Shown here one piece after another: positions 1-64,000 of a stretch of DNA of 64,000 bases. How positions within the stretch are numbered: position 1 is the stretch's first letter; the number at the start of each line of letters is the position of its first letter. The position numbers and the translations under genes were made by a program. Source of the stretch: Candidatus Dojkabacteria bacterium. Lineage in GTDB: Bacteria; Patescibacteriota; Dojkabacteria; SC72; JAFGCJ01. Below the pieces are notes generated by a model. It made no database searches. It saw only the letters and a program-made list of their open reading frames with translations, and was not told where the DNA came from. The stretch spans positions 10,909 through 74,908 of the forward strand of contig JAFGCJ010000001.1 in NCBI GenBank assembly GCA_016932785.1, written 5' to 3'.

Positions 1-176
1 TTTGATACAAGATTTGCTGTGTCTACGATCTTCTGGTCTCCAGTATAGAACGGATGACACTTTGAGCATAGCTCTGTAGTGATGTTGTCTGTAGTAGATC
101 CTGTAACGAAAGTGTTGCCACAGGAGCATGTGACCGTTACATTGTGATTGTACTTTGGATGTATCTTTGCTTTCAT
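1..176 (-). CDS. rpmE: 50S ribosomal protein L31 (C-terminus runs off the window start)
   Basis: Manual reverse-complement translation from the ATG at 176-174 gives [59 protein letters not shown]. This is the classic L31 pattern (IHPKY, C-x-C-G, CSxCHPFYTG). The ORF is not in the supplied track because it is truncated by the window edge. Confidence 0.9.
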
Positions 177-335
177 GCTGGATGGGATTATATCAGGGGT
201 TTGGGGGAGAATCAAATGTTCAAAATCGTGACCTTTCGAATATTTTAAACTTCAAATATGTTGTAGGAGTCTTTCTAGTAATATTTCGAAAAAGGTGTCT
301 TTTGGGTCGAAACCGATCGGACGAACACCGCATCC

Positions 336-363
336 TTGACATATACCCCGCGGGGTATATAAT
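336..363 (+). promoter_or_regulatory. Sigma70-like promoter upstream of the CsoR-family gene
   Basis: TTGACA at 336-341, a 16-nt spacer, then TATAAT at 358-363. The spacer and -10 element are occupied by a perfect palindrome. Confidence 0.6.
341..360. promoter_or_regulatory. Perfect 20-bp palindrome ATATACCCCG/CGGGGTATAT, a candidate CsoR-family operator
   Basis: Read directly: atataccccgcggggtatat equals its own reverse complement. AT-flanked C/G-tract inverted repeats are the known operator type for the CsoR/RcnR family. The site sits between the -35 and -10 elements, 89 nt upstream of the repressor ATG. Confidence 0.6.
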
Positions 364-448
364 CACGGGTAGATTTAAGTATATTTAATGGTCGATGATT
401 GACCATTACTTGTGTTTTCGACTATTTAAATTAAGTTTTTGTTGTTTT

Positions 449-676
449 ATGCCGAAAAAAGGGAAATCTTCTCTTGAAGATAGACTACATAGGATAGAGG
501 GGCAGATACGTGGTGTCGAGTCTATGGTAGAGGGAGAATCTGATCTTAGTAAAGTGATTGTTCAGCTTCAGGCTGTTATATCAGCCTTGGAAAGTGTAAA
601 ATTGGAAATTGTGAAGAGGAAGATCAAGACCAGTGTTGAGGATCAAGTTCTTGGAGCTTTGGAGCTTCTCAAGTAA
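449..676 (+). CDS. CsoR/RcnR/FrmR-family (DUF156) transcriptional repressor lacking the canonical Cys/His sensing residues
   Basis: The segment LEDRLHRIEGQIRGVESMVE...VIVQLQAVISALESV matches the family signature RLxRIEGQxRG...Q..A...AL. I moved the start to the ATG at 449 (MPKKGKSS), because the first 18 codons of the tracked ORF look like 5' leader. The protein contains no Cys, and its only His is in LHRIEGQ. Confidence 0.8.
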   Translation: MPKKGKSSLEDRLHRIEGQIRGVESMVEGESDLSKVIVQLQAVISALESVKLEIVKRKIKTSVEDQVLGALELLK

Positions 677-696
677 ATTTAGGATTGTGCTTTGTA

Positions 697-1413
697 ATGT
701 CTCCAAGTAAGAAGAATCGTAGTGATTCAGCGGAATCGCATAAAGCCTGCTCGGGCAAGAAAGAAAAGAAATCAAAAAAATCTAAGAAGTCTAATGTATT
801 TGCCAAAGTTTCATTAGCTGTATTTTCTATAATGGGTGTGGTAGTTCTTATAATGCCTTTTATGCCAAATATTATTTTTTGGCTTAGAGACCTTATGGGT
901 AATGTTGAATATGATCCCCAGGAAGTTAGGGCCAGGATTCAGGGTGAGGGTGGACGGGGGGATTCTGAAGATGGTTTTCAAAATACGAGAATTCTTATTC
1001 CGGAGATCGGACTTAATGCTCCTGTGGTTGAAGGTGAGGACGAGAGTGTAATGGACCAAGGTGCCTGGCACAGGCCGGGAACAGGGAATCCTATTGATGG
1101 GGGAAATACCGTTATTACAGGGCATAGATTTAGATATTTGCCTCCGAATAATTTGACATTTTACCATCTTGATAAGGTTGAGAAGGGTGATGAAGTTATT
1201 CTTTTTTGGGATGGAGTTGAGTTTGATTATATAGTTACTGAAACTTTTGTTGTGGATCCGGATAGGACTGATATCGAGGGGAATACTGTTGAACCCAAGC
1301 TTACGTTGTATACCTGTACGCCTCTTTGGACTGCGCAGAAAAGGCTTGTTGTAATAGCAGAGCCGGTCAATGATGAAGGAGATTTGGAGGAGATCGAAAT
1401 TGATGGTGTTTAG
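697..1413 (+). CDS. Sortase-family transpeptidase with an N-terminal membrane anchor
   Basis: N-terminal K-rich region plus a TM segment (VSLAVFSIMGVVVLIMPF). Catalytic pattern VITGHRFRY ... LTLYTCTP ... KRLVV gives the His/Cys/Arg triad. The ATG at 697 is preferred over the TTG at 685. The gene starts about 20 nt after the CsoR-like stop. Confidence 0.8.
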   Translation: MSPSKKNRSDSAESHKACSGKKEKKSKKSKKSNVFAKVSLAVFSIMGVVVLIMPFMPNIIFWLRDLMGNVEYDPQEVRARIQGEGGRGDSEDGFQNTRILIPEIGLNAPVVEGEDESVMDQGAWHRPGTGNPIDGGNTVITGHRFRYLPPNNLTFYHLDKVEKGDEVILFWDGVEFDYIVTETFVVDPDRTDIEGNTVEPKLTLYTCTPLWTAQKRLVVIAEPVNDEGDLEEIEIDGV

Positions 1414-1525
1414 TGTTGGATTATTCTAGTTGAAATTAGTAGTGAAAAACTGGCATAATCTATTTGCCACTTGAAAGAGTTTCCGAACCCGAGTTGTTCT
1501 GGATGATTAATAATTTTAGTATTAA

Positions 1526-2188
1526 ATGGTAATGGAATTGACATATTATGGTTTAAGCTGTTTCAGGATAAAATCAGGATCTGCTTGTTTAGTAACAGAT
1601 CCTTTCAATATAAGGGGTCTTGGGATCAGTATTCCTAATCTGGAGGCTGATATGGTTCTCTATACTGGAGATCCTGAAAAACTTGGAGACTGCAGTAGTA
1701 AGTTGAAGACTTCCGAGGCACGGGCTCAGTCGGGTCAGTCATATTTCGAGGTGGCTGAACCTGGAGAGTATGAGGTTGGTGGTATTTTCGTCAGGGTTTA
1801 CAGTGACTCTTCGGTCTCTGTTATAACGAGTGAGAACGTGAATGTTTGCTACTTGGGAATGATTTCTGGTCATGCCCCTTCGATTGATGAGATTGAGGAT
1901 GTTGGGAATATAGACTATCTCATTGTGCCAGTGGGTAACGGGGTGAGCTTTATTGACTGGAAGAATCTGGATAAGGTTATCAAAGATATTGATCCTGCTG
2001 TTGTAATTCCGTCTTGTTACAAACTGGATGGGTTGAAAGGAGACTTCTCGGATTTGAAGAAAGCTGAGGAATTTCTAAACGAATTTGGTTTTGGAGCTGT
2101 AGAGCCTGAGAAGAAACTGAGTCTTGTACCAGTCAGTCGCAATGAGGACTATCAGATGAAAGCGGTTGTACTTGAGAAGAGAGGCTAG
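1526..2188 (+). CDS. Metallo-beta-lactamase-fold hydrolase-like protein (UPF0173-like)
   Basis: The N-terminus MELTYYGLSCFRIKSG..CLVTDPF resembles the MBL-fold family that begins ITWLGHSxF....ilIDPF. The size is about 220 aa. The metal-binding His motif appears degenerate. Confidence 0.5.
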   Translation: MVMELTYYGLSCFRIKSGSACLVTDPFNIRGLGISIPNLEADMVLYTGDPEKLGDCSSKLKTSEARAQSGQSYFEVAEPGEYEVGGIFVRVYSDSSVSVITSENVNVCYLGMISGHAPSIDEIEDVGNIDYLIVPVGNGVSFIDWKNLDKVIKDIDPAVVIPSCYKLDGLKGDFSDLKKAEEFLNEFGFGAVEPEKKLSLVPVSRNEDYQMKAVVLEKRG

Positions 2189-2334
2189 CCGTTGTTCTGT
2201 TAATCACTGCCCAGTGAGTATCGATAGATGATTCGTGCCATCGCATGTCTCGGGTAAATTATGAGCAGTCGAATGCATTGAAGACTGAGATTTGCGATGA
2301 GACGATCTAAGCTGTAAAATCTCGACCAACTCTT

Positions 2335-3666
2335 ATGGCAAATGCAAACGTTCCACCTCAAAATGTCGATGCAGAGAAATCCGTTCTAGGTTCAATTCTC
2401 ATGGGAAAAGATGCCCTTATTAAAGTGGCAGAATTTCTTTTACCGGAGCATTTCTATGATCCAAAGCATCGAGATATTTATGATGCTACTATGGAGCTTT
2501 TTGACGAAGGCCTTCCTGTTGATATTGTGACTCTAGCTGATAAGCTAAAGAGCAAGAAGAAACTTAGAAGAATTGGAGGGAGATCATATCTGACTGAATT
2601 GGTTGAGAATGTTCCGACGGCGGCACATGCAGAAGATTATGGGCAAATTGTTAAAGCTCTGAGTACTCGTCGGAGTCTGATTTCTGCAGCTTCGAAAATA
2701 AATGGTGTAGCATTCGATGAAGAAAGAGATATTGCTGATATTCTGGATGAGTGTGAGCAGGAGTTGTTTTCAATTTCTCAGGCAAGCCTTCGTGAGAAAT
2801 TTATTCATATACGTGAGCTCCTCAAGGATGCCTATGAGCGTGCGGAAACTATTGATCAGAAAAAAGACAAATTGACCGGAGTTCCAAGTGGATTTAAGGT
2901 ACTTGATAATATTTTAGGTGGGTTCCAGCCTTCGGATATGGTAGTGCTTGCGGCACGCCCATCCGTTGGTAAAACTGCCCTTGCTTTGGATATAGCCCGC
3001 CATGCTTCGGTAGTCGAGAAGAAGAAGATTGCCTTCTTTTCACTCGAAATGTCTGATATGCAGCTTATGGATCGTATGCTTGGAATGCAGGCGAGGGTCC
3101 CTTTCTGGGATATGAAAATGGGGAAACTTAAGGATGAGGCATTTGAGAGAATAGCTGATGCTATGGGACAACTGGCTGAGGCTGAAATTTTTATCGATGA
3201 TAAGCCTGGGCAAAGTGTTATGGAGGTCCGGACCAAGGCCCGTAGATTGCAGCTGGAACAGGGCGTTGATTTGGTAGTCGTTGACTATATGCAGCTGATG
3301 CACTCTCGCAATCTTGAGAATCGTGTCCAGGAGGTATCTGAGATATCTATGGGCATGAAGAATCTGGCACGTGAATTAAAGGTGCCGGTGCTTGTTCTGT
3401 CACAGCTGTCGCGTGCAGTTGAACAGAGAGCTGACAGAATACCTCAGCTTAGTGATCTTCGTGAGAGCGGCAGTATTGAGCAGGATGCCGATGTTGTAGT
3501 CTTTTTGCACAGGGAGGAACAATATAATCCTGACACGGATCGGAAAGGGATTGCGGATTTGATTATATCTAAGCACAGAAACGGTCCAACGGGGAGGTAC
3601 GAACTTGCGTTTGTTAAGGAGTTGGGTAGCTTTAGGAATTTAGAGAAGAAGAGGAAAGAGGAGTAG
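2335..3666 (+). CDS. dnaB: Replicative DNA helicase DnaB
   Basis: PPQNVDAEKSVLGSIL (DnaB N-terminus), GFQPSDMVVLAARPSVGKTALAL (Walker A), VVVDYMQLM (Walker B) and SGSIEQDADVVVFLHRE. Confidence 0.95.
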   Translation: MANANVPPQNVDAEKSVLGSILMGKDALIKVAEFLLPEHFYDPKHRDIYDATMELFDEGLPVDIVTLADKLKSKKKLRRIGGRSYLTELVENVPTAAHAEDYGQIVKALSTRRSLISAASKINGVAFDEERDIADILDECEQELFSISQASLREKFIHIRELLKDAYERAETIDQKKDKLTGVPSGFKVLDNILGGFQPSDMVVLAARPSVGKTALALDIARHASVVEKKKIAFFSLEMSDMQLMDRMLGMQARVPFWDMKMGKLKDEAFERIADAMGQLAEAEIFIDDKPGQSVMEVRTKARRLQLEQGVDLVVVDYMQLMHSRNLENRVQEVSEISMGMKNLARELKVPVLVLSQLSRAVEQRADRIPQLSDLRESGSIEQDADVVVFLHREEQYNPDTDRKGIADLIISKHRNGPTGRYELAFVKELGSFRNLEKKRKEE

Positions 3667-3722
3667 TCTTTTCTGGGGATTTTGTAGCTTTCGGGTTTCA
3701 CTTATTCGGGCTGGTATAAGGC

Positions 3723-6059
3723 TTGATTTTGGGGTACAATAAAGCCCATATTGTTTTACTAAGATGTAATCAGATTAAAACCGTGTCAGCTTCAGTTGAT
3801 GGTTCAGATCTGCCCGGTGTCTCTCAGGATGGTCATGTATTATCTGATGTTCTAGGTCCTGTCGGACCTCATCCCGATTCACTTCCCGGCGAAATTTTTG
3901 TATCTATTGAACAGCGCAGAGATTCATCCCCGGAAGCAATCTTTGCTGCTAGGGTAGATCTTCTTAAGGCCCTGGAGCCTATGGGTGTATCCGGTTTTGG
4001 TACAGAAGAAGAAGGTAGAGATTTTCTGGTGGAGGTTTTTGATGGAACCCTTGAAATGCTCAGATGCTGGCAGGACAGATTAGACGAATCGGCAGTGCTT
4101 GAGTTTCATAGGTGTGCTATCTCTATTTTCCCTGAATCAGAACTACCTCTAAGGATAGCAGAGTGGATGAAGGGCTTTTCGAGGATACATGCTTTGATAG
4201 AAACAGCAGGTGCCCAGCAAAATCCTGCACTTATGGCTAGGGTGCACCGTGAAATTATATTTGAATATGCCGTGAGGGCTCAGAGGTGTCCAAATTTGTT
4301 GTGGCCTCTTGAGCCGTCGATATCTAGGAGGGATGAACAGTGTATGGGGTTCAATAGAGTATTAGAACACCTAGCCCGGACGGTAGTTGAAAGAATGCCG
4401 TACTATGCTACATTTATGGCGCTTCCGGCCATAGAGGAAATAAATGATGTTGATATGAGAAGTCGAACTATTGTTGCATTGGTTGAAAGGTTAAGAAGAA
4501 GAAACATTGGGAGTAGTGAGCCTGCGGAAAAGCTGGCTCTGTTTGAATTAAGAAATTTTTTACTTGCGAAACTTTTTTCTGGTGAGGATGGAACAGAGTC
4601 AGCAGATTCTCGTGCTGCAATTGCCTCATTTGCCGTTGCTGCTTTAGAGGATAGGGGTCATTCAATGCCGTCGGCATGGGTTTCCCGATACCAGAGGGAA
4701 TATAAAAGTCTTGCGGATAGTGGAAAAAGAGCTGATCGGATTAGGGCACTAGCCGATATTGGGTGGATATGGCCGGGCTCGGATACTGCCTTAGGATATG
4801 CGACTAGACTTTGGGAATCTGGGGTTTTTAGTGATAAATGGAAGAGAGTAGAGCTTGCTATGTCGGTAGTAGATGCCGGAATAAGCATCGGTCTCGTAAG
4901 AAACCCTGTTTATCTTATGGGTGATTTATTGAAAAAAGCCAGAAGGTGGGAATACAGAGGTGGGGTGGGTCCGCGCGCTGAAGCAGTTGACAGGGTGGCT
5001 GAAAGGTTTTCTCTGACTTGTGCGTTACTGGTGAGATCTCAGGCCGGTCTGATACAAGATAGGGATCTTTCCCAGAGAGTGCTGCGTGATGAAGATGATT
5101 CAATGGAGCTCTCTTATAAGGTGCTTCATCGTCTTTCAACCCGTATTAAAGGCTTTGCTCGGGAGGGTATTATGATGGATCAGGCAAGAATGAATCTGGC
5201 AACCTCTGCCGCATGGCTTGGAGATAGAAAAATATTTGAGGAGGCTCTTGAGAGTGTTACGGAGCCTGACGTGATACTTCCGTATATTCCCGGGATTATT
5301 GAGGCGTGGGCCTGTAGAGGTGAGTGGGAAACGGCAGTAAAGATTTATGAGATGTGGTTCGAGGATATTGAGCCGAGTGTAGTAGCGGAAATTAGCGATT
5401 ACAGCAGAATAGAACTGCAGGCAAGAAGCACGATGCTTTATGTTAGAAGTCTTTTTGGGGCTAGTTGTGCACGCGAGGAGGGAGATGTCCGTCCGGAAAA
5501 TACTGTGGTTAAAGAATTATGGTTGGATCCTGAGAAAGAAAGTGCCATGGCTGATATTGCGGGTCTGATAGAAGCCGAAATTGACTTTTGGCTGGCCAGG
5601 CTAGAAGGTACTTTGCCTGAAGGGGTACAGCCTCGGGGAGGATATTTTACCCCTAACAATACTAGTGTAGACAATAGCGCACTTAAAAAATACCTTGTGT
5701 ATAAAACAGCTCTGGATGTGGACGGCATTGAATTTGAAGGTCAAGCAGCAAGGGCTGTTATTATTTTCACGCAAAGGGCACGGTCCAAAGGTCCTATCTG
5801 GCAAAAGGATGCAAGTAGACGAGCTATAACCTGGGCCAGAGTGTCAATTTTCATTGAAAAACCTGAAGCAGAATCAGAGGAGGGTTCCAAGGATCCGGAT
5901 TTGGAGTTTAGGCTTTCTTCTTTGGCTAATATCTCTGATATTTATGAAGGCAGACAGAGAAATGGCAAACCCTTTCCCGAAGTTGCACTTAAGATGCGTA
6001 CGGCTCTAACGGATATCTTTGATTCTATTAGAGCTAGATCAAATATAGCTCTAAAATAA
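3723..6059 (+). CDS. Large hypothetical protein (about 760-778 aa), predicted helical; paralogous C-terminal segment shared with the next ORF
   Basis: Long uninterrupted ORF with visibly higher G+C than dnaB. The start is uncertain (TTG at 3723 or GTG at 3783). I recognise no domain. Confidence 0.6.
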   Translation: MILGYNKAHIVLLRCNQIKTVSASVDGSDLPGVSQDGHVLSDVLGPVGPHPDSLPGEIFVSIEQRRDSSPEAIFAARVDLLKALEPMGVSGFGTEEEGRDFLVEVFDGTLEMLRCWQDRLDESAVLEFHRCAISIFPESELPLRIAEWMKGFSRIHALIETAGAQQNPALMARVHREIIFEYAVRAQRCPNLLWPLEPSISRRDEQCMGFNRVLEHLARTVVERMPYYATFMALPAIEEINDVDMRSRTIVALVERLRRRNIGSSEPAEKLALFELRNFLLAKLFSGEDGTESADSRAAIASFAVAALEDRGHSMPSAWVSRYQREYKSLADSGKRADRIRALADIGWIWPGSDTALGYATRLWESGVFSDKWKRVELAMSVVDAGISIGLVRNPVYLMGDLLKKARRWEYRGGVGPRAEAVDRVAERFSLTCALLVRSQAGLIQDRDLSQRVLRDEDDSMELSYKVLHRLSTRIKGFAREGIMMDQARMNLATSAAWLGDRKIFEEALESVTEPDVILPYIPGIIEAWACRGEWETAVKIYEMWFEDIEPSVVAEISDYSRIELQARSTMLYVRSLFGASCAREEGDVRPENTVVKELWLDPEKESAMADIAGLIEAEIDFWLARLEGTLPEGVQPRGGYFTPNNTSVDNSALKKYLVYKTALDVDGIEFEGQAARAVIIFTQRARSKGPIWQKDASRRAITWARVSIFIEKPEAESEEGSKDPDLEFRLSSLANISDIYEGRQRNGKPFPEVALKMRTALTDIFDSIRARSNIALK

Positions 6060-6114
6060 AGAAAACTACAGGATAGATACCCTAGTTGGGAGTAATTTTT
6101 AGAAGAGAAAAACC

Positions 6115-7875
6115 ATGAGTGCAGGAATGACGGCTGGCGAAACAGGTGGCGGAGAGGCTACTGCCTCCTTGGCTCCTCTTAGTGATGAGATTGATGGATT
6201 AATGGCAGATGAGGGTAGGAATGGTACTGAAAATCGGCATGTTACTTTAGAATCACTTGCGGCTGACTTGGAAAGTCTTGACGACCTTGGACCCGAGGAA
6301 AGGATTCGGGCCAGAATTGCCTTGATTGATGCCATGAGTTTTGATGATTCCTTAACACAGGAAAGGGTAAGATGTCCTGGGGTTGACGTTCGAGGCCTAT
6401 TTGAAGGTGCTATTGATTGCCTTGATGGGATGGAGCCATTTCCTGGGAGATATCGATTTGGGAATGAGCTTCATGATCAGGCCTTGAGGTTGTATCGCGC
6501 TGGTGCTCTTAGAGATATTCCCGACCAGATATTAGAGCATCTTAGTGAGTTTCATAGGATAGAGCGGCTTGAGGAAACAGCACGAAGAATTGGTCGAGGT
6601 GGTGCACTGGTGAGAGCTATGGAGGAGCTGGCAAGTGTGGAGCAGAGGATGATTATGGGGGCTGCTGCTGCTATACATAGTGATGAGGAAATTCGACGTC
6701 AGATGGATGTGATTGAACAACTGTATTCTGGGTTGGCAGTTGCGGCTACTGATAGTCTTGATCTTAACTATGCTCCGTGGGCTATTCCTTTTCTAGCTAA
6801 AGTTAGAGATCCTAGAGTAGCTATACCTACAGCCATACAGGTGACTAAGAATTTGCTTAGGTATGAGGGATCACCGTTGGCATCGTGGGTAGCGGGACGT
6901 CTTTTATTTCAAGTGAGTCAATCTATTAATTGGGCAGGCGATGATAAAGCACGACCGAGAAGTATACAATATGATGATATTGCGTCTGTGGCCTCACTTT
7001 CCCAGCGTATAGACTATTCAGCTGTAGTCCCTTATCGTGAAATGATCGATAAGGCGGCACTAATATTGAAGGAACCTCGCGATGGAATGCCTAATGTTAC
7101 AGTAATTGCTAATGAAGTTAGATATGCTGTAGCTACAGGACAACTAGATTTGCTGGATGGAATATCGGAAAAAATAATTGGTACGAGAATGACTCATCGG
7201 GATAGGGTAGACCTTACTTCTTGGGCCTCATCTGAATTAATGAAGGCAGGCCATTTTCATGAAATAATTGCATTATGTCATGACCTTATCGGTAGAAACC
7301 CTAGGCGTCTTTTACGTTCTGAAAATCCAAAGATATGGACCTTGGATGTTGTTTGTGAGATTGCTTGTTCTTTTTCCAGAGATTGGACTAAGGCATGTCT
7401 TGGTCTTACACGTGATAGGGTGCACGCAGCGTTGGTTAGGGAGTATAGAGAAGGTGTTCCGAGAAGTTTTCTCGATGGAGTATTAAAGCAGGTTAGAGAT
7501 CTGGAAATACATGGATCTGCTGAAGATGCTGATGAACGGCGCTATACTATGATGCAGTGTAGGCATTTTCTTGCTAAGACGGCAGCATGGGTGGGCGAGG
7601 AGGATTTACTGCTTGGATTGGTTGAGTATAGTGGAAGTGATCCTTTGTTTTGGGAGTCTGTTCCAGAGATAATCTATGCTTGTGAGTGTAGAAGAGACCA
7701 TGGTTTGGCCATTAGGATTTATTCGATTGTCTTTGGTCGATTTTGGAGGGGCGATGCGGATAGTTCTGATGGGTTTAGGCTTTCTGAATTTCTTTCGCGG
7801 TGCGGTATAGCAAAGGCCCAAATGGAATGGGAGGAAGCTTTGGCAAGAGAGAGGGGACCGTACGGTATTCTCTAG
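6115..7875 (+). CDS. Large hypothetical protein (586 aa), a partial paralog of the 3723-6059 product
   Basis: LAKTAAWVGEEDLLLGLVEYSGSDPLFWESVPEIIYACECRRDHGLAIRIYSIVF aligns by eye with LATSAAWLGDRKIFEEALESVTEPDVILPYIPGIIEAWACRGEWETAVKIYEMWF of the upstream ORF. I recognise no domain. Confidence 0.6.
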   Translation: MSAGMTAGETGGGEATASLAPLSDEIDGLMADEGRNGTENRHVTLESLAADLESLDDLGPEERIRARIALIDAMSFDDSLTQERVRCPGVDVRGLFEGAIDCLDGMEPFPGRYRFGNELHDQALRLYRAGALRDIPDQILEHLSEFHRIERLEETARRIGRGGALVRAMEELASVEQRMIMGAAAAIHSDEEIRRQMDVIEQLYSGLAVAATDSLDLNYAPWAIPFLAKVRDPRVAIPTAIQVTKNLLRYEGSPLASWVAGRLLFQVSQSINWAGDDKARPRSIQYDDIASVASLSQRIDYSAVVPYREMIDKAALILKEPRDGMPNVTVIANEVRYAVATGQLDLLDGISEKIIGTRMTHRDRVDLTSWASSELMKAGHFHEIIALCHDLIGRNPRRLLRSENPKIWTLDVVCEIACSFSRDWTKACLGLTRDRVHAALVREYREGVPRSFLDGVLKQVRDLEIHGSAEDADERRYTMMQCRHFLAKTAAWVGEEDLLLGLVEYSGSDPLFWESVPEIIYACECRRDHGLAIRIYSIVFGRFWRGDADSSDGFRLSEFLSRCGIAKAQMEWEEALARERGPYGIL

Positions 7876-7966
7876 GTGTAGATGAGAGAGACGTATGTTT
7901 CTTCGCTGTTGACTTTATCACTTCAGATTTATAATATGAAAACAGACTAATCTGACGATATTATCC

Positions 7967-10900
7967 ATGTCTGGGGATTCACTTTATTCATCTGGAGTTT
8001 CAGCAGAAAAATATTCTGGTAATCTTGACCGTGGGGATAGTACTTCCAGTGTGTCTAGCGAAGAGTCTGAAGAAGGTTATGAGGCATTGGTTGCTGGTAA
8101 TGTTGATCAGCAACGGGTCGCTGCTATGACAAGACTTCATGAAGGTTTTGTTTCTCAATTGGAGGCTCTCGATGAGCTTCTGGTTGATCCTTTTGCTGAA
8201 ATTGTATCGAGGGGAATGTTTCGTGAACCCTTTGATGCAATGATGGCAAACTTTCGGGGACGTCAATTATCCTGTATCCAATTTCTTGCCCGTGAGGGGG
8301 TGACGTTAGAAAACTTGGCTCAGATAGTCCTGGGTGGTGTCTTGGTTCATGAGTCTAAAGCATATTCCCGTGAAGAAGATGTGTTGTCCATGATAGGAGA
8401 GAATTTTCTTACTCAAATGTCTGGATTGTATGGATCTAGTAAAGCGGAGATTCCTGGAGACCTGGAGACAGATGTATTTTTGATTGGTGGTGGTGCGGCA
8501 TTGGGGGTGATTCTGGATATTCCGGAGCCGACCGGCCGTGCAGACATGGAATCTATAGAATATCTTGTTAATACTTTTGGGATTAGGATCTTTAATGATG
8601 AAGGTGAGGAAATACCGATGGAGGAGGACGGTGAGATGACTCTAGAACAGGCTCAAACGGTATGGAGAACGCTTCAGTCATGGAGGAGTCTGACGGTAGA
8701 TCGTTCCATGCTTCCCACTGAGTTTAAGGAAACTTTTCCTGGAGATGTTGTTGTATTCTTTGGTTATCCCGATGAACAATCAGTAAGACATGAGTCAGAG
8801 GAGGTCTTTCATCACTACCTCAGGGATCAAATGGTTTCCTATCTCAAAGAACAGGAATCTACAGCTTTAGTTCCGGATGTGTCATATACTCCTAGGACGA
8901 TATCGGAAATAGTTGGGATGACAGATGAAGACTGTCTTCGTCTATATGGTAGAGGCAGAAGAGAAGTGATAGAGGGTATTAGAGATGCTGATCGTTCAGT
9001 TTTAGCTTGGAGTATTGCTGCTCCGGCGTTATCTGAAATTAGTTCAATTCTGAGTGAGGATGAGGAACTTGTTGAGTTGGAGGGAGTTAGATTTATTGAG
9101 CAGCTTGCCTCTAGAAGTATTGGTTCCTTGGGTATACTTCCTGGGTCTGAGAGAATGGCAGCAATCAATGGCTTATCGAAGGAGGATATAGCGAAAATTC
9201 TTGAGGCATATGTTGAGGCGTATACGTTAGTTCGGGCTGTTCGTGGCAAGGTCTGTGAATTATTGCAGGAGAAAAATCCTAGAGAAGTGGCCAATCTGCT
9301 TCATGCATATTTTGGAAACCCTGTTAATTTTTTGCTTCATGGGGAGCGGGAGGAACTAGGAAGAGCCGATGGAAGTGACAGTTATTCTCGTTTTGAGGCT
9401 CAGAGGAGAAGAAATCTTGACGCGCTGACTACTTCTTTGGCAGTTTTGAAAAGGGACCAAATTCCGGAAGAAGGTCCAGAGGTTGTTAGAGGAGTTCTCG
9501 GGCTGGAAGATTTCTCAGAAGGTGAGGATGAGGGTGCTAAACCTGAGCAATATTATGTGGATACGAGGTTTGAGAGTCGATTTATTCAAGATAAAGGGAC
9601 TATTCCTGCGTGTGGTGCGGTGGTTGAGTTTGATCTTATCCCTTCGCATGGAACGACTGTGGCTATTACAATAGGAGAGGCTGGTGCTGGCGGTGGGATG
9701 AGTTCCTCGAGGAAAGCGGCTCTTGCAGCAGAGGTGAGTGGTGCGCCAGCAGGATTCAGAAGGTACGTAATTTTAGGTAAGGGCGATAGGAGGACAGATA
9801 TCTATATGGATACCGACGGACAGGTTGTTAGGTACTATAGATCTAATGCAGGCGCTGCTGACCAGAGTCTTAGTGAGCTAGAATTTCAACAAGCGTGTTC
9901 GACACATCCCGAATCCAATATGTTCTTCCTAAAAGAGGCTACGGTTGCTCTTCCTGGTGGTGAGGCGTTTGCACAGTCGTTGATAGATCTGTCTGATCTT
10001 CCGTTTACCTTCGTTCCAAAAAGTGTCTTCGAGAGACTTGATGCCGAAGGAAGAACTGAGCTTCTAGATAAAAATATCTTTCAGTTGAGTATTGCCGTTC
10101 AGCGTTTATTGCAAAACCTTGATATCCATAATGCATCTTCGTTTCTAGATAATAGGTTTACCATTGGAAGGGTAGAGCTCTCACTTCAGGAGTATATTAG
10201 AAGGATTGTTGTTTCTGCTTATAGAGCTGACTATTCTAGAGCAACGCGGTATTTTGGAACAGCTTCCAATGGTCTTGCACAAAGGCTTCATATTAGGTCT
10301 GCTGATTTAGATCAATACAGTTCTGTTGTCTATGATGGTGCTTCTGAGGAGCCTTTTGCAGTTCTTCGCAATGCTAATCAAAGTTTAGTTGATGGGGTGG
10401 AGCAGTTTGTGCTTCAGGTACTTGAGCCTGAGTTGCAGGCCGCAATTAGGCGTGCAAGTAGAGAGGCTGCTGTGGGTAGAGTTGTTGCTGGTACCGGGAT
10501 GGCGGAAAGTGTTGTGCCGGTAGCTGCGTCTACGTTGAATCATGTAGGATTGGGAGATAAGGGTGGATCGAGACGAATACTGGTGACATTGTTTCCATGG
10601 ATAGAGAATATGGTTGGCGATCTAGCGGACTTTCGTGATCAGTTGAAGGCTTCTCCCTCGAGAGATCAGTTGCTGAAGATAGGATTAAGTCTTTGTAATG
10701 CGCTGGGAGGAGTTGCACATGAGGGACTGAACGTTGTCCATCGAGATGTGAAACCACAGAATGTCTTGATTGTAGGATCAAATATGGAAAAGGTTTTGCT
10801 TGGAGACTTTGGGATTTCTGTTCATAAGGGTTCGACTATGACAGTATCTGATCTGGACTCAAGTTCAAGTGCCGGCAGGACAGCACTGATGGGGACTCCT

Positions 10901-12628
10901 GGTTATGTTGCGCCTGAAGTGCTACCAAATGTTCTACAGCTTAAGGGAGAAACCAGTCTGGTGGTGACCGAAGCTGTTGATGCGTATGGATTGGGAGCAA
11001 CTTTATTTGCTGTTGCCGTTGGTTGTGTTGTTGATGAGGCTGGAGATCCTCCTATTCCGGGAGTTATAAATGTGATGACTTCTGATCATTCAGACCAGGT
11101 CGAGGAGGCTAGACGGGCGGCTATAAGATCAAACCTTGCGAGTACTCCCATGGATCCTCAAATGATAGAGATTGTCGTTCGACTCCTCGAGATTGATCCA
11201 GGTGAGAGACAGACAAATCTCCTCGCTGTTGCTGAGGAATTGAGAAGGATTTCAAATCCTTTTGAAGATTTAGGGTTGATGGATGGAGCCTCATTGAGCG
11301 ATTTAGATAGAGCACAGTCATTAGACGAAGTAATTCTGTTTTTGAGAATGTCTGTGCTTCCTAGCACTGAGAGGACAAAGGCTTTAAGTGAGATAGCCTC
11401 TGGACTCGATGAGGTATCGCGCTATGCTGCTGCTCGAAGAGTGGGCGTTGAACAGGGATTAGCTGAAATGGATAGAATTTTGGTCAGGGCTGTGACAAAT
11501 GGGAATAGAAGGACAGTGAGAAATGACCTTTCATCTGCAACTGGAGCCTATCTGGCATCAGTGTCGCTGGGAAGCCGTTTCGATCAGTTCTATGCATCAG
11601 CTGTAGCAATATTTACACGTGTTTCCGGACAACTTAGAAAGCTTCAATTAGAGGGAAGATTAACAGACCCACTTATTAATACTTTACAGAGCATCTTTGG
11701 CCGGTTTGCCAGGGAAGATAGACGAATTATTAATGTAGGTGAGTTTATGACTAAGAGAGGCTTGGAAGATAGAATGGGCTATCTTCATAGTTCACGGGAG
11801 GGCAGGTTTTTTGTCGATGACGAAAGTTTGGCAGGAATGTGTGTCAGTTTACAGTCTGAATTTAAAGCTAACAGACATCTTTTCCTCTCTGAGGTTGTTG
11901 TAAGGTTAACCTCTCTGCAAGGAGAAGTCGATTTTTCAAGCTGGAGAAATAATGTACTTTCTGGTGATCAATATGCTTCAAGTAATCTAACGCGTCATAG
12001 AGACCTTGGAAGAGTAATTAGCGACATAGTGGTTTCTCCTGCAAGAAGAGAAGAGCTGGAGAAAGATTTATCTAAAGTAGTGGAAGAACTCAGAAGTGCC
12101 GTGCCCGATGACGCGTACAGACTAACAGAGGTGCTGAGAAACCTCGTGGCTGTATATGTTTGGGTTAGCGGACATGGTATGCAAAGACAGCTTTCGTATG
12201 AAGCTAGAGACCTTAGAGATTATGCAGATAGGGAACATGAAAAAGGTTATGGGGCTATGTATTTATCGAAGGGTATTACAGAGGTATCGGATCCGTTTTA
12301 TAAAAGATTCAGCTGGCTTCGTACGCTACCTGAATTACGTAATCGGCTTTTGTCTGAATCTGGAGATCAAGGTGTAGAGGACATAGTTAGGAGGGCATTT
12401 AGTGACGCCGTTGGCGGAGTTAGTGGGGAAATTATTGATTATTGGAATGAATGGCGTAATGCTGTGGCCGAATATCTGTCGAAGAGCCTTTCGAGAAAAA
12501 GAATTAATGAAATTTTATACCAAAGGGATGAGCGTGCTCAGCTAAGAAGGATTGTTGGTAGTATTTCAAGAGAAATCGATGACTTTAACAAAGAGCATCG
12601 AAGAATATTGAGGGACCTTACTTCTTAG
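7967..12628 (+). CDS. 1553-aa protein with an embedded Hanks-type Ser/Thr protein kinase catalytic core and large uncharacterised flanking regions
   Basis: VVHRDVKPQNVLI (catalytic loop, His codon at 10739), LGDFGIS (DFG), GTPGYVAPE (APE) and DAYGLGATLF. About 860 aa N-terminal and about 450 aa C-terminal carry no recognisable domain. Confidence 0.8.
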   Translation: MSGDSLYSSGVSAEKYSGNLDRGDSTSSVSSEESEEGYEALVAGNVDQQRVAAMTRLHEGFVSQLEALDELLVDPFAEIVSRGMFREPFDAMMANFRGRQLSCIQFLAREGVTLENLAQIVLGGVLVHESKAYSREEDVLSMIGENFLTQMSGLYGSSKAEIPGDLETDVFLIGGGAALGVILDIPEPTGRADMESIEYLVNTFGIRIFNDEGEEIPMEEDGEMTLEQAQTVWRTLQSWRSLTVDRSMLPTEFKETFPGDVVVFFGYPDEQSVRHESEEVFHHYLRDQMVSYLKEQESTALVPDVSYTPRTISEIVGMTDEDCLRLYGRGRREVIEGIRDADRSVLAWSIAAPALSEISSILSEDEELVELEGVRFIEQLASRSIGSLGILPGSERMAAINGLSKEDIAKILEAYVEAYTLVRAVRGKVCELLQEKNPREVANLLHAYFGNPVNFLLHGEREELGRADGSDSYSRFEAQRRRNLDALTTSLAVLKRDQIPEEGPEVVRGVLGLEDFSEGEDEGAKPEQYYVDTRFESRFIQDKGTIPACGAVVEFDLIPSHGTTVAITIGEAGAGGGMSSSRKAALAAEVSGAPAGFRRYVILGKGDRRTDIYMDTDGQVVRYYRSNAGAADQSLSELEFQQACSTHPESNMFFLKEATVALPGGEAFAQSLIDLSDLPFTFVPKSVFERLDAEGRTELLDKNIFQLSIAVQRLLQNLDIHNASSFLDNRFTIGRVELSLQEYIRRIVVSAYRADYSRATRYFGTASNGLAQRLHIRSADLDQYSSVVYDGASEEPFAVLRNANQSLVDGVEQFVLQVLEPELQAAIRRASREAAVGRVVAGTGMAESVVPVAASTLNHVGLGDKGGSRRILVTLFPWIENMVGDLADFRDQLKASPSRDQLLKIGLSLCNALGGVAHEGLNVVHRDVKPQNVLIVGSNMEKVLLGDFGISVHKGSTMTVSDLDSSSSAGRTALMGTPGYVAPEVLPNVLQLKGETSLVVTEAVDAYGLGATLFAVAVGCVVDEAGDPPIPGVINVMTSDHSDQVEEARRAAIRSNLASTPMDPQMIEIVVRLLEIDPGERQTNLLAVAEELRRISNPFEDLGLMDGASLSDLDRAQSLDEVILFLRMSVLPSTERTKALSEIASGLDEVSRYAAARRVGVEQGLAEMDRILVRAVTNGNRRTVRNDLSSATGAYLASVSLGSRFDQFYASAVAIFTRVSGQLRKLQLEGRLTDPLINTLQSIFGRFAREDRRIINVGEFMTKRGLEDRMGYLHSSREGRFFVDDESLAGMCVSLQSEFKANRHLFLSEVVVRLTSLQGEVDFSSWRNNVLSGDQYASSNLTRHRDLGRVISDIVVSPARREELEKDLSKVVEELRSAVPDDAYRLTEVLRNLVAVYVWVSGHGMQRQLSYEARDLRDYADREHEKGYGAMYLSKGITEVSDPFYKRFSWLRTLPELRNRLLSESGDQGVEDIVRRAFSDAVGGVSGEIIDYWNEWRNAVAEYLSKSLSRKRINEILYQRDERAQLRRIVGSISREIDDFNKEHRRILRDLTS
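10540..11250 (+). other. Ser/Thr kinase-like domain inside the 1553-aa ORF (approximate boundaries)
   Basis: Runs from GLGDKGGSRRILV (a possible Gly-rich loop) to IDPGERQTNLLAVAEELRRI. The C-lobe motifs are intact. I found no VAIK-type beta3 lysine segment. Confidence 0.65.
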
Positions 12629-12818
12629 GGTGCTGTTTTGTAAGGGGTCTCTCATCGGGTGGTTGCTGTAGTTCATAATATAAAGAATATTAGTGGGAAT
12701 GATTTGGATAGCAACTTTATCAAATATTCCTTTTGCCCAAACCGTTAAAATCTGCTATATTTCAGCCTAGAACACATACTCGATACATGGGCGATTTTGT
12801 CTTCATCTCATGGCCGCG

Positions 12819-12835
12819 AACTATAAGTTAGCGGG
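12819..12835 (+). promoter_or_regulatory. Conserved 17-mer AACTATAAGTTAGCGGG, copy 1, with a -10-like TATAAG 10 nt upstream of the tRNA-Leu 5' end
   Basis: Exact 17-mer also present at 12953-12969 and 49342-49358. The spacing to the downstream gene start is identical for copies 1 and 2. Confidence 0.5.
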
Positions 12836-12837
12836 TG

Positions 12838-12921
12838 GGGCGAGTGGTGGAATAGGCAGACACGCGGGTCTCAAAAACCCGTCCTAGCAATAGGGTGAGG
12901 GTTCGATTCCCTCCTCGCCCA
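12838..12921 (+). tRNA. tRNA-Leu (anticodon CAA), type II with a long variable arm; CCA not encoded
   Basis: Manual fold. Acceptor stem GGGCGAG/CTCGCCC with discriminator A. Anticodon stem CGGGT/ACCCG with loop CT-CAA-AA. Long variable arm CCTAGCAATAGGGT. T arm GAGGG-TTCGATT-CCCTC. Confidence 0.85.
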
Positions 12922-12952
12922 TAATCCGTGAGAGTGAGGGTGTTCACATTTA

Positions 12953-12969
12953 AACTATAAGTTAGCGGG
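12953..12969 (+). promoter_or_regulatory. Conserved 17-mer AACTATAAGTTAGCGGG, copy 2, immediately upstream of efp
   Basis: TATAAG lies at 12956-12961 and the efp ATG at 12972, with only 10 nt between them and no SD sequence. This implies a leaderless or near-leaderless transcript. Confidence 0.5.
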
Positions 12970-12971
12970 AT

Positions 12972-13535
12972 ATGGCAGTGCTATCAAACACGGATCTTCG
13001 TCGTGGAGTAGTCTTTCAGGACGGGGGAGAGATTTTTGTTGTTCTCAATTATGCTTCCAGTGTTAGGGGTCGGGGAAGTTCCATTGTTAAGCTGAAAATT
13101 CGTAATCTTAAAACAGGCAATGTTCTGGAAAAATCTTACAGAGCTAATGAAAAAGTAGAGTCTGTGGATACACAAAGAACAAATGTTCAGTATCTTTACT
13201 CGGAAGGGGAAAGTGCTAACTTTATGAACTCTGAGACATTTGAGCAATTTTCTATTCCTATGGAGGAAGTCGGAGAATCAGTGAAGTATCTCAATGAGGG
13301 CGAGAAGGTGATCGTGTTACTTGTTGAGGGCAAACCCGTTTCTATAGAAATACCCAAGAAAGTAGAGATGGAGATTAAATATACCGAGCCTGCAGTTAAG
13401 GGTAATACCGCAACAAATGCTATGAAAAAGGCAAAACTGCAGAATGGCCTCGAAGTAGATGTGCCCCTATTTTCAAAAGTTGGAGATAGGATTAAAATTA
13501 ACACCGATACAGGAGAGTATGTCTCTCGGGCATAA
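12972..13535 (+). CDS. efp: Translation elongation factor P
   Basis: NTDLRRGVVFQDGGEIFVVL, the KLKIRNLKTG loop region, YTEPAVKGNTATNAMKKAKLQNGLEVDVPLF. Length 187 aa. Confidence 0.93.
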   Translation: MAVLSNTDLRRGVVFQDGGEIFVVLNYASSVRGRGSSIVKLKIRNLKTGNVLEKSYRANEKVESVDTQRTNVQYLYSEGESANFMNSETFEQFSIPMEEVGESVKYLNEGEKVIVLLVEGKPVSIEIPKKVEMEIKYTEPAVKGNTATNAMKKAKLQNGLEVDVPLFSKVGDRIKINTDTGEYVSRA

Positions 13536-13605
13536 TTCGAGTTGTCGGGTATAGTTTTGTTCTTTGAGCTATTAAAATTTAATTAAATTTGATAAGTATT
13601 AAGTT

Positions 13606-14379
13606 ATGGAATCGTTCTTTTTTGACATACTGTCCTTTCTGGAAGATTTAGATTTTATCTTCTTCGTTAAAATCCTTGGAATAATTTTCGGAGTATTCTG
13701 GTTGATTGTTGTAGGGTGGACGTGGACTGATGCGTCTGAAAGGTCGGGGTCGCTGTTTTTCAAGATAATTTCCTCGTTTCTTGTTCTAACTTTGAATATC
13801 TTTGGCCTTATAATTTATCTCATTATTCGACCCAAATACCCCAAAGATGAGGAGTATTGGATAGATCTTGAGAGAAGGTATTTGAAGTTTGAGGCCGATG
13901 GGCTTGAAGATTGTCCTTACTGCGGCTTCGAAATCATGCCAAACTATGTTCATTGTCCAAACTGTGGCTCAAAACTACGTGTAAAATGTAATTCCTGTGA
14001 ATCATATTTAGAATTGAATTGGGATGTGTGTCCATTTTGCGGGGAGAAGCAGAAGAATGTTGATTTATCACAAAAGATAGACGACTTTCAGAACCGTAAG
14101 AAGATTGTGAGAAAGAAAAGGAATCCTTTTAAAGGTATAGGAGGTAGAATCAGATCTTTGTTCTCATTTCGTAAGAGAGTTGGCAATAAAGCTCAGGTCA
14201 CTGCTGCCTCGAAATCCCAGAATAAGAAGACTTCTAAACCAGGTGATTCATCTTCTTCGAAGCAAGCAGATAAGTCTCAGAAGCAAGCAGACAAGTCTCA
14301 GAAACAAGAAGAGAGCAGTGCTAAGAAAGCAAAGGATACCCGAAAGAAGAGAAGGAAAAAGAAAAGGAGAAAGAAATAG
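13606..14379 (+). CDS. Membrane protein with a double zinc-ribbon and a Lys-rich C-terminal tail
   Basis: Two N-terminal TM segments. CPYCGFEIMPNYVHCPNCG...CNSCESYLELNWDVCPFCG gives four CxxC pairs. The tail reads KQADKSQKQADKSQKQ...KKRRKKKRRKK. Confidence 0.6.
   Translation: MESFFFDILSFLEDLDFIFFVKILGIIFGVFWLIVVGWTWTDASERSGSLFFKIISSFLVLTLNIFGLIIYLIIRPKYPKDEEYWIDLERRYLKFEADGLEDCPYCGFEIMPNYVHCPNCGSKLRVKCNSCESYLELNWDVCPFCGEKQKNVDLSQKIDDFQNRKKIVRKKRNPFKGIGGRIRSLFSFRKRVGNKAQVTAASKSQNKKTSKPGDSSSSKQADKSQKQADKSQKQEESSAKKAKDTRKKRRKKKRRKK
14260..14301 (+). repeat. 21-bp tandem duplication inside the Lys-rich tail coding region
   Basis: aagcaagcagataagtctcag followed by aagcaagcagacaagtctcag, with one mismatch. 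Confidence 0.8.
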
Positions 14380-14489
14380 ATACCAATTCTTAAGAAGTCT
14401 TTGGTTTATATATCAGTCGGTTTATATTATTGTTGGATGTTACTAGGGATTAGCCTTGTAGCTTCTTCTTCAACATTATAAAATTGGGC

Positions 14490-15701
14490 ATGCTAGAATC
14501 TTTTTTATCAGCATTCGACAAATCAATTCCGAGGTGGATAGTCTGGCTATATATTATTATTTCCGGTATCGTAGGATATTTTATCTATTGGCTTCAGATT
14601 AAGAGAAGGGCTCAGAAGAAACTTGAGCTATCAATTGTCTCGGACCAGGTTATTAAGGCGGAAACCGAGAGCATTAGTTCCAAATTCTTTGACTATGTAG
14701 GATTCAGCCTTATCTTTTCCGTCTTTTTATCTAGGTTTATGTATATCTGGTATAGAAGTTCAGAGTTTGCGGGAACCAGGTGGTTTTGGTTGCCATACGA
14801 GAAAATAGAAGGGCAGGTATATATAATGGAGAGTTTTCCATGGCTTTTCCTTCGGTTCTGGGATAGGGACTTTTTGATCGAGGGTATAGTATTTGGAATA
14901 TTATTCAGCGTGATCTTTGTATCGAAAGCATTGGGCTTCAAGTGGAAAGAAATCTTTGAACCTACTACGAATTTTCTTTGGTATGTTCTTTGCTGTTTCC
15001 TATTGTTTATCGCTGTGGTGACCGGAAGGCCGTTGCATATAGTATTTTTCATTTTTGTAATGATTTCTGGAGTAGCTAGGTACGTAGTTGATTTGCTGAA
15101 AAATATTGATTTTCCACTTTGGCTTAAATCTGTGGTTGATGTCTTTTGGAGAATAGTGACATATCTTAGTGCACCAATATTGATCCTGGTTTCGCAGAAT
15201 TTCGAAGCCTATCCAAACAAGGGGGTGTTAATCTTTCTTGACCTGGGAATTATTTTTATGAGTATTTGGCTTTTGGTGTCAATGGTTCTGTTCAAATATT
15301 ATGGTGACATTATTAGTAAGCTTGAGGAAAAACTCCAGAGCGGAGGTAAGGTTGGTGACCAGAATATTAAATCCAGGGTCGATGTACAAATTGTTGGACA
15401 TGACACCTACCGCGGGGATACAAGTAGATCCTCTGTAAAATCTTCCAAAAGACCAAAAGCTCCAGATATGAGCAAGATAAAATCCTCTCCTGTTTCAACG
15501 GTTGAGACTTCATATCGAAAGCTTGGGGCCAGTATCAAGAGGGTCTTTCCCAAGGCAGATCCTGGTTACAGGAAGTTTTCTCTTTCCTATCGTGATTTTA
15601 CAAAGAAGCCTTCAAGAGGGAAGAAGGTAAAAGGCTTCCTCTCTAAATTCCTGAAGAGCAAAGAAGTCGACACTAATGAAGAAACTTCATCTAGCGAATA
15701 A
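14490..15701 (+). CDS. Multi-pass integral membrane protein, function unknown, with a basic S/K-rich C-terminal tail
   Basis: Several hydrophobic segments across about 280 aa. The ATG at 14490 is preferred over the TTG at 14484. The gene overlaps lspA by 26 nt. Confidence 0.55.
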   Translation: MLESFLSAFDKSIPRWIVWLYIIISGIVGYFIYWLQIKRRAQKKLELSIVSDQVIKAETESISSKFFDYVGFSLIFSVFLSRFMYIWYRSSEFAGTRWFWLPYEKIEGQVYIMESFPWLFLRFWDRDFLIEGIVFGILFSVIFVSKALGFKWKEIFEPTTNFLWYVLCCFLLFIAVVTGRPLHIVFFIFVMISGVARYVVDLLKNIDFPLWLKSVVDVFWRIVTYLSAPILILVSQNFEAYPNKGVLIFLDLGIIFMSIWLLVSMVLFKYYGDIISKLEEKLQSGGKVGDQNIKSRVDVQIVGHDTYRGDTSRSSVKSSKRPKAPDMSKIKSSPVSTVETSYRKLGASIKRVFPKADPGYRKFSLSYRDFTKKPSRGKKVKGFLSKFLKSKEVDTNEETSSSE

Positions 15702-16119
15702 AGTCACGAATAAGAAGAGCGCAGTACTGATTGTAGTTATTTTGATACTGATTGATCAGATTACCAAAGTTGTCGCGAGAGGATATGACTTTGGTGCACT
15801 TAACACTGGAGTTTCTTTGGGCCTATTGAGCGACGTTGGAGTTGTGGTCTTACTCGTAATTCAGGTTTTCATAGTTGCGGCCCTCCTTCTTATTTTGATA
15901 GGAAGAGATTTGGACCGGTATTTGAGGTTGGGTTTGTGTATCATTATTTCTGGTGGACTAAGTAATATAATAACAAGGTTGATGTGGGGTGGGGTATGGG
16001 ACTGGATTGATTTAAAGCTTATACCTATTTTTAATCTTGCTGATATATATATTGATATTGGATTATTAATAATTTTGTACAGGTCTTTTGGTGGCAGATT
16101 CGGAGAAAAAAATAAATGA
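15676..16119 (+). CDS. lspA: Lipoprotein signal peptidase (signal peptidase II)
   Basis: LIDQITK, NTGVSLGLL, and FNLADIYIDIGLLIIL (the FNxAD catalytic Asp motif). Length 147 aa with 4 TM segments. Confidence 0.85.
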   Translation: MKKLHLANKVTNKKSAVLIVVILILIDQITKVVARGYDFGALNTGVSLGLLSDVGVVVLLVIQVFIVAALLLILIGRDLDRYLRLGLCIIISGGLSNIITRLMWGGVWDWIDLKLIPIFNLADIYIDIGLLIILYRSFGGRFGEKNK

Positions 16120-16126
16120 ATTGTTC

Positions 16127-17434
16127 ATGAAAGATGGTTACGAAGTTACCAGTTCAGCTCGTGGGTATAGAGTTGATAGGCTGCTTTGTCAGGTCTTTGA
16201 TGATTGGTCAAGAAAGGATGTATCGCTTCTGATAAAGAATTCCGGAGTCAAGGTGAATGGAGAAAGCGTCAGGAAAGGCTCTAAGCGTCTCAAAAACAGG
16301 GACATAGTCCTAATTGATCAGAAGGTGTTTGAGAAGGTCAAAAAAACAGTTGAGAAGGCTAGGGACGCAAAGGAGTTCACGTATTATGGTGATGAAAAAA
16401 CTATTGAGCCTGAAAATCTTCCTCTCGAGATTGTATATGAAGAAAATGAATTCATTGTGGTAAACAAGCCTGCAGGTATGGTAGTTCATCCTGCTTACAA
16501 AAATCCATCAGGCACGCTTGTGAACGCAGTTGCGGGATACTTTAAGAGAAATAAAATTCAGCTACCCAGACGAGTAGGGCTTGTTCATAGGATAGATAAA
16601 GATGTCAGTGGGCTTCTTATAATAGCCAAGGATGACCATTCCCTCTCAGCTCTGAGTTCTCAATTTAGCGGTGTGGGAATTACAGGCCCTGGTATTGATG
16701 TATCCATGAAAGCCAGGAAATTGTATTGGGCTGTGATAAAGCCGGAATCAAGTTCTCAACTCGAATCAATAGGGCTGTTGAAGAAAGGTGCAAAGATGGA
16801 CACAATTACAGTGGAAGGATATATCAGAAGATCTCGTGCGGACAGGCGAGTTAGTGAATTCAATATAGGAAGGCCATTTTTGGATGCTAGTATCAAAGGG
16901 TCACGCTCTAGAGCTAATGATGCTAATGGAGCGGCGAATAAGGGCCGATACTGTCTTAGTTTCATGAAACTGGTGTCGAAGCTACCCAAGGGAGAATGGC
17001 TTATTGAAGTTGAAATTATCACCGGAAGAACTCATCAGATTCGATCACAACTTTCTAGCTTGGGGATTCCTGTCGTTGGTGACAAAATGTATGGTGGTAA
17101 AGAAAACCGACACAATGATATTTCTATGCATGGCATTGCGCTGAGAAGCGTTGCTCTTGACATTATACCCCCCGGGGTATATAAAGAATGTATAAAGGAG
17201 AGGAAATTAGCCATGCTCCTTGCAGGAAAAGACAAGAAAAGCGTTGATGATGGTGCTATTAATGGAAAAGCGGAAAAAAAGATACATGAAAAGCCTTATT
17301 GTAATGGGAGAATTGTATCACAAAGAGCTACAAGGGGCTTAGAATGCGACAAATTTATTAAGAAATACAAAAGTATTGACCGAGAAGGTATAGAAATTGA
17401 TAGAATCTGTATTGCGAATTTTGTGATACCTTGA
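16127..17434 (+). CDS. RluA/RluD-family 23S rRNA pseudouridine synthase with an internal insertion and a ~90-aa C-terminal extension
   Basis: S4-like N-terminus (RVDRLL...SRKDVSLLIKNSGVKVNG), HRIDKDVSGLLIIAK (catalytic Asp) and GRTHQIRSQLSSLGIPVVGDKMYG. The ATG at 16127 is preferred. Confidence 0.8.
   Translation: MKDGYEVTSSARGYRVDRLLCQVFDDWSRKDVSLLIKNSGVKVNGESVRKGSKRLKNRDIVLIDQKVFEKVKKTVEKARDAKEFTYYGDEKTIEPENLPLEIVYEENEFIVVNKPAGMVVHPAYKNPSGTLVNAVAGYFKRNKIQLPRRVGLVHRIDKDVSGLLIIAKDDHSLSALSSQFSGVGITGPGIDVSMKARKLYWAVIKPESSSQLESIGLLKKGAKMDTITVEGYIRRSRADRRVSEFNIGRPFLDASIKGSRSRANDANGAANKGRYCLSFMKLVSKLPKGEWLIEVEIITGRTHQIRSQLSSLGIPVVGDKMYGGKENRHNDISMHGIALRSVALDIIPPGVYKECIKERKLAMLLAGKDKKSVDDGAINGKAEKKIHEKPYCNGRIVSQRATRGLECDKFIKKYKSIDREGIEIDRICIANFVIP
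17164..17181. promoter_or_regulatory. Second CsoR-operator-like palindrome TATACCCC-CC-GGGGTATA, inside the rluD-like ORF
   Basis: The arms TATACCCC/GGGGTATA and the 2-nt spacer match the 341-360 palindrome. The site is followed directly by TATAAA. Confidence 0.4.
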
Positions 17435-17834
17435 TAGAGTAGAGTATATGGAGGGTAGCTCTTTAGAAAGAACTATAATGATATTGACGAATAAAGGTAT
17501 TTAAAGCCTATAAATGACAAATCTTATGTTTGAACAAGAATTCCTTGGCTATTCGTAACAAAATACCTGATGTGGAGTTGAGATATTTCCAATCTGGTGA
17601 AGGTAATAAAAACGGCTTTGTGGCAATCTTTAAATAGTTCACAAAATTTGATCATAAATTTTACATATCATCGGATCCGAGTGTTCATTAGATGGTTTCA
17701 GATTTAATAACCAAGATGACTCACAATAGACTAGTGCCTTGTTAGTGAAGAATTTGTTTTATGTAAAAGTAACACAATTGTAACATGAGGTCTTTCGATT
17801 TACTATTTGACCTATATTTTTTCTATTATATTCT

Positions 17835-19049
17835 GTGCCCCTTCTAAAAAGATCAAAAAAACAAAAGAAGAGATTTCGGACCGAAAGGACTCTAAAAGCA
17901 CGACTTTTAGACAAACCAAAATACCTTTTGATTCTAAGGATATTGATTGTTGTTGTTCTTATAACATCTATTTCATCTGTTGTTTATTGGTTTTATCATC
18001 GGGTATCAGATCTGAATGATCTGGAATTTTCTCAGACTCTTGAGGATTCCTATGATTTTGATTATGAGCCTCTTGGGTACAATAAAAACGAAGTCTTCAC
18101 CTTATTGATTTTGGTTGATCTTGAGGATGATGGAAGAACAAAGGTTGATGATTTTGTTGTTATTCAAATAGATTCAAATTCACAAGAAGCTTTTGTTTTT
18201 TCTTTTCACCCGGATATTTATTTCTACCTTTATGAGTATAGCGGCTCTTATGAAAGTGTTGAAATATCAAGGGTTAGAGATCTTCCTGTTGTTGGGGATC
18301 TTCATGATCCTCCCAGACCGGTTTCGTATACGTATCATCAGCTGCAAGAGTTTTTGGCCATTAGGTTTAATGGATATATCCTAATTAAGGGCGATCTTTC
18401 AAAGGACTTCAACAGATTTGGGAATGCCGAGGCTTTAGGTGATACATTGAAGTCAGATATGTCCTATGAAGCCTGGGCAAAGGAAAATAATGAGTATTGG
18501 ATAAATTTTATAAATACTCTTTCAATCTTTGGGGCTTTGGCCAATAAGGATAAAATACCAGAACTTGAAAGTAATTTAGAAGTAACTGACCTGTATGGAT
18601 TTGTTAGAGGATTTAAGGATATTTCTCTAAGTGACGTAGAATCTGTTTATCTGAAGACTGAAGACCTTACTGAGGTAATAGATGAGAGGGGAGACCAGGT
18701 GACTTTTTTATCGGAGACCAAGCTTGACGAAGCGTTGGGTAATCATGTTCGAGATATCGAAATGGAGCGGGAACAGGCCAGAGTCGAAGTATTTAACGGG
18801 AGTGGGGTTGGGGGGCTTGGAGCTCGATACAAAAGGTGGCTTGAACATCTTGGAGCTGATGTCATAAGAGTTGGAAATGCTTCTGGGGACTGGGATAGAT
18901 CTGTTATATATGTTACCAAGAGTGGGGAGTTTGATTATACTATGGATCGGATTCAGAGTTTGTGGGAGAAGGATGTTGAGATAAGGGAGGGTCGCCCGGA
19001 TTTTGTTACTACAGGGGATATAATCGTGATTTTAGGTGCAGATTTTTAG
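17835..19049 (+). CDS. LytR/CpsA/Psr (LCP)-like envelope protein with a LytR_C C-terminal domain
   Basis: N-terminal basic region plus a TM segment. C-terminal ARVEVFNGSGVGGLGARYKRWLEHLGADVIRVGNASG...VIYV is typical of LytR_C. The central region is only weakly LCP-like. GTG start. Confidence 0.5.
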   Translation: MPLLKRSKKQKKRFRTERTLKARLLDKPKYLLILRILIVVVLITSISSVVYWFYHRVSDLNDLEFSQTLEDSYDFDYEPLGYNKNEVFTLLILVDLEDDGRTKVDDFVVIQIDSNSQEAFVFSFHPDIYFYLYEYSGSYESVEISRVRDLPVVGDLHDPPRPVSYTYHQLQEFLAIRFNGYILIKGDLSKDFNRFGNAEALGDTLKSDMSYEAWAKENNEYWINFINTLSIFGALANKDKIPELESNLEVTDLYGFVRGFKDISLSDVESVYLKTEDLTEVIDERGDQVTFLSETKLDEALGNHVRDIEMEREQARVEVFNGSGVGGLGARYKRWLEHLGADVIRVGNASGDWDRSVIYVTKSGEFDYTMDRIQSLWEKDVEIREGRPDFVTTGDIIVILGADF

Positions 19050-19180
19050 GGTCTGACCCCCGTTGGGTCTGTCCCCTTAAAAAAACTTGTTTTTGCATTC
19101 TTTTAATAGAAATTTCATTAAAAAACAGGCCGAAGACTGTATAAACAGGGGTCAGACCTGTTGGGGGTCAGACCCCCAAC
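19049..19180. repeat. Gene-less REP-like doublet: two inverted ~28-33-bp G/C-rich elements around a ~70-bp AT-rich spacer
   Basis: Left arm gggtctgacccccgttgggtctgtcccc (19049-19076). Right arm ggggtcagacctgttgggggtcagacccccaac (19147-19180). Both are near-identical to the elements flanking the RAYT gene at 60309-60330 and 60835-60873. Confidence 0.75.
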
Positions 19181-19239
19181 TATAGGATTCTCCGCTTCCA
19201 TTGGACATTTACAACACCTCAATATATACTGTTACCACT

Positions 19240-21831
19240 ATGGAAATAGTATTTGTTGGATTGTTTGTAATAGGGCTCGGAATACTTGTATACCTTATCT
19301 TTTTCCGAAAAAAAGAGGAAGAAATTGTATTTGAAGAGGTAAGGGATCCCGTTGTTATACATATTGCTGTCCCGAGACAAAACGATAAAACTCCTCTTGC
19401 GGCTGAGCAGATGTTTGCGTCTCTTCATGGTATTTTGAGAGATAATAAAAGATCTACTGATTTTCTAAGTTTTGAGATTGTTTCAGATAAGGGGCAGGGG
19501 GTTAATTTCTATGCTGTTGTTCCGGGGTATCTTGTGAAATTTGTTGAAGGGCAGATCTATGCTCAATATCCAAATGCCGAAATAGCTGTGGTCAACGATT
19601 ATATTGATGTTGCGGTTTCTGGTGCTGATCCGTCAACGTACAGTCCGTACATTTCTACAGGGGAAATAGAGTTAGCAAAAGACTTCATTTTTCCAATAAA
19701 GACCTTTCGTGATTTCGATGTAGATCCACTTTCTGCTATCACAAGTGCTCTTTCGGCGGTAGAGGATGGAGAACAAGTCATGATTCAGATTTTAATACGT
19801 CCTGTGGCCAATTACTGGCAGGATTGGGCTAAAGAGTATATTGAAGCCGTTCGTGAAGGGAAAGACCCTTCTGTAAAGTCTGGTGGGTTGTTGGGTTCAA
19901 TGGCTAAGGGGGTGTTTAGTGTTATAGTGGGTGCTCTGGATGTGTTTATGGGACCTTCCTCGGATGGATCCGGTAGGCCTGAGCAGAAGCCTGTAGTAAA
20001 ATTACTACCAGGGCAGGAGGAGGAGCTTACCCAAATTAGTGAAAAGATGACAAGGGTCGGTTTTGAAGTTGCGGTTAGAGTAATTATAAAGGCATTGGAT
20101 GCAGGTAGGTCCGAACAGTTGCTGAGAGATGTTATAGCATCGTTTAAGCAGTTTACCACGGCTAATCTGAACGGATTTACTCAGTCCAAAGTTAATAAGA
20201 CTGGGTCTCAAATGTATGATGAGTATCGTAGTAGATATTTGAGTGCTGACTGTACAGATATTCTTACAATCTCTGAGCTTGCATCCTTATATCATCTTCC
20301 TAATATTTCAGTTGAGACTCCCAATATTAGCTGGTCAAGAGCAAAGAAGTCTGAGCCTCCAATGAATCTTCCTGTTGAAGATGCGACAATTTTTGCTGAG
20401 ACTGACTTTAGGGAGAGGCGTCAACAGTTTGGTATAAAAAAGGGAGATAGAAGACTTCACTTCTATTTGTTGGGGAAAACAGGCAGCGGCAAGTCTACAG
20501 TTTTTAAGAATATGATAACCTCGGATATTCTAGCTGGGGAAGGTGTGGCGGTCATTGATCCACACGGAGAGCTGGTAGAAGATCTCCTTAATTTTATTCC
20601 CTCAAATAGAATAAATGATGTTGTGTATTTTGATCCTGCAGATGTTGATAATCCAATAGGTTTTAATCTCCTGGAGCTTGATGATCAGGATCAGAGGGAT
20701 ATGGTTGCGGATGGGGTGGTTGAGGTTTTCAAAAAACATTTTGAGTATTCCTGGGGGCCGAGACTTCAATATGTTCTCACAAACGCTATTTTGACTATTC
20801 TGGAGGCTCAAGGACAGACGTTATTGGCAGTTCAGCGTATGCTTATTGATAAAAATTTCAGGAAGTTTGTGTTGAAGCAGGTAAAAGATCCGCTTCTTTT
20901 GAAGTTCTGGAATGACGAATATGCCAAAATGGAGACAAATTCCCGGCTTATTACAGAGGCTGTTGCGCCTATTCAGAATAAGGTTGGGAGGTTTCTAGCC
21001 TCTGCGACAATTAGAAATATTGTTGGTCAGGTTAAGTCTACAATCAATCTTAGAGAGATTATGGATGAGGGGAAAATTTTTCTTGTAAACCTGTCGCAGG
21101 GTAGACTCGGAGAGGAGAGTAGTGCTTTGCTTGGTGGAATGATCGTGACGAGACTTCAGACCACTGCTATGGAGAGGGTTGATACGGCTATGGAGAAAAG
21201 GCGTGACTTTTTCATGTTTGTTGATGAGTTTCAAAACTATGCTACGGACTCTTTTGCAAAGATATTGTCTGAGGCGCGAAAGTATCGGCTATGTCTGCAT
21301 CTTACCCATCAGTATATTGACCAGTTGCCGGAGAATGTCCGTACTGCCATATTTGGAAATGTTGGAACACTGGCGAGCTTTGTTGTCGGTCCAACTGATG
21401 CGATGGTTCTTGCCAAGGAGTTTGCTCCCGTCTTTGATGAAGAGGATATGGTGTCACTCGAGCGATACGCAATGTATCTCAAGTTGTCAATTGATGGTAT
21501 GGTATCAATACCGTTTAGTGCAAGGTCTCTAGATGTGAGGTACGAGCCTGGAAGCAACAGAGAAACGGTACTTCAGGTTTCCCGGGAGAGATATGGACGA
21601 CCTAGAGATGTTGTTGAGGATAAGATTAATCGTTGGTCCGGACAGACATATAGTGAGAAGGGAAATAGATCTGTAATGAGTGATGGAGAAGACCGGGAAA
21701 AAGGACGAGATTCAGAAAGAAAAGGGACCCAAGGTGATAATCGTAGTAAATCTGGAGGTTCAAATAAACGTAGCAACAATAATAGATCTTCTAGTGGTGG
21801 AAAAACCAGATCCAAAGATCCGAATTCCTAG
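19240..21831 (+). CDS. Membrane-anchored TraD/VirD4/HerA-like (FtsK-HerA superfamily) P-loop ATPase
   Basis: N-terminal TM segment (EIVFVGLFVIGLGILVYLIFF), Walker A LLGKTGSGKST and Walker B FFMFVDEFQNY. The C-terminal tail is S/R/K-rich and low-complexity. The ATG at 19240 is preferred over the TTG at 19201. Confidence 0.65.
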   Translation: MEIVFVGLFVIGLGILVYLIFFRKKEEEIVFEEVRDPVVIHIAVPRQNDKTPLAAEQMFASLHGILRDNKRSTDFLSFEIVSDKGQGVNFYAVVPGYLVKFVEGQIYAQYPNAEIAVVNDYIDVAVSGADPSTYSPYISTGEIELAKDFIFPIKTFRDFDVDPLSAITSALSAVEDGEQVMIQILIRPVANYWQDWAKEYIEAVREGKDPSVKSGGLLGSMAKGVFSVIVGALDVFMGPSSDGSGRPEQKPVVKLLPGQEEELTQISEKMTRVGFEVAVRVIIKALDAGRSEQLLRDVIASFKQFTTANLNGFTQSKVNKTGSQMYDEYRSRYLSADCTDILTISELASLYHLPNISVETPNISWSRAKKSEPPMNLPVEDATIFAETDFRERRQQFGIKKGDRRLHFYLLGKTGSGKSTVFKNMITSDILAGEGVAVIDPHGELVEDLLNFIPSNRINDVVYFDPADVDNPIGFNLLELDDQDQRDMVADGVVEVFKKHFEYSWGPRLQYVLTNAILTILEAQGQTLLAVQRMLIDKNFRKFVLKQVKDPLLLKFWNDEYAKMETNSRLITEAVAPIQNKVGRFLASATIRNIVGQVKSTINLREIMDEGKIFLVNLSQGRLGEESSALLGGMIVTRLQTTAMERVDTAMEKRRDFFMFVDEFQNYATDSFAKILSEARKYRLCLHLTHQYIDQLPENVRTAIFGNVGTLASFVVGPTDAMVLAKEFAPVFDEEDMVSLERYAMYLKLSIDGMVSIPFSARSLDVRYEPGSNRETVLQVSRERYGRPRDVVEDKINRWSGQTYSEKGNRSVMSDGEDREKGRDSERKGTQGDNRSKSGGSNKRSNNNRSSSGGKTRSKDPNS

Positions 21832-21896
21832 TTTCAATAGTGTTTATGAAGTTAAAGAGTTATAATCATGTGTAACTAATTTGATAAGTGTAAGGT

Positions 21897-22691
21897 ATGT
21901 CGGGACATTCTAAATGGTCAACAATCAAACATAAGAAGGCCGCTCAGGACGCGAAGAAGGGTAAGATATTCACCAAACTTGGTCGTGCAATAACGATAGC
22001 TGCGAGGGAGGGCGGGGGAGATATTGAAACGAATTTTGCACTTAGACTTGCCGTGGACTCAGCTAAGCGTTCAAGTATGCCTCAGGATAACATTGAGAGA
22101 GCAATAAATCGTGGTACGGGAGAGGGTGATGAGGGTGTTAAAATGGAGCGTGCCGTTTATGGAGGGTATGGACCTGGAGGAATAGCTGTCGCCGTTGACG
22201 TTTTTACAGATAATAAGAACCGGACAGTCAGTGAATTGCGGAAGATATTCGAGAGCCACGGCGGTAGTCTTTCAGATGCCAGCTCGGTGCTTTGGCAGTT
22301 CAAGGAGAAGGGTAAGCTTATTGTGAAATGTGCAAAGCTTGAGAAGTCAGAAAAGTATGGCGAAGAAGATAAGGAGGTTCCGGTAGAGCGAAACGAGGTT
22401 ATGATGAAACTTATGGATGTTGACGGTATAGAGGATGTTTCAGAGTACGATGAAGAAGGAGGTGATAATTTTAAATTCTGCGAAGTCGTTACTGAACCGA
22501 AGAAACTCGCTAAGGTGAGAAATGATATTGATAAGTTAGGATATATTGTTGATAGTGCTGAAATGGCTAAGATACCAGATAACACTCAGTCCGTGGACGA
22601 TGCTGCCGCAGAGAAGCTGAGGGCACTTTTTGAGGATCTTGATGATCATGACGACGTTGAGAATATATGGTTTAATGCTGATGATATATAA
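21897..22691 (+). CDS. yebC: YebC/PmpR-family DNA-binding regulator
   Basis: MSGHSKWSTIKHKKAAQDAKKGKIFTKLGRAITIAAREGGGD... is the canonical YebC N-terminus. Confidence 0.9.
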   Translation: MSGHSKWSTIKHKKAAQDAKKGKIFTKLGRAITIAAREGGGDIETNFALRLAVDSAKRSSMPQDNIERAINRGTGEGDEGVKMERAVYGGYGPGGIAVAVDVFTDNKNRTVSELRKIFESHGGSLSDASSVLWQFKEKGKLIVKCAKLEKSEKYGEEDKEVPVERNEVMMKLMDVDGIEDVSEYDEEGGDNFKFCEVVTEPKKLAKVRNDIDKLGYIVDSAEMAKIPDNTQSVDDAAAEKLRALFEDLDDHDDVENIWFNADDI

Positions 22692-22713
22692 ATTCTTCTG
22701 TGATGATATTTAG

Positions 22714-23229
22714 ATGAGAGTGTTGGGGATTGATCCTGGGGTTGCTCTTACAGGCTGGGGTGTGATTGAAGAAAATTCTGGTTCTTCGACTGGACTAAAA
22801 ATGCTTGACTTTGGAGTTGTTAGAACCGATAAAAACGTTCCACATGCTGATCGCTTGGCGCTTATTTATAAAGAAATACAGAGCATTGTTAAAAAATATA
22901 GCCCAGAAATTGTAGCTGTCGAGCAATTATTTTTTTGTAAAAATTTAAAGACGGCTATTTCTGTGGGCGAGGCTAGGGGAGTTGTGCTTTTGGTTATTGC
23001 AAAGGCTCATATACCGATTAAAGAATTTACTCCTCTTCAAATTAAGGAAGCAGTTTGCGGATATGGGAAGGCGGAAAAGCAACAGGTCCAGAAGATGGTG
23101 GCATCGCTTCTTGATATGAAGGATATTCCTAGACCAGATGATGCCGCTGATGGCCTGGCTGTTGCAATATGTTGTGCGAACTCTGTTAAAATTGAACAGA
23201 AGATAAATTTGAATTCCGTAAACACGTGA
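22714..23229 (+). CDS. ruvC: Holliday junction resolvase RuvC
   Basis: MRVLGIDPG...GWGVI, VAVEQLFF, and PDDAADGLAVAICC. Confidence 0.9.
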   Translation: MRVLGIDPGVALTGWGVIEENSGSSTGLKMLDFGVVRTDKNVPHADRLALIYKEIQSIVKKYSPEIVAVEQLFFCKNLKTAISVGEARGVVLLVIAKAHIPIKEFTPLQIKEAVCGYGKAEKQQVQKMVASLLDMKDIPRPDDAADGLAVAICCANSVKIEQKINLNSVNT

Positions 23230-23834
23230 TTTCGTATCTAAAAGGTAAGATCGTTGAAATTGGTGAGTCATACCTAGTTGTCTCGGATGCTTCTGGAGTA
23301 GGGTATAAGGTTTATGTGCCTGTTGAATCTGAGCCTTGGGTCAGTCTTGAATCAGAACAGGAGGTAGAGGTATATACCAGTCAGTATTTTCGTGAGAATG
23401 AACAGGGTTTATTTGGCTTCACATCTCCTGAGGAGCGAAATTTTTTTGAATTGCTAATAACCGTTTCTGGAGTCGGTCCGAAACTTGCGTCGACCTTGCT
23501 TGCAAATCTTGAGCATAAGGCCCTTGCTCAGATGATAGTCGAGGAGGACGTTCCAGGTATATCAAAGGTCCCTGGTATCGGCAAAAAGATGGCTGAAAGG
23601 CTTATCGTTGATCTTAGAGATAAAGTTTTTGGCTTTGAGAAAGGGTCTTCTGGTAAAAAACCGGTGGGCAGCTCAGAAGAAGTGGCTTTTCTTTCCCAGG
23701 CATTGGTAAGACTGGGCTTTGATAAACGTGAAATTGATGTAATGATTGATGAAGCTCAAGAGCTTTTTGTTGATGGTAAATCTGTGGAGGATGTGCTAAA
23801 AGATCTTCTTAGTCAAAGTAATCCCACCAGGTAG
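23226..23834 (+). CDS. ruvA: Holliday junction branch-migration complex subunit RuvA
   Basis: ISYLKGKI... and LITVSGVGPKLA...VPGIGKKMAERLIVDLRDK (the HhH motifs). GTG start overlapping the ruvC stop by 4 nt. Confidence 0.88.
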   Translation: MISYLKGKIVEIGESYLVVSDASGVGYKVYVPVESEPWVSLESEQEVEVYTSQYFRENEQGLFGFTSPEERNFFELLITVSGVGPKLASTLLANLEHKALAQMIVEEDVPGISKVPGIGKKMAERLIVDLRDKVFGFEKGSSGKKPVGSSEEVAFLSQALVRLGFDKREIDVMIDEAQELFVDGKSVEDVLKDLLSQSNPTR

Positions 23835-23901
23835 ATAAAGCGGGTTTTCCCTTCGGTGTATTCGGCTGTTTACTGTCTCAGGTGTGGTACAATATCCACT
23901 G

Positions 23902-24978
23902 ATGAATGCAAAGAAAGACGAATCCGTCGATGAAAATAGACTGCTTTCCGGTACTCCTCAAGATGAAGAGGAAAAAGAAGAGGTTACTCTTAGGCCTCAG
24001 GTCTTTGGAGACATAATTGGACGGAAGGATGAATGTGAGGCTATAAGGATTTTGATTGATGCGGCCAAGCAGCGGAAAGAGGCAGTAGATCATATACTTT
24101 TCCATGGTCCTCCAGGACTTGGGAAAACAACATTTGCCCATGTGGTTGCAAACGAAATGAGCTCTCAGATTAGAGTAACCTCTGGTCCGGCTATCGAGCG
24201 TCAGGGAGATCTTGCTGCCATTTTGACAAATCTTCAGCCAAATGATGTTTTATTTATTGATGAAATCCATAGATTGAAGCGAGGTATAGAGGAAATTCTT
24301 TATCCGGCCATGGAGGATTTCATGCTTGATTTTATTGTAGGGAAGGGGCCCTCTGCGCGGTCTGTAAGACTGAAACTTGCACATTTTACCTTAATCGGTG
24401 CTACCACGAAGATTGGATCTATTAGTTCCCCTCTTAGGGATCGATTTGGATTTGTTCAGAGATTGGATTACTTTGATGACTCTGATATTTCCGACTTGAT
24501 AATCAGGGCTGCGGGAATCTTGAGTCTTTCTATAGATAAGAGTGGCGCAGCCGAGATTGCCAGAAGATCTAGGGGAACGGCACGTGTTGCTCAAAGGATG
24601 CTCAAAAGAGTTAGAGATTACAGTCAGGTTGTTGGATCAAATGGAACTATTGATAAGAATATGGCCAGTAATGCTTTAGATAAGTTGGGAGTTGATGAGA
24701 TCGGACTCGATGATCTAGACCGAAAGATTCTTCGTGCGATCATTGAGAAATACTCCGGGGGACCTGTTGGTCTTTCTACTATAGCAGCAGCGGTTTCTGA
24801 AGAGCTTGAGACGATAGCTGATGTTTATGAACCATTTTTGATGCAAAAGGGACTTATAAAGAGAACTTCACGCGGCAGGGTGGCTACAGAGCTAGCGTAC
24901 ACTCATTTAGGACTTGAAGAGGAATGGAAAGGATCTGAAGAGCAGGATAAGAGTAAGGGACAACAAAGTTTAATCTAA
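23902..24978 (+). CDS. ruvB: Holliday junction branch-migration ATPase RuvB
   Basis: LRPQVFGDIIGRKD, HILFHGPPGLGKTTFA, VLFIDEIHRL, and TLIGATTK...PLRDRFG. The ATG at 23902 is preferred over the GTG at 23884. Confidence 0.93.
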   Translation: MNAKKDESVDENRLLSGTPQDEEEKEEVTLRPQVFGDIIGRKDECEAIRILIDAAKQRKEAVDHILFHGPPGLGKTTFAHVVANEMSSQIRVTSGPAIERQGDLAAILTNLQPNDVLFIDEIHRLKRGIEEILYPAMEDFMLDFIVGKGPSARSVRLKLAHFTLIGATTKIGSISSPLRDRFGFVQRLDYFDDSDISDLIIRAAGILSLSIDKSGAAEIARRSRGTARVAQRMLKRVRDYSQVVGSNGTIDKNMASNALDKLGVDEIGLDDLDRKILRAIIEKYSGGPVGLSTIAAAVSEELETIADVYEPFLMQKGLIKRTSRGRVATELAYTHLGLEEEWKGSEEQDKSKGQQSLI

Positions 24979-24990
24979 TTTCTATTGTCG

Positions 24991-26016
24991 ATGTTTGGAA
25001 TATCGTTAGGAAAAAAGAAGAAAGAGAAAATTGTTCCTCAGGTAAAAAGAGGCAATGGAGGTAATAATATAATTGAGAAGACGGTTCATGATACTGGGAA
25101 AAAGAAGGCGCCAGGTAAGCAGGAGTCAGTTTTTACAGATTTTTCGTCTGTAATTACCGGATCATTATCTGGAGGAAATGTCCCTTCACAGGTACGGGAT
25201 CCTGGTAAGCGTCAGAGAGTAATTGCTATCGCCGCTATAATTTCAGTATTGTTGTTTGTAATAAGGGTTTGGGGTTCGAGTGATTGGGTTTTCTGGGGAG
25301 CTGTTTATGTTGCAGTTGGTGCCGCATTATTAACTTATGTTGGATTGATCTGGGCCTTTAGGTTTCAGCTTAATAGAAGAGGGTACACGGTAGTTCTACC
25401 TCAGCCGGCGATGTATGCATTTAGCGCTGTTTTGTTTGTTGAGATATTTTTCTTTCAAGAATTTGAGCGTATTTATGAGTCTCTTATCTTTGGGCTGTTA
25501 TTGTTAGCGCTGTTTGTCTCACTTGTGACCTCTTTTTTGACGGCAAATGTTCTCAATGTTGCTACAATAAAAAAGATACCTCTTATTCGTGTAGCTCACA
25601 CGTCATCTTATATAATTTCTCTTTTAATAACGTACTTTATTTCTTTTTCCGCGATAACCAGCGGATTAGATGTATGGTTTCTTATTCCCATCCTTGCAGT
25701 TACCTATCTTGTTGTTTGTGGGCTTCATCTGGCCCATTTTCCACTTATAAGGAGCTATTTGATTTGGTATTCTGTTGGCATAGCTTTGTCCGCAGTCATG
25801 TTGGTTTCAGCCTTTCTTTTTTGGCCGTTGAGTGCCCTGATGGTAGCTCTAATACCGACGGTTGTTATCTATGTAGGACTTGGAATAATAATGCATAAAC
25901 TTGATAAAACTCTTAACTCCAGGTTGGGCTGGGAGTTTGGAATTCTTATAGGTGTCGTGCTTGTACTTTTTGCAATAAGGGCAAAGTGGGGAATAGGGGG
26001 ATACTTCTGGTCTTAA
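24991..26016 (+). CDS. Multi-pass membrane protein, function unknown
   Basis: About 80-aa polar N-terminus followed by about 7-8 hydrophobic segments. I recognise no motif. Confidence 0.5.
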   Translation: MFGISLGKKKKEKIVPQVKRGNGGNNIIEKTVHDTGKKKAPGKQESVFTDFSSVITGSLSGGNVPSQVRDPGKRQRVIAIAAIISVLLFVIRVWGSSDWVFWGAVYVAVGAALLTYVGLIWAFRFQLNRRGYTVVLPQPAMYAFSAVLFVEIFFFQEFERIYESLIFGLLLLALFVSLVTSFLTANVLNVATIKKIPLIRVAHTSSYIISLLITYFISFSAITSGLDVWFLIPILAVTYLVVCGLHLAHFPLIRSYLIWYSVGIALSAVMLVSAFLFWPLSALMVALIPTVVIYVGLGIIMHKLDKTLNSRLGWEFGILIGVVLVLFAIRAKWGIGGYFWS

Positions 26017-27054
26017 AGATTCTTTTTCTAATGGCTCGAAAGGTGGAAAGTAGTCTCTAGATGGCTTGAGATTACTTCAGGATTTAGATCTGTGTAAATA
26101 TCTTTTTATAGTAGTATTTCTGTGAGTTTAGGCTTATCGAATACCAAAGACTTTATTATTTTACGGACATTTTCCAATATGTGTTGTAAAGAAATCCTAT
26201 GATAGAGACCCAGAGTGGGGGAGTATGGAGCTCGGACATGGCCATGTCCCATAGTATTATAATATCCCATAGTACAGTAAGCGGTGGAAAACTATAGGGT
26301 GTATTATTTAATTAATTATTTGATGACAATTCATTAAATAATTTGAAAAACGATGAGGTATGCCGTCAAAACTAAGACAAAGTAGGAGTCTTCAATCCTA
26401 GAATGCCTGATTTTTCCCCTTTCAAGGTTATGCATACCTTGGTACCTGGCAAAACAGTGTTGTGAAACAGTGTATAAGCGTAACATTCAGAGGTGGTTTG
26501 TGGATAAGATGCGGTAACACGTAAGAAGACCTTGTGAGTATGTTTTTTCGAGTGAACTATAGCGGTTGAGCAAAATAGATGTATTTTAGTAGTAGGTTGA
26601 TCTATGCTTATGATCTGCTTACTCCTATTTAAAGCCATAATTCTTATTTATTGCCCTTTTGGTATAAATATGCTAAATTTTCGATATATAACAACCGAGT
26701 ATAATCACCCTTATACTCAGTTTGGTGTGGAGGTGATGCGGGGTAGTACCTTGTTTGGCATGTTTTAATTTTTGTTATTTTGAAGGTGTTTGCTAAGTGT
26801 TTGTCGTCTCAAAAAGTTAATTCAGATGATTTAACCCCTACTTATTTCATGATTTATTTATTTTTATATGCTAGAATGCATATGTTGACAATTTGTGGCT
26901 TTGTAACAAGGTTTTGTTATGATTTTGGGGGTAAGGTGCCCTACTTTATCAAGGAAAATTGGGCAAATGGTCTCGAAAAGGCTTTTATTACAACGTATTT
27001 TGATAGTTATTATTGACTGGATCGGTGGTTTTTATCTTTAGAGATGTTTAGGAA

Positions 27055-28428
27055 ATGCTTTTAAACTACTATAAATTAACAGATCAGGATGAGTACATAC
27101 TGGAGTTGCAGAATAACAACTACAGTAATAGGACGATATACAACTATGACCGCGATTTAAGCATTTTCGCAAGGTTTCTTGATCATCAGGAGGTGGATTT
27201 TGATAAGGTTGATAAGAAGACGATTACTTATTATAAGGGATATCTGAAATCCGGAGAGCATCTGTCTGTGCATCCAAAAGATAAGGAGTTGCTGGATGAG
27301 GCACTTGAGAGGGTGTCGAAATTGGTTTCGGAAGAAGAAATCGACTCCGAGGAGAGGCATAATGCGGAAAACGCTGATATAATAGCAAAAAACAGCCAAA
27401 ATCGCTCTAGAGGGTCTAGAACACGCGAAAACTATTTTCAGGAGATACAACATATCCAGAAGACCTTAAAAATGTTGAAAAATAGGCCAGATCGTGCTCC
27501 GGGGCTTCCAGGGGGTATGCGAAGGACAGCTTTGTCCAGTTCGGGTTCGTCCGGGGGTGGACTCAGCAGTCGAAGTATCAATCGGATGTTGTCATCCGTT
27601 CGTTCATACCTGAAATGGCGGGTGGATTTCGATATGGATGTTCCAATTCCGCCCGAGGCAATAAAATTGATAAAAACAGAACGAAAAAAACCGCAAGTCG
27701 CTGAATTAAAAGATTTAGTTGCATTAATTGAATGTCCATCGAAATTTGAAAAAGATCCGCGGGTAGCTGCAAGAAACCGCGCTATGCTGGAGTTATTGTT
27801 CAGTACAGGCATGAGAATTTCTGAACTTGTGGGTTTGAATATGGATCAGATCAATGAGCAAGGTAAGATTTTCATTATGGGAAAAGGGAAAAAAGAGCGT
27901 TTTGTGTATCTGACGCCGAGGGCTACGCATTATTTGGTGGAGTACCTGAGAGTAAGGGATTTGGCTTTAGATGAGGTAAAAACTGATGATTCTGTTAGAG
28001 ACATAGATTTGACTGAGGGTGGTGATAAAGGCCGTATTGACGGTGATTCTAAAGGTAGTAAAGGAGTAGGGGCCCCTACTCCGCCCGATCTGAAGGGATT
28101 TTCTAGGGTTGCCGCTGTGCGAAAATCCGGTGAAGCGTTGTTTATCCCCTACCGCGGGGGCCGTGAAGGCAGTGTCGGATCAAGAATTTCTACGAATTAT
28201 TTACAGGAAAAAATCGCTGAATACCGGCAAAGACTTGGGATTGTTGTACCTACTTCAGCGCACAGTCTGAGACATGGTTTTGCTACGTACCTGGCAGAAA
28301 ATGGTGCTAGTCCGGCCGCAATTCAGGTTTTGCTTGGTCACGAGAGTTTACAGACGACGACTAGATATGTGCATGCATCTGATAGGTTTGCACAGGAGAC
28401 TCATGAGAAAAAGCATCCGTTGAGGTGA
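27055..28428 (+). CDS. Tyrosine recombinase/integrase (XerC/XerD-like) with low-complexity insertions
   Basis: N-terminal SAM-like core-binding motif (NYSNRTIYNYDRDLSIFARFL), GMRISELVGL (Arg), HSLRHGFATYL (H-x-x-R) and LLGHESLQTTTRYVH (His, Tyr nucleophile). At 457 aa it is longer than typical Xer proteins. Confidence 0.85.
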   Translation: MLLNYYKLTDQDEYILELQNNNYSNRTIYNYDRDLSIFARFLDHQEVDFDKVDKKTITYYKGYLKSGEHLSVHPKDKELLDEALERVSKLVSEEEIDSEERHNAENADIIAKNSQNRSRGSRTRENYFQEIQHIQKTLKMLKNRPDRAPGLPGGMRRTALSSSGSSGGGLSSRSINRMLSSVRSYLKWRVDFDMDVPIPPEAIKLIKTERKKPQVAELKDLVALIECPSKFEKDPRVAARNRAMLELLFSTGMRISELVGLNMDQINEQGKIFIMGKGKKERFVYLTPRATHYLVEYLRVRDLALDEVKTDDSVRDIDLTEGGDKGRIDGDSKGSKGVGAPTPPDLKGFSRVAAVRKSGEALFIPYRGGREGSVGSRISTNYLQEKIAEYRQRLGIVVPTSAHSLRHGFATYLAENGASPAAIQVLLGHESLQTTTRYVHASDRFAQETHEKKHPLR

Positions 28429-28437
28429 AGGGAGGAA

Positions 28438-30552
28438 CTATCTGTGTATTTTTGATTGTTCCCATCTAGCAAGTTGCTGAATTGCAATTGCTGTTCTAGG
28501 TTTTGGATATATGAAGCACGTTCCGTCTCCTCTGCTTAGATTCCATATTATTCCTATCCTATCGAGATATTCCTGAAGTGTACTCAGGTTACCCTCCACT
28601 TCTTCTGCACCTGGTGGTGCTACTGAAAGCTTCCCTTCTCTTGATGCATCGGCCAAACATCTTCCGAGTCTTGATAAGGCCGACCGTACGTTCTCTGGAA
28701 TACCAACTCTCTGAGTATTATGCTGATCTTCCGTTAAGTGCCTGGATAGTGATCGTATAAGATCTATCTTTTCCGCTGTTTGTTTTCTCTGTGTTTCCAA
28801 ACAATGTGTTACAACTGTGTGAGCTAGTCTGTTAAGCATATATTCCTGAGGTAAGGAAGCCATTAGTTGTACTGTTCTAGCAAAAGCTGGCGGGAGAAAT
28901 GATCTGTTACCCCAGAGTGGGTTAACAAAAACAGCGATGTCTCTTGAGTCTCTGAACTGCTGAAGGCCTGAAAGTCTCTCCTGATCGTTTGTAACCACGG
29001 TCCATCCTCCTGGCCCTTTACCGACTTCTGCTCTTATTGTTGGGTCGAATAATGAGTGGAGCTTTCTTTGTTGAGTATCTGGGTCATCGTAGGGTCTGCA
29101 GATATACATGATTTCGTCTGCTGCGAGAGTTGAAAGGCCTAAGATTGCAGGGTCAAATCCACCTGAATATCTTTGTCTGTTAACACCAACTCTGTATGGG
29201 TAGAAACCCCCGCAATCGAAAATATTAAGTATTGTGGCACTTGATGCACTTTTTAGCCAGTGAAGAAGATTAAAGTTATTTGTTGGGAGACCTGCCGTGG
29301 TTTTGCCAAGCCAGGTTTGACATGAAGGTGGAGGTTCAAGTAATGGCATGTCGGTTAATCGTACGGTTCTAGTTCTCCAATATTTCTGGGGGTCTCTGAG
29401 AAATGCTTTTGCTCTTTCAACATCAGTAAATATTCTTGCGTCAATCTGGTCAGCTGAGAAGAGGTCAGCATGGACTCTTCTGGAATATAGGTCTAGTCCA
29501 GCCAATTCGCATGCTTGGGTTACTGTTCTCTGTAGCATAAGTGACATTGGTGTTTTGCCACAGCTGCTTAGCGATGCCAAAATGCTGTTGAATTCTTTGT
29601 TTTCGGATTTTTTTCTTTCTTCTGGTTTTTCAACAAGGTCTTGGATGGTCTGGGATAGCTGGATAATAGTATTAAATAACTCATCGGCATTGTCACCATA
29701 TCGTTCCAGCCAGGAGTTTGTGGTGTCGAGAATCCGGTTTAATGGTTTGTTACATAACGTCCCTGCTAATGCCGATAGCTCAATAACAATATGCTGAGCT
29801 ACTTGCAAGGTTGTCCAGTATTCTGCTGGTAGAGCTTGTTCGCGGATCCTTAGACAAGACACCATTTCAAATTCCTCAGTATGCGCTGGGTCATTCTCTG
29901 GACTGAATATTGTGCCCTCTTCTATTTCTAGAGCGTCACATATGGTAGCAAATTTTTGGGCAAGCGTTGTTCTGGAGTCTGTTACCGACCAGGCAAATGC
30001 CAGTCCTCGCCCAGGAACCCCAGTGTGTGCTCTTAAGATCCATTTTCCTCCGAAATGTAGTACCTCTGGCGCTCCAGCAACTGAATGCCAAGGACTGAAA
30101 GCAGAAGCTTCTCTGAAGCGGTATTTCGTTATTTCCTCGGTGTTTCTCTTTTCAGGAGCTTGTGAAAATTCTTCAAGTAGAGAATTCCTGGCGGCTTCTT
30201 TTTCATCGGCTTCACCAAAATATAGTGCTAGAACCTGTTGGATTGTCTCTTCTGAAACCTCAAAGAACTGTAGTAGCTCAATTAAAAACGGATATACTGA
30301 ATCGGTATCTCGGCCAAGTTGGGGTCCTAAACTTCCCTTGAGTATACCTTCTACAAGAGAGGTTCTTCCCCTTGCAAGAAGGCTTCCAGCCTCCTCTCTC
30401 TCGAGGGGAGATGTACCCGGAGGTTTCATTTGTTGTGTAGGGTCACCTCTCAATTCATCTGGTACTGTACCGTCGTTTTTTGCTTGAGGTGAAGACGGAG
30501 ACCTTTGTGGCTTTTCAGTGGTTGCTTCTATAGGAGGAGCTACACTTACCAT
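28438..30552 (-). CDS. 704-aa hypothetical protein with no recognisable domain
   Basis: Long ORF with elevated G+C that generates long antisense ORFs. It starts 37 nt downstream of the wHTH-NTPase gene on the same strand. Its stop lies 9 nt from the integrase stop, in convergent orientation. Confidence 0.6.
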   Translation of the reverse strand: MVSVAPPIEATTEKPQRSPSSPQAKNDGTVPDELRGDPTQQMKPPGTSPLEREEAGSLLARGRTSLVEGILKGSLGPQLGRDTDSVYPFLIELLQFFEVSEETIQQVLALYFGEADEKEAARNSLLEEFSQAPEKRNTEEITKYRFREASAFSPWHSVAGAPEVLHFGGKWILRAHTGVPGRGLAFAWSVTDSRTTLAQKFATICDALEIEEGTIFSPENDPAHTEEFEMVSCLRIREQALPAEYWTTLQVAQHIVIELSALAGTLCNKPLNRILDTTNSWLERYGDNADELFNTIIQLSQTIQDLVEKPEERKKSENKEFNSILASLSSCGKTPMSLMLQRTVTQACELAGLDLYSRRVHADLFSADQIDARIFTDVERAKAFLRDPQKYWRTRTVRLTDMPLLEPPPSCQTWLGKTTAGLPTNNFNLLHWLKSASSATILNIFDCGGFYPYRVGVNRQRYSGGFDPAILGLSTLAADEIMYICRPYDDPDTQQRKLHSLFDPTIRAEVGKGPGGWTVVTNDQERLSGLQQFRDSRDIAVFVNPLWGNRSFLPPAFARTVQLMASLPQEYMLNRLAHTVVTHCLETQRKQTAEKIDLIRSLSRHLTEDQHNTQRVGIPENVRSALSRLGRCLADASREGKLSVAPPGAEEVEGNLSTLQEYLDRIGIIWNLSRGDGTCFIYPKPRTAIAIQQLARWEQSKIHR

Positions 30553-30588
30553 TAATTTGAGTGAGTTACATTTATTTCTGGCAGAGTT

Positions 30589-31872
30589 TTAAGAAATGTG
30601 AAGTTTAAAACCTTTTCCTTTTATGGTTACGAGGTGTTTATGGGGTTTGGCGGAATCTTTGATTTTCTTTCTTATTCTTGAAATTGTTTTGTCTATTGCC
30701 CAATCTGAGTAATTTTCAAGATAGGCATTTCCCCATATAAGCTTTGCAATTTCGTCACGGGTTGTTACATTTTGATCATTTTTCTTCATGTAATCTATGA
30801 TTTTTAGCTCGGTTTCAGACAAAATTTGAGAATGTCTCTTGCCATTTATGTAAATTTCTCCAGAAGCGGCATCAATACGGAGCTTTTGATCATTGACTGC
30901 TGTATCTTCACCTTTATCAGCGGGTTTCTCTGGTGTTTTGGACTTTTTCTCTTTGCTGTATATATTAAGTAAATAGTATTCTATTAGTTTACTTCGGATT
31001 TCACCCTTTGGAGTTAATATGCCTGACTTTGAAATGTAGTTGGAAATCTTTGATTTGTCAGGGGCCTTTTTTCTAGCGATTTCAGCTAGGGTTTCAATCT
31101 CATCTTGAGTAAAAGATTGGACGATGTATTGAACCCTTTGTCTAAGTACTGTGCCTTCTAGTAGACTTTTGGGTGAAAAGTCTATTTCTCCTTCTGAGCT
31201 CAGATACCGAAGAGATGAGGTTATAAGGCCGAAGATTCCTCCGCTTAATTCCAGAAGTTTTTTGAGGTTTTCTTCCTTGGCAAGTTCGTCTGAATAAGAA
31301 AGTGCCAGGTCTTTTATGATGTCGGTGTCCCCCTCCTCTGATGGTTGGGAAACATACTCGATGTGACATGCGAAATCGATGAAGTTAGGAAATTCCTTGT
31401 AATGTGGGTCTTCGTGCAGAGGTCTATCCGAAACGAAAATGAAGCAAAGTTTTCCTAGAAATCTGTCTCTAAGTGCTCTAAATGTAGAGAGAAAAGATTC
31501 ATCAAGGAATGTCAGATCTCTTAACGTATCAACAATAATGCATACTTTCTGGTTGTTTTCTGTTATTTTATGAATTAGTTGTCTGACTTTAAGAAAAGGC
31601 TTTGCGGGAAGGCTGTCCTTATCGATATCTTTTACGTGAAGCATTAATTCGCTTGAAAGGAGTTCGTAGAAGCTTTCAGAAGATTGATCGGTGAGGCTTT
31701 GGGAATCAAGATATATTATCAAAATATCCTTTTTTGCGCTAAAACTTCTCAGTGAAGTTGATGTACCTGCAAGAGGTAATCCCCATACATTTATGCTGTC
31801 CCCTCTCGAGATATGGTCTTCAAAGGAGTTTTTCAGATTGACTATGTTTCTCTCTATTCGTTTGTCTTCCAT
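30589..31872 (-). CDS. Degenerate P-loop NTPase-like protein with a C-terminal OmpR/PhoB-type winged-helix DNA-binding domain
   Basis: C-terminal TTRDEIAKLIWGN....DWAIDKTISRIRKKI....LVTIKGKGFKL is Trans_reg_C-like. N-terminal VWGLPLAGTSTSL is Walker-A-like with Lys replaced by Thr. VCIIVDTL is Walker-B-like. Confidence 0.6.
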   Translation of the reverse strand: MEDKRIERNIVNLKNSFEDHISRGDSINVWGLPLAGTSTSLRSFSAKKDILIIYLDSQSLTDQSSESFYELLSSELMLHVKDIDKDSLPAKPFLKVRQLIHKITENNQKVCIIVDTLRDLTFLDESFLSTFRALRDRFLGKLCFIFVSDRPLHEDPHYKEFPNFIDFACHIEYVSQPSEEGDTDIIKDLALSYSDELAKEENLKKLLELSGGIFGLITSSLRYLSSEGEIDFSPKSLLEGTVLRQRVQYIVQSFTQDEIETLAEIARKKAPDKSKISNYISKSGILTPKGEIRSKLIEYYLLNIYSKEKKSKTPEKPADKGEDTAVNDQKLRIDAASGEIYINGKRHSQILSETELKIIDYMKKNDQNVTTRDEIAKLIWGNAYLENYSDWAIDKTISRIRKKIKDSAKPHKHLVTIKGKGFKLHIS

Positions 31873-32025
31873 AGCTGTAGTAAATTTTCTTTACTTGTAG
31901 CAAATATTATACTGTTTTATCAGGTCGTGGTCAAGTTGATGTCAGTTTCAAGTCAAGGGGGTGGATATGTTAAGATAATGTTGTTAGAAAAGGAAATTCT
32001 TAGAGGCAACAATACTGAGCAGTTC

Positions 32026-32619
32026 TTAGTATAAATTCTGTTCTTTTATATACTCGTCGACCTTGGGTACAGGATGTTTGCCACCCTGTGACAGTATGGC
32101 CCTGATAAAGACGGAGGAGTCTCGTGAAATCTCGGGAATTATTTTGTAGTTGCCGGTTAGGTACATGGGATAGTTACCGGATGTTGAATTTCTCTGTACT
32201 ATGATATGTGAAATATGGCCAATATCTGTGTTATAACCATAATCGAATGAGTCAGAGCCGCAAACGATGAAGGTACTTATTTTTGAACTTTCCAGATCTT
32301 CTGATATCTTTGCAAACTCAATACTTTGGACTCCTAAGTCATAATTTTCGGGGCACAAAAGTATTTTCTCAGAAAGCGGAGAGTCCTCCGATAAGAGAGA
32401 AAGAAGATTTCTTCTGTGTTCGAGCGGAGCTAATCTGTTCTTTTTTCTTGGATTAAATGAATGTGGGCAGAAAACAAAGTAATCTGTATATTCTGCCAGA
32501 ATTTTCTCAGCAATTCGCAGATGTCCCATATGAGGCGGGTTGAAAGATCCTGCAAAGAATGCCACCTTTGACGGGGCAAGTTCTTTTATACTTTCCATGC
32601 TTGGAAGTGTTTTATTCAT
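32026..32619 (-). CDS. Nucleotidyltransferase of the NadD/cytidylyltransferase family (probable nicotinate/nicotinamide-nucleotide adenylyltransferase)
   Basis: FFAGSFNPPHMGHLRIAEKIL carries the (H/T)xGH motif. Length 197 aa. Confidence 0.6.
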   Translation of the reverse strand: MNKTLPSMESIKELAPSKVAFFAGSFNPPHMGHLRIAEKILAEYTDYFVFCPHSFNPRKKNRLAPLEHRRNLLSLLSEDSPLSEKILLCPENYDLGVQSIEFAKISEDLESSKISTFIVCGSDSFDYGYNTDIGHISHIIVQRNSTSGNYPMYLTGNYKIIPEISRDSSVFIRAILSQGGKHPVPKVDEYIKEQNLY

Positions 32620-32687
32620 TGGATTCCTGCGGTTTAAGGGTTTTTTGTGCTACTTTGGTCCCTCTTAAAATTGGGGCCAATGCAATT

Positions 32688-33146
32688 TTAATATATTTCG
32701 ATTATCTTATATTCTGTCTTTCCTGAGGGTGTTGGAACCTCTACTTTTTCTCCTTCTTTTTTACCAACTATAACTTTCCCTATCGGTGAGTCTGTTGAAA
32801 TCTTGCCTTCCCTCGGGTTGGCTTCGACTGATTCTACTATCTGCAGGACTCTGCATAGTGTGTGGTTTGATAGCTTCACTACGCAACCGGTAGTTACTCT
32901 GTTATGCTTGTGTTGAGTTATTTTTTTAGTGTTTTCAAGAATTTCAGAGATTTCATTAATTCTTGATTTAAGAAACATACGCTCTCGAACAAGCTCGTGA
33001 TATTCTGTGTTCTCGAGTGTACTTTCCCCTTCGGCATTTTCTTCAAGTTGGTTTGTAAGCCGATTTACCTTAACCTGAAGCTGGTCTTTTTTTAGCTTTA
33101 GTTGTTTGATTCCATCTTGTGTTAACTCATGTTTTGGCTGGCACAT
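32688..33146 (-). CDS. greA: Transcription elongation factor GreA
   Basis: N-terminal coiled coil with EGESTLENTEYHELVRE (compare GDLSENAEYHAAKE). C-terminal ISTDSPIGKVIVGKKEGEKVEVPTPSGKTEYKIIEI. Confidence 0.85.
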   Translation of the reverse strand: MCQPKHELTQDGIKQLKLKKDQLQVKVNRLTNQLEENAEGESTLENTEYHELVRERMFLKSRINEISEILENTKKITQHKHNRVTTGCVVKLSNHTLCRVLQIVESVEANPREGKISTDSPIGKVIVGKKEGEKVEVPTPSGKTEYKIIEIY

Positions 33147-33334
33147 TTCTCTTTCTAGTTGAATTTACTATTGAGGATGATAGTATGCCTGGAGTCTTTC
33201 AGCTTGATGTGATCTGGATTCAATTCTGACGGGGGAAATTGTGTGAAAGTGCCGTTACGATGGGGTTTCGGTGGTGACTCCAGTATTTTGATCGTTGTCT
33301 GACAGATGGGAGGATTGAGGATTTAGGATAGTAA

Positions 33335-35617
33335 CTAAGTTTGCCGTACCAGTTGTAAAGAGAACGATTGATGTTCATCGGAGTGGTTGGTTCCTGGCCC
33401 TACTACATATGTTACTTCTCCAAGAGTAACGGTTGATCCTTTCTCTAGTGCGGCAATTTCGCCCAGCTCAAGCTTGACACCATTTACCATTGTTCCATTT
33501 GTACTACCGTTGTCTTCAATGAAAATTCCAATATCTGTTCCATAAACTTTTGCGTGGAGTCTAGAAATACTATTAGTCGTGTCATCTGTTGCCCATGCAA
33601 CGTCAAGATACTTTCCTTGCTCGGTGAGATCGCCAGAAACCGTTGGATCTTCTCTACCAATATATACTTCTTTCCCGAATGGAAGCGGTCCCACCGTAAA
33701 TATTCTGGGTTCTAGATCATCAGCCTGAGCTTCAAGTGCTTGTCCTGTTACATCAGAAACAATTTGCAGAAGTTCTTCTTCGGAAATTGATTCAGCTGGG
33801 TAATGGTAGCCGTCTGGTTCTACCAGTGAGACGGAGCAATTATCTGATCCGTCGATAGTGTTAGCCAAAGAAATAAGCGAATCGGCTGCTGCAGTGCCTG
33901 ATTGCTGGCTTAATATAGTACCAATCATTTGCTCTCTCTGCTTTATGTCATCAGGGCTATTCAAATCTCCGTAAAGTCCGTCAGAACATAGCAGTAATCT
34001 TTGACCCGGTTCGAGTCTGACAATTGATGAGGATGGTTTAACTTTTGGGTTTCCCACTGCCTGGGTGAGGGCATGTCTATGTTTTTCCGAAGTGTGGTCT
34101 TCTGAGAGTTGTGTTAGTGTACCGTCAGTGTTAACTAGGTATACCCGGGTATCGCCGACATTTGCGACTATTGCTGTCTCACCTATAAGAAGGGCCCCAG
34201 AGAATGTAGAACCGGAGTCTTCTAGACGACACCATCCTGATATATCTGTACTTGTGTTGGTGATTGTTGTAACGAAGAGATCACGTATTAAAGATGCCTC
34301 TTCATCAGATAGTTGTTCTGTTGTCTTTCCAGTACAAATTCTGGAGACCTTCATCGCGAGCTCATTGCCGAGCTTTGCAAGAGTGTTAGTTACCTCTCTA
34401 GTAACAGCGTTAACAACCATTCTTGATGCGACGTCGCCTTTCTCGTGTCCTCCCATTCCGTCGGCATCGATTACAAGTGTTGGACCTTCAAGAGGTGTGT
34501 CAAGGACAAAAGACATTTCTGCTTCGGGATCTTCTACTAGCTCGACTACAACGGGAAGCATTGTTGCGTTGTTATTGTCTTCTTGTGATGGTCTTACTTC
34601 TCCGATGTGAAGGCCTTCTGTACACGTGTATCTTCCTGGTCTTTGCTGTCGGATCTCAGCACCAGATAGAGGCCCTTTTTCTGAGCTGATGCGAGTGATT
34701 AGTAGATTTCTGTGGACATCAATAGCTATTTGCCGATTAGGCCCTTCAATAAGTGATACTCGTGAAAGACCGCTGTTTTCTCTGGAAAATGGTCTGGTTT
34801 GTGTACTTCTCTCTCCTGAGAATGAAATGATAGGAAGAATTCCTCGAATGTCTGGATCGTATCTGAGGAGATATTGATGGCCATATTCTGTTAGAACATG
34901 GTAATCCACTTCCTCATCTTCTGAACCAAGAGGCAACTCTAGTGATTGTCCCGGCCTAATAAGGACCGGCTCCCCATTCTCTAATTTCTCTTGTACCGTC
35001 TTTTCTCTGGCCTGGTTTGGCCGTTCTATAACATGAATATATACCATCGTGTTCCCAACCTTAACAAGATCCCATTCTGGATGTTCAGATCTTTTTCCTA
35101 GTTCTAAACAGCACTGTGCTGGAGTTACCTGTCCGTGTGGGAATCCGGGGTGTGGTTTGTCTGTTACCGCTGATGTCCCGGTGGAGAACATTAGTACTCG
35201 TTCACTTTTTTTATCACTGTGAAGATAAATTTGCTGACCATTAAGGTGCATATCGGGCTCTGTCTGTGAGACCTGTTCTTGGGTAGTATGATTTCCCTGC
35301 TGTTCTGCAGGAGGCCATTCTGCTTCCTTACCGCCTAACTGTAGGTCAAAGCTATTGCTCTCTAGGGTACCTGCATTAATTTCTAGAACAAGAGCGCGTT
35401 GTCCTGTTGGTAGCTCAACTGATGATAACTGGGCGGCCCAGGGGGCTTCTGGCGCTGTTCCCTGTCCAGCTTCGGCACAATTGTAGGTCTGGATTACATT
35501 TTTAGGTAGTAAATCGAGGAGTTCTGTTGAAATTTCTCTGGCCCTAGTAGTTTCGGCTGTTTTTGGGGCTTCTTGCGGGGTTCTCTCTGCTGTTTTAGCG
35601 TCTTGTTCAGAAGACAT
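33335..35617 (-). CDS. 760-aa fusion protein: unknown ~380-aa N-terminal region, then a PP2C-type Ser/Thr phosphatase, then a C-terminal FHA domain
   Basis: PP2C motifs: DADGMGGHEKGDVAS, GSTFSGALL, VANVGDTRVYLV, LLLCSDGLYG, DGSDNCSVSLV. FHA motifs: VYIGRED, SISRLHAKV, GSTNGTMVNGVKL. Confidence 0.85.
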   Translation of the reverse strand: MSSEQDAKTAERTPQEAPKTAETTRAREISTELLDLLPKNVIQTYNCAEAGQGTAPEAPWAAQLSSVELPTGQRALVLEINAGTLESNSFDLQLGGKEAEWPPAEQQGNHTTQEQVSQTEPDMHLNGQQIYLHSDKKSERVLMFSTGTSAVTDKPHPGFPHGQVTPAQCCLELGKRSEHPEWDLVKVGNTMVYIHVIERPNQAREKTVQEKLENGEPVLIRPGQSLELPLGSEDEEVDYHVLTEYGHQYLLRYDPDIRGILPIISFSGERSTQTRPFSRENSGLSRVSLIEGPNRQIAIDVHRNLLITRISSEKGPLSGAEIRQQRPGRYTCTEGLHIGEVRPSQEDNNNATMLPVVVELVEDPEAEMSFVLDTPLEGPTLVIDADGMGGHEKGDVASRMVVNAVTREVTNTLAKLGNELAMKVSRICTGKTTEQLSDEEASLIRDLFVTTITNTSTDISGWCRLEDSGSTFSGALLIGETAIVANVGDTRVYLVNTDGTLTQLSEDHTSEKHRHALTQAVGNPKVKPSSSIVRLEPGQRLLLCSDGLYGDLNSPDDIKQREQMIGTILSQQSGTAAADSLISLANTIDGSDNCSVSLVEPDGYHYPAESISEEELLQIVSDVTGQALEAQADDLEPRIFTVGPLPFGKEVYIGREDPTVSGDLTEQGKYLDVAWATDDTTNSISRLHAKVYGTDIGIFIEDNGSTNGTMVNGVKLELGEIAALEKGSTVTLGEVTYVVGPGTNHSDEHQSFSLQLVRQT
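33400..33670 (-). other. FHA (phosphothreonine-binding) domain (approximate boundaries)
   Basis: The G-R ... S-R-x-H ... N-G-T signature is fully present. Confidence 0.75.
33820..34495 (-). other. PP2C phosphatase domain (approximate boundaries)
   Basis: The DADGMGGH codons lie at about 34450-34475 and the DNCSV codons at about 33825-33845. Confidence 0.75.
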
Positions 35618-35648
35618 ATTTCAGTATAGTAGTTTTTATATATTTCTA

Positions 35649-38600
35649 CTATACAGCTTGTGTGGCTTCAGGCGCAACATCAAAGGGTGATGCTTCTTCT
35701 GGAGGTGCTTCGGGTTCAGAAGGTTCTGCTGGGGGTTCTTCTGGAGCTGCCTGAGCTTCAGATCGATTCTCATCTGCGTCTAAGGGCGAACCATTGAATG
35801 TTGTACGGAATTCCGTATCTACTTCTCTATAAACGCGGATTCCTATTTTTCTGAATTCCGGGTGCTTTTCATGTACGAACTCCAGTCGTAGCTCTGTGAT
35901 TGCATTCAATGTGTCTGCATCATTATAATCGAGCCTCTTGCTAAGTGGTATATATTCACGGTAGAAAGCTGTGTATGCTGCTTCGGCCTCCTCTTCAGTC
36001 TCAGCATTCTCTATTGCCTTTAATAGTGCCTCACCCTCGGGGAAGAGGTCCTCGGGGATCTCCTGTTTCTCTTCGGCTTCAGCTTTGGGCTGCTTTTCTT
36101 CTCGGTATTCTGGTATTTCCCTTTTTGTTACTTCACTCACTACCGGCCTGGTGGGGCGTTCTCCGGATATAACCTTCATGTAGAGGACCTGATACCTTAC
36201 TCTTTCATCTCCTACATTTGGTCCAAGATCATTTACCCAATCGGATGGTTCACCTTCCGCTGCTCCGGTGTCGACTAAGTGCTGTGCAAATCTCACTGCG
36301 TCCTCCCTTGTTTGGAATCCTCCTCCCGCAAGGTTTTCTCCATTATAGTTACCTCTTGCTATATTACCGTTATAACTCTCAATAGTTTCTCTGATATCGC
36401 CCTTGGTGAAACGCTCTCTCCATTCTTTATTTTCTGTAACGACAATCCTTGGCAGGTTTGGGTTTGGAAGCTCTCGCTCTGCAGTTTCTGTTCCAGGTTC
36501 TTCCGCGGTGGCGACTTCTTCTACGACAAGTCTATATCTTCTCTGTCGCGTTTTCTCTCTTGTTGCTGGGTCGGGTACCTCTCTCTTATCTGGTTCTCCC
36601 ATATCTTCAACTCTTGTTTGGGCTCCTTCCTCTATAACTCCCTTTTCTCTTAGATAAGTCTCGAATGCCTGTGCGGCTTCAGCACTTCTAAAGCCGACTA
36701 TTTCGCCTTCGCTGGTTCTTCTGTCCCTTCCTATTGTATATCCCCTGTCAGGCCATCTTGTCTGCTTTTCATTAAATTCTCTAAGGCTTGCTCGTATTTG
36801 GGCTTCTAGCGGGTGTTCTGGGCGTTGTGCCGTAGGGGCTTCACGTTGTGCGGTCTCTCTTGCCGCGGCAGTTGTTGTTGGTTGTGGTGTTGTTGTCGCG
36901 GTCGGTACAGGTGCCGCTGGTCTTGCAGGTGGTCTTGTTGCAGGTTCTGTTCCAGCGGGTTCTCTTGTTCCCGTGGTGGGTCGCACCGGTGCAGTTGTCA
37001 GAGGTTGGCGTCCGACTCGTCTCATAGTTTCTCCGACAGGTACTGTTCCAGCTCCTGTTGTTCTAGCTCTGGCTGCCCTTGCAGCTTGCTCTCGTAACTG
37101 GGCTGTAGCTCTTCCTGCCTGCTCTCTTCCTTCATCTATTTGTGTCTGTAAGTTTGCAATTCGATCTCTGAGATCTTGTGTCATTTCTGCTGTTGCACCA
37201 GGTCTTCTGGTTCTAGTACCCCCAGCTTGAGGGCGAGGTGCTGCCGGTTCCGCGGGGGGGGCTGGTTCAGCAGGTTCCTCCGGTTCTACCGTTGCCTCGC
37301 CTCTTCGAAACATTACCCGATATCTTCTGTCGTTATGCTCTCGGCGAGCTGCTCGATCGAGTCCTTCTGCTGGATTTCCAGAGTCCTGTACTAGCGTTTC
37401 TGGATTATCTAATTCTACGATACCGGCCTCGACTAATCTTTGTGCAAATCTTGCAGCTTGTCTTCTTGTTCTGAATCCGAATCCAGTTTGTTCATCGTCG
37501 CCTTCACCTTCTGTAAATCGAGTTGCTCTTTGGCCGGCATGAGTGGCTACTCTAGCCATTGTAGCGTTCCCAACGGCACCCAATGGTATTACCGGTACCA
37601 CAGGGGCTCCCGGTTCAGCAGTTTCCTCTACTACGGCTCTACCTGCTAAGGCTCTTCCAGCGTTTCGTACTCTTGTTCCTGCCTCTCGGGCTGCTTCTCT
37701 CGCTCGTTGTCCAATACCAGGCCTGGCCTCTCCTTCTCTTTCTTCTGCCTGACCTCTAACTTGCTGGTCAAAATCTCCCCTTGCGGCCCTTGCAACTGCT
37801 CGTGCTCTTGTTCCTACTCTGCCTTGCGTTCTGCCGTCTCCATCTTTAGTGTCGTCAGGGGCGTAAACAGCCTGTCCTGCAACTGCGGCCGTTGCGGCGA
37901 ATGCACCTTTAACAATGTTATTTCCTGTTCTCATTAAGGCAGCGTAAAAGTTACCTGAACCCTGGGAACTTGCAAGAAGGAATGATCTTTGTGCCGCTAT
38001 AAGGGCAGCCTCTCTCTGAGCTTCTGCCATTGCCTGTGCTAGAGCATCAAGCTCGGTGGAACAGTTATATCCCTCCTGTGCAAGGCCAAACATTGTGTTG
38101 TTAAATGCTTCGACTGTCATTGTTCCCGCGGTTTTGGTTACCTCTCCTGCGACTTCTAGATCAAATGCGGGATTTGCAATTGCATCTTCAACAGACATTT
38201 GTCCTGTAAGGATTGCGTTGAAAGCTCTTGCGCCATCTCCATCGGCCTGGTTGAGCGATTCCAGCGTTACGCCAGCGTCATGTAGTTTCTCAAATGTATC
38301 CTCAATTGCCATACCACCCCCGAATTGTCCGGGTTCTCCGGTGCCTACGTTTAATCCATGAATTTTTCCGCCGTAACCCCAGTCTAGTTCTTTCATAAGA
38401 TCCGGGTTATCCCAGTTATCGAGGTGGAGTTCATCGTAGGAGCTGAAGCCTGTTGAAGGAACCTTCACAACCTCACCTGTTCGTTCGGTTACGGTCTTTA
38501 TGACATCGTCACCGAGAAGAGCCTGGACTTTTGCCAGCTCTTCACCTCGTAATACTCCGTCTCCATCGTCAATGGTTTCGAATATTCTATTTATTACCCT

Positions 38601-41600
38601 TTGGTCTACGCCATTGTCTTTTAATATGTCGACTTGTATCTGGTGATAGTCCTGCTGGACAGCCTCAATGTCTTGGAGTGCGTCCTCGAACTTTGGAACA
38701 CCAGCAAAAGTTTCGCCTCTAATTCTTCCAAGAAAGTCGCCTGTGGAGATAAGGTTTTGAACGACCTTGGAGACTGCACCAAAGATACCGCCTACAACGG
38801 CGCCTTTGAACATCTTGTTCAGCATCTCTGCTCTTCTTGCTTGAGCAACTGCCTCGGTAATTTCTGCATTAGCCGCTTGAGTAATTTCTGCAGTATCAAT
38901 GTTATTTGCCGAGATTATCTCAGGGATTACCTGGATCAAATGATTTATTGCTTCCATATTCTGGACAGCATTTCCTTCTGCGTTCGTAAAGCCGTTTTCG
39001 AGTTCGATGGCATTAAGTGCTCTGAATTCTGTTGTCCGTCTTAATACAATTAATTGTCTGTATGCAGTAAGCAGCTGTTGGTCGGTTAGGCCCTCAATAT
39101 TCTGGAGTGTCAGGTTTGGATTCTGGGCGAGATCGATATCTCGGACGGCATGGTAAACTGTTGCAAGATCTCCCATTCGCTGAGGTATCTGGAAAATATC
39201 GATGAGTCTGTTTCTAAGTCTATTTTTGAATGACAGAATGCCTCCAAGAAACTTTGAAACAACACAGTTTTCAGCCCATGTAACATGTTCACCCGGGTGG
39301 AACAAATGATGTACTTTTGAGTTGATAACTCCACCCAGCAGACCACCGGCTACTCCGGCTAAGGTTGCAACTAGTAATGCTCCGCCTCCTGTAGCAAGAA
39401 CTGTTCCGGCGGCCAAAGCCGCGATAGCTCCAGTAACAATTGTCTTGACTCCCCATGCTCCTGCAATGTTTGTTACAAATTCCACAACTCCTCTGGCAAA
39501 TTTCTTCCAGCCCTTGACTGGCTCTTTTTCTTCAACTTGTATTTGTTCACGTAGTCTTTGTGCGTTTTCTCTTGCTAGGGCTGCAGCTTCTTCTGCTTCA
39601 GCTTCGGGATTTTCGGCTGGTTCTCCTGGCTCTGGGACGGGAGCGCCTTCAACTAGGGCATCTATTTCGGCAAGTTCGGCCTCTCTTCGTACTAGTTCTG
39701 CTTGTGCCTGCTCTAGCCGTTCTATAACCCGCCCTAGCTCTTCGTATGCGGGAATGAGCTCTGCGGGTATGCCCCCGAGGTCTATTCTTGGGGGTTGTTG
39801 AGCTGCTGTGGTCGTGTCTTCTGCTCTGGGTTGTGTAGCAGTTCCGGGTTGAGTTCCGGCTCCGGTTCCCGCAGCCTGATGAGATCCTTCAGCCTCTCTT
39901 TGTGCAATAACTTCTGCCCAGTACTCATCAGTAACCTCTCCTATATCAACTCCCGCGGTTTCTAGCATATCTAGATTTTGGTCGGTAACTGCTATTATCC
40001 CTTCTACTAAAGCAATAACTTCCTCTTGATCTCTGATTGCTTCTTGAAGTTCGGTGTTTTCTGGATCATCCTGTAGTTTATCCTGAAGCTGCATGAGTTT
40101 AAGTTGTTCATCAACCAATTGGTTTGAAGCCTCTAAATTGGCTTTGACTGTCTCCTTGGCACTGTCTACTAATCCCTGTGCGACTTCAGGGACTGAGGCA
40201 GCTTCCTGCATTAGAATTTCTCTTTCATCTTCTGAAATGACGGCTTCGATAGCATCATTTAAAGCTCTTGCAATCTCATTAATTATTTCAGCCTCTTCAT
40301 CCGCAGTCTCCTCTTCAGCACGATGGCCTGCTTCAATAAAATGTCTTGCTGCAACCCTAAATGCGTCAAGATCTCCGTCTAATGATGTCGTAATGACAAC
40401 ATTGGTTTGAAGTACGACTTCCTTAAGAGCCTCTGATTTTGCAATCAGTTCTTGTGCTTCTGGGGAGAGGTCTTCAACTTGTACTGTGTGTTCGCGATCA
40501 GATGGAGGAGTACCGGTCTTGACCTCTTGTACCGGTTCTTCCTTAACTATGTCGCGCACTTGCTCCATGATCTGCCGTTGCTCATCTGTTAACGAGTCTT
40601 CGACGGCATTGTTGATCAGTGAATTGACTCTTCCAAATGCTTGTATATCTTCTTCGGTTTCTGCAGGTCTTAATTCCCGCATTTGGCGGAAATATGCAAA
40701 AGCCTGTTCCCTGAAACTTTCTAAATTCTCTTGATTAGTAAAAATGAGGCCATTTGCTATTCGAATGAGATTGTCTAGATCTTCTCTTCTTGCTAAGAAC
40801 TCTCTGTCTTCTGGTGAAAGATCACTGATGTCTATTCCTTCTTTGGGGGTAGTACCGGTTTCTGGTCCTGGTTTAGATTCATTATAAACCTCACTATATG
40901 CCCGTGTCATGATCTCTCTTTGCTCTCCTGTTTGAGTATCAGTAAGTGCTTGATCGATACTAGTAGTTGCAGTGAGTATGTCTCTGGGGCTTTGTCCTTG
41001 GGCCGGTACAGCCGACCTTAATGCCCGTAATTGCCGGAAATATTCATGTGCTGTTGTCTCAAAAGCTGATCTTTCCTCTGTCTCCGGTCCTAATTCTATT
41101 AGCAAATTAGCTATTCTTAGTAGTTCTTGAAGGTCTTCTCTTTCGCTGATGATTGTCCTTATGTTTTCAGGAAAATTATCGGGATCAATGGCTTCGGCTT
41201 CGTCCTCGTCCTCAGCTTCTGGGACAGGTAATCCACCGGCTTGTTCGATAAGGTCTTCCATTCGATAACGTGTGATGTACGATGGAATTTCCAAAAACTG
41301 TGGATATTCCTGGAAACATGCATATACTCTTTTAGATATAGCCCTAGCAAGAAGATCTTGTGGCCGGTCTTGGTTGGTTGCTCCTGTAACGATATTTGCG
41401 GGCTCGACTCCAGCTCTAATCTCCTCTATATAAATAGACTCAAGTGCTCTTTGGAATTCTTCTGCTGTTTCTGCCCGTTCAAGTTCTTCAACGAGAGGTT
41501 CAAATGTTTCGGTATACTGATCGGGTATGGGACGCGGTTCAGGTTCAGCGGGTTGTTCCGGTTCTTTGGCTTGTACTTCAGTCTGAGGCCCTTTCTCTTG

Positions 41601-42443
41601 CTGCTTCCGAAGAATAGCCGCTCGACCTTCTGGACTGTTGGTGCGAACAAATATCTCCTGATATATTTCAGGCAATGTAGCCACATATCTTTGCAATATA
41701 ACCCCTAGAGCTTCATTTAGTTGTGCCAGTAATTCTAGGTTAGGGCGTGTTCCAAGTATTCTTGTTTGCTCGAGGAATAAAGCCTCGAGTGCTTGTCTAA
41801 AGCCATCTGGAGTTCCAGTTTCTCTTATGGCCCGAATCAATGGTTCTATTTGGTCTTGAAATTCTTCAGGTATCTCTGGTGGTGGTGTGTAGGTTTCTGG
41901 TTCTAGAGTGCCCTGTACTTCGAAATCTGGTGGGGCTTCCCTAGATTGAGATTCTTCGGGAGGGGTTGGAGGAAGAGAGTCTTCATCCGGTGCTGCTCCT
42001 TGGATACCACCAACCGCGGGAGCTGGAAGCTCAGGCTGTCCTGTAGGTTCTACCGGTGTGCCAGCTTTTGTTGCAGCAACCTCCTGTGGTGCGGGCTGTG
42101 GAGCGGGAGGTTCTGCATCATTAGGAGGACTTGTTGGAGTTGGGTCGTACAAAGGACCTACTCCAGGTTTGGGACTACTATCTTCAGTATTGCCAGCGCC
42201 TTTCTCTCCGGGTCCTATTTCTGTATCAACTTTTGAATCTCCTTCTCCACCTTGTCCCCATTTTTCACCGACCTTTTCGAGTGTTGGTGCCTCGTTTCGA
42301 TAATATGCCTGTGCAGCATTTGCAATCTGTTCTTCTTGGCTACCTACGGGGTCAGGTGCATCTCCAGTACCTTGTCCGGTTCCTTCTGAAGTATCTAAAT
42401 CACCTTCTCCTGGTCCTCCTCTTGTTTCTGCTGACATTTTCAA
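35649..42443 (-). CDS. 2264-aa acidic, Pro/Glu/Ala/Arg-rich giant protein with two internal repeat families and a central Gly/Ala-rich hydrophobic hairpin
   Basis: Single uninterrupted ORF, very G+C-rich in places (hand count 41/60 at 37201-37260). There is no N-terminal signal peptide. The hydrophobic segment is NIAGAWGVKTIVTGAIAALAAGTVLATGGGALLVATLAGVAGGLLGGVI. The numerous antisense ORFs are judged spurious. Confidence 0.75.
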   Translation of the reverse strand: MKMSAETRGGPGEGDLDTSEGTGQGTGDAPDPVGSQEEQIANAAQAYYRNEAPTLEKVGEKWGQGGEGDSKVDTEIGPGEKGAGNTEDSSPKPGVGPLYDPTPTSPPNDAEPPAPQPAPQEVAATKAGTPVEPTGQPELPAPAVGGIQGAAPDEDSLPPTPPEESQSREAPPDFEVQGTLEPETYTPPPEIPEEFQDQIEPLIRAIRETGTPDGFRQALEALFLEQTRILGTRPNLELLAQLNEALGVILQRYVATLPEIYQEIFVRTNSPEGRAAILRKQQEKGPQTEVQAKEPEQPAEPEPRPIPDQYTETFEPLVEELERAETAEEFQRALESIYIEEIRAGVEPANIVTGATNQDRPQDLLARAISKRVYACFQEYPQFLEIPSYITRYRMEDLIEQAGGLPVPEAEDEDEAEAIDPDNFPENIRTIISEREDLQELLRIANLLIELGPETEERSAFETTAHEYFRQLRALRSAVPAQGQSPRDILTATTSIDQALTDTQTGEQREIMTRAYSEVYNESKPGPETGTTPKEGIDISDLSPEDREFLARREDLDNLIRIANGLIFTNQENLESFREQAFAYFRQMRELRPAETEEDIQAFGRVNSLINNAVEDSLTDEQRQIMEQVRDIVKEEPVQEVKTGTPPSDREHTVQVEDLSPEAQELIAKSEALKEVVLQTNVVITTSLDGDLDAFRVAARHFIEAGHRAEEETADEEAEIINEIARALNDAIEAVISEDEREILMQEAASVPEVAQGLVDSAKETVKANLEASNQLVDEQLKLMQLQDKLQDDPENTELQEAIRDQEEVIALVEGIIAVTDQNLDMLETAGVDIGEVTDEYWAEVIAQREAEGSHQAAGTGAGTQPGTATQPRAEDTTTAAQQPPRIDLGGIPAELIPAYEELGRVIERLEQAQAELVRREAELAEIDALVEGAPVPEPGEPAENPEAEAEEAAALARENAQRLREQIQVEEKEPVKGWKKFARGVVEFVTNIAGAWGVKTIVTGAIAALAAGTVLATGGGALLVATLAGVAGGLLGGVINSKVHHLFHPGEHVTWAENCVVSKFLGGILSFKNRLRNRLIDIFQIPQRMGDLATVYHAVRDIDLAQNPNLTLQNIEGLTDQQLLTAYRQLIVLRRTTEFRALNAIELENGFTNAEGNAVQNMEAINHLIQVIPEIISANNIDTAEITQAANAEITEAVAQARRAEMLNKMFKGAVVGGIFGAVSKVVQNLISTGDFLGRIRGETFAGVPKFEDALQDIEAVQQDYHQIQVDILKDNGVDQRVINRIFETIDDGDGVLRGEELAKVQALLGDDVIKTVTERTGEVVKVPSTGFSSYDELHLDNWDNPDLMKELDWGYGGKIHGLNVGTGEPGQFGGGMAIEDTFEKLHDAGVTLESLNQADGDGARAFNAILTGQMSVEDAIANPAFDLEVAGEVTKTAGTMTVEAFNNTMFGLAQEGYNCSTELDALAQAMAEAQREAALIAAQRSFLLASSQGSGNFYAALMRTGNNIVKGAFAATAAVAGQAVYAPDDTKDGDGRTQGRVGTRARAVARAARGDFDQQVRGQAEEREGEARPGIGQRAREAAREAGTRVRNAGRALAGRAVVEETAEPGAPVVPVIPLGAVGNATMARVATHAGQRATRFTEGEGDDEQTGFGFRTRRQAARFAQRLVEAGIVELDNPETLVQDSGNPAEGLDRAARREHNDRRYRVMFRRGEATVEPEEPAEPAPPAEPAAPRPQAGGTRTRRPGATAEMTQDLRDRIANLQTQIDEGREQAGRATAQLREQAARAARARTTGAGTVPVGETMRRVGRQPLTTAPVRPTTGTREPAGTEPATRPPARPAAPVPTATTTPQPTTTAAARETAQREAPTAQRPEHPLEAQIRASLREFNEKQTRWPDRGYTIGRDRRTSEGEIVGFRSAEAAQAFETYLREKGVIEEGAQTRVEDMGEPDKREVPDPATREKTRQRRYRLVVEEVATAEEPGTETAERELPNPNLPRIVVTENKEWRERFTKGDIRETIESYNGNIARGNYNGENLAGGGFQTREDAVRFAQHLVDTGAAEGEPSDWVNDLGPNVGDERVRYQVLYMKVISGERPTRPVVSEVTKREIPEYREEKQPKAEAEEKQEIPEDLFPEGEALLKAIENAETEEEAEAAYTAFYREYIPLSKRLDYNDADTLNAITELRLEFVHEKHPEFRKIGIRVYREVDTEFRTTFNGSPLDADENRSEAQAAPEEPPAEPSEPEAPPEEASPFDVAPEATQAV
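36170..37500 (-). repeat. Three dispersed ~70-90-aa repeats in the C-terminal half of the giant protein
   Basis: Unit 1: GFGFRTRRQAARFAQRLVEAGIV...RRYRVMFRR. Unit 2: IVGFRSAEAAQAFETYLREKGVI...RRYRLVVEE. Unit 3: GGGFQTREDAVRFAQHLVDTGAA...VRYQVLYMK. Confidence 0.7.
39320..39475 (-). other. Predicted transmembrane helical hairpin of the giant protein (around aa 990-1040)
   Basis: About 50 consecutive G/A/V/L/I/T residues with a GGG turn in the middle. Confidence 0.55.
40200..41165 (-). repeat. Three tandem ~105-aa protein repeats in the N-terminal half of the giant protein
   Basis: Unit 1: REDLQELLRIANLLIELG...AHEYFRQLRALR...TDTQTGEQREIMTRA. Unit 2: REDLDNLIRIANGLIFTN...AFAYFRQMRELR...SLTDEQRQIMEQV. 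Unit 3: SEALKEVVLQTNVVITTS...AARHFIEAGHRA...VISEDEREILMQE. Confidence 0.7.
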
Positions 42444-42456
42444 ATTTTGTTAAATT

Positions 42457-42945
42457 TTAGGTTGTTACGTATTCACCTACAAGATTCCATTTTTCTTCGT
42501 CTATGTTTTGTAGGGTTTTGGTGCAATTTGAAATCCTGCTCTGATAGTCTTTCATCTGGTCGACGTTCCTGGCCTCCTTCATCAGTCTCATGTATTTCAG
42601 CCTTTTTGCTTCGTACTGTTCTTTTACCACGCGAGCCTTTACCTCGCGGTTTGCGTCAACAAATAAATCTTCGGCATTTGGCAGGGCCTCCCCTATTTCC
42701 TCAAGGAGTGCTTCAACGTTTTTGGTATTCGTAGGCGGATATTTTTCCATTAAATCTTCGAGCTGTTTTGGTTTGAGGCTTCTACCGACTTTCTCCTGCA
42801 GATAATATTCAAGTACCAACTTTTCGAGAAGTTCCATGTACTCGTCTTTTTCTTTCTGGTCGACTGCCGACATTCCGAGAAGTTTAAACAGGTCATACGC
42901 GAGAATTGATGAATCATCACTTTTGGAGAACTTGTAAAGCTGCAT
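42457..42945 (-). CDS. 162-aa hypothetical helical protein, first gene of the giant-protein operon
   Basis: Its stop lies 13 nt upstream of the giant ORF start on the same strand. Charged, helix-prone sequence with no recognisable domain. Confidence 0.55.
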   Translation of the reverse strand: MQLYKFSKSDDSSILAYDLFKLLGMSAVDQKEKDEYMELLEKLVLEYYLQEKVGRSLKPKQLEDLMEKYPPTNTKNVEALLEEIGEALPNAEDLFVDANREVKARVVKEQYEAKRLKYMRLMKEARNVDQMKDYQSRISNCTKTLQNIDEEKWNLVGEYVTT

Positions 42946-43083
42946 TTTTATATCAGTCGATAAATTATCACAGCACCCGCAATTATATCGCTATAGGCCT
43001 TTGTTTGCAATGCTGTTACATTATAAAGTAAACCTTTTTGTTACATTTATGTCAAGAAGTTATCCACATTATTAAAAAAACTT

Positions 43084-43112
43084 GGTGTCAGGCATAGCCT
43101 ATGCCTGACACC
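43084..43112. promoter_or_regulatory. 29-bp perfect palindrome (14-bp arms, 1-nt centre) in a divergent intergenic region
   Basis: ggtgtcaggcatag-c-ctatgcctgacacc, read directly. It lies between the divergent starts at 42945 (-) and 43153 (+). Confidence 0.45.
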
Positions 43113-43152
43113 GGAGGTGATTTTTCGCGTCAAATAGTGTTATTATAAAATA

Positions 43153-43842
43153 ATGAAGAATATTCTTAATGAAAAACCGACTGATCCCCTGCATGCGAGA
43201 TACCTACATGCTTCCAGGTTTATTAAGAAATCTGACGTCAAAAATAAGAATATTCTGGACATCGGATGCGGGTTTGGCTGGTTTGAGGCTGAAGCCGATA
43301 GACGTGGAGCTTCAAAGATTTCGTCAATAGAGGTGACGGAGAAAGATCTTGAAACGGCGAGGAAATATCTTACTGATCACAAATTTCGGTTGCAAGCTGG
43401 TAGTGCGCTCGATCTTCCCTATTCGAATGAAGAATTTGATACTGTTGTTGCGTGGGAGGTTTTGGAGCACTTGCCGAGGGGAACTGAACAAAAAATGTTT
43501 ACTGAGGTTAACCGCGTACTTAAAGGAAAAAGTGTTTTTTACCTCTCGACTCCGAGATTGAGTCTTTTTAGCAATATTCTCGACCCGGCCTGGTGGCTGA
43601 TTGGCCATAGGCACTATTCTGTCGATTTCATTAAATCAATGGCAGAAATGACAGGCTTTAAGGTTGATGAACTCAGAATTATCGGTGGCTGGGGTACTAT
43701 TCTCTGGTCACTGGATATGTATTTTTCCAAGTGGGTGCTTAGAAGAAGGCCTATTTTCAGCAAGAAAGTTTACGAGTGGACAGATAGCGAATTTGAAAAA
43801 GATGGTTTTATGACAATTTATGCTAGACTAATTAAGAAGTAA
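43153..43842 (+). CDS. Class I SAM-dependent methyltransferase
   Basis: ILDIGCGFGWF (motif I) and FDTVVAWEVLEHL (motif II/III region). Confidence 0.8.
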   Translation: MKNILNEKPTDPLHARYLHASRFIKKSDVKNKNILDIGCGFGWFEAEADRRGASKISSIEVTEKDLETARKYLTDHKFRLQAGSALDLPYSNEEFDTVVAWEVLEHLPRGTEQKMFTEVNRVLKGKSVFYLSTPRLSLFSNILDPAWWLIGHRHYSVDFIKSMAEMTGFKVDELRIIGGWGTILWSLDMYFSKWVLRRRPIFSKKVYEWTDSEFEKDGFMTIYARLIKK

Positions 43843-43863
43843 TTAAGTAATCATTAAATCACG

Positions 43864-46800
43864 GTGAGTAAAAAGCCCGCTTTCATAACATTTCTAAAGA
43901 ATAACTGGCAAAAGATTTTTCTTTTGCTAATTCTGCTTGCCGCCATTGGATTGAATATAAATTGGGGTAAATTTTGTATTTCCAATGACAATTATTCTCC
44001 TGAACTGGAGCCTTCAGTTACCATTGGCAGGAGCCTGATTTCGCCGGCATGGAGGGGTTATAGGGCTCTTGGCGTTCCGTCGGACAGCGAGCAGTCCGAT
44101 TTATTCAGGTCAGGCATGTACTATGCCTGGCATATACTCCTTCCAAAGTGGGCCTTGGGTCAGCTATATGCGTTTTTCTGTCTTGCCCTCGGGGCACTCT
44201 TTTTCGGCAAATTGGCTGAAAAAATAACTAAAGACTATGGAGACGAGAAAATCGCCAAGCATGTTTATCTACTGGCTGGGGTGGTTTATCTGACTACGCT
44301 GTGGACGGCGTGGGTTTATAGCTATGACATAATGGTTTATATTACCCAATTTGGGTTTCTTCCATTTCTGCTTCTTGCGTGTTACAACTTCATTAAAAAA
44401 TCGGATGTCGTTAATGCGCTTGTTCTTATGCTGGCAGGTTTTCTTATTAGCGCTTCGAGCCTTATTGCGACTGTTTTCATCGTTCAGTTAGGAGTTGTCT
44501 GTATATTCGCGCTTTTCTGGTCGTTTGTGTCAACTCGCAAGATTTATCTTTTTGTCACTAAGGCTTTTCTTACTATCATTGTATTCGTTTCTACACAGCT
44601 TTTCTGGCTTGTTCCGTTTTTCCATTATGTGAGTTCAACCCAGTCCGATGTTGTCGAGTCGTATACAAATCGCTCTATAACAGCATCAACAATTGAGCTT
44701 GAGAAGGCCTCTATGGACGGGTGGGACTCGGCGCGACTTTATACCAGACTTCTTGAGGTTCCTGATTCGAACTATGGGGATGAGAAGATGTTTGCTCCCT
44801 CAGATGATTATAGGGAAATAGAGTTTCTTAATGTAATTAGTTATTTGCCCTTATTTTTTTCAGTTGTGGGGTTAATATTTGTCTTATTTAAGAAGAAATT
44901 TGGCCTGTTGTTCTTTTGGGTATTGGCAATTGCGGCTTGGTTCTTGATTAAGAATCTGAATCCGCCATTTGGTGAGTTTTATGCATGGCTTCAGGATAAT
45001 TTTGCAATATTCAGGCAGATTTTCCGGTGGCCTACATCGAAGTTTGGAGGTATTTATCTAATCGGTTTTGCCTTCACAGCAAGTATCGGAGCTGCATATT
45101 TATTTGAATTTATGTCATCGTTTTTCAAGAAAGGAGCAAATTTAATCTTCAGCGTACTTGTGGCGATAACAATTGGGCTTCAACTGGTTTTCGGGGCATT
45201 TGTGTTTGACGGAAATCTGGTACCAGATAGGGCTTGGGCAGATATTCCTGAATCCTACTATGAACTTCGTGATTATCTTGTTGCAAATAATCCGGACAAA
45301 AGACTCTACATAATGCCTCCGTCTAACACTGGTTACTTCAGGGAATATGACTGGAACTTTATTGGGTCAGGGTTTTTGCATTATATAGTTCCAAATCCAA
45401 TAGCTGATTTGGCCATGGCTCTTGGTTCTGATGAAAGTGAAAAAGCCATGGATGAGCTGACTCTGGATTATTTTGCCGATCCTGTGGACTTTCGCACGAG
45501 GCTTGAGAACTATGATGTCGGTTACGTATTAGTAGATCGAAGTTTGATAAAAGGCCGATATGGCTATGAAATCGATTGGGATCTTGTAGAACCGGCTTTG
45601 GGCTCAATGACGAAGGTCTGGGCTTCTGGTGATTTAGAGCTCTACGAAGTGCCTCAGAGCTCCAAAGAAAGGATGTACACGGAGCTGCATCCCGGTCACG
45701 ATATGTATCTTAGCGACAAGGACTATTATGTTAAAGCAGAGCCTGAATATGGGGCGATCTATCCTGCCTTGGTTGATCTTAGCGGATTGGAGCCGGAGGG
45801 CGGTTTGCTAAGGGGATCCTTTATGTATGAAGGCAAAGATGCAGTGATGTCGGATAATCTTGATAGAATGGATATTTCTCAGCTTCCGACCAGGGTTTAT
45901 GTTGATGAGTCGAGAGTTGTGGTTGAGCCTTCTCTTCCCAGTATTGGTGGTGTGAGTTCTATAGTGCCCTATATGGAGTATCCTTTAAGCAACAAGTACG
46001 AAAATCTTGTCGTTGGAGATCAGGTAATTGCCATTTCTAGTATTATCGGAGATGAAATTTCTGTTGATACTTCGTATGGAGATATTAGTGCTGTTTACGG
46101 TCTGAAGGATGCCGATTTTACAGGGAAAGATTATCGGAGAAATCTTAAGGATGCAGATCCTGTCGACTGTTCTGGTGAAGATCTGAAAGATATTGCTGAG
46201 GTTGAGTTCGAGGATTATGAACTGACACTCACTGCCCATGACGGAATCGGGTGTGTGGCAGCACAGCTTCCTAAAAAAACTGGCACATCTGTTGCGAAAG
46301 TTCAGATAGGTTGGAGTGCAGATGAGGGTACTCTTGTAGGATTTTGTTTGTGGTCGGAGAAGCGTGAGACATGCCTAAATAACGACAAGTTTCTCTACTC
46401 CAATGAAGGAGAGAACTATGTTGAAATGATTCTTCCGTCTGTTGTTGATCCTAACGAGGCGATGTCTGTAATTCTTTATGTTTTTGCAAAAGACAGTAAT
46501 ACGCATAGTGCGGTATTTGACCGGGTTGAGGTACTACAAAATGAAAAACTTGATGCATTACTGTTGTTGGATAAAAGTAATGCTTTTGGATCGGTGAGTC
46601 TCTATGTTGAGAATGGGCAAAATATTGATGTTGAGATACCGGTTGTCCGTGGGAGGTCGTCATACAGACTAGGATCAGTGGATGGTTTTATCTGGGAACC
46701 CGTCTATGAGTCTGGTGATGAGGAATTGAATTTAACTGGATGCGAATACTGGTCTGATCCGCTTGGTATGCACCAGAAAACGTATGAGTGCAGTTTAACC

Positions 46801-47544
46801 CAATGGTCATCTATCTACCGTAATCCTATAAATCAAAACATGATGTGGTATTGGTATGGTGAAAACGATGTAGCGGTCCCTGCTTATTTAAATCTCTCGT
46901 ATGATAATGATGAGAGAAAATGGGTTGAAGAAGTGTTTGCTGACGGTGAGCTGGTGGGCGACAGATTGTTTTTCAAGACGAATCGCAAAGCCAAAAATCT
47001 TAGTTCAACAATGGAAACCACGGGTTTTGATACTCTGACTGAGAATATTCTCAAGGATATGGTGGTGCAGTCTGTACCGGATGGATGGGTTGATTATGTA
47101 TTTTCTGTAGACGGCACTAGCGAATATGGCGAGTGTGAGGCTGAGTCAATATCTGATTCCCCCTACTCTGCTGTGTACGCAGCTAAGGATGTCGATCCAG
47201 CCAAAGTTTTAAGTATTCCTCAGGCAACATCTGAGGGCTGGACGGCTTATGCTGTTGAGAATGCTGACGTAATGAGGTGGCTTCCGGAGCAGATAAGAAG
47301 CTTTGTTTTTGTTGTTATTGGCAGCAAACTTCCGGACTCTTCGGATGTTACTCTTAGGGGTTGGAAACAGGGCTGGATTGTCCCCTCCTCTGAGATAGAG
47401 AATGGGAATAAGGATGTTGTTGTGATTTATAAACCGAATCTTTATGCCTACGCAGGAGGTCTGACTTCTCTAGTGGTTCTGGTTGGACTGTGTGTTGCTA
47501 TTTATATTTATAAAAAGAAAACTGTTGGAAAATCAGCAAAGTAA
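43864..47544 (+). CDS. 1226-aa polytopic membrane protein, GT-C-like glycosyltransferase candidate (AftD/DUF3367-like architecture), with a large extracytoplasmic C-terminal region and a C-terminal TM anchor
   Basis: More than 10 N-terminal TM segments, then an ~800-aa soluble region, then a final TM segment (LTSLVVLVGLCVAIYIY). It sits next to a methyltransferase and a GT2. The family assignment rests on architecture only. GTG start. Confidence 0.45.
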   Translation: MSKKPAFITFLKNNWQKIFLLLILLAAIGLNINWGKFCISNDNYSPELEPSVTIGRSLISPAWRGYRALGVPSDSEQSDLFRSGMYYAWHILLPKWALGQLYAFFCLALGALFFGKLAEKITKDYGDEKIAKHVYLLAGVVYLTTLWTAWVYSYDIMVYITQFGFLPFLLLACYNFIKKSDVVNALVLMLAGFLISASSLIATVFIVQLGVVCIFALFWSFVSTRKIYLFVTKAFLTIIVFVSTQLFWLVPFFHYVSSTQSDVVESYTNRSITASTIELEKASMDGWDSARLYTRLLEVPDSNYGDEKMFAPSDDYREIEFLNVISYLPLFFSVVGLIFVLFKKKFGLLFFWVLAIAAWFLIKNLNPPFGEFYAWLQDNFAIFRQIFRWPTSKFGGIYLIGFAFTASIGAAYLFEFMSSFFKKGANLIFSVLVAITIGLQLVFGAFVFDGNLVPDRAWADIPESYYELRDYLVANNPDKRLYIMPPSNTGYFREYDWNFIGSGFLHYIVPNPIADLAMALGSDESEKAMDELTLDYFADPVDFRTRLENYDVGYVLVDRSLIKGRYGYEIDWDLVEPALGSMTKVWASGDLELYEVPQSSKERMYTELHPGHDMYLSDKDYYVKAEPEYGAIYPALVDLSGLEPEGGLLRGSFMYEGKDAVMSDNLDRMDISQLPTRVYVDESRVVVEPSLPSIGGVSSIVPYMEYPLSNKYENLVVGDQVIAISSIIGDEISVDTSYGDISAVYGLKDADFTGKDYRRNLKDADPVDCSGEDLKDIAEVEFEDYELTLTAHDGIGCVAAQLPKKTGTSVAKVQIGWSADEGTLVGFCLWSEKRETCLNNDKFLYSNEGENYVEMILPSVVDPNEAMSVILYVFAKDSNTHSAVFDRVEVLQNEKLDALLLLDKSNAFGSVSLYVENGQNIDVEIPVVRGRSSYRLGSVDGFIWEPVYESGDEELNLTGCEYWSDPLGMHQKTYECSLTQWSSIYRNPINQNMMWYWYGENDVAVPAYLNLSYDNDERKWVEEVFADGELVGDRLFFKTNRKAKNLSSTMETTGFDTLTENILKDMVVQSVPDGWVDYVFSVDGTSEYGECEAESISDSPYSAVYAAKDVDPAKVLSIPQATSEGWTAYAVENADVMRWLPEQIRSFVFVVIGSKLPDSSDVTLRGWKQGWIVPSSEIENGNKDVVVIYKPNLYAYAGGLTSLVVLVGLCVAIYIYKKKTVGKSAK

Positions 47545-48382
47545 ACAAGACCATAGTAGCCCTTTGGTGTCTGTTATTATGCCTGTGCATAATGGAGAGA
47601 AATACCTTAAGGAAGCGATCGAGAGTGTGCTATGTCAGACATACGCCAAGCTTGAGCTTATTGTAGTCGATGACGGCAGTGACGATGATACTCCTGCGGT
47701 TCTGGCTGAATTTGCAGAACGAGATGACCGAATTAAGGTAAAAATTGTTGAGAGACAAGGCCAGCTTGGAAAAGTTCTGAACATTGGAATTCGGATGAGC
47801 TCTGGTAAATATATTGCCCGTATGGATCATGACGATGTTATGTTACCAGGGAGACTTGAGAGACAGGTGAAATTTATGGAGGAGAATCCTGATGTAGTTG
47901 CGGTTGGAGGACAGGTCGAGCTGATTGATTCCGACGGTGTTGCTACCGGAATCCGAAATTATGCTCTTGACGATGGAATGTTGAAGAAGAATATGTTTCT
48001 GTACAGCCCTTTCGCCCACCCTGCTGTTATACTTCGGAAAGATGTTCTGGAATCGGTTGGCCTATACCCTGAAGATGTAAAACGTGTTGAAGATATTAAA
48101 TTATGGTTCATTATTGGGAAGAAAGGGAAATTTGCGAACGTTCCTGAGGTTGTACTGAGATACAGGGTTGTTGAGGGGTCATGGTCGTTGGAGAATATTG
48201 TTGATCAGTTCAGACGCGTAGATGAGGTTCGGAAATGGGCTGTTAGTGAATTGAGTTATGAAGTTGGATTTTGGGTGAGGTTTTGGTGGTGGCTTCAGAG
48301 GGCTGGGATTAGGGTAATTGGTTTGTTACCGGCTAAGGTAGGTATGACTTTGTTTGAGGTATTTAGGAGATTTGTGAGGTAG
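47525..48382 (+). CDS. Family 2 glycosyltransferase
   Basis: VSVIMPVHNGEKYLKEAIESVLCQTY..LELIVVDDGSDDDT, ARMDHDD. The start is uncertain (the TTG at 47525 is proposed). The tracked ORF overlaps the upstream gene. Confidence 0.8.
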   Translation: MENQQSKQDHSSPLVSVIMPVHNGEKYLKEAIESVLCQTYAKLELIVVDDGSDDDTPAVLAEFAERDDRIKVKIVERQGQLGKVLNIGIRMSSGKYIARMDHDDVMLPGRLERQVKFMEENPDVVAVGGQVELIDSDGVATGIRNYALDDGMLKKNMFLYSPFAHPAVILRKDVLESVGLYPEDVKRVEDIKLWFIIGKKGKFANVPEVVLRYRVVEGSWSLENIVDQFRRVDEVRKWAVSELSYEVGFWVRFWWWLQRAGIRVIGLLPAKVGMTLFEVFRRFVR

Positions 48383-48433
48383 AATTTCGTCCTTAAGGAC
48401 TCGTCAGTAGAGCAAATTAAGCTCTAGATTCTC

Positions 48434-49312
48434 TAGGCATAGGACTGTGTTAGGTTGTATTTTCCGGGTCCACCGGCGGTGGGCCTAGAGAATCTTGAAA
48501 CTGGTGGTTGGAGGGTGTTACTCGGTCGGGCAGATGCCGTCTTTGTACTCGTTGGGCACCCAGATGGTGCAGTCTGATTCTGTGACGGCACCGAACCCGA
48601 TTACTGCGAATCCCGAGGATGCTTGGGTATGGCGGGCGACCCTAGTGTACGTTTTGCCGTATGGTAGGCGCTCGCCGTTGTATCCCCCGTCATTCCAGAA
48701 CACATCGTATCCGTTGAGGGGAGTTATGAGGCAAACGATCTCTTCGTCGGGGTCCTGCAGCAGTTCCTTGATAACCAGAGGATGCTCCCAGCGGGAACCT
48801 ATAAAGATGTACATGGGTTCAGAAACTGATCCCATGTTCCAGGGTTCCCCGTTGTGGAAGATCTGGAGTGAGAACTGTGCATCTCCGTCCCCCGTCTCGC
48901 GTTCGTCCTCTTGCCCGGCGCAACTTTCGCACTGAGGGATACCATCCCCCAGGGTACAGTTGCACGCAGGGCTCCCACTGTCTCCGCCCTGGCACCGGCC
49001 GCCGCAGCGGTCGGGATTTCCTGTTCCGTCACAGCATACGGCCGGGACGTAGCCCAGCACGGCTGCAATCTCGTCAAAGTTCGTGACGACGAGAAGAATC
49101 AGGAGAAGTGCGGCAAGAATTGCCAATACCCATGTATACCATTTCATTTTGCTTCCTCCTTGCCCATTTAGGGCATGTTTTTGTTTTATCCGTTTTTCGC
49201 CTCCGAACCACCACACAAACATCAATTACTTGATATCTCTGTGGTGGCCGGAGAAACCGGATTAAAGGAGGAAAACCACTTGTTTCTCTAACACTTTTTA
49301 GTCCTATGCCTA
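48434..49312. mobile_element. ~880-bp G+C-rich cassette bounded by imperfect inverted repeats
   Basis: Left repeat taggcataggactgtgttag (48434-48453). The reverse complement of 49288-49312 reads taggcataggact-aaaaa-gtgttag, giving 13+7 matching bases with a 5-A insertion. Hand counts give 44/60 G+C at 48961-49020 and 16/60 at 49381-49440. Confidence 0.4.
48518..49147 (-). CDS. Cys-rich secreted or membrane-anchored protein of unknown function (210 aa)
   Basis: ATG at 49147 preceded by AAGGAGGA with a 7-nt spacing. N-terminal hydrophobic segment WVLAILAALLLILLVVTNF. Cys-rich stretch CCDGTGNPDRCGGRCQGGDSGSPACNCTLGDGIPQCESCAG. Several overlapping ORFs exist in other frames because of the high G+C. 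Confidence 0.6.
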   Translation of the reverse strand: MKWYTWVLAILAALLLILLVVTNFDEIAAVLGYVPAVCCDGTGNPDRCGGRCQGGDSGSPACNCTLGDGIPQCESCAGQEDERETGDGDAQFSLQIFHNGEPWNMGSVSEPMYIFIGSRWEHPLVIKELLQDPDEEIVCLITPLNGYDVFWNDGGYNGERLPYGKTYTRVARHTQASSGFAVIGFGAVTESDCTIWVPNEYKDGICPTE

Positions 49313-49341
49313 TTTACTGCAACTAAAACGGTAACACCGAT

Positions 49342-49358
49342 AACTATAAGTTAGCGGG
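49342..49358 (+). promoter_or_regulatory. Conserved 17-mer AACTATAAGTTAGCGGG, copy 3 (orphan, with no downstream + strand ORF)
   Basis: Exact match to the copies at 12819 and 12953. A variant, ACTATAGGATAGCGGG, lies at about 49471-49486. Confidence 0.45.
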
Positions 49359-49505
49359 ATCAACCAAAGTTACAGTCTTTTAAAGATCCGAGTTCTAAGA
49401 ATTAATCTAAAGAACTCACAAAAATTCGATAATGAACTTTTGTGAACTCTCTACTTATATTATACTATAGGATAGCGGGTAAATCAAGAACCTAAAAGAG
49501 CGATT

Positions 49506-50282
49506 CTACTTAATTGACGGCAAAAGTTTAACCTTCGAAATAGCCTTGTAAAGGTATTTCACTCTCCTACCCCATGCCTTGGAATATATAATTAGGATAT
49601 CTCGTAGAATGAGCATCATCTGCTTTATATTAGTAATAGTGCTGCCACTTTTAATTTGTGCGAAGAATGGAACGACGGCCACCCTATAGCCTAGTACTTT
49701 CAAAGAATAAAGAATTTCTATATCTGTTGCGAATCTATCGATCTTAAGCATAGGAAGCATTTCTTCAACAACTTCTTTTCGAAAAAGTTTCAAGCCGCAC
49801 AACACATCGTTGACTCCAGCTGGAAGGTCGAGTACTGTCTTGGTAATCAAGACAAGCCCGAGTGTGAAGATTTTTCTGTAGAGAGGAACGTTTACTTTTG
49901 ATTTAGGATGCAGCTTGGATGGGATGACGGCCTTGGTGTCGTTGTCCCCCATTTTCTCCAATGCGACGTCCAGTGATTTCAATTTGATGTCGGTGTCAGC
50001 ATCTGTGAATCCTATGATTTCTCCTTTAGCTCTCTTCATGCCATATCTGATTGCGTATCCCTTACCTCTGTTAGTCTTGTAGTCGTAAATTCGTATTTTA
50101 TTCAGTCCCTGACTGTCAACGAGATCTTTAACGACTTCAAGAGTATTATCCACATGGCCATCGACAACTACTAGCAATTCGAAATCAGGCTCTCTCTTTT
50201 CTAGAAAATTATAGATTCGAGTGAGCTGAGTACCAATGACCTTTTCTTTTTTGTATGCTGGAATGATTAACGAAAGTTTCAT
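49506..50282 (-). CDS. Family 2 glycosyltransferase (dolichyl/polyprenyl-phosphate glycosyltransferase-like)
   Basis: KLSLIIPAYKKEKVIG, LLVVVDGHVDNT, GFTDADTD. Confidence 0.8.
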   Translation of the reverse strand: MKLSLIIPAYKKEKVIGTQLTRIYNFLEKREPDFELLVVVDGHVDNTLEVVKDLVDSQGLNKIRIYDYKTNRGKGYAIRYGMKRAKGEIIGFTDADTDIKLKSLDVALEKMGDNDTKAVIPSKLHPKSKVNVPLYRKIFTLGLVLITKTVLDLPAGVNDVLCGLKLFRKEVVEEMLPMLKIDRFATDIEILYSLKVLGYRVAVVPFFAQIKSGSTITNIKQMMLILRDILIIYSKAWGRRVKYLYKAISKVKLLPSIK

Positions 50283-50303
50283 CTAGAGCAGTACAAAACT
50301 GAT

Positions 50304-50558
50304 TTATTGGGCGAGTTTTGATCTGATAGCCTTGACTGTTGCAAGGATTGCAGTACCGACTGCAAATGCGATACCGGAGAAGACGTAAAAGGAACTGGTT
50401 ATAAGACCAGTTTCCTCAGGTTCGTGTCCATTGTATGGGTTATCCGATCCTCCTGCAGCTAAAGCTTCGAAGGCATACTTGACTCCGAGAATAGCCATAC
50501 AGGTTATGACTGATACTGCAAAGCCTATTGTTTTGTAGAGTAGTCTTTTTATCTTCAT
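50304..50558 (-). CDS. 84-aa protein with an N-terminal signal/anchor and a C-terminal sorting-signal-like tripartite tail
   Basis: The sequence is MKIKRLLYKTIGFAVSVITCMAILGV...AFEALAAGGSDNPYNGHEPEETG, then the hydrophobic stretch LITSSFYVFSGIAFAVGTAILATV, then KAIRSK. The gene lies directly downstream of a sortase gene. Confidence 0.5.
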   Translation of the reverse strand: MKIKRLLYKTIGFAVSVITCMAILGVKYAFEALAAGGSDNPYNGHEPEETGLITSSFYVFSGIAFAVGTAILATVKAIRSKLAQ

Positions 50559-50673
50559 AAAAATATAGACAGTAAGATAAATGTTGATAAGTGATTATAA
50601 CAAAAATTGAGCCTGAAAGTCAAACACTATAGGACCTTATGGTTGGCATAAAAAGAGTGAGTTTATAGGGTTA

Positions 50674-51351
50674 TCAGTTTACCCGTTTTGCATATCTGAA
50701 AACTCGTACGGGAGAGTTAAAAAGTTTGCATGTATAGAGGATTAAATCGGCATTATAATCCTTAATCTGCGTGTTTTCTTCAGCCTTGTAGATCTCGTAT
50801 TTGTACTTTCTCTGTTTCCAGATTATCTCTACTTTGTCACCTACCTTGGTTTTAGGAAGGTAATAAAACGAGTCTTTCTTCCTAAAATCCCAGCTCCAGG
50901 TAATATATCCGAACCTATGTGCAGCCAGAATTATTGGGACTTTGTCCTCTGGAGTACCGTAATCGTTTACACGCCAGATACCTTTTTCGAGAGTCTTCTC
51001 AGCGTTTGTTCCTTCATGGATTTCTCCGTTTACGCCGATATTTGGAATTATCAGTGTGTTTTTCTTTGTTAGTGACTTATCCAGTTCTGGTAGTTTGACC
51101 TTGTCCTCGTTTGCGTAGTTCTCCTCGTATTTTTTTATAATATCTTCAAAAGAGATCTCCGGGTCTGCTCTAGGCTGTACTGGACCCACAAGAGAATCGA
51201 TCTCCTGGTCAGTTGCGCCTTTGTTAACAAGGTACCACAAGTAAGGTAGCGAAGGTGTAAGCAGAAATACAAGAGACAGAGCAATCAGAGCGAATCCGAT
51301 TAGAGTATAAATGTTTAGAATTTTGTTCAGCAGCTTTGATTTTTTAGTCAT
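50674..51351 (-). CDS. Sortase-family transpeptidase with an N-terminal membrane anchor
   Basis: TM segment IYTLIGFALIALSLVFLL. Catalytic pattern ILAAHRFGY ... LILYTCK ... VRVFRY. Confidence 0.8.
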   Translation of the reverse strand: MTKKSKLLNKILNIYTLIGFALIALSLVFLLTPSLPYLWYLVNKGATDQEIDSLVGPVQPRADPEISFEDIIKKYEENYANEDKVKLPELDKSLTKKNTLIIPNIGVNGEIHEGTNAEKTLEKGIWRVNDYGTPEDKVPIILAAHRFGYITWSWDFRKKDSFYYLPKTKVGDKVEIIWKQRKYKYEIYKAEENTQIKDYNADLILYTCKLFNSPVRVFRYAKRVN

Positions 51352-51385
51352 TGAGGTTGATTAAGTATTTCCAATAAATGATAAC

Positions 51386-52357
51386 CTAATTCTTTGTTCT
51401 AAGCCACAGCTCTAGAATCATTCCGCTGGCGTGCCACTCTGAAGCGTTATCTTTCCCGATGTACCGGTAGTGCCAGGGCTCGTAGCTGAATCCTGTCTCT
51501 TGTTCCCATCCTGATGGGAAAGATAAAACAAATCCGTATTTCCAAGAATGTTGTGCAAGCCACTGCCCGGCTGAAGTGTTTCCAAACTGTTGTCCGAGCT
51601 GATCACTTATTTCGTTTGATGTGAAATCTACAGCTGTTCCCAGTTGATGCTGGCTGTGTCCCGGACGGGCTGAGATAGTGTCCGCTGCTGCGGTATCTCC
51701 TCCGTTGTATGCTACCCAGTAATCGTATGTTGCCTGCTGTGTTGAATAGCTTCGATAAGCTGAAAGTGCTGCTACATCTATTCCTGCTGACTTCATGGTA
51801 TCGGCCATGTTTTTTAGGTCTGAGATCATGATATTTCTGACATATAAGCCGGATTTAGTTGTTCTTATTCCAGAATTACTTATTGGGACAAGGTCTGAAG
51901 GAGCATAACTGGATGGAAGCTTGTATTGTTTATTTACAAGTACCAAAAGGTCATTCCCACTTCTTGTACAAGAAAGTATTGTTGAGGGGTATCCGCCGGT
52001 TGAAGTAGTGTTGCCAGTCGAGCTTCCGGAAGATGATTCGTCTGTCTGTCTTTTGTCGTCAATTTCTTTGAGGATGTTTTCCAGAGTCTCTGATTTGAAG
52101 ACCTTTTCGGCAATGTCAGAAGGTGAAGTTGTATCTGAGTTGTTGTCAGTATCTGGAAATATTGCTGATGTGTCGATCTTGCTATAATTGTAACCAAGCT
52201 TGTTGTAATCACTTAAAACGATTAATACTCCTGTTGCGATAATCAGGAGATATATGATTGCAGATGCAAGAAAAACGACCAATATAGATCTAATCTTTAC
52301 CTTTGTCGTCTTTCTTGGTAGTTGATTTGTCTTTTGCTTCTTTGTCATCTTCGCCAT
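51386..52357 (-). CDS. M15B (VanY-like) D-alanyl-D-alanine carboxypeptidase
   Basis: [34 protein letters not shown], and an N-terminal TM anchor. The start overlaps the gyrA 3' end by 68 nt. Confidence 0.8.
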
Positions 52358-55163
52358 AAACTAGGGCCATTGCTCCAACAGAATCTCCGGTATTGAGTTT
52401 CATTACTCGCACTCCTGATGTCTGTCTGCCAAGCTTGGCTATCTGCCCGATTTCAGAGCGTATGACCTGGCCGTGTTTTGATATGAGAACCAGTTCTCTA
52501 TCTGGCGTATCGAGGATTCTTGCGACAACAAGTTCTCCTGTCTTTTCGTTGACTCTGAAGGTGAAAACACCTTGTCCTGATCTGCCCTGAAGCGGGTAGT
52601 TCTTAAGCTCAGTTCTTTTGCCGTAACCTTTTTCAGAGATTGTAAGAAGCATGTGTTCATCGGCTCTTACAATATCCATGGCAATAACTTCGTCATTCTC
52701 ACTTCTAAACTTTATTCCCCTAACACCCATGGTATTTCTTCCGGTCGGGCGTACGTCCTCTTCCTTAAACTTTATGCTTCTTCCATTCTTTGTTACGAGG
52801 ATAATGATGTCGTCACCCTTCGAAGGTTTGACCCATTTCAGCTCATCTCCGCTCTCGAGTTTAATTGCTATGAGACCGCTTGTTCTTATTTTGTCAAATT
52901 CAGATATATCAGTCTTCTTTACGGTGCCGTTTTTTGTCGCCATGAAGAGGTACTGATACTTGTTAGCAGGCAATAGTTCGTTCTGCTCGGCCTGTCCCTC
53001 CTGGGTCTGATCTTCGTCGACAATACCCTCTTTGCTACGTGTCAGGATAGCTGTAATTCTTTCATCCTGCTCAAGCTGTATAAGATTTACTGCAGGAATT
53101 CCTTTTGCGGTACGACTAAATTCGGGTATTTCAAATACTCTTGTCTGGAATGCTCTACCCTTATTCGTGAAGAATACTATGTGATCATGGGTATTGCACA
53201 TAATGGCGTGCTCAATGAAATCACCTTCTTTTGTAGTTGCACCAATAATGCCTTTACCTCCGCGTTTTTGTACTTTATAGTTTGAAGGTGCCATCCTTTT
53301 GATATAGCCACCGTGACTTAGTGTAACAAGTGTTTCTTCGGCCGCAACAAGGTCCTCTTCCTCTATTTCGTCGACTTTTCCTTTATATATCTTGGTTCTT
53401 CTTTCATCGGCGTACTTTTCTTTAAGTTCTTTGAGTTCATTCTGTACGACCTTGATGATCTTGGATGGTGCTCCGAGTAGGGCTTCGTAGTCGTCTATGG
53501 ACTTGAGTACATTTTTATATTCCTCTTCTATCTTCTGTCGTTCAAGAGCAGCGAGCCTGCGAAGCTGCATGTCAAGAATGGCTTGGGCCTGCACTTCTGT
53601 CAGTTCAAATTTTTTGATCAAATTGTCTTTTGCCTCTTCCTGAGTTTTGGAATTTCTAATGGTTTTTATGACCTCGTCAAGGTTGTCCAGTGCGATCTTT
53701 AGACCCTCCAAAATATGTGCCCTGTATTTGGCATTTGCCAGTTCAAACTCATTTCTTCTGATTATTACTTCGATTCGATGAGTGATAAAGTGTTCGAGTA
53801 TTTGTTTGAGATTAAGTGTTTGCGGTTGCCCGTCCACAAGCGCGATCATGTTCGCGTTGTAGGACTTTTGCATTTCTGTATATTTGTAGAGCTTGTTAAG
53901 AACGGTTTTGGGTTGTGAAGCCTTCTTAAGGTCGATAACAACCCTGATCCCTTCCCTGTTTGACTCGTCGCGTATATCTGAAATACCTTCAATTCTCTTG
54001 TTTTTTACAAGATCTGCGATCTTGGTAATCATGTGGGCCTTGTTTACCTGGTATGGTATTTCTGTGATTATTATTTGGAATTTTCCGCTTTTTGTTTCGG
54101 AAATTGAGGCCTTTGCTCTACATAAAATTCTTCCCCTACCATTGGCGTAGGCATTCATAATCTCACTTTGATCGTAAACAAGTCCTCCGGTTGGAAAGTC
54201 CGGTCCTGGAATTATTTCTATTAATTCCTCTACTGTTATATCTGTTTCGAATTGCGGATACAGGGTGACCGGTCCCTCTTTTTCTGGAATGTCCTCCTCC
54301 TGATTCTGCTGATTGAGGCTTAGTTTTTCCCTTAATTCGTCGAGTTTTTTCTCTAGTTTTTCGTTCTCCGGGTTTGAATATGAATCTAGATAGTGCTCTG
54401 GGGTTTCGGTAAGTGTTTTCGGAATCTTCTCTGTTTTCTCTCTGTCCTGACGCAGGGTATTGTAGATAGCAGTTCCTTCCCACTGGTTGCCCTTATTTAT
54501 CATTTCATCAATTGCGTCTATGATCTCTCCAAGATTATGAGGAGGTATCTTGGTCGCCATTCCTACAGCGATACCGTCTGCTCCGTTGCAGATGAGATTT
54601 GGGATTGCTGACGGAAGTACAGTAGGCTCAAGTCTTGTTCCATCATAATTTGGCGCATATATTACGGTTCCTTTATTAATATCATTAAGCATTTCATGAG
54701 TAATCTTTGTCATTCTTGCCTCTGTGTAACGCATAGCCGCAGGCGGATCACCGTCGATTGAACCAAAGTTTCCCTGGCCATCTACAAGCGTGTATCTCAT
54801 ATTGAAATCTTGAGCCATTTTCACCATTGTTGGGTAGACTATAGATTCACCATGCGGATGGTAGTTACCGGTAGTGTCTCCAGCTACCTTGGCTGATTTT
54901 CTGTATCCCGCCGAAGGCGTGAGACCTAGGTCATTCATTACGACCAGAATCCTTCTTTGTGAAGGCTTAAGGCCATCTCTGACATCTGGGAGTGCACGTG
55001 CAACAATAACGCTCATAGAATAATCTATGTAGCTATCTTTCATCTCTTCAACGATTGACCGTTCTACAATTTTACCCCCTTGAATTGCTGCCTCGTTAGT
55101 CTCTCTACCTGCTGTTCGAGCCTTTTGTGTCGGCTTTTCTGTTTTCTTTTCTTTCTTAGCCAT
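52290..55163 (-). CDS. gyrA: DNA gyrase subunit A
   Basis: [54 protein letters not shown]-terminal beta-pinwheel repeats and an acidic/basic tail. Confidence 0.95.
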
Positions 55164-55299
55164 AAGTGAATTTGGGTTTCTTTAATTCTTATAGTAGCAA
55201 AAGCCCCTGCGACGAGGGGACAAAATATAATAGCGCAAATTCGGTCGGATGTCTAAGGGGTCTAATGACTCGTCTGCTCAAATAGAGTTAACGTTATTT

Positions 55300-56073
55300 C
55301 TAGTTGATTCTCGTTATAGTAACCGAACTCAGAGCTCTCGTGTTCGTTTTCGAAATAGCTCCGTCAATTCTGAAAATAGGAACGGTTGATTCTCTTGGGG
55401 TAAGGTATTTTTGTCTGAATCCAGTCGGATCTTGTTTAAGATCTCTCGACATCTGCCGTATCTGTTCTTCTCCAGCGGGGAATACGTATGCGATTGAATT
55501 TTTGAGATCGAATTCCGTTTCTCCCGAACTTGATCCCGGACCAAGAGATGAAAAGGACTCAAGTTCCCATGTTACTCGGCCCTCTTCACCGGGTTCCACT
55601 CCCTCATCGATCTTTGCAATGGCTAAGGCCCAGGTTCTTTTATGTCTTTTCTCTGTGTCGTTGAGCGCGGTAGCAACTCGAAGTGTGGCCGTTTTATTAT
55701 GAGATAATCTGAGGTCAAGATTTTCCTTTGGTACATAATCTTCAAATTTTCCCGCGTCTTTTTCGGAGTCAGGCTCTATTGATTTTCGTGTGAGCATTAA
55801 GTCGGCTGAGCTTGCTGCTTTGTACTCACGGCCGCCGATTATCACTCTTCTTCCAGAAATATTCTTGTCTCCCTGGAGGCTTACGACCGCTTGGTTCCAT
55901 ATTGTTTCTCCATCAGTCTCATTTGGGGGCATGATTTCCAGAGCACCATTTTTATCGAGTAAGGCTTTGTGGTATTGATGATTTTCTTGTACGGGTTGCC
56001 CTAAAGGTACGGTGTCTGAAGTGTCGTCGGGCATTCCTTGCGGTACGTCATTTGCGGGGATCTCAGCTGCCAT
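55300..56073 (-). CDS. 257-aa hypothetical protein
   Basis: Intact ORF between gyrA and the GH3 gene. No signal peptide and no recognisable motif. Confidence 0.5.
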   Translation of the reverse strand: MAAEIPANDVPQGMPDDTSDTVPLGQPVQENHQYHKALLDKNGALEIMPPNETDGETIWNQAVVSLQGDKNISGRRVIIGGREYKAASSADLMLTRKSIEPDSEKDAGKFEDYVPKENLDLRLSHNKTATLRVATALNDTEKRHKRTWALAIAKIDEGVEPGEEGRVTWELESFSSLGPGSSSGETEFDLKNSIAYVFPAGEEQIRQMSRDLKQDPTGFRQKYLTPRESTVPIFRIDGAISKTNTRALSSVTITRIN

Positions 56074-56143
56074 TGTCGTTGATAATAATTTTATATAAAA
56101 CCATACTAATTAATAAATAGCCCGGGTGTCAAATAGGGTCTTG

Positions 56144-57277
56144 CTATGGGATTGTGTCGTGTTCTTCTGTTGCGTATTTTTTTTCCAGGATTTTGAGTAC
56201 TGTATTATTGAGATATTCTTCTTCTATGTCTGTGTATAGAGACTCTAGGATGCCCTCAGTCGTTCCTGTCGTCGAGGTGCAAAGAATCATGTGGTTTCCA
56301 GCCTTTAGGGCTGTTGTTGAACTTTGGAAAACATCTCGTCCTGTTCCCAGCATTGTTATATTGTCGGTAATAATTAAACCCTCAAATTTAAGTTCTTTCT
56401 TTAGTGTCTCGTCTATCCAGAATTTTGATTTGCTTCCTATCTCATCGTCGATGTATGGATAAAGAGTATGTCCAGTCATCATTCCATCTGCATTGTTTTC
56501 TATGGCCGTTTGAAATGGTTTCTCCTCAGCATCTCTCCAGGTTTCAAGGTCGATAGGTATAGATGGAGTTATGAAATGGCTGTCCCCTGAGGTTCTTCCG
56601 TGGCCGGGAAAATGCTTTACTATCGTGAGTACGTTAGTTTTATTGTATTCATCTACGGTCCATCCGACATGCTTTGATACTAAATCTGGATTGTTGCCGA
56701 AAGCTCTGAGGGCCAGGAAGGAGCTTGTTGAGAATGCGATATCAGCAACTGGGGCAAAGTTCATATTTATTCCAAGATCTTCTAGTGTTGAGGCAATTTC
56801 ATGTGCGGTTTTTCTTGTTTGTTCCTCAGAATCGATTTGGCCTAGTTGGGGTTGGGAGTATTGCGCTGGTGCAAAACTAAGTCTCTCAACTACCCCACCT
56901 TCTTCATCGATAGCTATGAAAAGTGGAGGCAGACCTGAGTCTTTTGCCCAGTTTTGAAGATCTGCGGTTAGCTTCTTGGTCTGTTGTGAAGATTGAATAT
57001 TGGTTGTGTATAGAATAATTCCTCCTGGTTTTATTTCGTTTAGGAATTCTTTCGTCGGTTCGGTTAAAGTTGTTCCGGAGATATTAATTATCATTGTTTG
57101 TCCGGCTTTTTCCTTGTGGTTGAGGGATTCCAGATAATTGTGGGCGAAAACATATTTCTTTTCGACAATATTCGGAGAGACATCTTGGGCTTTTAAAACT
57201 ACCTCCCTGCTGTATGGGAGAAAAAAATTGGCGACAATTGGAAGAATTGACAGGATAGGGAGAATAAATTTCTTCAT
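56144..57277 (-). CDS. Glycoside hydrolase family 3 (beta-N-acetylhexosaminidase NagZ-like) with a signal/anchor
   Basis: FIAIDEEGGVVERL and KHFPGHGRTSGDSH. Confidence 0.8.
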   Translation of the reverse strand: MKKFILPILSILPIVANFFLPYSREVVLKAQDVSPNIVEKKYVFAHNYLESLNHKEKAGQTMIINISGTTLTEPTKEFLNEIKPGGIILYTTNIQSSQQTKKLTADLQNWAKDSGLPPLFIAIDEEGGVVERLSFAPAQYSQPQLGQIDSEEQTRKTAHEIASTLEDLGINMNFAPVADIAFSTSSFLALRAFGNNPDLVSKHVGWTVDEYNKTNVLTIVKHFPGHGRTSGDSHFITPSIPIDLETWRDAEEKPFQTAIENNADGMMTGHTLYPYIDDEIGSKSKFWIDETLKKELKFEGLIITDNITMLGTGRDVFQSSTTALKAGNHMILCTSTTGTTEGILESLYTDIEEEYLNNTVLKILEKKYATEEHDTIP

Positions 57278-57332
57278 GATCTCATTCTAGCACAGAAAGT
57301 GCCTTATTAAGAAAAAATAAGACTGAGACAAT

Positions 57333-59300
<1,968 letters not shown>

Positions 59301-59494
59301 TTATTTCCCCGGTTGATGATATAAACGTTCTGATGATGTCAGCATGGATCGAGAAATATCACTATTCAACTCGAGCCAGTTGATGTCATATACTAGTTGA
59401 TTGGTATATCGGGAATCTCTACCTATTCGTTTAAACTACAAGAGTTAAACACGATAAAAGGTCTGGATTCTGTTACACCAATTTACTCCCTTTT

Positions 59495-59533
59495 AAAACA
59501 AAAAACAAGGGATATTTAAACCAATAATCCCTT
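59495..59533 (-). terminator. Rho-independent terminator candidate downstream of holB
   Basis: The minus strand reads AAGGGAT-(13-nt loop)-ATCCCTT followed by GTTTTTTGTTTT. It lies 9 nt after the holB stop. Confidence 0.5.
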
Positions 59534-59541
59534 TTTCCAGG

Positions 59542-60282
59542 TTACATTATACTTTCTTCCAATTGCAAGATCAAATTCTCAAGAGCCAGTCGTTTGTTGG
59601 CGTTTTTGGATATGAAAAATAAAGTTTTACTGATTTTTTTGGTAATGGATAAGAGATGTTTTATTTCTGTTATATCTTTCTCTTCTGTGGCCTCTATCAA
59701 TTGGATTCTGAAATACCTTTGCAGCTCATGGAGAAAGTCTTGCACTACTCCTGGCGAGTCTTTTTCTTTCTTAACAAGTTCCTCAATCTCAAGAAATTTA
59801 TCCACGATGTCTCTTTCGAGAAATTGGCCGATAGCTGGTGATTGAGGTAATTCCTTGATGCAGTCTTCTAATTCCTGCGTGGGGACTTCTTGATCGAGAT
59901 TCTCTCGCACATATACTTTTCTAGCTCTCGATACAATTGTTGGTAAGAGAAACTGTTCGTGCGTTGTTGTTAATATGAATATAGTCTGTTCTCCAGGTTC
60001 TTCGAGCGATTTAAGAAGTGCATTCTGGGCTTCTGTTGTAAGCCGGTCTGATCTAAAGATAAGTCCTATTTGGTATTTTGCTTCATAGGGTTGATATTGT
60101 AGTTCTTTGATTAGCGTTTTTACATCATCTATTCCGATGCTTGTTCCTACAGCGCCATCGATGATGTGGAGGTCTGGGGGGAGTTTTTTTATGTCGATTG
60201 GTTTTTCTAGATAGTCCTGGGCGATGCTTAGGGCGGTGTTTCTTTGGATAGAAATTTTAGGGTGGATTATTAGGGTTGTCAT
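59542..60282 (-). CDS. holB: DNA polymerase III delta-prime subunit-like clamp-loader protein
   Basis: EAQNALLKSLEEPGEQTIFILTTTHEQFLLPTIVSRARKVYV, including the SRC-like motif region. Confidence 0.75.
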   Translation of the reverse strand: MTTLIIHPKISIQRNTALSIAQDYLEKPIDIKKLPPDLHIIDGAVGTSIGIDDVKTLIKELQYQPYEAKYQIGLIFRSDRLTTEAQNALLKSLEEPGEQTIFILTTTHEQFLLPTIVSRARKVYVRENLDQEVPTQELEDCIKELPQSPAIGQFLERDIVDKFLEIEELVKKEKDSPGVVQDFLHELQRYFRIQLIEATEEKDITEIKHLLSITKKISKTLFFISKNANKRLALENLILQLEESIM

Positions 60283-60285
60283 TGG

Positions 60286-60792
60286 CTAGTATATTTTACC
60301 ATGAGTTTGGGGTCTGACCCCCGTTAGGTCGTTATCCTCGATCAAGTGTAGATACGAATCCTTAACAAACAGCCATTTGTAGTAAAATGGGTTTGAAACA
60401 TATTGGGCTTTGACGGGATTGTCTATCACGTAATGAATTATATTGTGTAGACCACTTATCCCTTTAATAAGGCGTGTGTTATATCTTCCCTGAAACGTAT
60501 GTCCGACTAATCTGTATCTTGTGTTGTAATACTGACTGTAGGAAGTTTTTACTCGTTGCATGAATTTTGATATTTGGGGGCCGATTCCCTGTTTTAATAC
60601 TAGATGGTAATGGTTGTCCATTAAGCAATAAGAAACCACTTCTACTGATGTCATTCTTTCAATTTCTCTGAGCTTTTGAATAAAGAATTTGTTGTCGGTT
60701 GGAAAGTTAAATATCCGGTTTTTTCTGTTACCACGGTCATATACATGATAATAAGCATTCTGAATAAAGGGTGGTCGTACATTTCTTGGCAT
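60286..60792 (-). mobile_element. REP-associated tyrosine transposase (RAYT; IS200/IS605 Y1_Tnp family)
   Basis: YHVYDRGNRKNRIF, LMDNHYHLVLK (HUH motif), GHTFQGRYNTRLI (catalytic Tyr region), YVIDNPVKA. Confidence 0.8.
60309..60330. repeat. REP-like element, left arm of a 22-bp perfect inverted repeat flanking the RAYT gene
   Basis: The reverse complement of ggggtctgacccccgttaggtc is gacctaacgggggtcagacccc, which is found at 60842-60863. This arm lies within the last codons of the RAYT ORF. Confidence 0.8.
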
Positions 60793-60834
60793 AAACAGAT
60801 ATTAACTTGAAAAAATGAAGATGGTATTAAAATT

Positions 60835-60873
60835 GGGGACAGACCTAACGGGGGTCAGACCCCCAACTACAGG
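60835..60873. repeat. REP-like element, right arm, upstream of the RAYT gene
   Basis: ggggacagacctaacgggggtcagacccccaactacagg, which parallels 19147-19186 (ggggtcagacctgttgggggtcagacccccaactatagg). Confidence 0.8.
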
Positions 60874-60878
60874 CTACG

Positions 60879-60907
60879 TTGACTTGACAAAACCAGTGTT
60901 AGATAAT
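60879..60907 (+). promoter_or_regulatory. Sigma70-like promoter candidate for pilB
   Basis: TTGACT (60879-60884), a 17-nt spacer, then GATAAT (60902-60907). It lies 45 nt upstream of the ATG at 60953. Confidence 0.45.
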
Positions 60908-60952
60908 GTTTTTAGCCGGTAACGGAAAATTATTTGACTGCCTTTCTGCCCG

Positions 60953-62758
60953 ATGAGCTTCAAGCTCTTGGACATACTCGTCAAAGATGGCGTTATTGAC
61001 GAAGCAAAGTCCGATGAAGTAAAAGTAATAAATACCAAGACTAAAAAGCCAATTGAGCAAATCCTTCTTGAGCTCAATTACGCGAGTGAGGTCCAGATAG
61101 CCAAAGCTAAGGGTGAGGAATTCAATATTCCCTTTGTCGATCTGAATACCGAGGAGATACAAAACGAGGCGGTGAACCTCGTCAATCCTGATCTACTTAA
61201 AGCCCATAGGGCTTTTCCATATCAAGATTCTCCAGCAGGATTGAAGGTCGCTATGGTAGACCCTTTTGATATTCCTGCGATTCAAGCTTTGCAGAGGTCA
61301 ATTTCTGATGGAAAAAAGCTTCGGGTTTATATTGCCGCCCCATCTCAAGTAAAAGAGTTTATAGATAAGCGGGTTGGACAGGCGATTACCTCTGAGGTCA
61401 GCGAGGCGCTTGAGGATGTTGAACAGCCTGTTACAGAGATTACCGATGAGGATGTTGATATATCTCAAGCGGCTGTTGCGCTTCAGAATGCTCCTGTTGC
61501 AAGGATTGTGAATTCTATTCTCCAGTATGGTGCCAAAATTAACAGCTCAGATATTCATATTGAACCGATGGAGAAACTTGTTCGTGTAAGGTATAGGGTA
61601 AACGGTGTTATGTCAGAAAAGCTTAAGTTGCCCAAGTCTGTTCATTCAGCCATTGTTGCAAGAATAAAAATTCTTTCCAAAATGAAAATCGATGAAAAGC
61701 GTGTCCCTCAGGATGGTCGATTTCCAATTAAGATTGGAGAAAGGCGGATAGATCTTCGTGTCTCCTCTCTCCCGACTGTTTTTGGTGAAAAGATCGTTAT
61801 GAGGCTTCTTGAGAGAACTCGTGGAGTTCAACCAATTGAAGATTCTGGGCTTAGGGGAAATGCATACAAGACATATATTGATGAAATAAAGGCTACTACC
61901 GGTATCATTTTAATTACTGGTCCCACTGGTTGTGGTAAATCAACTACTCTTGCGGGTACTATTTCGAAGATAAATAAGCCAGAAGTGAACATAATTACTG
62001 TTGAGGATCCTGTTGAAATCAGGATTCCGGGTGTTAACCAGGTTCAGATAAATCCTGATGCAGGGCTTACTTTTGCTTCGGGGCTGCGCTCTATTCTTCG
62101 TCAGGACCCTGATATTATTATGGTCGGTGAGATTCGTGATGAGGAGACTGCAAGACTTGCTGTTCAGGCTGCACTTACAGGACATCTGGTCTTGTCTACT
62201 TTGCATACGAATAGCGCTTCGTCTGCTTTGCCCCGATTGCTTGACATGCAAATTGAGCCGTATCTTTTGGCCGCGGTTATGAATATGACAGTTGCGCAGC
62301 GTCTTCCGCGAAGAATCTGTAATCATTGCAAAGAGCCATACGTTGCAAGTCAGGAGGTTATTGACGACATTAATAAAAAATTGAGCACAATTCATGATTT
62401 CAATGCCGTGAATTATCTTCTGAGTAAATGTCAGAATCAGGATGGGACCCCCAAGGAGGGACTGTCCGATGTAAAATGTCCTGTTGAGAAAGGTGGTGGG
62501 CAGTATGATATATATTTGTACAGAGGCAAGGGATGTGATGAGTGCGGACATACAGGGTTTTCAGGAAGAATAGGTATCTTTGAGGTGCTGAAAATATCTG
62601 AAAAGATTGGAAGAATGATTATGGAAAGGCGATCGTCTGATGAAATCGAGCATGTAGCCGTCAAGGACGGAATGATAACAATGGTTCAGGATGGGTTTCT
62701 GAAGGCGCTTGAGGGTATTACGACTATCGAAGAAGTTCTGCGGGTCAGCAGAGAATAA
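60953..62758 (+). CDS. pilB: Type IV pilus / type II secretion assembly ATPase (GspE/PilB family)
   Basis: N-terminal GSPII_E_N-like domain (LVKDGVIDEAK...), GPTGCGKSTT (Walker A), IMVGEIRDEETA, a tetracysteine CxxC...CxxC motif and GRIGIFEVL. Confidence 0.9.
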   Translation: MSFKLLDILVKDGVIDEAKSDEVKVINTKTKKPIEQILLELNYASEVQIAKAKGEEFNIPFVDLNTEEIQNEAVNLVNPDLLKAHRAFPYQDSPAGLKVAMVDPFDIPAIQALQRSISDGKKLRVYIAAPSQVKEFIDKRVGQAITSEVSEALEDVEQPVTEITDEDVDISQAAVALQNAPVARIVNSILQYGAKINSSDIHIEPMEKLVRVRYRVNGVMSEKLKLPKSVHSAIVARIKILSKMKIDEKRVPQDGRFPIKIGERRIDLRVSSLPTVFGEKIVMRLLERTRGVQPIEDSGLRGNAYKTYIDEIKATTGIILITGPTGCGKSTTLAGTISKINKPEVNIITVEDPVEIRIPGVNQVQINPDAGLTFASGLRSILRQDPDIIMVGEIRDEETARLAVQAALTGHLVLSTLHTNSASSALPRLLDMQIEPYLLAAVMNMTVAQRLPRRICNHCKEPYVASQEVIDDINKKLSTIHDFNAVNYLLSKCQNQDGTPKEGLSDVKCPVEKGGGQYDIYLYRGKGCDECGHTGFSGRIGIFEVLKISEKIGRMIMERRSSDEIEHVAVKDGMITMVQDGFLKALEGITTIEEVLRVSRE

Positions 62759-62775
62759 ATTCTATATAATGAAAT

Positions 62776-64000
62776 ATGGCTAATAGGAATAATCAGTCAG
62801 GTTCACCGACTAATGGAGCTGGTAGTTCAATGTCGGACAATAGCAAAGGGGCGATGAGTGGAGGTGTTTCATCTGCTGATCCAGCATCGGTTGGTTTGCC
62901 TCCTGTTGGACCTACTGATTCTGTTAATCCGGCAGTGCAGGTTCCCAAGCCAAATGCAGGAATGCCTGTAGGTCAGTCTACTTCCGGAGCTTCTTCCGTT
63001 GTGGGTCAACAGACTCCTTCAGATCAGCCAGTGTCCTCTGATCAAGCTGGGATGTCTGATCAGACTTCCCAGAAGGGACAACAGGACGATGTTGCTGAAA
63101 AGGATTTGGAAAAGGCTTTAGAGGATCTTAAGGCTTTAGAATCGGGAGAACAGCCGTCGGAAAGTGATAAATCTTCGGAAGCGAGTGTCACTACAAAGGT
63201 AAGTAATGAATCTGGGTCGGGCACTTCAGATGGTCAGACCGAATCGACTGATTCTCTTGATCTTTCATATCCTGATGCGATCAATAATGCTGCTAGTTTT
63301 GCTGAATCCACTGAATCTTCTTTAAAACAGGATGACACAGATTTGTCGGAAGGTACTTCTCAATCAGAACCACAGCTGAAGTCAGCTTCTGAGGATTATC
63401 AATCTAAAGGAACAGGTTCTTCCATTCAAGTACCTGCGGAACCCACTAAATCTTCGGAACCCATGAAAACTGAAGGAGGTGTTAAGTCTGGTTCCCAGGT
63501 TCAACCAGTATCTGGAGCATCTGGAAAGAGCCTGGCCGATCTTGCAAAAAAATTGTCGAACTGGAAAGATGATTTTATGTCAGGTGATTCAAAGAAGGGA
63601 CAAGATGATAAAAGAGCTCAATCAAGACCACAATCAGTAGATTCTCCAGTTGTAGGAACGAAAAATGCAGAGGCTGATCTACCAGGAACCCAATCCCCTA
63701 CTCCAGCAGTGACTCCTGCTCCTGCGGTTGGAAGTACTTCTCAACCACCGGTAGGTAAAGCTGAAACCGGTTCCAAAGAGCCAACGGCCGTAATGCCTAA
63801 AGGTAAAGAGATGGGAGGTTCTCAACAATCTGTGAATACATTGCCTAAACAGATAGCTAGCGAGGCTCAAAAGCCGGTTGTTCAGGAGGAGATTCCTAAA
63901 AGCTCCAGTACTGGAAAGATGGCAATGACCATGGATCAACTGCTACAAACCATTGTTGATAAAGATTCCTCAGATCTTCATATTACCGTTGGCTATCCCC
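62776..64000 (+). CDS. PilT-like retraction ATPase with a ~385-codon S/T/Q/P/G-rich N-terminal extension (3' end beyond the window)
   Basis: I translated 62776 onward by hand and found no stop codon before the window end. The last codons, MTMDQLLQTIVDKDSSDLHITVGYP, match the canonical PilT/PilU N-terminus. The ORF is absent from the track because it is open at the window end. Confidence 0.7.
   Translation, partial: MANRNNQSGSPTNGAGSSMSDNSKGAMSGGVSSADPASVGLPPVGPTDSVNPAVQVPKPNAGMPVGQSTSGASSVVGQQTPSDQPVSSDQAGMSDQTSQKGQQDDVAEKDLEKALEDLKALESGEQPSESDKSSEASVTTKVSNESGSGTSDGQTESTDSLDLSYPDAINNAASFAESTESSLKQDDTDLSEGTSQSEPQLKSASEDYQSKGTGSSIQVPAEPTKSSEPMKTEGGVKSGSQVQPVSGASGKSLADLAKKLSNWKDDFMSGDSKKGQDDKRAQSRPQSVDSPVVGTKNAEADLPGTQSPTPAVTPAPAVGSTSQPPVGKAETGSKEPTAVMPKGKEMGGSQQSVNTLPKQIASEAQKPVVQEEIPKSSSTGKMAMTMDQLLQTIVDKDSSDLHITVGYP

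What the first reader, a model, noticed from the sequence alone, without database searches (positions are those of the whole stretch)
341..676. CsoR-family repressor with no Cys/His sensing residues, paired with a perfect operator palindrome and followed by a sortase gene
In CsoR, RcnR, FrmR and CstR, signal sensing uses conserved Cys/His positions (the C-H-C triad in Cu(I)-CsoR). By eye, alignment to the DRYC...H...C pattern gives L, K and S at those positions, and the protein has no Cys at all. The 20-bp palindrome ATATACCCCGCGGGGTATAT overlaps its own promoter, consistent with autoregulation. The next gene downstream is a sortase rather than a metal exporter. This suggests a family member re-purposed for a non-metal, non-thiol signal that controls envelope protein anchoring.
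Basis: partly seen in the sequence, partly recalled or inferred. Interest (0 to 1): 0.55.

Follow-up and report, generated by a model that had tools for sequence, protein, structure and literature searches.

The report
Cysteine-less CsoR-type repressor in Dojkabacteria
A tiny DNA-binding repressor of the copper-sensor (CsoR) family keeps its classic DNA target and DNA-contact residues but has lost every residue the family uses to sense a signal. It heads a conserved sortase / hydrolase / replication-helicase gene cluster across a phylum of uncultured ultra-small bacteria.

Summary
ORF 449-676 (75 aa) matches PF02583 (E 1.8e-17). Against solved CsoR structures, the Cys/His/Cys sensing positions align with L33/K58/S62. 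The protein has no Cys.

The 20-nt perfect palindrome 341-360 fills the spacer of a 12/12 sigma-70 promoter. It is almost the published Streptomyces CsoR operator consensus. A sortase follows.

New points:
- The window is from Candidatus Dojkabacteria (CPR).
- 65 of 66 close homologues lack Cys/His at all three sensing positions, and those positions vary freely. The DNA-binding RLXR motif and Gln39 are kept.
- An ATACC-N6/7-GGTAT box lies upstream of this gene in 18 related loci, between promoter hexamers wherever I read the flanks.
- The order csoR-like, sortase, MBL-fold hydrolase, dnaB is conserved.
- A second, near-identical box (17163-17182) lies in the 3' end of rluD. That region carries boxes in other genomes, in two reading frames.

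Best reading: a CsoR-scaffold autorepressor without the canonical sensor site, probably acting as signal-independent negative feedback. An unknown non-canonical input is not excluded. The link to "envelope anchoring" is only adjacency. I found no paper describing this clade. I rate it a new variant of a known kind, of moderate interest.

The parts
336..341 (+). -35 hexamer TTGACA of the csoR-like promoter
   Evidence: The promoter scan gives TTGACA-16-TATAAT, 12 of 12 matches, the best site in 1-2400.
341..360 (.). Operator: perfect 20-nt palindrome ATATACCCCGCGGGGTATAT (TAC-N8-GTA dyad around a G/C tract)
   Evidence: Sequence. There are 2 matches in the window against 0.00 expected. It is one of two perfect 20-nt palindromes in the window, against 0.1 expected. 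It differs from the streptomycete CsoR type 2 consensus ATATACCCCTNAGGGGTATAT only in the centre (PMC3902906). An equivalent ATACC-N6/7-GGTAT box lies upstream of the orthologous gene in 18 related loci.
358..363 (+). -10 hexamer TATAAT, overlapping the right arm of the operator
364..448 (+). 5' leader; contains a terminator-like hairpin at 386-408 followed by a T-run
   Evidence: The hairpin is listed. It is not visible in the leaders of the closest relatives L169 and L165, so its role is unknown.
449..676 (+). csoR-like gene, 75 aa, no Cys; RLXR motif = R12-L13-H14-R15; Gln39 invariant; X/Y/Z = L33/K58/S62
   Evidence: PF02583, E 1.8e-17. PDB alignments. 100% identical to an NCBI protein annotated 'metal-sensing transcriptional repressor [Candidatus Dojkabacteria bacterium]'. 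Clade statistics. Start codon supported by relatives. AF2 model pLDDT 92.7. The top 19 Foldseek PDB hits are all CsoR/CstR/InrS/FrmR.
697..1413 (+). Sortase gene, 20 nt after the csoR-like stop; probably co-transcribed
   Evidence: PF04203, E 6.4e-28. No terminator was found between the two genes. A sortase follows the csoR-like gene in all 12 loci of the 75-aa clade that extend far enough.
1526..2188 (+). MBL-fold hydrolase (Lactamase_B_3), a conserved member of the cluster
   Evidence: PF13483, E 3.1e-17. A match to it lies between the csoR-like gene and dnaB in 15 related loci, including the sortase-less L006, L007 and L164. The unassigned ORFs at that position in L170 and L173 gave no match.
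2335..3666 (+). dnaB replicative helicase, last conserved gene of the cluster
   Evidence: ORF. The orthologues carry PF00772/PF03796 and sit 3-130 nt after the MBL gene in relatives. tblastn identity is 54-81%.
17163..17182 (.). Second operator-like box TTATACCCCCCGGGGTATAT (18/20 identical to the first), flanked by TTGACA (17157-17162) and TATAAA (17180-17185)
   Evidence: 0.00 expected. Sequence. It lies in the 3' end of the rluD ORF and reads I-P-P-G-V-Y. Boxes occur in the rluD 3' end in L169, L165, L161 (two), L162 and L173, in two positions and two reading frames. The promoter scan did not call it, because the -10 ends in A.
16088..17434 (+). rluD-like pseudouridine synthase ORF that hosts the second box; its last ~84 codons are a non-conserved tail
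   Evidence: The PF00849 domain ends at residue 324 of 448. The tail 17213-17431 has no homologues. Tails differ in sequence and length among relatives.
17835..19049 (+). LytR_C-domain protein gene, first gene downstream of the second box after a 400-nt non-coding gap; possible target
   Evidence: PF13399, E 9.7e-09. The same gene order occurs in relatives. In L002, L163 and L168 a box lies +336 to +396 nt inside this gene rather than in rluD.

Best explanation
Gene 449-676 encodes a minimal (75 aa) CsoR/RcnR-fold DNA-binding protein of Candidatus Dojkabacteria.

It keeps the family's DNA-recognition apparatus: the RLXR motif on helix 1 and the invariant Gln on helix 2. It has lost the whole W-X-Y-Z sensory site.

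It binds the G/C-tract palindrome ATACC-N6-GGTAT, which sits between the -35 and -10 hexamers of its own consensus promoter. Binding there would occlude RNA polymerase and repress its own transcription unit: csoR-like, sortase and, at least in relatives with 3-40 nt gaps, the MBL-fold hydrolase and dnaB.

A second, near-identical box in the 3' end of rluD (17163-17182) is a further binding site. It would act either as an operator of an internal promoter or as a roadblock ahead of the LytR_C / T4SS-coupling-protein genes.

The former ligand positions are unconstrained, and every conserved residue can be explained by fold or DNA contact. The most likely mode is therefore effector-independent negative feedback, in which the protein's own concentration sets operon expression, rather than metal, thiol or aldehyde sensing.

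Shown: family, fold, absence of ligand residues, operator identity, operator conservation and position, synteny.
Inferred: actual binding, repression, operon extent, absence of an effector.
For: - Family and fold: PF02583 at 63.9 bits. The AF2 model has pLDDT 92.7, and its 19 best PDB matches are all CsoR-family chains, with rmsd 0.4-3.4 A (mostly under 2 A) over 49-62 alignment columns.
- DNA-binding determinants: RLXR and Q81 of S. lividans CsoR are required for operator binding (PMC3902906). They correspond to R12-L13-H14-R15 and Q39. Q39 is invariant in 66/66, and the R-x-x-R pattern is present in 65/66.
- Sensor site: X/Y/Z = L33/K58/S62. 65/66 homologues have no Cys or His there, and the positions are highly variable. 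39 of 149 representatives (50% clusters) nearest the clade profile are likewise Cys/His-less.
- Operator: a perfect palindrome inside a 12/12 promoter. It is near-identical to the published CsoR type 2 consensus. A box lies upstream of the orthologue in 18 loci, with invariant ATACC/GGTAT arms and a variable centre.
- Enrichment: strict boxes number 30 in about 0.33 Mb of CPR loci, against about 1 expected.
- Extra evidence for the operator: miscalled N-terminal extensions of distant Cys-less homologues read 'IYPRGYI', 'IPPGVY' and 'IPPWVY', which is the operator translated.
- Synteny: csoR-like, sortase, MBL, dnaB in 12/12 loci of the 75-aa clade.
- Second box: 18/20 identical to the first, 0 expected. 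Boxes in the rluD 3' end occur in two reading frames, which points to DNA-level constraint.
Against: - No binding, repression or transcript data exist for any member.
- Absence of a conserved pocket is negative evidence. An effector could act through the conserved N-terminal MPKKG tail (Pro2 in 42/66, the residue FrmR uses together with Cys35), through lysines, through a partner protein, or through DNA topology.
- The AF2 monomer shows helix 33-74 as one continuous helix, and Pfam matches only profile positions 3-63 of 78. The helix-3 tetramer interface may therefore differ, and stoichiometry on DNA is unknown.
- In the window, 112-nt and 146-nt gaps with promoter-like sites precede the MBL gene and dnaB, so here the autoregulated unit may stop at the sortase.
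- The second box's -10 lacks the conserved final T.
- The position-B box overlaps the RluA-family 'HP..G' peptide motif, so part of its conservation could be at the protein level.
- The 73-aa subclade (RVSR instead of RLHR) has no such box upstream.
Confidence: 0.6

Rival explanations
1. The protein is still a signal-responsive repressor, re-tuned to an unknown non-metal, non-thiol input sensed outside the canonical pocket or via a partner. Candidates are the always-adjacent MBL-fold protein, modification of the N-terminal Pro/Lys tail, or DNA supercoiling acting on the A-form-prone G tract. It would switch sortase and envelope genes on demand.
For: - The gene has been retained across a phylum with very few regulators, next to sortase and MBL genes.
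- The N-terminus MPKKG is conserved, and D11, S45, E48, K51 and K56 are not obviously needed for the fold.
- Both boxes in the window sit upstream of envelope-related genes: the sortase, and a LytR_C-domain protein.
- All characterised family members are effector-controlled (PMC11672702).
Against: - No conserved Cys, His, Met or aromatic cluster is available beyond H14. H14 is the X of RLXR and is S/N/R/K in some members.
- The X, Y and Z positions are unconstrained.
- More distant Cys-less relatives lack the sortase but keep dnaB, usually with the MBL-fold gene.
- The LytR_C protein matches only the C-terminal domain, not the LCP catalytic domain.
Confidence: 0.3
2. The protein acts as a multi-site, nucleoid-associated or roadblock-type DNA-binding protein rather than a dedicated operon repressor. 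Its own promoter would be only one of many sites.
For: - Strict boxes are strongly enriched, and many are intragenic. L173 has 6 in 12 kb against 0.02 expected.
- Further boxes lie inside rluD, the LytR_C gene and other genes.
Against: - In the 64-kb window there are only two good boxes.
- At least one intragenic box in L173 coincides with a conserved oxidase peptide motif (G-Q-Y-T-H-P-G-I-G, read directly from the sequence). Some boxes may therefore be by-products of coding.
- Box position inside the csoR-like promoter is precise and conserved.
Confidence: 0.07
3. The protein is a decaying relic of a copper or persulfide sensor that lost its ligands and has no remaining function.
For: The sensory residues have been lost. 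No efflux or detoxification gene is nearby.
Against: - The ORF is intact at a fixed length of 75 aa in dozens of divergent genomes.
- Q39, A42 and S45 are invariant, and R12, R15, G18 and Q19 nearly so.
- The operator arms and the synteny are conserved across lineages that share only about 30-50% protein identity.
Confidence: 0.03

Closest known systems
Cu(I)-sensing CsoR (S. lividans 4adz, G. thermodenitrificans 4m1p, M. tuberculosis 2hh7), fingerprint x-C-H-C
   Same: - Pfam family and the helix 1 / helix 2 hairpin fold.
- The RLXR motif and the conserved Gln.
- A type 2 operator with a TAC/GTA dyad flanking a G/C tract: ATATACCCC..GGGGTATAT against the consensus ATATACCCCTNAGGGGTATAT.
- The operator overlaps the promoter, giving autoregulation.

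   Different: - No Cys/His/Cys: L33/K58/S62 instead.
- The second-shell Tyr before the X position is Asp or Glu here.
- 75 aa rather than about 90-130, with a helix 3 region that is short or not separate.
- The dyad spacing is N8 (N9 in some relatives), against N9.
- The neighbours are sortase, MBL and dnaB, not copZA.
CstR persulfide sensors (S. pneumoniae 7mq1-3), fingerprint x-C-(N)-C
   Same: These are the best PDB sequence match (E 7e-07). They are similarly short, at 85 aa.
   Different: CstR needs the attacking N-terminal Cys and usually a resolving Cys. Neither is present here.
FrmR formaldehyde sensor (5lbm, 5lcy), fingerprint P-C-H-x
   Same: Pro2 follows the initiator Met, as in FrmR (42 of 66 clade members). 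Same family and fold.
   Different: The FrmR mechanism is a Pro2-Cys35 methylene bridge (PMC5146963; PMC11672702). The Cys is absent here, Pro2 is Ala in 16 of 66, and there is no frmA-like neighbour.
RcnR / InrS Ni/Co sensors, fingerprint H-C-H-H/C
   Same: Same family and fold. InrS 5fmn is a PDB hit at E 3.7e-05.
   Different: None of the four ligand positions is kept: K3, L33, K58, S62. The operator is type 2, not the RcnR type 1 TACT-G6-N-AGTA. The type 1 form is from my own knowledge of the family, not checked here.

Membership tests
CsoR/RcnR superfamily (PF02583, DUF156) | Sequence match to the family profile above the curated threshold | tested here: met
   63.9 bits against a cut-off of 22.8, E 1.8e-17, profile positions 3-63 of 78.
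CsoR/RcnR superfamily (PF02583, DUF156) | All-alpha helix 1 / helix 2 antiparallel hairpin, as in solved structures | tested here: met
   AF2 pLDDT 92.7, with helices 9-28 and 33-74. Foldseek PDB ranks 1-19 are all CsoR/CstR/InrS/FrmR. This rests on a predicted model.
CsoR/RcnR superfamily (PF02583, DUF156) | RLXR motif on helix 1 and a conserved Gln on helix 2, both needed for operator binding | tested here: met
   R12-L13-H14-R15 and Q39 align with the RLRR motif and Q81 of S. lividans CsoR (role of these residues from PMC3902906). Q39 is present in 66/66.
CsoR/RcnR superfamily (PF02583, DUF156) | G/C-tract pseudopalindromic operator overlapping the regulated promoter | tested here: met
   341-360 lies within the 336-363 promoter. 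A box is present upstream of the orthologue in 18 loci. Physical binding was not tested.
CsoR/RcnR superfamily (PF02583, DUF156) | Cys at position X, described as 'absolutely conserved' (PMC5146963) | tested here: not met
   L33 sits at position X. 65/66 clade members have no Cys there. This is a feature of the sensory function, not of the fold.
CsoR/RcnR superfamily (PF02583, DUF156) | Dimer-of-dimers tetramer built through helix 3 | not testable with these tools
   Only a monomer model was possible. It shows no separate helix 3, and Pfam coverage stops at profile position 63 of 78.
CsoR/RcnR superfamily (PF02583, DUF156) | Effector-induced release from DNA | not testable with these tools
   This needs EMSA or ITC with and without candidate effectors.
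Cu(I)-CsoR subfamily (x-C-H-C) | Cys-His-Cys Cu(I) triad, plus second-shell Tyr and Glu | tested here: not met
   L33/K58/S62, with D32 in place of the Tyr that precedes X.
Cu(I)-CsoR subfamily (x-C-H-C) | Adjacent copper efflux or chaperone genes (copA, copZ) | tested here: not met
   No DKTGT or GMxCxxC motif occurs in any frame of the 64 kb. The neighbours are sortase, MBL and dnaB.
CstR (x-C-x-C) | Reactive dithiol pair | tested here: not met
   The protein has zero Cys.
FrmR (P-C-H-x) | N-terminal Pro2 together with Cys35 | tested here: not met
   Pro2 is present, but position X is Leu.
RcnR/InrS (H-C-H-H/C) | His3, Cys35, His60 and His64 ligands | tested here: not met
   K3, L33, K58 and S62.

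The most novel reading that the evidence does not exclude
A ligand-blind CsoR scaffold is a phylum-wide housekeeping regulator in Dojkabacteria. By pure negative feedback it would set the dosage of an operon joining a sortase, an MBL-fold hydrolase and the replicative helicase DnaB. It would also use operators embedded in coding DNA (the rluD 3' end and the LytR_C 5' part, in different reading frames) as internal operators or roadblocks. That would make it the first CsoR-family member whose function is not stress sensing, and a rare defined cis-regulatory circuit for CPR bacteria.
Probability: 0.3. Interest if true: 0.65.

Novelty: new variant of a known kind. Interest (0 to 1): 0.5.

Why it matters
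Every characterised CsoR/RcnR-family protein senses its signal through the position-X cysteine, which the literature calls absolutely conserved (PMC5146963). Copper, nickel/cobalt, persulfide and formaldehyde sensors all work this way.

This clade keeps the DNA-reading half of the protein and its classic operator but discards the sensing half. That makes it a natural "DNA-binding-only" version of the scaffold. It is useful for separating DNA recognition from allostery in this family.

It is also one of the few transcription circuits in candidate-phyla-radiation bacteria that can be written down from sequence: promoter, operator, regulator and conserved target genes, including dnaB.

Databases currently label these proteins "metal-sensing/metal-sensitive transcriptional repressor" or "FrmR family". 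That label is very probably wrong for this clade.

Tried and rejected
- Alternative start ATG395, which adds a Cys-rich 18-aa extension. Rejected: 12 of 14 relatives have no in-frame start upstream before an in-frame stop, and nearly all homologues are called at 75 aa.
- Small ORF 17213-17431 downstream of the second box, treated as a separate gene with an apparent AAGGAGAGG ribosome-binding site. It has no homologues and only a sub-threshold zinc-finger hit. It is in frame with rluD, and the equivalent tails in relatives are not conserved. I treat it as the unconstrained C-terminal tail of rluD. The apparent ribosome-binding site is just the codons K-E-R.
- Rfam scan of the whole window. Only one tRNA was found, and nothing in the leader or in the rluD-LytR_C gap.
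- Alignment of the 340-470 nt rluD-LytR_C gaps. No conserved block appeared apart from a short GTAAC-N6-GTAAC repeat.
- Metagenome scan with the clade profile. I switched to exact-protein look-ups.
- A Cys-less member outside the CPR: P0102 is labelled Flavobacterium alvei. Its contigs have Dojkabacteria-type synteny (L31, PDZ proteases, dnaB, DZR, rluD), so it is probably mis-binned.
- Copper or other metal genes in the window. No P-type ATPase or CopZ signature was found.
- Literature on a Cys-less clade. Nothing was found. The supplement of the SSN paper, which would show logos of the uncharacterised clusters 6-9, is not held.
- A box in the 73-aa subclade (RVSR motif). None is present. Only an unrelated TAGCAC-N3-GTGCTA palindrome lies upstream.
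Full report
**Observation check**

ATATACCCCGCGGGGTATAT at 341-360 is a perfect 20-nt palindrome. With up to three mismatches it has two matches in the window, against 0.00 expected in 100 dinucleotide-preserving shuffles. The window holds only two perfect 20-nt palindromes, against 0.1 expected.

The palindrome fills the spacer of TTGACA(336-341)-16 nt-TATAAT(358-363). This is a 12/12 consensus promoter and the best site in the first 2.4 kb.

The ORF behind it (449-676, 75 aa) hits Pfam PF02583 "metal-sensitive transcriptional repressor" at E 1.8e-17, 63.9 bits, cut-off 22.8. The next gene (685/697-1413) is a sortase, PF04203, E 6.4e-28.

**Start codon**

The ORF listing extends the ORF to ATG395, which would add MIDHYLCFRLFKLSFCCF, a Cys- and His-containing extension. 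That extension is not real. Nearly all of the 66 homologues are called at 75 aa and begin MPKKG or MAKKG. In 12 of 14 related loci there is no in-frame start upstream of the conserved ATG before an in-frame stop 0-25 codons back. The ligand positions are internal in any case.

**Ligand positions**

In the HMMER alignment to S. lividans CsoR (4adz), the Cu(I) ligands Cys75/His100/Cys104 fall on L33, K58 and S62. These ligands are SEQRES positions 78/103/107. The alignments to G. thermodenitrificans CsoR (4m1p) and S. pneumoniae CstR (7mq1-3) give the same register. The protein has no Cys and one His, H14.

H14 is the X of the RLXR DNA-binding motif (R12-L13-H14-R15), not a sensory residue. Q39 aligns with Q81 of S. 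lividans CsoR. RLXR and Q81 are the residues shown experimentally to be required for operator binding (PMC3902906, read).

An AlphaFold2 model built on the clade alignment is confident (pLDDT 92.7). It has helices at 9-28 and 33-74. Its 19 best Foldseek matches in the PDB are all CsoR, CstR, InrS or FrmR chains, with rmsd 0.4-3.4 A (mostly under 2 A) over 49-62 alignment columns. The model shows no separate helix 3, and Pfam coverage stops at profile position 63 of 78. The tetramer interface may therefore differ, which I could not test.

**The clade**

The window protein is 100% identical to an NCBI entry from Candidatus Dojkabacteria, a CPR/Patescibacteria lineage.

- Of 66 homologues, 65 have no Cys or His at X, Y or Z. 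The exception is the weakest hit, P0066, a canonical x-C-Q-C protein.
- The three positions are not replaced by another conserved set. X is L/T/V/S/E/A/I/P/M, Y is Q/E/S/K/G/R, and Z is S/N/K/Q/A/T.
- By contrast Q39, A42 and S45 are invariant, and R12, R15, G18, Q19, G22, K51 and K75 are nearly so.
- A profile search of 1.84 billion cluster representatives found 7404 family members. Among the best 149, 39 lack Cys/His at all three positions. The rest are mostly C-H-C or C-x-C.
- One Cys-less member is labelled Flavobacterium alvei, but its contigs have Dojkabacteria-type synteny. It is probably mis-binned.

**The operator is conserved and canonical**

The published streptomycete type 2 CsoR consensus is ATATACCCCTNAGGGGTATAT, anchored on a 5'-TAC/GTA-3' dyad (PMC3902906). 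The window site has the same arms and a centre one base shorter (TAC-N8-GTA).

An ATACC-N6/7-GGTAT box lies upstream of the orthologous gene in 18 related loci: L001-L005, L081, L082, L161-L163, L165-L170 and L173. It sits between -35-like and -10-like hexamers wherever I read the flanks. The arms are invariant and the centre varies.

Three distant homologues whose ORFs were miscalled too long read "IYPRGYI", "IPPGVY" and "IPPWVY" in their false N-termini. That is the operator translated.

Strict boxes total 30 in about 0.33 Mb of CPR sequence, against about 1 expected. A 73-aa subclade (RVSR instead of RLHR; L006, L007, L164, L083, L084) has no such box.

**Context**

Gene order is strikingly conserved. 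rpmE, prfA and prmC lie on the minus strand. Then, on the plus strand, come csoR-like, sortase, MBL-fold hydrolase (PF13483) and dnaB. Further downstream come efp (in some genomes), a DZR zinc-ribbon protein, lspA, rluD, a 340-470 nt gap, a LytR_C-domain protein, and a DUF8128/TrwB-like ATPase.

- The sortase follows the regulator in 12 of 12 loci of the 75-aa clade that reach far enough. In L167 it is uncalled but found by tblastn.
- The sortase is absent in the 73-aa subclade and in the more distant L170 and L173. There the regulator still sits beside dnaB, with an ORF in between that matches the MBL-fold gene in L006, L007 and L164 but is unassigned in L170 and L173. In L173 the two are divergently oriented and share one 250-nt intergenic region that carries the box.
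- In several relatives the four genes are separated by 3-40 nt, for example in L002, L162 and L168. That indicates one operon.
- In the window the gaps before the MBL gene and dnaB are 112 and 146 nt and contain promoter-like sites. Here the autoregulated unit may end at the sortase.
- No P-type ATPase or CopZ signature exists anywhere in the window.

**A second operator**

TTATACCCCCCGGGGTATAT at 17163-17182 is 18/20 identical to the first site. It is flanked by TTGACA (17157-17162) and, 17 nt later, TATAAA. The promoter scan does not call it because the -10 ends in A.

It lies inside the 3' end of the rluD ORF and reads I-P-P-G-V-Y. The ORF then runs on for 84 more codons of non-conserved tail.

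Boxes recur in this region in other genomes.

- At the same position and in the same frame: L169, L165, L161 and L162 (peptide I-P/H-P-G/R-V-Y).
- About 15 codons further upstream and in a different frame: L161 (T-T-K-G-I) and L173 (H-T-P-R-G-M).
- In L002, L163 and L168 the box sits instead +336 to +396 nt inside the next gene, the LytR_C gene.

Nine of the 16 non-promoter boxes thus cluster around the rluD / LytR_C junction. Occurrence in two frames argues for DNA-level selection. The position-B box overlaps the RluA-family "HP..G" peptide motif, so part of its conservation may be at the protein level.

What the site controls is unknown. It could be an internal promoter or a roadblock ahead of the LytR_C and TrwB-like genes.

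**Mechanism**

The best-supported account is a CsoR-scaffold repressor. It binds the TAC/GTA-anchored G/C-tract box between -35 and -10 of its own promoter and thereby represses csoR-like, sortase and, at least in relatives, the MBL gene and dnaB. A second site lies near rluD.

Family, fold, missing ligands, operator identity, operator conservation and synteny are shown. Binding, repression and operon extent are inferred.

The former ligand positions drift freely, and the conserved residues are those of the fold and the DNA interface. I therefore favour effector-independent negative feedback, which I put at about 0.45-0.5 on its own. I put the overall repressor statement at about 0.85.

The main rival (0.3) is an unknown input acting elsewhere: the MPKKG N-terminal tail, lysine modification, the always-adjacent MBL-fold protein, or DNA topology. 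A nucleoid- or roadblock-type role (0.07) is suggested by the many intragenic boxes in L173, but the window has only two boxes. A dead relic (0.03) is contradicted by the conservation.

**Comparison with what is known**

Reviews and primary papers describe position-X Cys as "absolutely conserved" (PMC5146963). They list only Cu(I), Ni/Co, persulfide and formaldehyde sensors, all using that Cys (PMC11672702). The 2021 sequence-similarity network of 32,476 PF02583 sequences leaves clusters 6-9 uncharacterised (PMC8643695). Its supplement is not held, so I cannot say whether this clade is among them.

No paper in the library combines CsoR with Patescibacteria, CPR or Dojkabacteria.

The protein passes the fold, profile, DNA-motif and operator criteria of the superfamily. 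It fails the sensory criteria of every characterised subfamily. I file it as a new variant of a known kind.

Databases currently label these proteins "metal-sensing repressor" or "FrmR family regulator". That label is probably wrong for this clade.

**Verdict**

"A new signal controlling envelope anchoring" is not evidenced. The conserved partners include dnaB, and the sensory pocket looks abandoned rather than re-tuned. Interest is 0.5.

Noticed in passing
window 386-408: A terminator-like hairpin (TAATGGTCGATGATTGACCATTA followed by CTTGTGTTTT) sits in the 5' leader between the promoter and ATG449. It is not visible in the shorter leaders of the closest relatives L169 and L165.
   Followed up: partly
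window 28063-28082: This is the only other perfect 20-nt palindrome in the window: GGAGTAGGGGCCCCTACTCC. It has a G/C tract with the dyad in the inverse GTA...TAC orientation, the orientation reported for the M. tuberculosis CsoR site. It lies inside ORF 27055-28428.
   Followed up: no
window 17769-17784; also the rluD-LytR_C gaps of L169, L161, L162 and L163: A short direct repeat GTAAC-N6-GTAAC lies about 50-70 nt upstream of the LytR_C-domain gene. It is the only recognisably conserved element in an otherwise divergent 340-470 nt gap. It may be a site for another regulator or a promoter element.
   Followed up: partly
L164 15321-15324, compared with window 17434-17835: The genome of the box-less 73-aa subclade has essentially no gap (3 nt) between rluD and the LytR_C gene. 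The other genomes examined, whose regulator gene carries the box, have a gap of 340-470 nt there.
   Followed up: no
window 16088-17434: The rluD ORF runs 84 codons past the second box into a tail with no homologues. The apparent Shine-Dalgarno AAGGAGAGG plus ATG17213 are in frame with rluD. The tails in relatives differ in length and sequence.
   Followed up: yes
L173 10728, 10822 and 11337 (also 6701): In this distant relative several perfect ATACC-N6-GGTAT boxes lie inside an amine-oxidase/CrtI-like gene. One coincides with the conserved G-Q-Y-T-H-P-G-I-G peptide. Some intragenic boxes may therefore be by-products of coding.
   Followed up: partly
P0074: A 4853-aa protein matches the 75-aa clade profile in 44 separate stretches (E 9.9e-22). 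It is presumably a giant repetitive helical protein. Not examined.
   Followed up: no
P0078, P0080, P0081, P0085, P0089, P0097, P0103: These proteins of 170-200 aa carry two CsoR domains in tandem, each with Cys at X and Z. They look like fused 'double CsoR' proteins.
   Followed up: no
L006, L007, L083 and L084, upstream of the 73-aa csoR-like gene: A TAGCAC-N3-GTGCTA palindrome, resembling CIRCE half-sites, lies between a divergent Hsp20 gene and the 73-aa csoR-like gene. It is perfect in L006 and imperfect in the other three. The CsoR-type box is absent there.
   Followed up: no
window 3723-12628: Three large ORFs (778, 586 and 1553 aa) with no convincing Pfam match for the first lie between dnaB and efp. 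Relatives have one or two smaller genes there, so this looks like a lineage-specific insertion.
   Followed up: no
window 1-176 (minus strand): The gene divergent from the csoR-like promoter is ribosomal protein L31 (rpmE) of the Cys-containing, zinc-ribbon type (CSCGN...CSKCHPF). Its own promoter-like site (215-187) does not overlap the operator.
   Followed up: partly
P0102 / L170-L172: A protein annotated as from Flavobacterium alvei sits on contigs with Dojkabacteria-type gene order. This is probably contamination or mis-binning in that MAG.
   Followed up: yes

Follow-up and report, generated by a model that had tools for sequence, protein, structure and literature searches.

A lineage-specific three-gene insertion encoding a giant Hanks-type kinase between dnaB and tRNA-Leu in a Candidatus Dojkabacteria genome

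A three-gene block at a conserved site

In a Candidatus Dojkabacteria (CPR) genome, the dnaB and tRNA-Leu(CAA) genes are separated by a block of roughly 9 kb that holds three ORFs on the same (+) strand. The encoded proteins of 778, 586 and 1553 aa are referred to as ORF1, ORF2 and ORF3, and the intergenic gaps measure 55 nt (ORF1–ORF2) and 91 nt (ORF2–ORF3). The block was analyzed as part of a window of 64,000 nucleotides, by which we mean the whole stretch of DNA under study. An earlier note on this DNA had given the same ORF lengths, strand and gaps, with which the coordinates agree, and the flanking genes that it named are identified by Pfam (dnaB) and by ARAGORN and Rfam (tRNA-Leu). The locus contains the following features:

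2335..3666 (+), dnaB, replicative helicase, left flank (Pfam DnaB_C E = 1e-101, DnaB E = 1e-35)
3723..6059 (+), ORF1, 778 aa, TTG start (gene caller's version 776 aa, start 3729)
6115..7875 (+), ORF2, 586 aa
7909..7937 (+), candidate promoter-like site TTGACT-17-TAATAT in the 91-nt gap 5′ of ORF3 (consensus scan alone)
7967..12628 (+), ORF3, 1553 aa, giant Hanks-type kinase, predicted to be soluble (Pfam Pkinase and family homologs)
12838..12921 (+), tRNA-Leu(CAA), right flank (ARAGORN; Rfam 57.8 bits)
12972..13535 (+), efp, elongation factor P, downstream neighbor (Pfam; orthologs in the related genomes L002 and L004)

The sequence of window positions 1–22628 is identical in a second assembly (Logan contig), and the block is therefore not a misassembly.

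We compared the locus with the three nearest available genomes, L002, L003 and L004, whose DnaB proteins are 76%, 60% and 82% identical to that of the window, respectively. Flanking gene order is kept on both sides in all three, and tRNA-Leu(CAA) comes after dnaB in each. In the two closest relatives the dnaB–tRNA-Leu gap, which there lacks the block, measures 283 nt (L002) and 154 nt (L004); an HNH-domain gene is present at the L004 junction, and in L003 SDR and TrmB genes lie between dnaB and tRNA-Leu in place of the block. None of the block proteins is encoded at the syntenic locus of these relatives, or in any of the 60 loci that were fetched. Because the neighborhood of the insertion (sortase–lactamase_B–dnaB–tRNA-Leu–efp) is conserved in three relatives whose corresponding loci do not encode the block proteins, we regard the block as an accessory insertion specific to this lineage and as a clean gene gain at a conserved site. 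The earlier note had suspected an accessory module and not a part of core metabolism, and had suggested looking for variable presence at the dnaB/tRNA-Leu junction; the suspicion is borne out by the absence of the block from the syntenic site in 3 of 3 related genomes. The catalytic core of ORF3 is the only part of the block that maps to a known family (Pfam, NCBIfam, PADLOC, PHROGs and PDB).

A higher G+C content than in both dnaB and efp had also been noted. With values of 0.444–0.454, the block is indeed richer than efp and the downstream genes (0.38–0.41), but not appreciably richer than dnaB (0.444). Comparison of composition and codon usage along the window gave no foreign signal: GC3 in the block (0.34–0.36) is host-like when judged against the window range of 0.33–0.43, the synonymous-usage log-likelihood (-1.11 to -1.14) lies inside the range of other genes, and 60–75% of Arg codons are AGR, the same as in the host. 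The slightly raised G+C content stems from amino-acid content and not from foreign codon usage.

The block is bordered by a tRNA gene and missing from relatives, and the junction varies elsewhere too, as the HNH-domain gene of L004 and the SDR and TrmB genes of L003 illustrate; these observations would suit a mobile genomic island that had recently been acquired by integration at tRNA-Leu. However, neither an integrase nor a transposase is encoded in or beside the block (positions 3667–12837 contain no recombinase, and the nearest tyrosine recombinase is found at 27055–28428), and no direct repeats flank it. The 3′ 25-mer of the tRNA occurs once in the window with up to three mismatches allowed, so the tRNA 3′ end is not duplicated, and the insertion is on the 5′ side of the tRNA, not the 3′ side. 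In GC3, synonymous codon usage and the choice of Arg codons the block agrees with the host, and searches of phage, plasmid and viral-contig collections turned up nothing like it. Based on the absent integrase and repeats and the host-like codon usage, we reject a tRNA-integrated island as well as a foreign origin by codon usage, and regard a recently acquired mobile island as extremely improbable.

ORF3 and its family of giant kinases

Three regions can be distinguished in ORF3:

8414..9526 (+), N-domain, aa ~150–520, the best-conserved part of the family (phmmer spans 229–602, 235–520 and 151–468)
10439..11251 (+), kinase core, alpha-C to subdomain XI, aa ~825–1095 (Pfam, PDB phmmer and profile alignments)
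11264..12625 (+), C-domain, aa 1100–1553, weakly conserved, with 18–21% identity in the family (family alignment)

Run exhaustively against 1.84 billion representatives, phmmer with aa 1–880 of ORF3 as the query retrieved, in addition to ORF3 itself, only three proteins of 1356–1500 aa (E = 5e-25 to 8.5e-11): P0004, from a JGI metagenome; P0005 (NTU46696.1), annotated as Candidatus Roizmanbacteria; and P0006 (GCA_040960175.1). All three carry Pkinase and are collinear with ORF3 end to end at 20–26% identity, with a common three-part architecture; ORF3 229–1242, for instance, matches P0004 195–1166 in one stretch. As judged by these alignments, the four proteins make up a giant-kinase family (n = 4) that is rare and unnamed, and we found no paper on such giant kinases in CPR bacteria. 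The description of the block proteins as giant ORFans consequently fits ORF1 and ORF2, which are without a detectable homolog, but not ORF3 with its three distant full-length homologs. Phage, plasmid and viral-contig collections yielded generic kinase cores only for ORF3, and a scan of metagenome contigs returned one generic kinase. The genomic context of the three homologs is different in each, and no ORF1- or ORF2-like neighbor lies beside any of them: P0005 has an ftsW-murG-ftsQ-ftsA-ftsZ cluster on one side and ileS with another FtsW/RodA gene on the other, and P0006 adjoins small NTP_transf_2/Polbeta genes.

The Hanks-type kinase core recognized by the earlier note is well supported. Pfam Pkinase (PF00069) matches aa 900–1083 over profile positions 98–253 with E = 1e-15 and 58.3 bits (cut-off 31.7 bits), and the catalytic motifs are present: HRDVKPQN (925–932), DFG (947–949), T972, APE (982–984), D1005 and R1081. 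Where the note had the core lying between ~860 and ~450 aa of unknown sequence, the flanks do lack a known fold, and the core from alpha-C to subdomain XI spans aa ~825–1095. Invariant in the four-member family are E833, R926, D927, K929, N932, D947, G949, T972, D1005 and R1081; P0006 carries NRD and DLG. The family profile finds PknB as its best match in PDB (2e-21), and in profile–profile alignment with PknB/PrkC/PKA by hhalign (E = 1.8e-28) E833 pairs with the alpha-C glutamate of PknB, E59.

Upstream of alpha-C, neither the Gly-rich loop GxGxxG nor the VAIK lysine (beta-1 to beta-3) could be located by HMM or profile alignments, and all HMM matches to the kinase begin near aa 884. In a greedy profile alignment, Gln817 occupies the position of the beta-3 lysine, and a weak BLASTP alignment to PknB (E = 0.14) has a serine there and no Gly loop. 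Possible N-lobe elements are G571-x-G-G-G-M-S and K656, an invariant residue, some 180–260 aa before E833. AlphaFold2 models were of low confidence, with pLDDT values of 37.7 for aa 751–1140 and 41.1 for aa 540–1110 modeled with the four-sequence alignment. Because the alpha-C Glu, HRD, Mg-binding Asn, DFG, APE and activation-loop Thr are kept, we infer that: (i) ORF3 is an RD-type Ser/Thr kinase and (ii) it would be activated by phosphorylation of the activation loop. Since the Gly loop and the VAIK lysine were not located, ORF3 may instead be a pseudokinase or bind ATP in a non-canonical manner.

Among the invariant residues of the N-domain are H275-E276-x-x-E279, Y327-G328 and A347-W348 (four-member alignment). 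Single-sequence and profile searches of PDB and Pfam returned no relative of the N- or C-domain, and no consistent match emerged when these domains of every family member were scanned against Pfam at E ≤ 10; the PDB matches of the ORF3 termini at E ~0.15–2, to SidE/SdeA, Cmr6 and a designed scaffold, were dismissed as noise. No TM helix was found in ORF3 by a hydropathy scan, in which the top 19-residue value (1.81) corresponds to the buried alpha-F helix of the kinase, and no signal-peptide-like N-terminus was seen in the block proteins by eye. ORF3 appears to be soluble and is probably cytoplasmic.

ORF3 shares with PknB and PrkC the alpha-C Glu, HRDxKxxN, DFG, APE, the alpha-F Asp and the subdomain XI Arg, and its activation-loop Thr falls within one residue of PknB T171/T173, which we take to be the activation-loop phosphosites of that kinase. 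The surroundings are different. The ORF3 kinase is central in a soluble protein of 1553 aa, whereas those of PknB and PrkC are N-terminal in a membrane receptor; ORF3 has no TM helix, no PASTA domain (Pfam) and no recognizable Gly-rich loop or VAIK lysine, and no known fold covers the ~800 aa before the kinase or the ~450 aa after it. The NCBIfam PknB_PASTA model (NF033483) matches the kinase core only, at 44.4 bits against a cut-off of 450 bits, and thus leaves ORF3 outside that family. The best NCBIfam match, LanL (NF038150; aa 890–1192, E = 6.8e-15), likewise falls below its cut-off (54.5 vs 650 bits). In LanL class IV lanthionine synthetases, as in ORF3, the kinase domain is central in a multidomain protein, but ORF3 contains neither a lyase nor a LanC cyclase (Pfam, E ≤ 10) and no precursor-peptide gene is evident.

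ORF1, ORF2 and lysine depletion

The resemblance between ORF1 and ORF2 is concentrated in one segment, found at the same position in both proteins and supported by BLASTP, shuffles and hhalign:

5175..5360 (+), shared segment of ORF1, aa 485–546
7549..7734 (+), shared segment of ORF2, aa 479–540

In this segment of 62–65 aa the motif reads as the earlier note had written it, and the similarity is significant by pairwise alignment: identity is 32% over 62 aa with a BLASTP E-value of 3e-6, the Smith-Waterman score reaches z = 9.1 and was attained by 0 of 300 shuffles, and hhalign gives E = 8.4e-5. A second collinear stretch (61–178 with 51–172) is weak (z = 2.6; hhalign P = 0.12), and the C-terminal parts show no similarity (z = -0.3). 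The proposal that the two are paralogs is therefore upheld for this segment, with about 8–11% of their length demonstrably homologous. These results suggest that ORF1 and ORF2 are the products of a tandem duplication that have diverged almost past recognition, paralogy being supported at least in one segment.

ORF1 is soluble and acidic (pI 5.3). Word-indexed homolog searches with each of the three block proteins returned the query alone, in the case of ORF1 among 5.8 billion proteins, and database searches with ORF2 returned nothing except ORF2 itself. Neither protein has a domain match in Pfam, NCBIfam, PADLOC or PHROGs, or a relative in phage, plasmid and viral-contig collections. Among the data searched, ORF1 and ORF2 thus appear specific to this genome. 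Several candidate relationships were rejected: a sub-threshold Pfam match of the ORF1 shared segment to ELYS (16.8 vs 28.8 bits) reflects generic helical similarity; a 1414-aa protein encoded 5′ of the Roizmanbacteria homolog, considered as an unsplit ORF1+ORF2, has no similarity to them by BLASTP, phmmer or hhalign; and comparisons with the N- and C-domains of ORF3 and with the window's remaining giant ORFans argued against any relation.

All three block proteins are Lys-poor (2.0–3.6% Lys) and Arg/Ala-rich, with R/(R+K) ratios of 0.72–0.83 as compared with ≤0.55 in 33 of 36 other ORFs. ORF3 contains 2.3% K and 8.4% R, versus 4.3–6.6% K and 4.6–6.6% R in P0004–P0006, and at aligned basic sites an Arg in ORF3 faces a Lys in a homolog 40 times, with the reverse seen 4 times. 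Housekeeping proteins of the genome, compared with those of relatives, also drift from Lys to Arg (45 vs 22), and drift across the whole genome, affecting proteins under weak constraint, therefore explains part of the bias. A second Lys-poor locus in the window encodes a 704-aa ORFan, a protein with PP2C phosphatase and FHA domains, and a 2264-aa ORFan.

The Lys depletion, with its directional Lys-to-Arg replacement in ORF3, and the giant, lineage-specific nature of the proteins could mean that they are effectors delivered into a host by an episymbiotic CPR bacterium, in the manner of the Legionella LegK kinases, in which case the loss of Lys would counter Lys-directed tagging or modification by the host. 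A VirD4-like coupling ATPase is encoded at 19201–21831, and ORF3 has a faint NCBIfam match to LegK1 (E = 0.009). This match is not significant, however, and neither a signal-peptide-like N-terminus nor a known secretion motif was seen; the VirD4-like gene is kept in relatives without the block, so that the two are unlinked, and the drift of housekeeping proteins runs in the same direction. We consider delivery into a host very unlikely.

A possible phospho-signaling role

The PP2C-FHA protein of the second Lys-poor locus has a Lys-poor composition, as in the block proteins, and is encoded as follows:

33335..35617 (-), PP2C phosphatase and FHA protein, 760 aa (Pfam PP2C_2 1.7e-17, FHA 8e-10; NCBIfam Stp1/IreP PP2C 1.9e-29)

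The window thus encodes a Hanks-type kinase and an Stp1/PstP-like PP2C with FHA, which is reminiscent of the mycobacterial PknB-PstP-FhaA/FhaB module. Here, in contrast to that module, PP2C and FHA are fused in one 760-aa protein, and the gene lies 21 kb from ORF3 on the opposite strand and not in a single operon; no PP2C-FHA gene lies near the ORF3 homologs. The presence of this protein, the position of P0005 between the fts cluster and ileS plus the second FtsW/RodA gene, and the fact that, among solved structures, PknB comes closest to the family profile are what one might expect if ORF3 were a housekeeping growth or division kinase, an analog of PknB/PrkC acting with PstP-like PP2C and FHA proteins and found at this locus by chance. 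One would expect a kinase of this kind to be conserved broadly across the class, but only four family members were found among the 1.84 billion representatives and the ORF3 gene is missing from the syntenic site in three relatives. The lack of a TM segment and of PASTA, with a PknB_PASTA score of 44 against 450 bits, likewise speaks against a housekeeping kinase, which we judge decidedly unlikely.

The strongest PADLOC matches of ORF3 are to defense kinases: mad6 (2e-18), MkoA (2.9e-16) and PD-T4-6 (1.2e-15), accompanied by NCBIfam MADS6 (NF047741, E = 2e-9) and a PHROG Ser/Thr kinase (3e-18). ORF3 has a similar kinase core to MADS Mad6, Mokosh MkoA and PD-T4-6, and the block is patchily distributed and occupies a variable genomic position. 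Kinase-based anti-phage or abortive-infection defense, in which ORF3, on sensing infection, would phosphorylate proteins of the host or the phage and ORF1 and ORF2 would be rapidly evolving partners serving as sensors or effectors, would account for these observations and for the extremely fast divergence of ORF1 and ORF2; the small NTP_transf_2/Polbeta genes beside P0006 are, moreover, typical of toxin–antitoxin pairs. The matches are nevertheless confined to the generic kinase core (aa ~884–1097; PADLOC PDLC04138 covers aa 884–1083) and far under family cut-offs, with MADS6 at 36.6 against 460 bits, and the partner genes of these systems are absent. ORF3 is also several times longer than PD-T4-6-type kinases. 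ORF1 and ORF2 have no PADLOC match, no other defense gene adjoins the block, effector domains (nuclease, protease, TIR or others) were not detected, and P0005 is flanked by the ftsA/ftsZ cluster and ileS. A defense function is, in our view, unlikely.

Based on these observations, the explanation that we favor, with slightly better than even confidence, is an accessory insertion that encodes an RD-type giant kinase, ORF3, with ORF1 and ORF2 as its partners and a PP2C-FHA protein that handles the phosphorylation marks. ORF3 would be laid out as a conserved N-domain, a linker that may contain degenerate N-lobe elements, a PknB-like core and a helical C-domain, and phosphorylation of the activation loop would switch the kinase on. 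From their adjacency in this one genome we infer that ORF1 and ORF2 might act as partners, adaptors or substrates of ORF3, and the PP2C-FHA fusion encoded 21 kb away could read and erase its phospho-Thr marks. The block would thereby most likely serve soluble Ser/Thr phospho-signaling, possibly paired with the PP2C-FHA protein, and its role may be sensory or conflict-related. A more ambitious reading combines the block and the second Lys-poor locus into an undescribed, CPR-specific phospho-signaling system for conflict or host interaction, with giant kinases that have a rebuilt N-lobe and two novel domains, lysine eliminated by selection (e.g. against Lys-directed tagging or modification by host or phage), and ORF1 and ORF2 as fast-evolving specificity subunits; this we find quite improbable.

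The genomes of CPR bacteria (Patescibacteria) are small, yet much of their coding capacity goes to giant proteins of unknown function, and to our knowledge it is largely unknown how CPR episymbionts sense and respond to hosts and phages. On present evidence we regard the locus as an interesting, though not exceptional, accessory locus. It documents a clean gene gain at a conserved site and a set of giant proteins in which Arg has strongly and directionally replaced Lys, and it adds a rare kinase family whose members are giant, soluble and of the Ser/Thr type, with a canonical C-lobe, an unrecognizable N-lobe and two large domains without a known match. Should ORF3 prove to be without the canonical beta-3 lysine, it would provide another case of non-canonical ATP anchoring and, if active, it would offer an entry point to regulated phospho-signaling in an uncultivated lineage.

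The dnaB/tRNA-Leu junction

The block occupies about 9 kb between dnaB and tRNA-Leu(CAA), with efp following the tRNA gene, and its three same-strand ORFs lie where the earlier note had placed them, separated by gaps of 55 nt (ORF1-ORF2) and 91 nt (ORF2-ORF3).

Genes of the block and its flanks (window positions)
2335-3666: dnaB, left flank (Pfam DnaB_C, E=1e-101)
3723-6059, + strand: ORF1, 778 aa, TTG start
6115-7875, + strand: ORF2, 586 aa
7967-12628, + strand: ORF3, 1553 aa, giant kinase
12838-12921: tRNA-Leu(CAA), right flank

The three ORFs are real genes, since their lengths are extreme for a genome of 43% G+C, their coding pattern (GC1 > GC2 > GC3) is like that of their neighbours, one of the three contains a kinase domain, and an independent Logan assembly reproduces window positions 1-22628 with zero mismatches. 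In the database, JW710_00090 and JW710_00095, both annotated as hypothetical, are exact block proteins; they come from a CPR (Patescibacteria) organism, Candidatus Dojkabacteria bacterium, and the neighbouring genes (sortase, LspA, RluD, LytR_C protein, VirD4-like ATPase and YebC) are consistent with Dojkabacteria.

Scanning one genome per species with DnaB as anchor yielded three related genomes, at loci L002, L003 and L004, whose DnaB proteins are 76%, 60% and 82% identical, respectively, to that of the window. On both sides of the junction, all three keep the gene order sortase, lactamase_B, dnaB, tRNA-Leu(CAA), efp, DZR protein and on to the VirD4-like gene and YebC; the interval between dnaB and tRNA-Leu differs.

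Content of the dnaB-to-tRNA-Leu interval, and any other difference at the junction
Window: 9-kb block; no other difference
L002: 283 nt without a gene; no other difference
L003: short-chain dehydrogenase gene and TrmB-family regulator gene (L003 6498-8085); no other difference
L004: 154 nt without a gene; 376-aa HNH-domain gene in the tRNA/efp gap (L004 1195-2325)

The block is thus missing at the syntenic site of all three relatives, and tblastn of the three block proteins against 60 fetched loci gave no match. Because the flanks are conserved and the block proteins are absent from these loci, we conclude that the junction is a variable spot and the block a lineage-specific insertion. The synteny comparison proposed in the earlier note accordingly supports its view of an accessory module rather than core metabolism.

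An exact 17-nt motif, AACTATAAGTTAGCGGG, was noted near the junction. The window has three copies (12819-12835, 12953-12969 and 49342-49358 (+)), where chance would give ~0.01; the end of one copy is 2 nt from tRNA-Leu and that of another 2 nt from the efp ATG, both genes lying downstream, and a variant, TATAGGATAGCGGG, is at 49466. The motif resembles a -10/start-site promoter core, from which transcripts would be almost leaderless.

The giant kinase and its two companions

The Hanks-type kinase core that had been proposed for the third ORF is borne out by a Pfam Pkinase match at ORF3 aa 900-1083, which covers profile positions 98-253 only (C-lobe) and in which all canonical C-lobe residues are present: HRDVKPQN 925-932, DFG 947-949, APE 982-984, D1005 and R1081. 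A hydropathy scan detected no TM segment. The closest solved relative of the ORF3-family profile is M. tuberculosis PknB (2e-21, from PknB residue 97 on), and a profile-profile alignment of the family with PknB, PrkC and PKA (E=1.8e-28) reaches back to helix alpha-C, where the invariant E833 pairs with the alpha-C Glu. The invariant T972 in the activation loop lies within one residue of the positions of T171/T173, the phosphosites of PknB. N-lobe strands beta-1 to beta-3 were not located in the sequence and profile alignments; in a greedy alignment the place of the VAIK Lys is taken by Q817. Upstream of the core, Lys is invariant only at K410 (N-domain) and K656 (h-h-h-K-E motif), and a Gly-rich G-x-G-G-G-M-S motif is found at 571-577.

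A word-indexed search with ORF3 returned ORF3 itself as the sole match. Exhaustive phmmer with the non-kinase N-terminus (aa 1-880) against 1.84 billion cluster representatives retrieved three further proteins.

ORF3 homologues
P0004: 1500 aa, JGI metagenome
P0005: 1356 aa, NTU46696.1, Candidatus Roizmanbacteria
P0006: 1424 aa, GCA_040960175.1

All three contain the same central kinase and align end to end with ORF3 at 20-26% identity, which places ORF3 in a rare, unnamed giant-kinase family with four members. The description of the block as giant ORFans consequently applies to ORF1 and ORF2, for which no homologue was found, but not to ORF3. Conservation in the family is highest in the N-domain (aa ~150-520), where H275-E-x-x-E279, Y327-G328 and A347-W348 are invariant; PDB and Pfam yielded no relative of this domain or of the C-domain (aa 1100-1553), searches with family profiles included.

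Across the ORF3-family loci only the kinase is conserved, and no neighbour is common to all. P0004 has a response regulator and a histidine kinase downstream. P0006 adjoins a sortase and small NTP_transf_2 genes, and 5 kb away lie homologues of the 1226-aa ORFan of the window and of the GT2 gene beside it. P0005 is preceded by a 1414-aa protein (contig L064, 5619-9863) that matches nothing in Pfam and resembles neither ORF1 nor ORF2; the two genes are enclosed by ftsW-murG-ftsQ-ftsA-ftsZ on one side and ileS on the other. This last context, together with the similarity to PknB, would fit a PknB-like housekeeping regulator, but the family is rare and is absent from the syntenic site in the three relatives.

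The 1226-aa ORFan and the GT2 glycosyltransferase next to it (window 43864-48382, + strand) lie 31 kb from ORF3; their homologues on the P0006 contig (L066 2-4590; E=3.5e-37 by phmmer for the ORFan, 35% identity for GT2) are adjacent on opposite strands.

ORF1 and ORF2 are both acidic, with no TM segment in a hydropathy scan and N-termini that, by eye, are unlike signal peptides. No homologue of either was found among 5.8 billion proteins (word-indexed search), in Pfam, NCBIfam, PADLOC or PHROGs, in phage and plasmid genomes (tblastn), in viral contigs, or at the loci carrying ORF3 homologues. The earlier note regarded the two as paralogs, and this holds for one segment (ORF1 485-546, ORF2 479-540; 32% identity, BLASTP E=3e-6, shuffle z=9.1, hhalign E=8e-5), which lies at nearly equal distance from both N-termini. 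Strictly, homology is shown for this segment, the similarity of ORF1 61-178 to the collinear ORF2 51-172 being suggestive only (z=2.6, P=0.12). The simplest reading of the sequences would be that a gene of ~550-600 codons was duplicated in tandem and that its copies then diverged at a runaway pace.

Composition of the block and of the window

The block had been described as G+C-richer than dnaB and efp; its G+C (0.444-0.454) is above that of the downstream genes only, dnaB itself being at 0.444. In the G+C and codon-usage check, the block matched its host in GC3 (0.34-0.36) and in its choice of synonymous codons, and the excess sits in GC2 (0.42-0.45 vs ~0.35) because of the amino-acid composition of the block proteins.

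Amino-acid content, block proteins vs neighbouring proteins
Lys: 2.0-3.6% vs 8.1%
Arg: 8.4-9.9% vs 5.8%
Ala: 8.2-10.6% vs 5.4%

The host-like codon usage also speaks against a mobile island integrated at the tRNA, an explanation that fails every test applied. As the block contains no recombinase, is flanked by no direct repeats, is accompanied by no second copy of the tRNA-Leu 3' end and lies 5' of the tRNA gene, it does not qualify as a classical island.

The block proteins have R/(R+K) values of 0.72-0.83, compared with at most 0.55 in 33 of the 36 other ORFs, and Arg codons in the block are mostly AGR, like those of the rest of the genome. At aligned basic sites, ORF3 Arg faces homologue Lys in 40 cases and ORF3 Lys faces homologue Arg in 4, and exchanges among the homologues themselves have no comparable bias (4:6, 5:4 and 12:4). 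Housekeeping proteins compared with L002 and L004 have a milder Lys-to-Arg bias (45 to 22), and the window's genome is G+C-richer than both. Part of the signal is therefore genome-wide drift, strongest in weakly constrained proteins, to which selection may add. The Lys depletion is also the one observation that would favour translocated effectors.

The three exceptional ORFs form a second Lys-poor giant-protein cluster (28438-42443, - strand), without similarity to the block proteins.

Second Lys-poor cluster and adjoining gene (window positions)
27055-28428: tyrosine recombinase gene, adjoining
28438-30552, - strand: 704-aa ORFan
33335-35617, - strand: 760-aa protein, Stp1-like PP2C domain and FHA domain (aa 672-735)
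35649-42443, - strand: 2264-aa ORFan, 12.4% Ala

Elsewhere, a 235-aa ORF (48518-49225, - strand) without a Pfam or NCBIfam match is a strong outlier (G+C 0.554, GC3 0.63, 88% of Arg codons CGN), and the region may be foreign DNA or non-protein-coding. It lies directly upstream (minus strand) of a candidate type III hammerhead ribozyme (48379-48434, - strand), a full-length model match with intact CUGAnGAG and CGAAA core elements that scored 42.5 bits against Rfam RF00008, for which the gathering score is 48.5 (E=1.5e-7 with 1.4 kb searched), and was missed by a whole-window scan at the gathering threshold. GC skew is +0.2 to +0.3 in + strand gene regions (1-28 kb, 46-48 kb) and ~0 or slightly negative in - strand gene regions; this tracking of gene strand suggests a strong coding-strand purine bias on top of replication skew.

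Proposed role of the block

Based on the kinase motifs, we propose that ORF3 is an RD-type Ser/Thr kinase, which would become active on phosphorylation of its activation loop. ORF1 and ORF2 would serve it as genome-specific partners or substrates, because the three genes are co-oriented, with short gaps, no predicted terminator between them and an unusual composition in common. PP2C and FHA partners read and remove phospho-Thr marks for other Hanks-type kinases, and by analogy the PP2C-FHA protein (33335-35617) may do so for the ORF3 system.

The patchy distribution and the fast evolution speak for a part in sensing or conflict rather than in core physiology. Kinase-based phage defence would agree with the variable genomic location and with PADLOC matches at the kinase level, but the PADLOC and NCBIfam matches are limited to the generic kinase core, with scores far under the family cut-offs. 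The block represents a new architecture and a small new family inside a well-known enzyme superfamily, in which a giant kinase is accompanied by two proteins without detectable relatives.

What the first reader, a model, noticed from the sequence alone, without database searches (positions are those of the whole stretch)
28438..31872. Two-gene module next to an integrase: degenerate P-loop protein with C-terminal OmpR-type wHTH, plus a 704-aa ORFan
The 427-aa protein replaces the usual receiver domain of OmpR-type regulators with an NTPase-like domain. Its Walker A lysine is substituted (GLPLAGTST), while a Walker-B-like IIVDT remains. It is followed 37 nt later by a G+C-richer 704-aa protein with no recognisable domain. 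The module sits tail-to-tail with a tyrosine recombinase, with only 9 nt between the stops. An NTPase-sensor gene plus a large unknown effector beside a recombinase resembles STAND/Avs-like or other two-gene defence and accessory modules. The evidence is contextual only.
Basis: partly seen in the sequence, partly recalled or inferred. Interest (0 to 1): 0.6.

Follow-up and report, generated by a model that had tools for sequence, protein, structure and literature searches.

The report
Autoregulated NTPase-fold regulator plus P-loop partner
This is not a defence island beside an integrase but a vertically inherited two-gene operon of Patescibacteria, encoding a DNA-binding regulator built on a dead ATPase fold and a fast-evolving P-loop partner, with a conserved repeat operator in its own promoter.

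Summary
The sequence observations hold. The 427-aa and 704-aa ORFs, the K-less P-loop GLPLAGTST, IIVDT, the OmpR-type wHTH and the 9-nt tail-to-tail junction are all present; the intergenic gap is 36 nt, not 37.

- The "integrase" is the chromosomal XerC/D-like recombinase. It lies in a conserved YebC-RuvC-RuvA-RuvB-TM-Xer block.
- The gene pair is kept in 14 of 14 orthologous loci, mostly at the same site.
- PADLOC finds nothing, and no viral relatives were found.
- The 427-aa N-terminus models confidently as an AAA+/STAND-like fold resembling Cdc6/Orc1, PaBy2304 and CED-4.
- The "ORFan" belongs to a very fast-evolving family (18-26% identity). It has an invariant Walker A GK[ST] and an hhhhDxxGF motif resembling Era/EngA GTPases.

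New here: the operon promoter carries three YTGAC(A) direct repeats at an 11-bp period, the last one forming the -35 element. The pattern is unique in the window. Phased YTGAC pairs lie upstream of 28 of 46 family genes against 2 of 447 other genes (p=3e-31).

Across paralogues, the Walker-A lysine tends to sit in either the regulator or the partner, not both.

Most likely this is an autoregulated transcription-control module. Its biological output is unknown.

The parts
30589..31872 (-). 427-aa regulator. Domains: NTPase-fold domain (about residues 25-195), helical lid/WH-like region (196-311), disordered linker (312-328), OmpR-type wHTH (329-427).
   Evidence: ORF. Pfam Trans_reg_C. AF2 model with mean pLDDT 86.3. 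Foldseek matches to Cdc6/Orc1, PaBy2304, CED-4, TnsC and MuB.
31756..31782 (-). Degenerate Walker A, GLPLAGTST (residues 31-39), with the lysine replaced by Thr37.
   Evidence: All close orthologues lack the lysine. Some paralogues keep GK[ST] (L003 GMGKS, L019 GVGKT, L021 GTGKS).
31528..31548 (-). Walker-B-like strand VCIIVDT (residues 109-115). A single Asp, with no catalytic Glu following it.
30592..30888 (-). OmpR/PhoB-type winged-helix DNA-binding domain. The recognition helix YSDWAIDKTISRIRKK is almost invariant across the family.
31919..31956 (-). Predicted operator. Three direct repeats YTGAC at an 11-bp period (TTGACttgaaaCTGACatcaacTTGAC), plus a fourth degenerate CTGAT. The third repeat is the -35 element.
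   Evidence: Unique in the 64-kb window (1 match, 0.03 expected). The strict triple repeat occurs 8 times in 715 kb, always 50-200 nt upstream of a wHTH-family gene (the L046 site lies further from the called, truncated start). Enrichment p=3e-31.
31906..31934 (-). Sigma-70-type promoter TTGACC-17-TATAAT (11 of 12 matches), about 30 nt upstream of the ATG of the 427-aa gene.
28438..30552 (-). 704-aa partner protein ('U'), a member of a very fast-evolving P-loop family that always lies downstream of the regulator gene.
29551..29574 (-). Walker A of U, SLSSCGKT (residues 327-334). G332 and K333 are invariant in the family.
   Evidence: Profile matches to the P-loop strand-loop-helix of EngA, Der, HflX, EF-Tu and ABC proteins.
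29203..29229 (-). Walker-B/G3-like motif of U, LNIFDCGGF (residues 442-450). D446 is invariant and the pattern is hhhhDxxGF.
27055..28428 (+). Neighbouring XerC/D-like chromosomal tyrosine recombinase, convergent with U. This is context, not part of the module.

Best explanation
A two-gene, sigma-70-driven, autoregulated operon that is vertically inherited in a clade of Candidatus Dojkabacteria. Paralogous copies occur across the Microgenomatia branch of Patescibacteria.

Gene 1 encodes a transcription factor. Its OmpR-type winged helix is fused to an AAA+/STAND-like nucleotide-binding-fold domain instead of a receiver domain. In this clade that domain has lost the Walker A lysine and has no catalytic Glu, so it probably acts as an oligomerisation or switch scaffold rather than an enzyme.

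The factor is predicted to bind head-to-tail, as an oligomer, to three 11-bp-phased YTGAC(A) repeats that overlap the -35 element of its own near-consensus promoter. The most likely effect is repression of that promoter.

Gene 2 encodes a rapidly diverging cytoplasmic P-loop NTPase with Era/EngA-like G1 and G3 motifs. It supplies the module's only intact nucleotide-hydrolysing site. It is inferred to control the regulator's assembly on DNA or its release.

Shown: the domain identities, the fold of gene 1, conservation of the pair, the P-loop motifs of gene 2, and the specific association of the repeats with family promoters.

Inferred: DNA binding at those repeats, the sign of regulation, a physical or functional coupling of the two proteins, and the biological signal and output.
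For: Regulator domains:
- Trans_reg_C is above threshold.
- The AF2 model has mean pLDDT 86.3.
- Foldseek top hits are Cdc6 (1fnn, E 2.6e-7), PaBy2304 (2qen, TM 0.55), ORC subunits, CED-4, TnsC and MuB.
- STAND-like motifs are conserved: hhhhSxRP after beta-4, and the invariant GG of 'SGGIxGL' / 'TGGYYPL'.

Conservation of the pair:
- It is kept in 14 of 14 orthologous loci, including L044, where the neighbours differ.
- Across 84 non-redundant family members, 52 of 71 with enough downstream DNA have a same-strand ORF of at least 250 aa within 200 nt. The two genes often overlap by 4 nt.
- No terminator is predicted between the two genes.

The U family:
- Linked by pairwise and profile hits.
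- GK is invariant and the Walker-B Asp nearly invariant.
- Four sequences not used to build the profile all carry GxxxxGK[ST].
- The best PDB profile hits are EngA and Der (E 5.7e-7 to 1e-4).

Operator:
- One site in the window against 0.03 expected.
- All 8 strict triple repeats in 715 kb lie upstream of family genes.
- 28 of 46 family genes against 2 of 447 other genes have phased pairs (p=3e-31). In the enlarged set the figure is 50 of 79.
- From my own knowledge: OmpR/PhoB proteins bind 11-bp-phased direct repeats that overlap the -35 (Pho box).

Complementary P-loops:
- Regulators without the lysine have partners with a Walker A in 19 of 27 cases.
- Regulators with the lysine have such partners in 1 of 13 cases (p=4e-4).
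Against: - There is no experimental evidence and no literature on this family.
- The structure model of U failed (pLDDT 37). Its P-loop fold and GTPase-like class therefore rest on motifs and on short profile matches confined to the P-loop.
- No NKxD (G4) motif is conserved in U.
- The complementary-P-loop pattern rests on only two or three independent clades.
- No second operator site was found in the 64-kb window, so the regulon may be only the operon itself.
- L047 lacks the repeats. The L004 partner lacks a Walker A and shows no detectable homology to U.
- The extreme divergence of U is also what an arms-race protein would show.
Confidence: 0.5

Rival explanations
1. Dedicated local regulator plus cargo. 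The 427-aa protein simply represses or activates its own operon. U is the regulated output, a fast-evolving protein with some other cellular or host-interaction role. There is no direct interplay between the two proteins.
For: - An autoregulatory operator is predicted.
- No other operator site exists in the window.
- Partner proteins are so divergent that many paralogous partners cannot be shown to be homologous.
Against: - The complementary distribution of the Walker A lysine between regulator and partner suggests that they share one nucleotide-dependent function.
- The 4-nt overlaps in many paralogous pairs suggest coupled, stoichiometric synthesis.
Confidence: 0.25
2. Anti-phage or conflict system. 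A STAND-like sensor plus a large effector confers defence, possibly with a transcriptional output.
For: - STAND/CED-4-like fold and GxP-like motif.
- Very rapid evolution of U: 18-26% identity where Xer and RuvB are 59-69%.
- Several paralogous pairs per genome, for example L027+L034, L026+L033 and L039.
Against: - No PADLOC hit for any member of either family.
- No recognisable effector domain.
- No sensor repeats.
- Conserved chromosomal position next to housekeeping genes in genomes only about 40% identical in this protein.
- The neighbouring recombinase is Xer, not a mobile-element integrase.
- No compositional anomaly.
- No viral homologues.
Confidence: 0.1
3. Chromosome-biology factor. 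An Orc1/Cdc6-like DNA-binding ATPase-fold protein and its NTPase partner act on DNA (replication, segregation or dimer resolution) together with the adjacent Xer and RuvABC. The repeats would be iteron-like binding sites.
For: - The best structural matches are Cdc6/Orc1 and ORC subunits.
- Neighbours are Xer, RuvABC and YebC, and GyrA in L044.
- Phased repeats resemble iterons.
Against: - The repeats coincide exactly with the -35/-10 of the gene's own promoter in nearly every locus, including paralogues away from Xer and Ruv.
- A single genome can hold several paralogues.
- The DNA-binding domain is of the OmpR transcription-factor type, not Cdc6_C.
- Foldseek TM-scores to ORC are modest (0.3-0.4).
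Confidence: 0.07

Closest known systems
STAND-class transcription regulators (MalT/LAL; AfsR and large SARPs)
   Same: A nucleotide-binding oligomerisation domain of the AAA+/STAND type is fused to a DNA-binding domain. In AfsR and SARPs the DNA-binding domain is the same OmpR-type Trans_reg_C. Binding is to arrays of direct repeats at promoters.
   Different: - Domain order is reversed relative to SARPs, where the wHTH is N-terminal.
- No BTAD domain and no TPR or other sensor repeats. The protein is only 427 aa.
- The Walker A lysine is lost in this clade.
- It is always paired with a separate P-loop protein.
OmpR/PhoB response regulators and the Pho box
   Same: The same effector domain. 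The predicted operator of 11-bp-phased direct repeats overlapping the -35 mirrors Pho-box architecture (my own knowledge).
   Different: There is no receiver domain, no phospho-acceptor Asp and no cognate histidine kinase. The input domain has a P-loop fold.
Orc1/Cdc6 and the PaBy2304 'Walker-type ATPase' (PDB 1fnn, 2qen)
   Same: These are the best Foldseek matches. Overall layout is the same: ATPase core, then helical lid, then a C-terminal winged helix.
   Different: Sequence identity is only 13-15% and TM-scores 0.37-0.55. The winged helix is of the OmpR type. The nucleotide site is degenerate. Context points to transcription, not replication initiation.
Avs/NLR-like STAND defence proteins
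   Same: STAND-like nucleotide-binding fold.
   Different: No PADLOC or Avs model hit, no C-terminal sensor repeats and no nuclease, TIR or protease effector. The locus is syntenic and chromosomal rather than a variable island.
Era/EngA (Der)-type TRAFAC GTPases (for the 704-aa partner)
   Same: G1 'G(L/I/R)P(N/D)xGK(S/T)' and G3 'hhhDxGGF' closely resemble EngA/Der 'GRPNVGKST' and 'DTGGF'. These are the best PDB profile hits.
   Different: The matches are confined to the P-loop. G1-G3 spacing is about 113 aa rather than about 45. There is no conserved NKxD. Large N- and C-terminal regions are unique, and no Pfam GTPase model reaches threshold.

Membership tests
OmpR/PhoB-family response regulator | C-terminal Trans_reg_C winged-helix effector domain | tested here: met
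   PF00486 at E 2.1e-12, 47.4 bits against a cut-off of 26.2. The AF2 model shows a beta-sheet, three helices and a wing at residues 331-424.
OmpR/PhoB-family response regulator | N-terminal receiver (REC) domain with a phospho-acceptor Asp | tested here: not met
   No Response_reg hit. NCBIfam response-regulator models align only to residues about 303-425 and score far below their cut-offs. The N-terminus folds as a P-loop ATPase-like domain.
STAND NTPase (including Avs-type defence) | P-loop NOD fold with a helical lid carrying a GxP-like motif | tested here: met
   Foldseek matches to CED-4 (TM 0.43-0.48), Cdc6 and PaBy2304. Invariant G211-G212 in 'SGGIxGL' / 'TGGYYPL' / 'CGGVPFL', and 'hhhhSxRP' after beta-4. 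An AAA+ initiator-clade origin cannot be told apart from STAND at these scores.
STAND NTPase (including Avs-type defence) | Functional Walker A GxxxxGK[ST] and Walker B hhhhD[DE] | tested here: not met
   GLPLAGTST has Thr at the lysine position, and IIVDT has no second acidic residue. Some paralogues keep GK[ST] and DE.
STAND NTPase (including Avs-type defence) | C-terminal sensor repeats (TPR, WD40, LRR) and a match to defence-system models | tested here: not met
   No repeat domains in Pfam. No PADLOC hit for any of 19 family members.
Orc1/Cdc6 initiators | AAA+ initiator-clade ATPase plus a Cdc6_C winged helix, detectable by sequence profile | tested here: not met
   Structural resemblance only (1fnn E 2.6e-7, TM 0.37-0.41). 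No Cdc6 or ORC Pfam hit. The winged helix is Trans_reg_C.
SARP/AfsR regulators | N-terminal Trans_reg_C followed by BTAD (then NB-ARC and TPR in the large forms) | tested here: not met
   Trans_reg_C is C-terminal. No BTAD or NB-ARC hit.
P-loop NTPase (704-aa partner) | Walker A GxxxxGK[ST] on a strand-loop-helix, and a Walker B hhhhD | tested here: met
   G332, K333 and D446 are invariant. 13 of 14 orthologous partners carry the motif, including 4 sequences not used for the profile. Profile hits fall on the P-loop region of EngA, Der, HflX, EF-Tu and ABC proteins.
P-loop NTPase (704-aa partner) | Three-dimensional P-loop fold and class assignment (TRAFAC GTPase or ASCE ATPase) | tested here: inconclusive
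   The AF2 model from a 3-sequence alignment failed (pLDDT 37). No conserved NKxD. Pfam hits are all sub-threshold and limited to the P-loop.
Mobile-element integrase (neighbouring 457-aa gene) | Variable presence, flanking att repeats or a tRNA target, cargo genes | tested here: not met
   The best models are XerC and XerD (E 1.4e-57 and 2.5e-54). The gene is 52-69% identical and syntenic with RuvB and the TM protein in other genomes. The only tRNA in the window is 15 kb away. Xer scores are below NCBIfam equivalog cut-offs, probably because of insertions, so 'XerC/D-like' is the safe name.

The most novel reading that the evidence does not exclude
A Patescibacteria-specific, nucleotide-switch counterpart of two-component signalling. 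An OmpR-type DNA-binding domain is driven by an AAA+/STAND-like domain instead of a receiver, and by a P-loop (GTPase-like) partner instead of a histidine kinase. The module keeps exactly one live P-loop, in either protein. That P-loop gates oligomerisation on 11-bp-phased CTGACA repeats. The hypervariable partner would be the signal-sensing subunit, possibly sensing host- or phage-derived cues in these episymbionts.
Probability: 0.25. Interest if true: 0.7.

Novelty: new variant of a known kind. Interest (0 to 1): 0.45.

Why it matters
Patescibacteria (CPR) have tiny genomes, few recognisable transcription factors and mostly unknown regulation. This analysis defines three things:
- a lineage-specific regulator family, with at least 84 non-redundant members across Microgenomatia;
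- its obligatory partner gene;
- a concrete, testable DNA operator.

The regulator and operator can be tested directly in vitro without culturing the organism. The analysis also removes a false lead, because the locus is not a defence island beside an integrase. The apparent either/or distribution of the active P-loop between regulator and partner, if confirmed, would be an unusual example of a catalytic function moving between two subunits of a regulatory module.

Tried and rejected
- Word-seeded homology search with U704 alone and with the 9-sequence profile returned only the query itself. The exhaustive HMMER search found just two real relatives. One further hit, P0027, is a spurious low-complexity repeat protein.
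- The AF2 model of U from a 3-sequence alignment gave pLDDT 37 and was unusable. With hindsight the 9-sequence alignment should have been submitted.
- hhalign between U and the regulator's ATPase domain aligned only the P-loops, at probability 14%.
- hhalign among partners of distant paralogues could not unite them. Only one pair reached 66%.
- Pfam on 27 distant partners gave only sub-threshold P-loop hits, plus one unrelated ArgRS neighbour.
- PADLOC on every member of both families gave nothing significant.
- The viral contig scan found no relatives.
- Three literature searches found nothing on this architecture.
- A mobile-island reading was rejected. There is no nearby tRNA, no G+C anomaly, and synteny is conserved.
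- A regulon including the upstream giant gene was considered, but no second operator exists in the window.
Full report
**Observation.** The window comes from a Candidatus Dojkabacteria (Patescibacteria/CPR) contig. The source name for the 704-aa protein is JW710_00170.
- a 427-aa ORF at 30589-31872 (-);
- a 704-aa ORF at 28438-30552 (-);
- a convergent 457-aa tyrosine recombinase at 27055-28428 (+).

The stops of the recombinase and the 704-aa gene are 9 nt apart. The gap between the two minus-strand genes is 36 nt, not 37. GLPLAGTST (residues 31-39) and IIVDT are present. Pfam finds Trans_reg_C at residues 351-424 (E 2e-12) and only a sub-threshold AAA_22 match. The 704-aa protein has no Pfam, NCBIfam or PADLOC hit. 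Its G+C (0.442) is higher than that of the 427-aa gene (0.374) but close to the window mean of 0.427.

**The neighbourhood is housekeeping and syntenic, not mobile.** The gene order in the window is:
- a VirD4-like gene, YebC, RuvC, RuvA, RuvB, a 343-aa membrane protein and Xer on the plus strand;
- then, converging on the minus strand, U(704), the regulator(427), a NadD-like gene, GreA, a PP2C-FHA protein and a 2264-aa giant protein.

The recombinase matches XerC and XerD models (E 1e-57 and 2.5e-54). By direct reading it carries the Xer-type signature: TGMRISEL, HSLRHGFAT, LLGHESLQTTTRYVH. In other genomes the same block recurs:
- L001 has giant, regulator, U, GreA, then reversed Xer, TM, RuvB, RuvA, RuvC and YebC.
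- L002, L004, L034, L043 and L045 repeat the regulator-U-(GreA)-Xer arrangement.

Between these genomes, identity to the window protein is 52-69% for Xer, 65-67% for RuvB, 38-44% for the regulator, and about 18-26% for U. The nearest tRNA is 15 kb away. No relative of the regulator exists in the viral contig collection.

**The pair is a conserved unit.** All 14 orthologous loci I could recover have the regulator gene followed on the same strand by a large ORF. These are the window, L001, L002, L004, L034 and L043-L051. The partners are 561-971 aa where complete, and some are cut by contig ends.
- In L044 the outer neighbours differ (VanY, GyrA), yet the pair persists.
- Two hits from an exhaustive HMMER search with U704 proved to lie directly downstream of regulator genes. 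P0025 is in L047 and P0026 is in L045. They were found without using any genomic context.

The regulator family extends across Microgenomatia: Dojka-, Woese-, Roizman-, Gottesman-, Shapiro- and Amesbacteria, WWE3, and some Paceibacterota. Of 84 non-redundant members, 71 have enough downstream DNA to judge. In 52 of these a same-strand ORF of at least 250 aa starts within 200 nt, and many overlap the regulator gene by 4 nt. Several genomes hold more than one copy.

**Gene 1.** AlphaFold2 on a 19-sequence alignment gave mean pLDDT 86.3. The model has:
- an alpha/beta nucleotide-binding-type core (about residues 25-195);
- a helical lid and helical region (196-311);
- a disordered linker (312-328);
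- a classical OmpR effector domain (329-427).

Foldseek against the PDB ranks the following:
- Cdc6 (1fnn, E 2.6e-7);
- the PaBy2304 Walker-type ATPase (2qen, TM 0.47/0.55);
- ORC subunits;
- CED-4 (TM 0.43-0.48);
- TnsC and MuB.

It does model as an AAA+/STAND-type fold. The family alignment shows a Walker-A-like WGLPxxGxS[ST] without lysine in all close orthologues. It also shows a single-Asp Walker B, an hhhhSxRP strand resembling STAND sensor-1, and an invariant GG in 'SGGIxGL' / 'TGGYYPL' / 'CGGVPFL' that resembles the STAND GxP motif. More distant paralogues retain GK[ST] and even a DE Walker B, for example L021 and L032. The ancestor was therefore probably an active ATPase. The recognition helix YSDWAIDKTISRIRKK is almost invariant.

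**Gene 2 is not an ORFan.** Pairwise and profile comparisons link U704 to the syntenic partners:
- L002, E 8e-9;
- L045/P0026, E 5e-17;
- P0025/L047, E 1e-15;
- L034, L046, L043, L044 and L001 through the profile.

The alignment has four invariant columns: H166, G332, K333 and D446. G332-K333 lie in GxxxxGK[ST] (the window has SLSSCGKT), preceded by a hydrophobic strand. D446 lies in hhhhDxxGF (LNIFDCGGF). Four partners obtained later and not used for the profile carry GMPDAGKT, GIPDVGKS, GCPRSGKS and GIPNTGKS. In total 13 of 14 orthologous partners have the motif.

Profile searches of PDB sequences hit only P-loop proteins. With the trimmed 12-sequence profile the best hits are EngA (E 5.7e-7) and Der, followed by HflX, MnmE, FeoB and EF-Tu. 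The G1 'GxP(N/D)xGKS' and G3 'DxGGF' resemble Era/EngA-type GTPases, but no NKxD is conserved and the matches do not extend beyond the P-loop. The structure model of U failed (pLDDT 37), so the fold class is unresolved.

**A conserved operator (new).** Upstream of the regulator gene lies a near-consensus promoter, TTGACC-17-TATAAT (11 of 12 matches). It is preceded by further YTGAC units at an 11-bp period: TTGACttgaaaCTGACatcaacTTGACcacgacCTGAT (31956-31919, minus strand).

The same layout is found in 13 of the 14 orthologous loci, although the surrounding intergenic sequence is otherwise unalignable. It consists of two or three CTGACA units at 11 bp, the last being the -35 element.

Statistics:
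- The triple pattern occurs once in the 64-kb window, against 0.03 expected.
- It occurs 8 times in 715 kb of collected loci, every time upstream of a family gene on the same strand.
- Phased YTGAC pairs lie within 120 nt upstream of 28 of 46 family genes, against 2 of 447 other genes (Fisher p=3e-31). One of the two exceptions is a large gene immediately preceding a regulator gene.
- In the enlarged set 50 of 79 family genes have them.

Distant paralogues show variant layouts, for example CTGAC at the -35 position and again just after the -10. From my own knowledge, OmpR/PhoB proteins bind head-to-tail to 11-bp-phased direct repeats that overlap the -35 (the Pho box). Autoregulation is therefore the natural inference. 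Because the promoter is already near consensus, repression is the more likely sign. Neither point has been demonstrated.

**Complementary P-loops.** Regulators were aligned to the family HMM and scored at the Walker A lysine position.
- Of regulators without the lysine, 19 of 27 have partners with GxxxxGK[ST].
- Of regulators with the lysine, 1 of 13 do (Fisher p=4e-4).
- L004 is the one syntenic locus whose partner lacks a Walker A. Its regulator has an intact GTGKN.

The pattern rests on few independent clades: the orthologue clade, an 'IVHFPSTG[IV]T' clade, and perhaps one more. It is suggestive only. It favours a model in which the two proteins share one nucleotide-dependent step.

**Interpretation.** The best-supported reading is an autoregulated two-gene transcription-control module. 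It comprises a pseudo-NTPase-fold OmpR-type regulator and a GTPase-like P-loop partner that probably controls it. The signal and the downstream targets are unknown.

The defence reading is weak. It has:
- no PADLOC hits;
- no effector or sensor-repeat domains;
- a conserved chromosomal site;
- Xer rather than a mobile-element integrase as neighbour.

The very fast evolution of U and the multiplicity of paralogues keep a conflict-related role alive at low probability. A chromosome-biology role, suggested by the Orc/Cdc6 resemblance and the Xer/Ruv context, is disfavoured. The repeats coincide with the gene's own promoter in every context, including paralogues that lie elsewhere.

**Novelty.** I found no description of this architecture or operon in the literature. 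It is best classed as a new variant of NTPase-domain-coupled transcription regulators such as MalT and AfsR/SARP. It differs in domain order, in its degenerate nucleotide site, in the obligatory P-loop partner and in its restriction to Patescibacteria.

Noticed in passing
window 35649-42443 (-): A 2264-aa giant protein with no Pfam hit. It has acidic and proline-rich low-complexity tracts and a Gly/Ala-rich hydrophobic segment. Homologous giants (27-28% identity over about 650 aa) sit immediately upstream of the regulator gene in L001 and L002, so it belongs to the same syntenic block.
   Followed up: partly
window 33335-35617 (-): A 760-aa protein combining a PP2C phosphatase domain (residues 385-560) and a C-terminal FHA domain, after a long N-terminal region with no hit. 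It lies between GreA and the giant gene.
   Followed up: no
window 19201-21831 (+): An 876-aa VirD4/TraG-like coupling protein (TrwB_AAD_bind, DUF87/HerA, TraG-D_C) directly upstream of YebC-RuvC-RuvA-RuvB. It may belong to a type IV secretion or competence-type system.
   Followed up: no
window 27055-28428 (+): The Xer-like recombinase is 457 aa and has two large insertions relative to XerC/D (about residues 80-165 and 310-370). This pushes its NCBIfam scores below the equivalog cut-offs. The insertions are shared by orthologues of 429-469 aa in other loci.
   Followed up: partly
L002 7201-7725: An IS200/IS605-type Y1 transposase gene is inserted between the giant gene and the regulator gene. 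It leaves the promoter repeats (7815-7841) intact.
   Followed up: no
L047 92-550 and 4308-4763: Two GreA paralogues flank the regulator-U pair. GreA is also adjacent to the pair in the window, L001, L004, L034 and L043, and near distant paralogous pairs in L010 and L012. This is a recurrent, unexplained association with a transcript-cleavage factor.
   Followed up: partly
L043, L048, L050 promoters (e.g. L050 about 1490-1510): In a subset of orthologues the -35 repeat is followed by its inverted copy (TTGACAcatatGTCAg). This gives a palindrome inside the promoter spacer in addition to the direct repeats.
   Followed up: no
window 1-28000 versus 28000-64000: GC skew is strongly positive (0.2-0.37) across the plus-strand gene block up to Xer. 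It drops to about 0 or slightly negative after the strand switch at about 28.43 kb. Cumulative skew keeps rising, so this looks like a coding-strand effect rather than a replication terminus.
   Followed up: no
window 7967-12628 (+) and 43864-47544 (+): Further very large ORFs of 1553 aa and 1226 aa. The 1226-aa protein has no Pfam hit. The 1553-aa ORF was not scanned.
   Followed up: no
L016 (LNGD01000231.1, 1.9 kb): A regulator-family gene lies on a short contig binned into a Candidatus Methanofastidiosum (archaeal) MAG. Several other loci are binned as 'uncultured Gammaproteobacteria' or 'Saccharibacteria'. These are probably binning or labelling errors rather than true occurrences outside Microgenomatia.
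   Followed up: no
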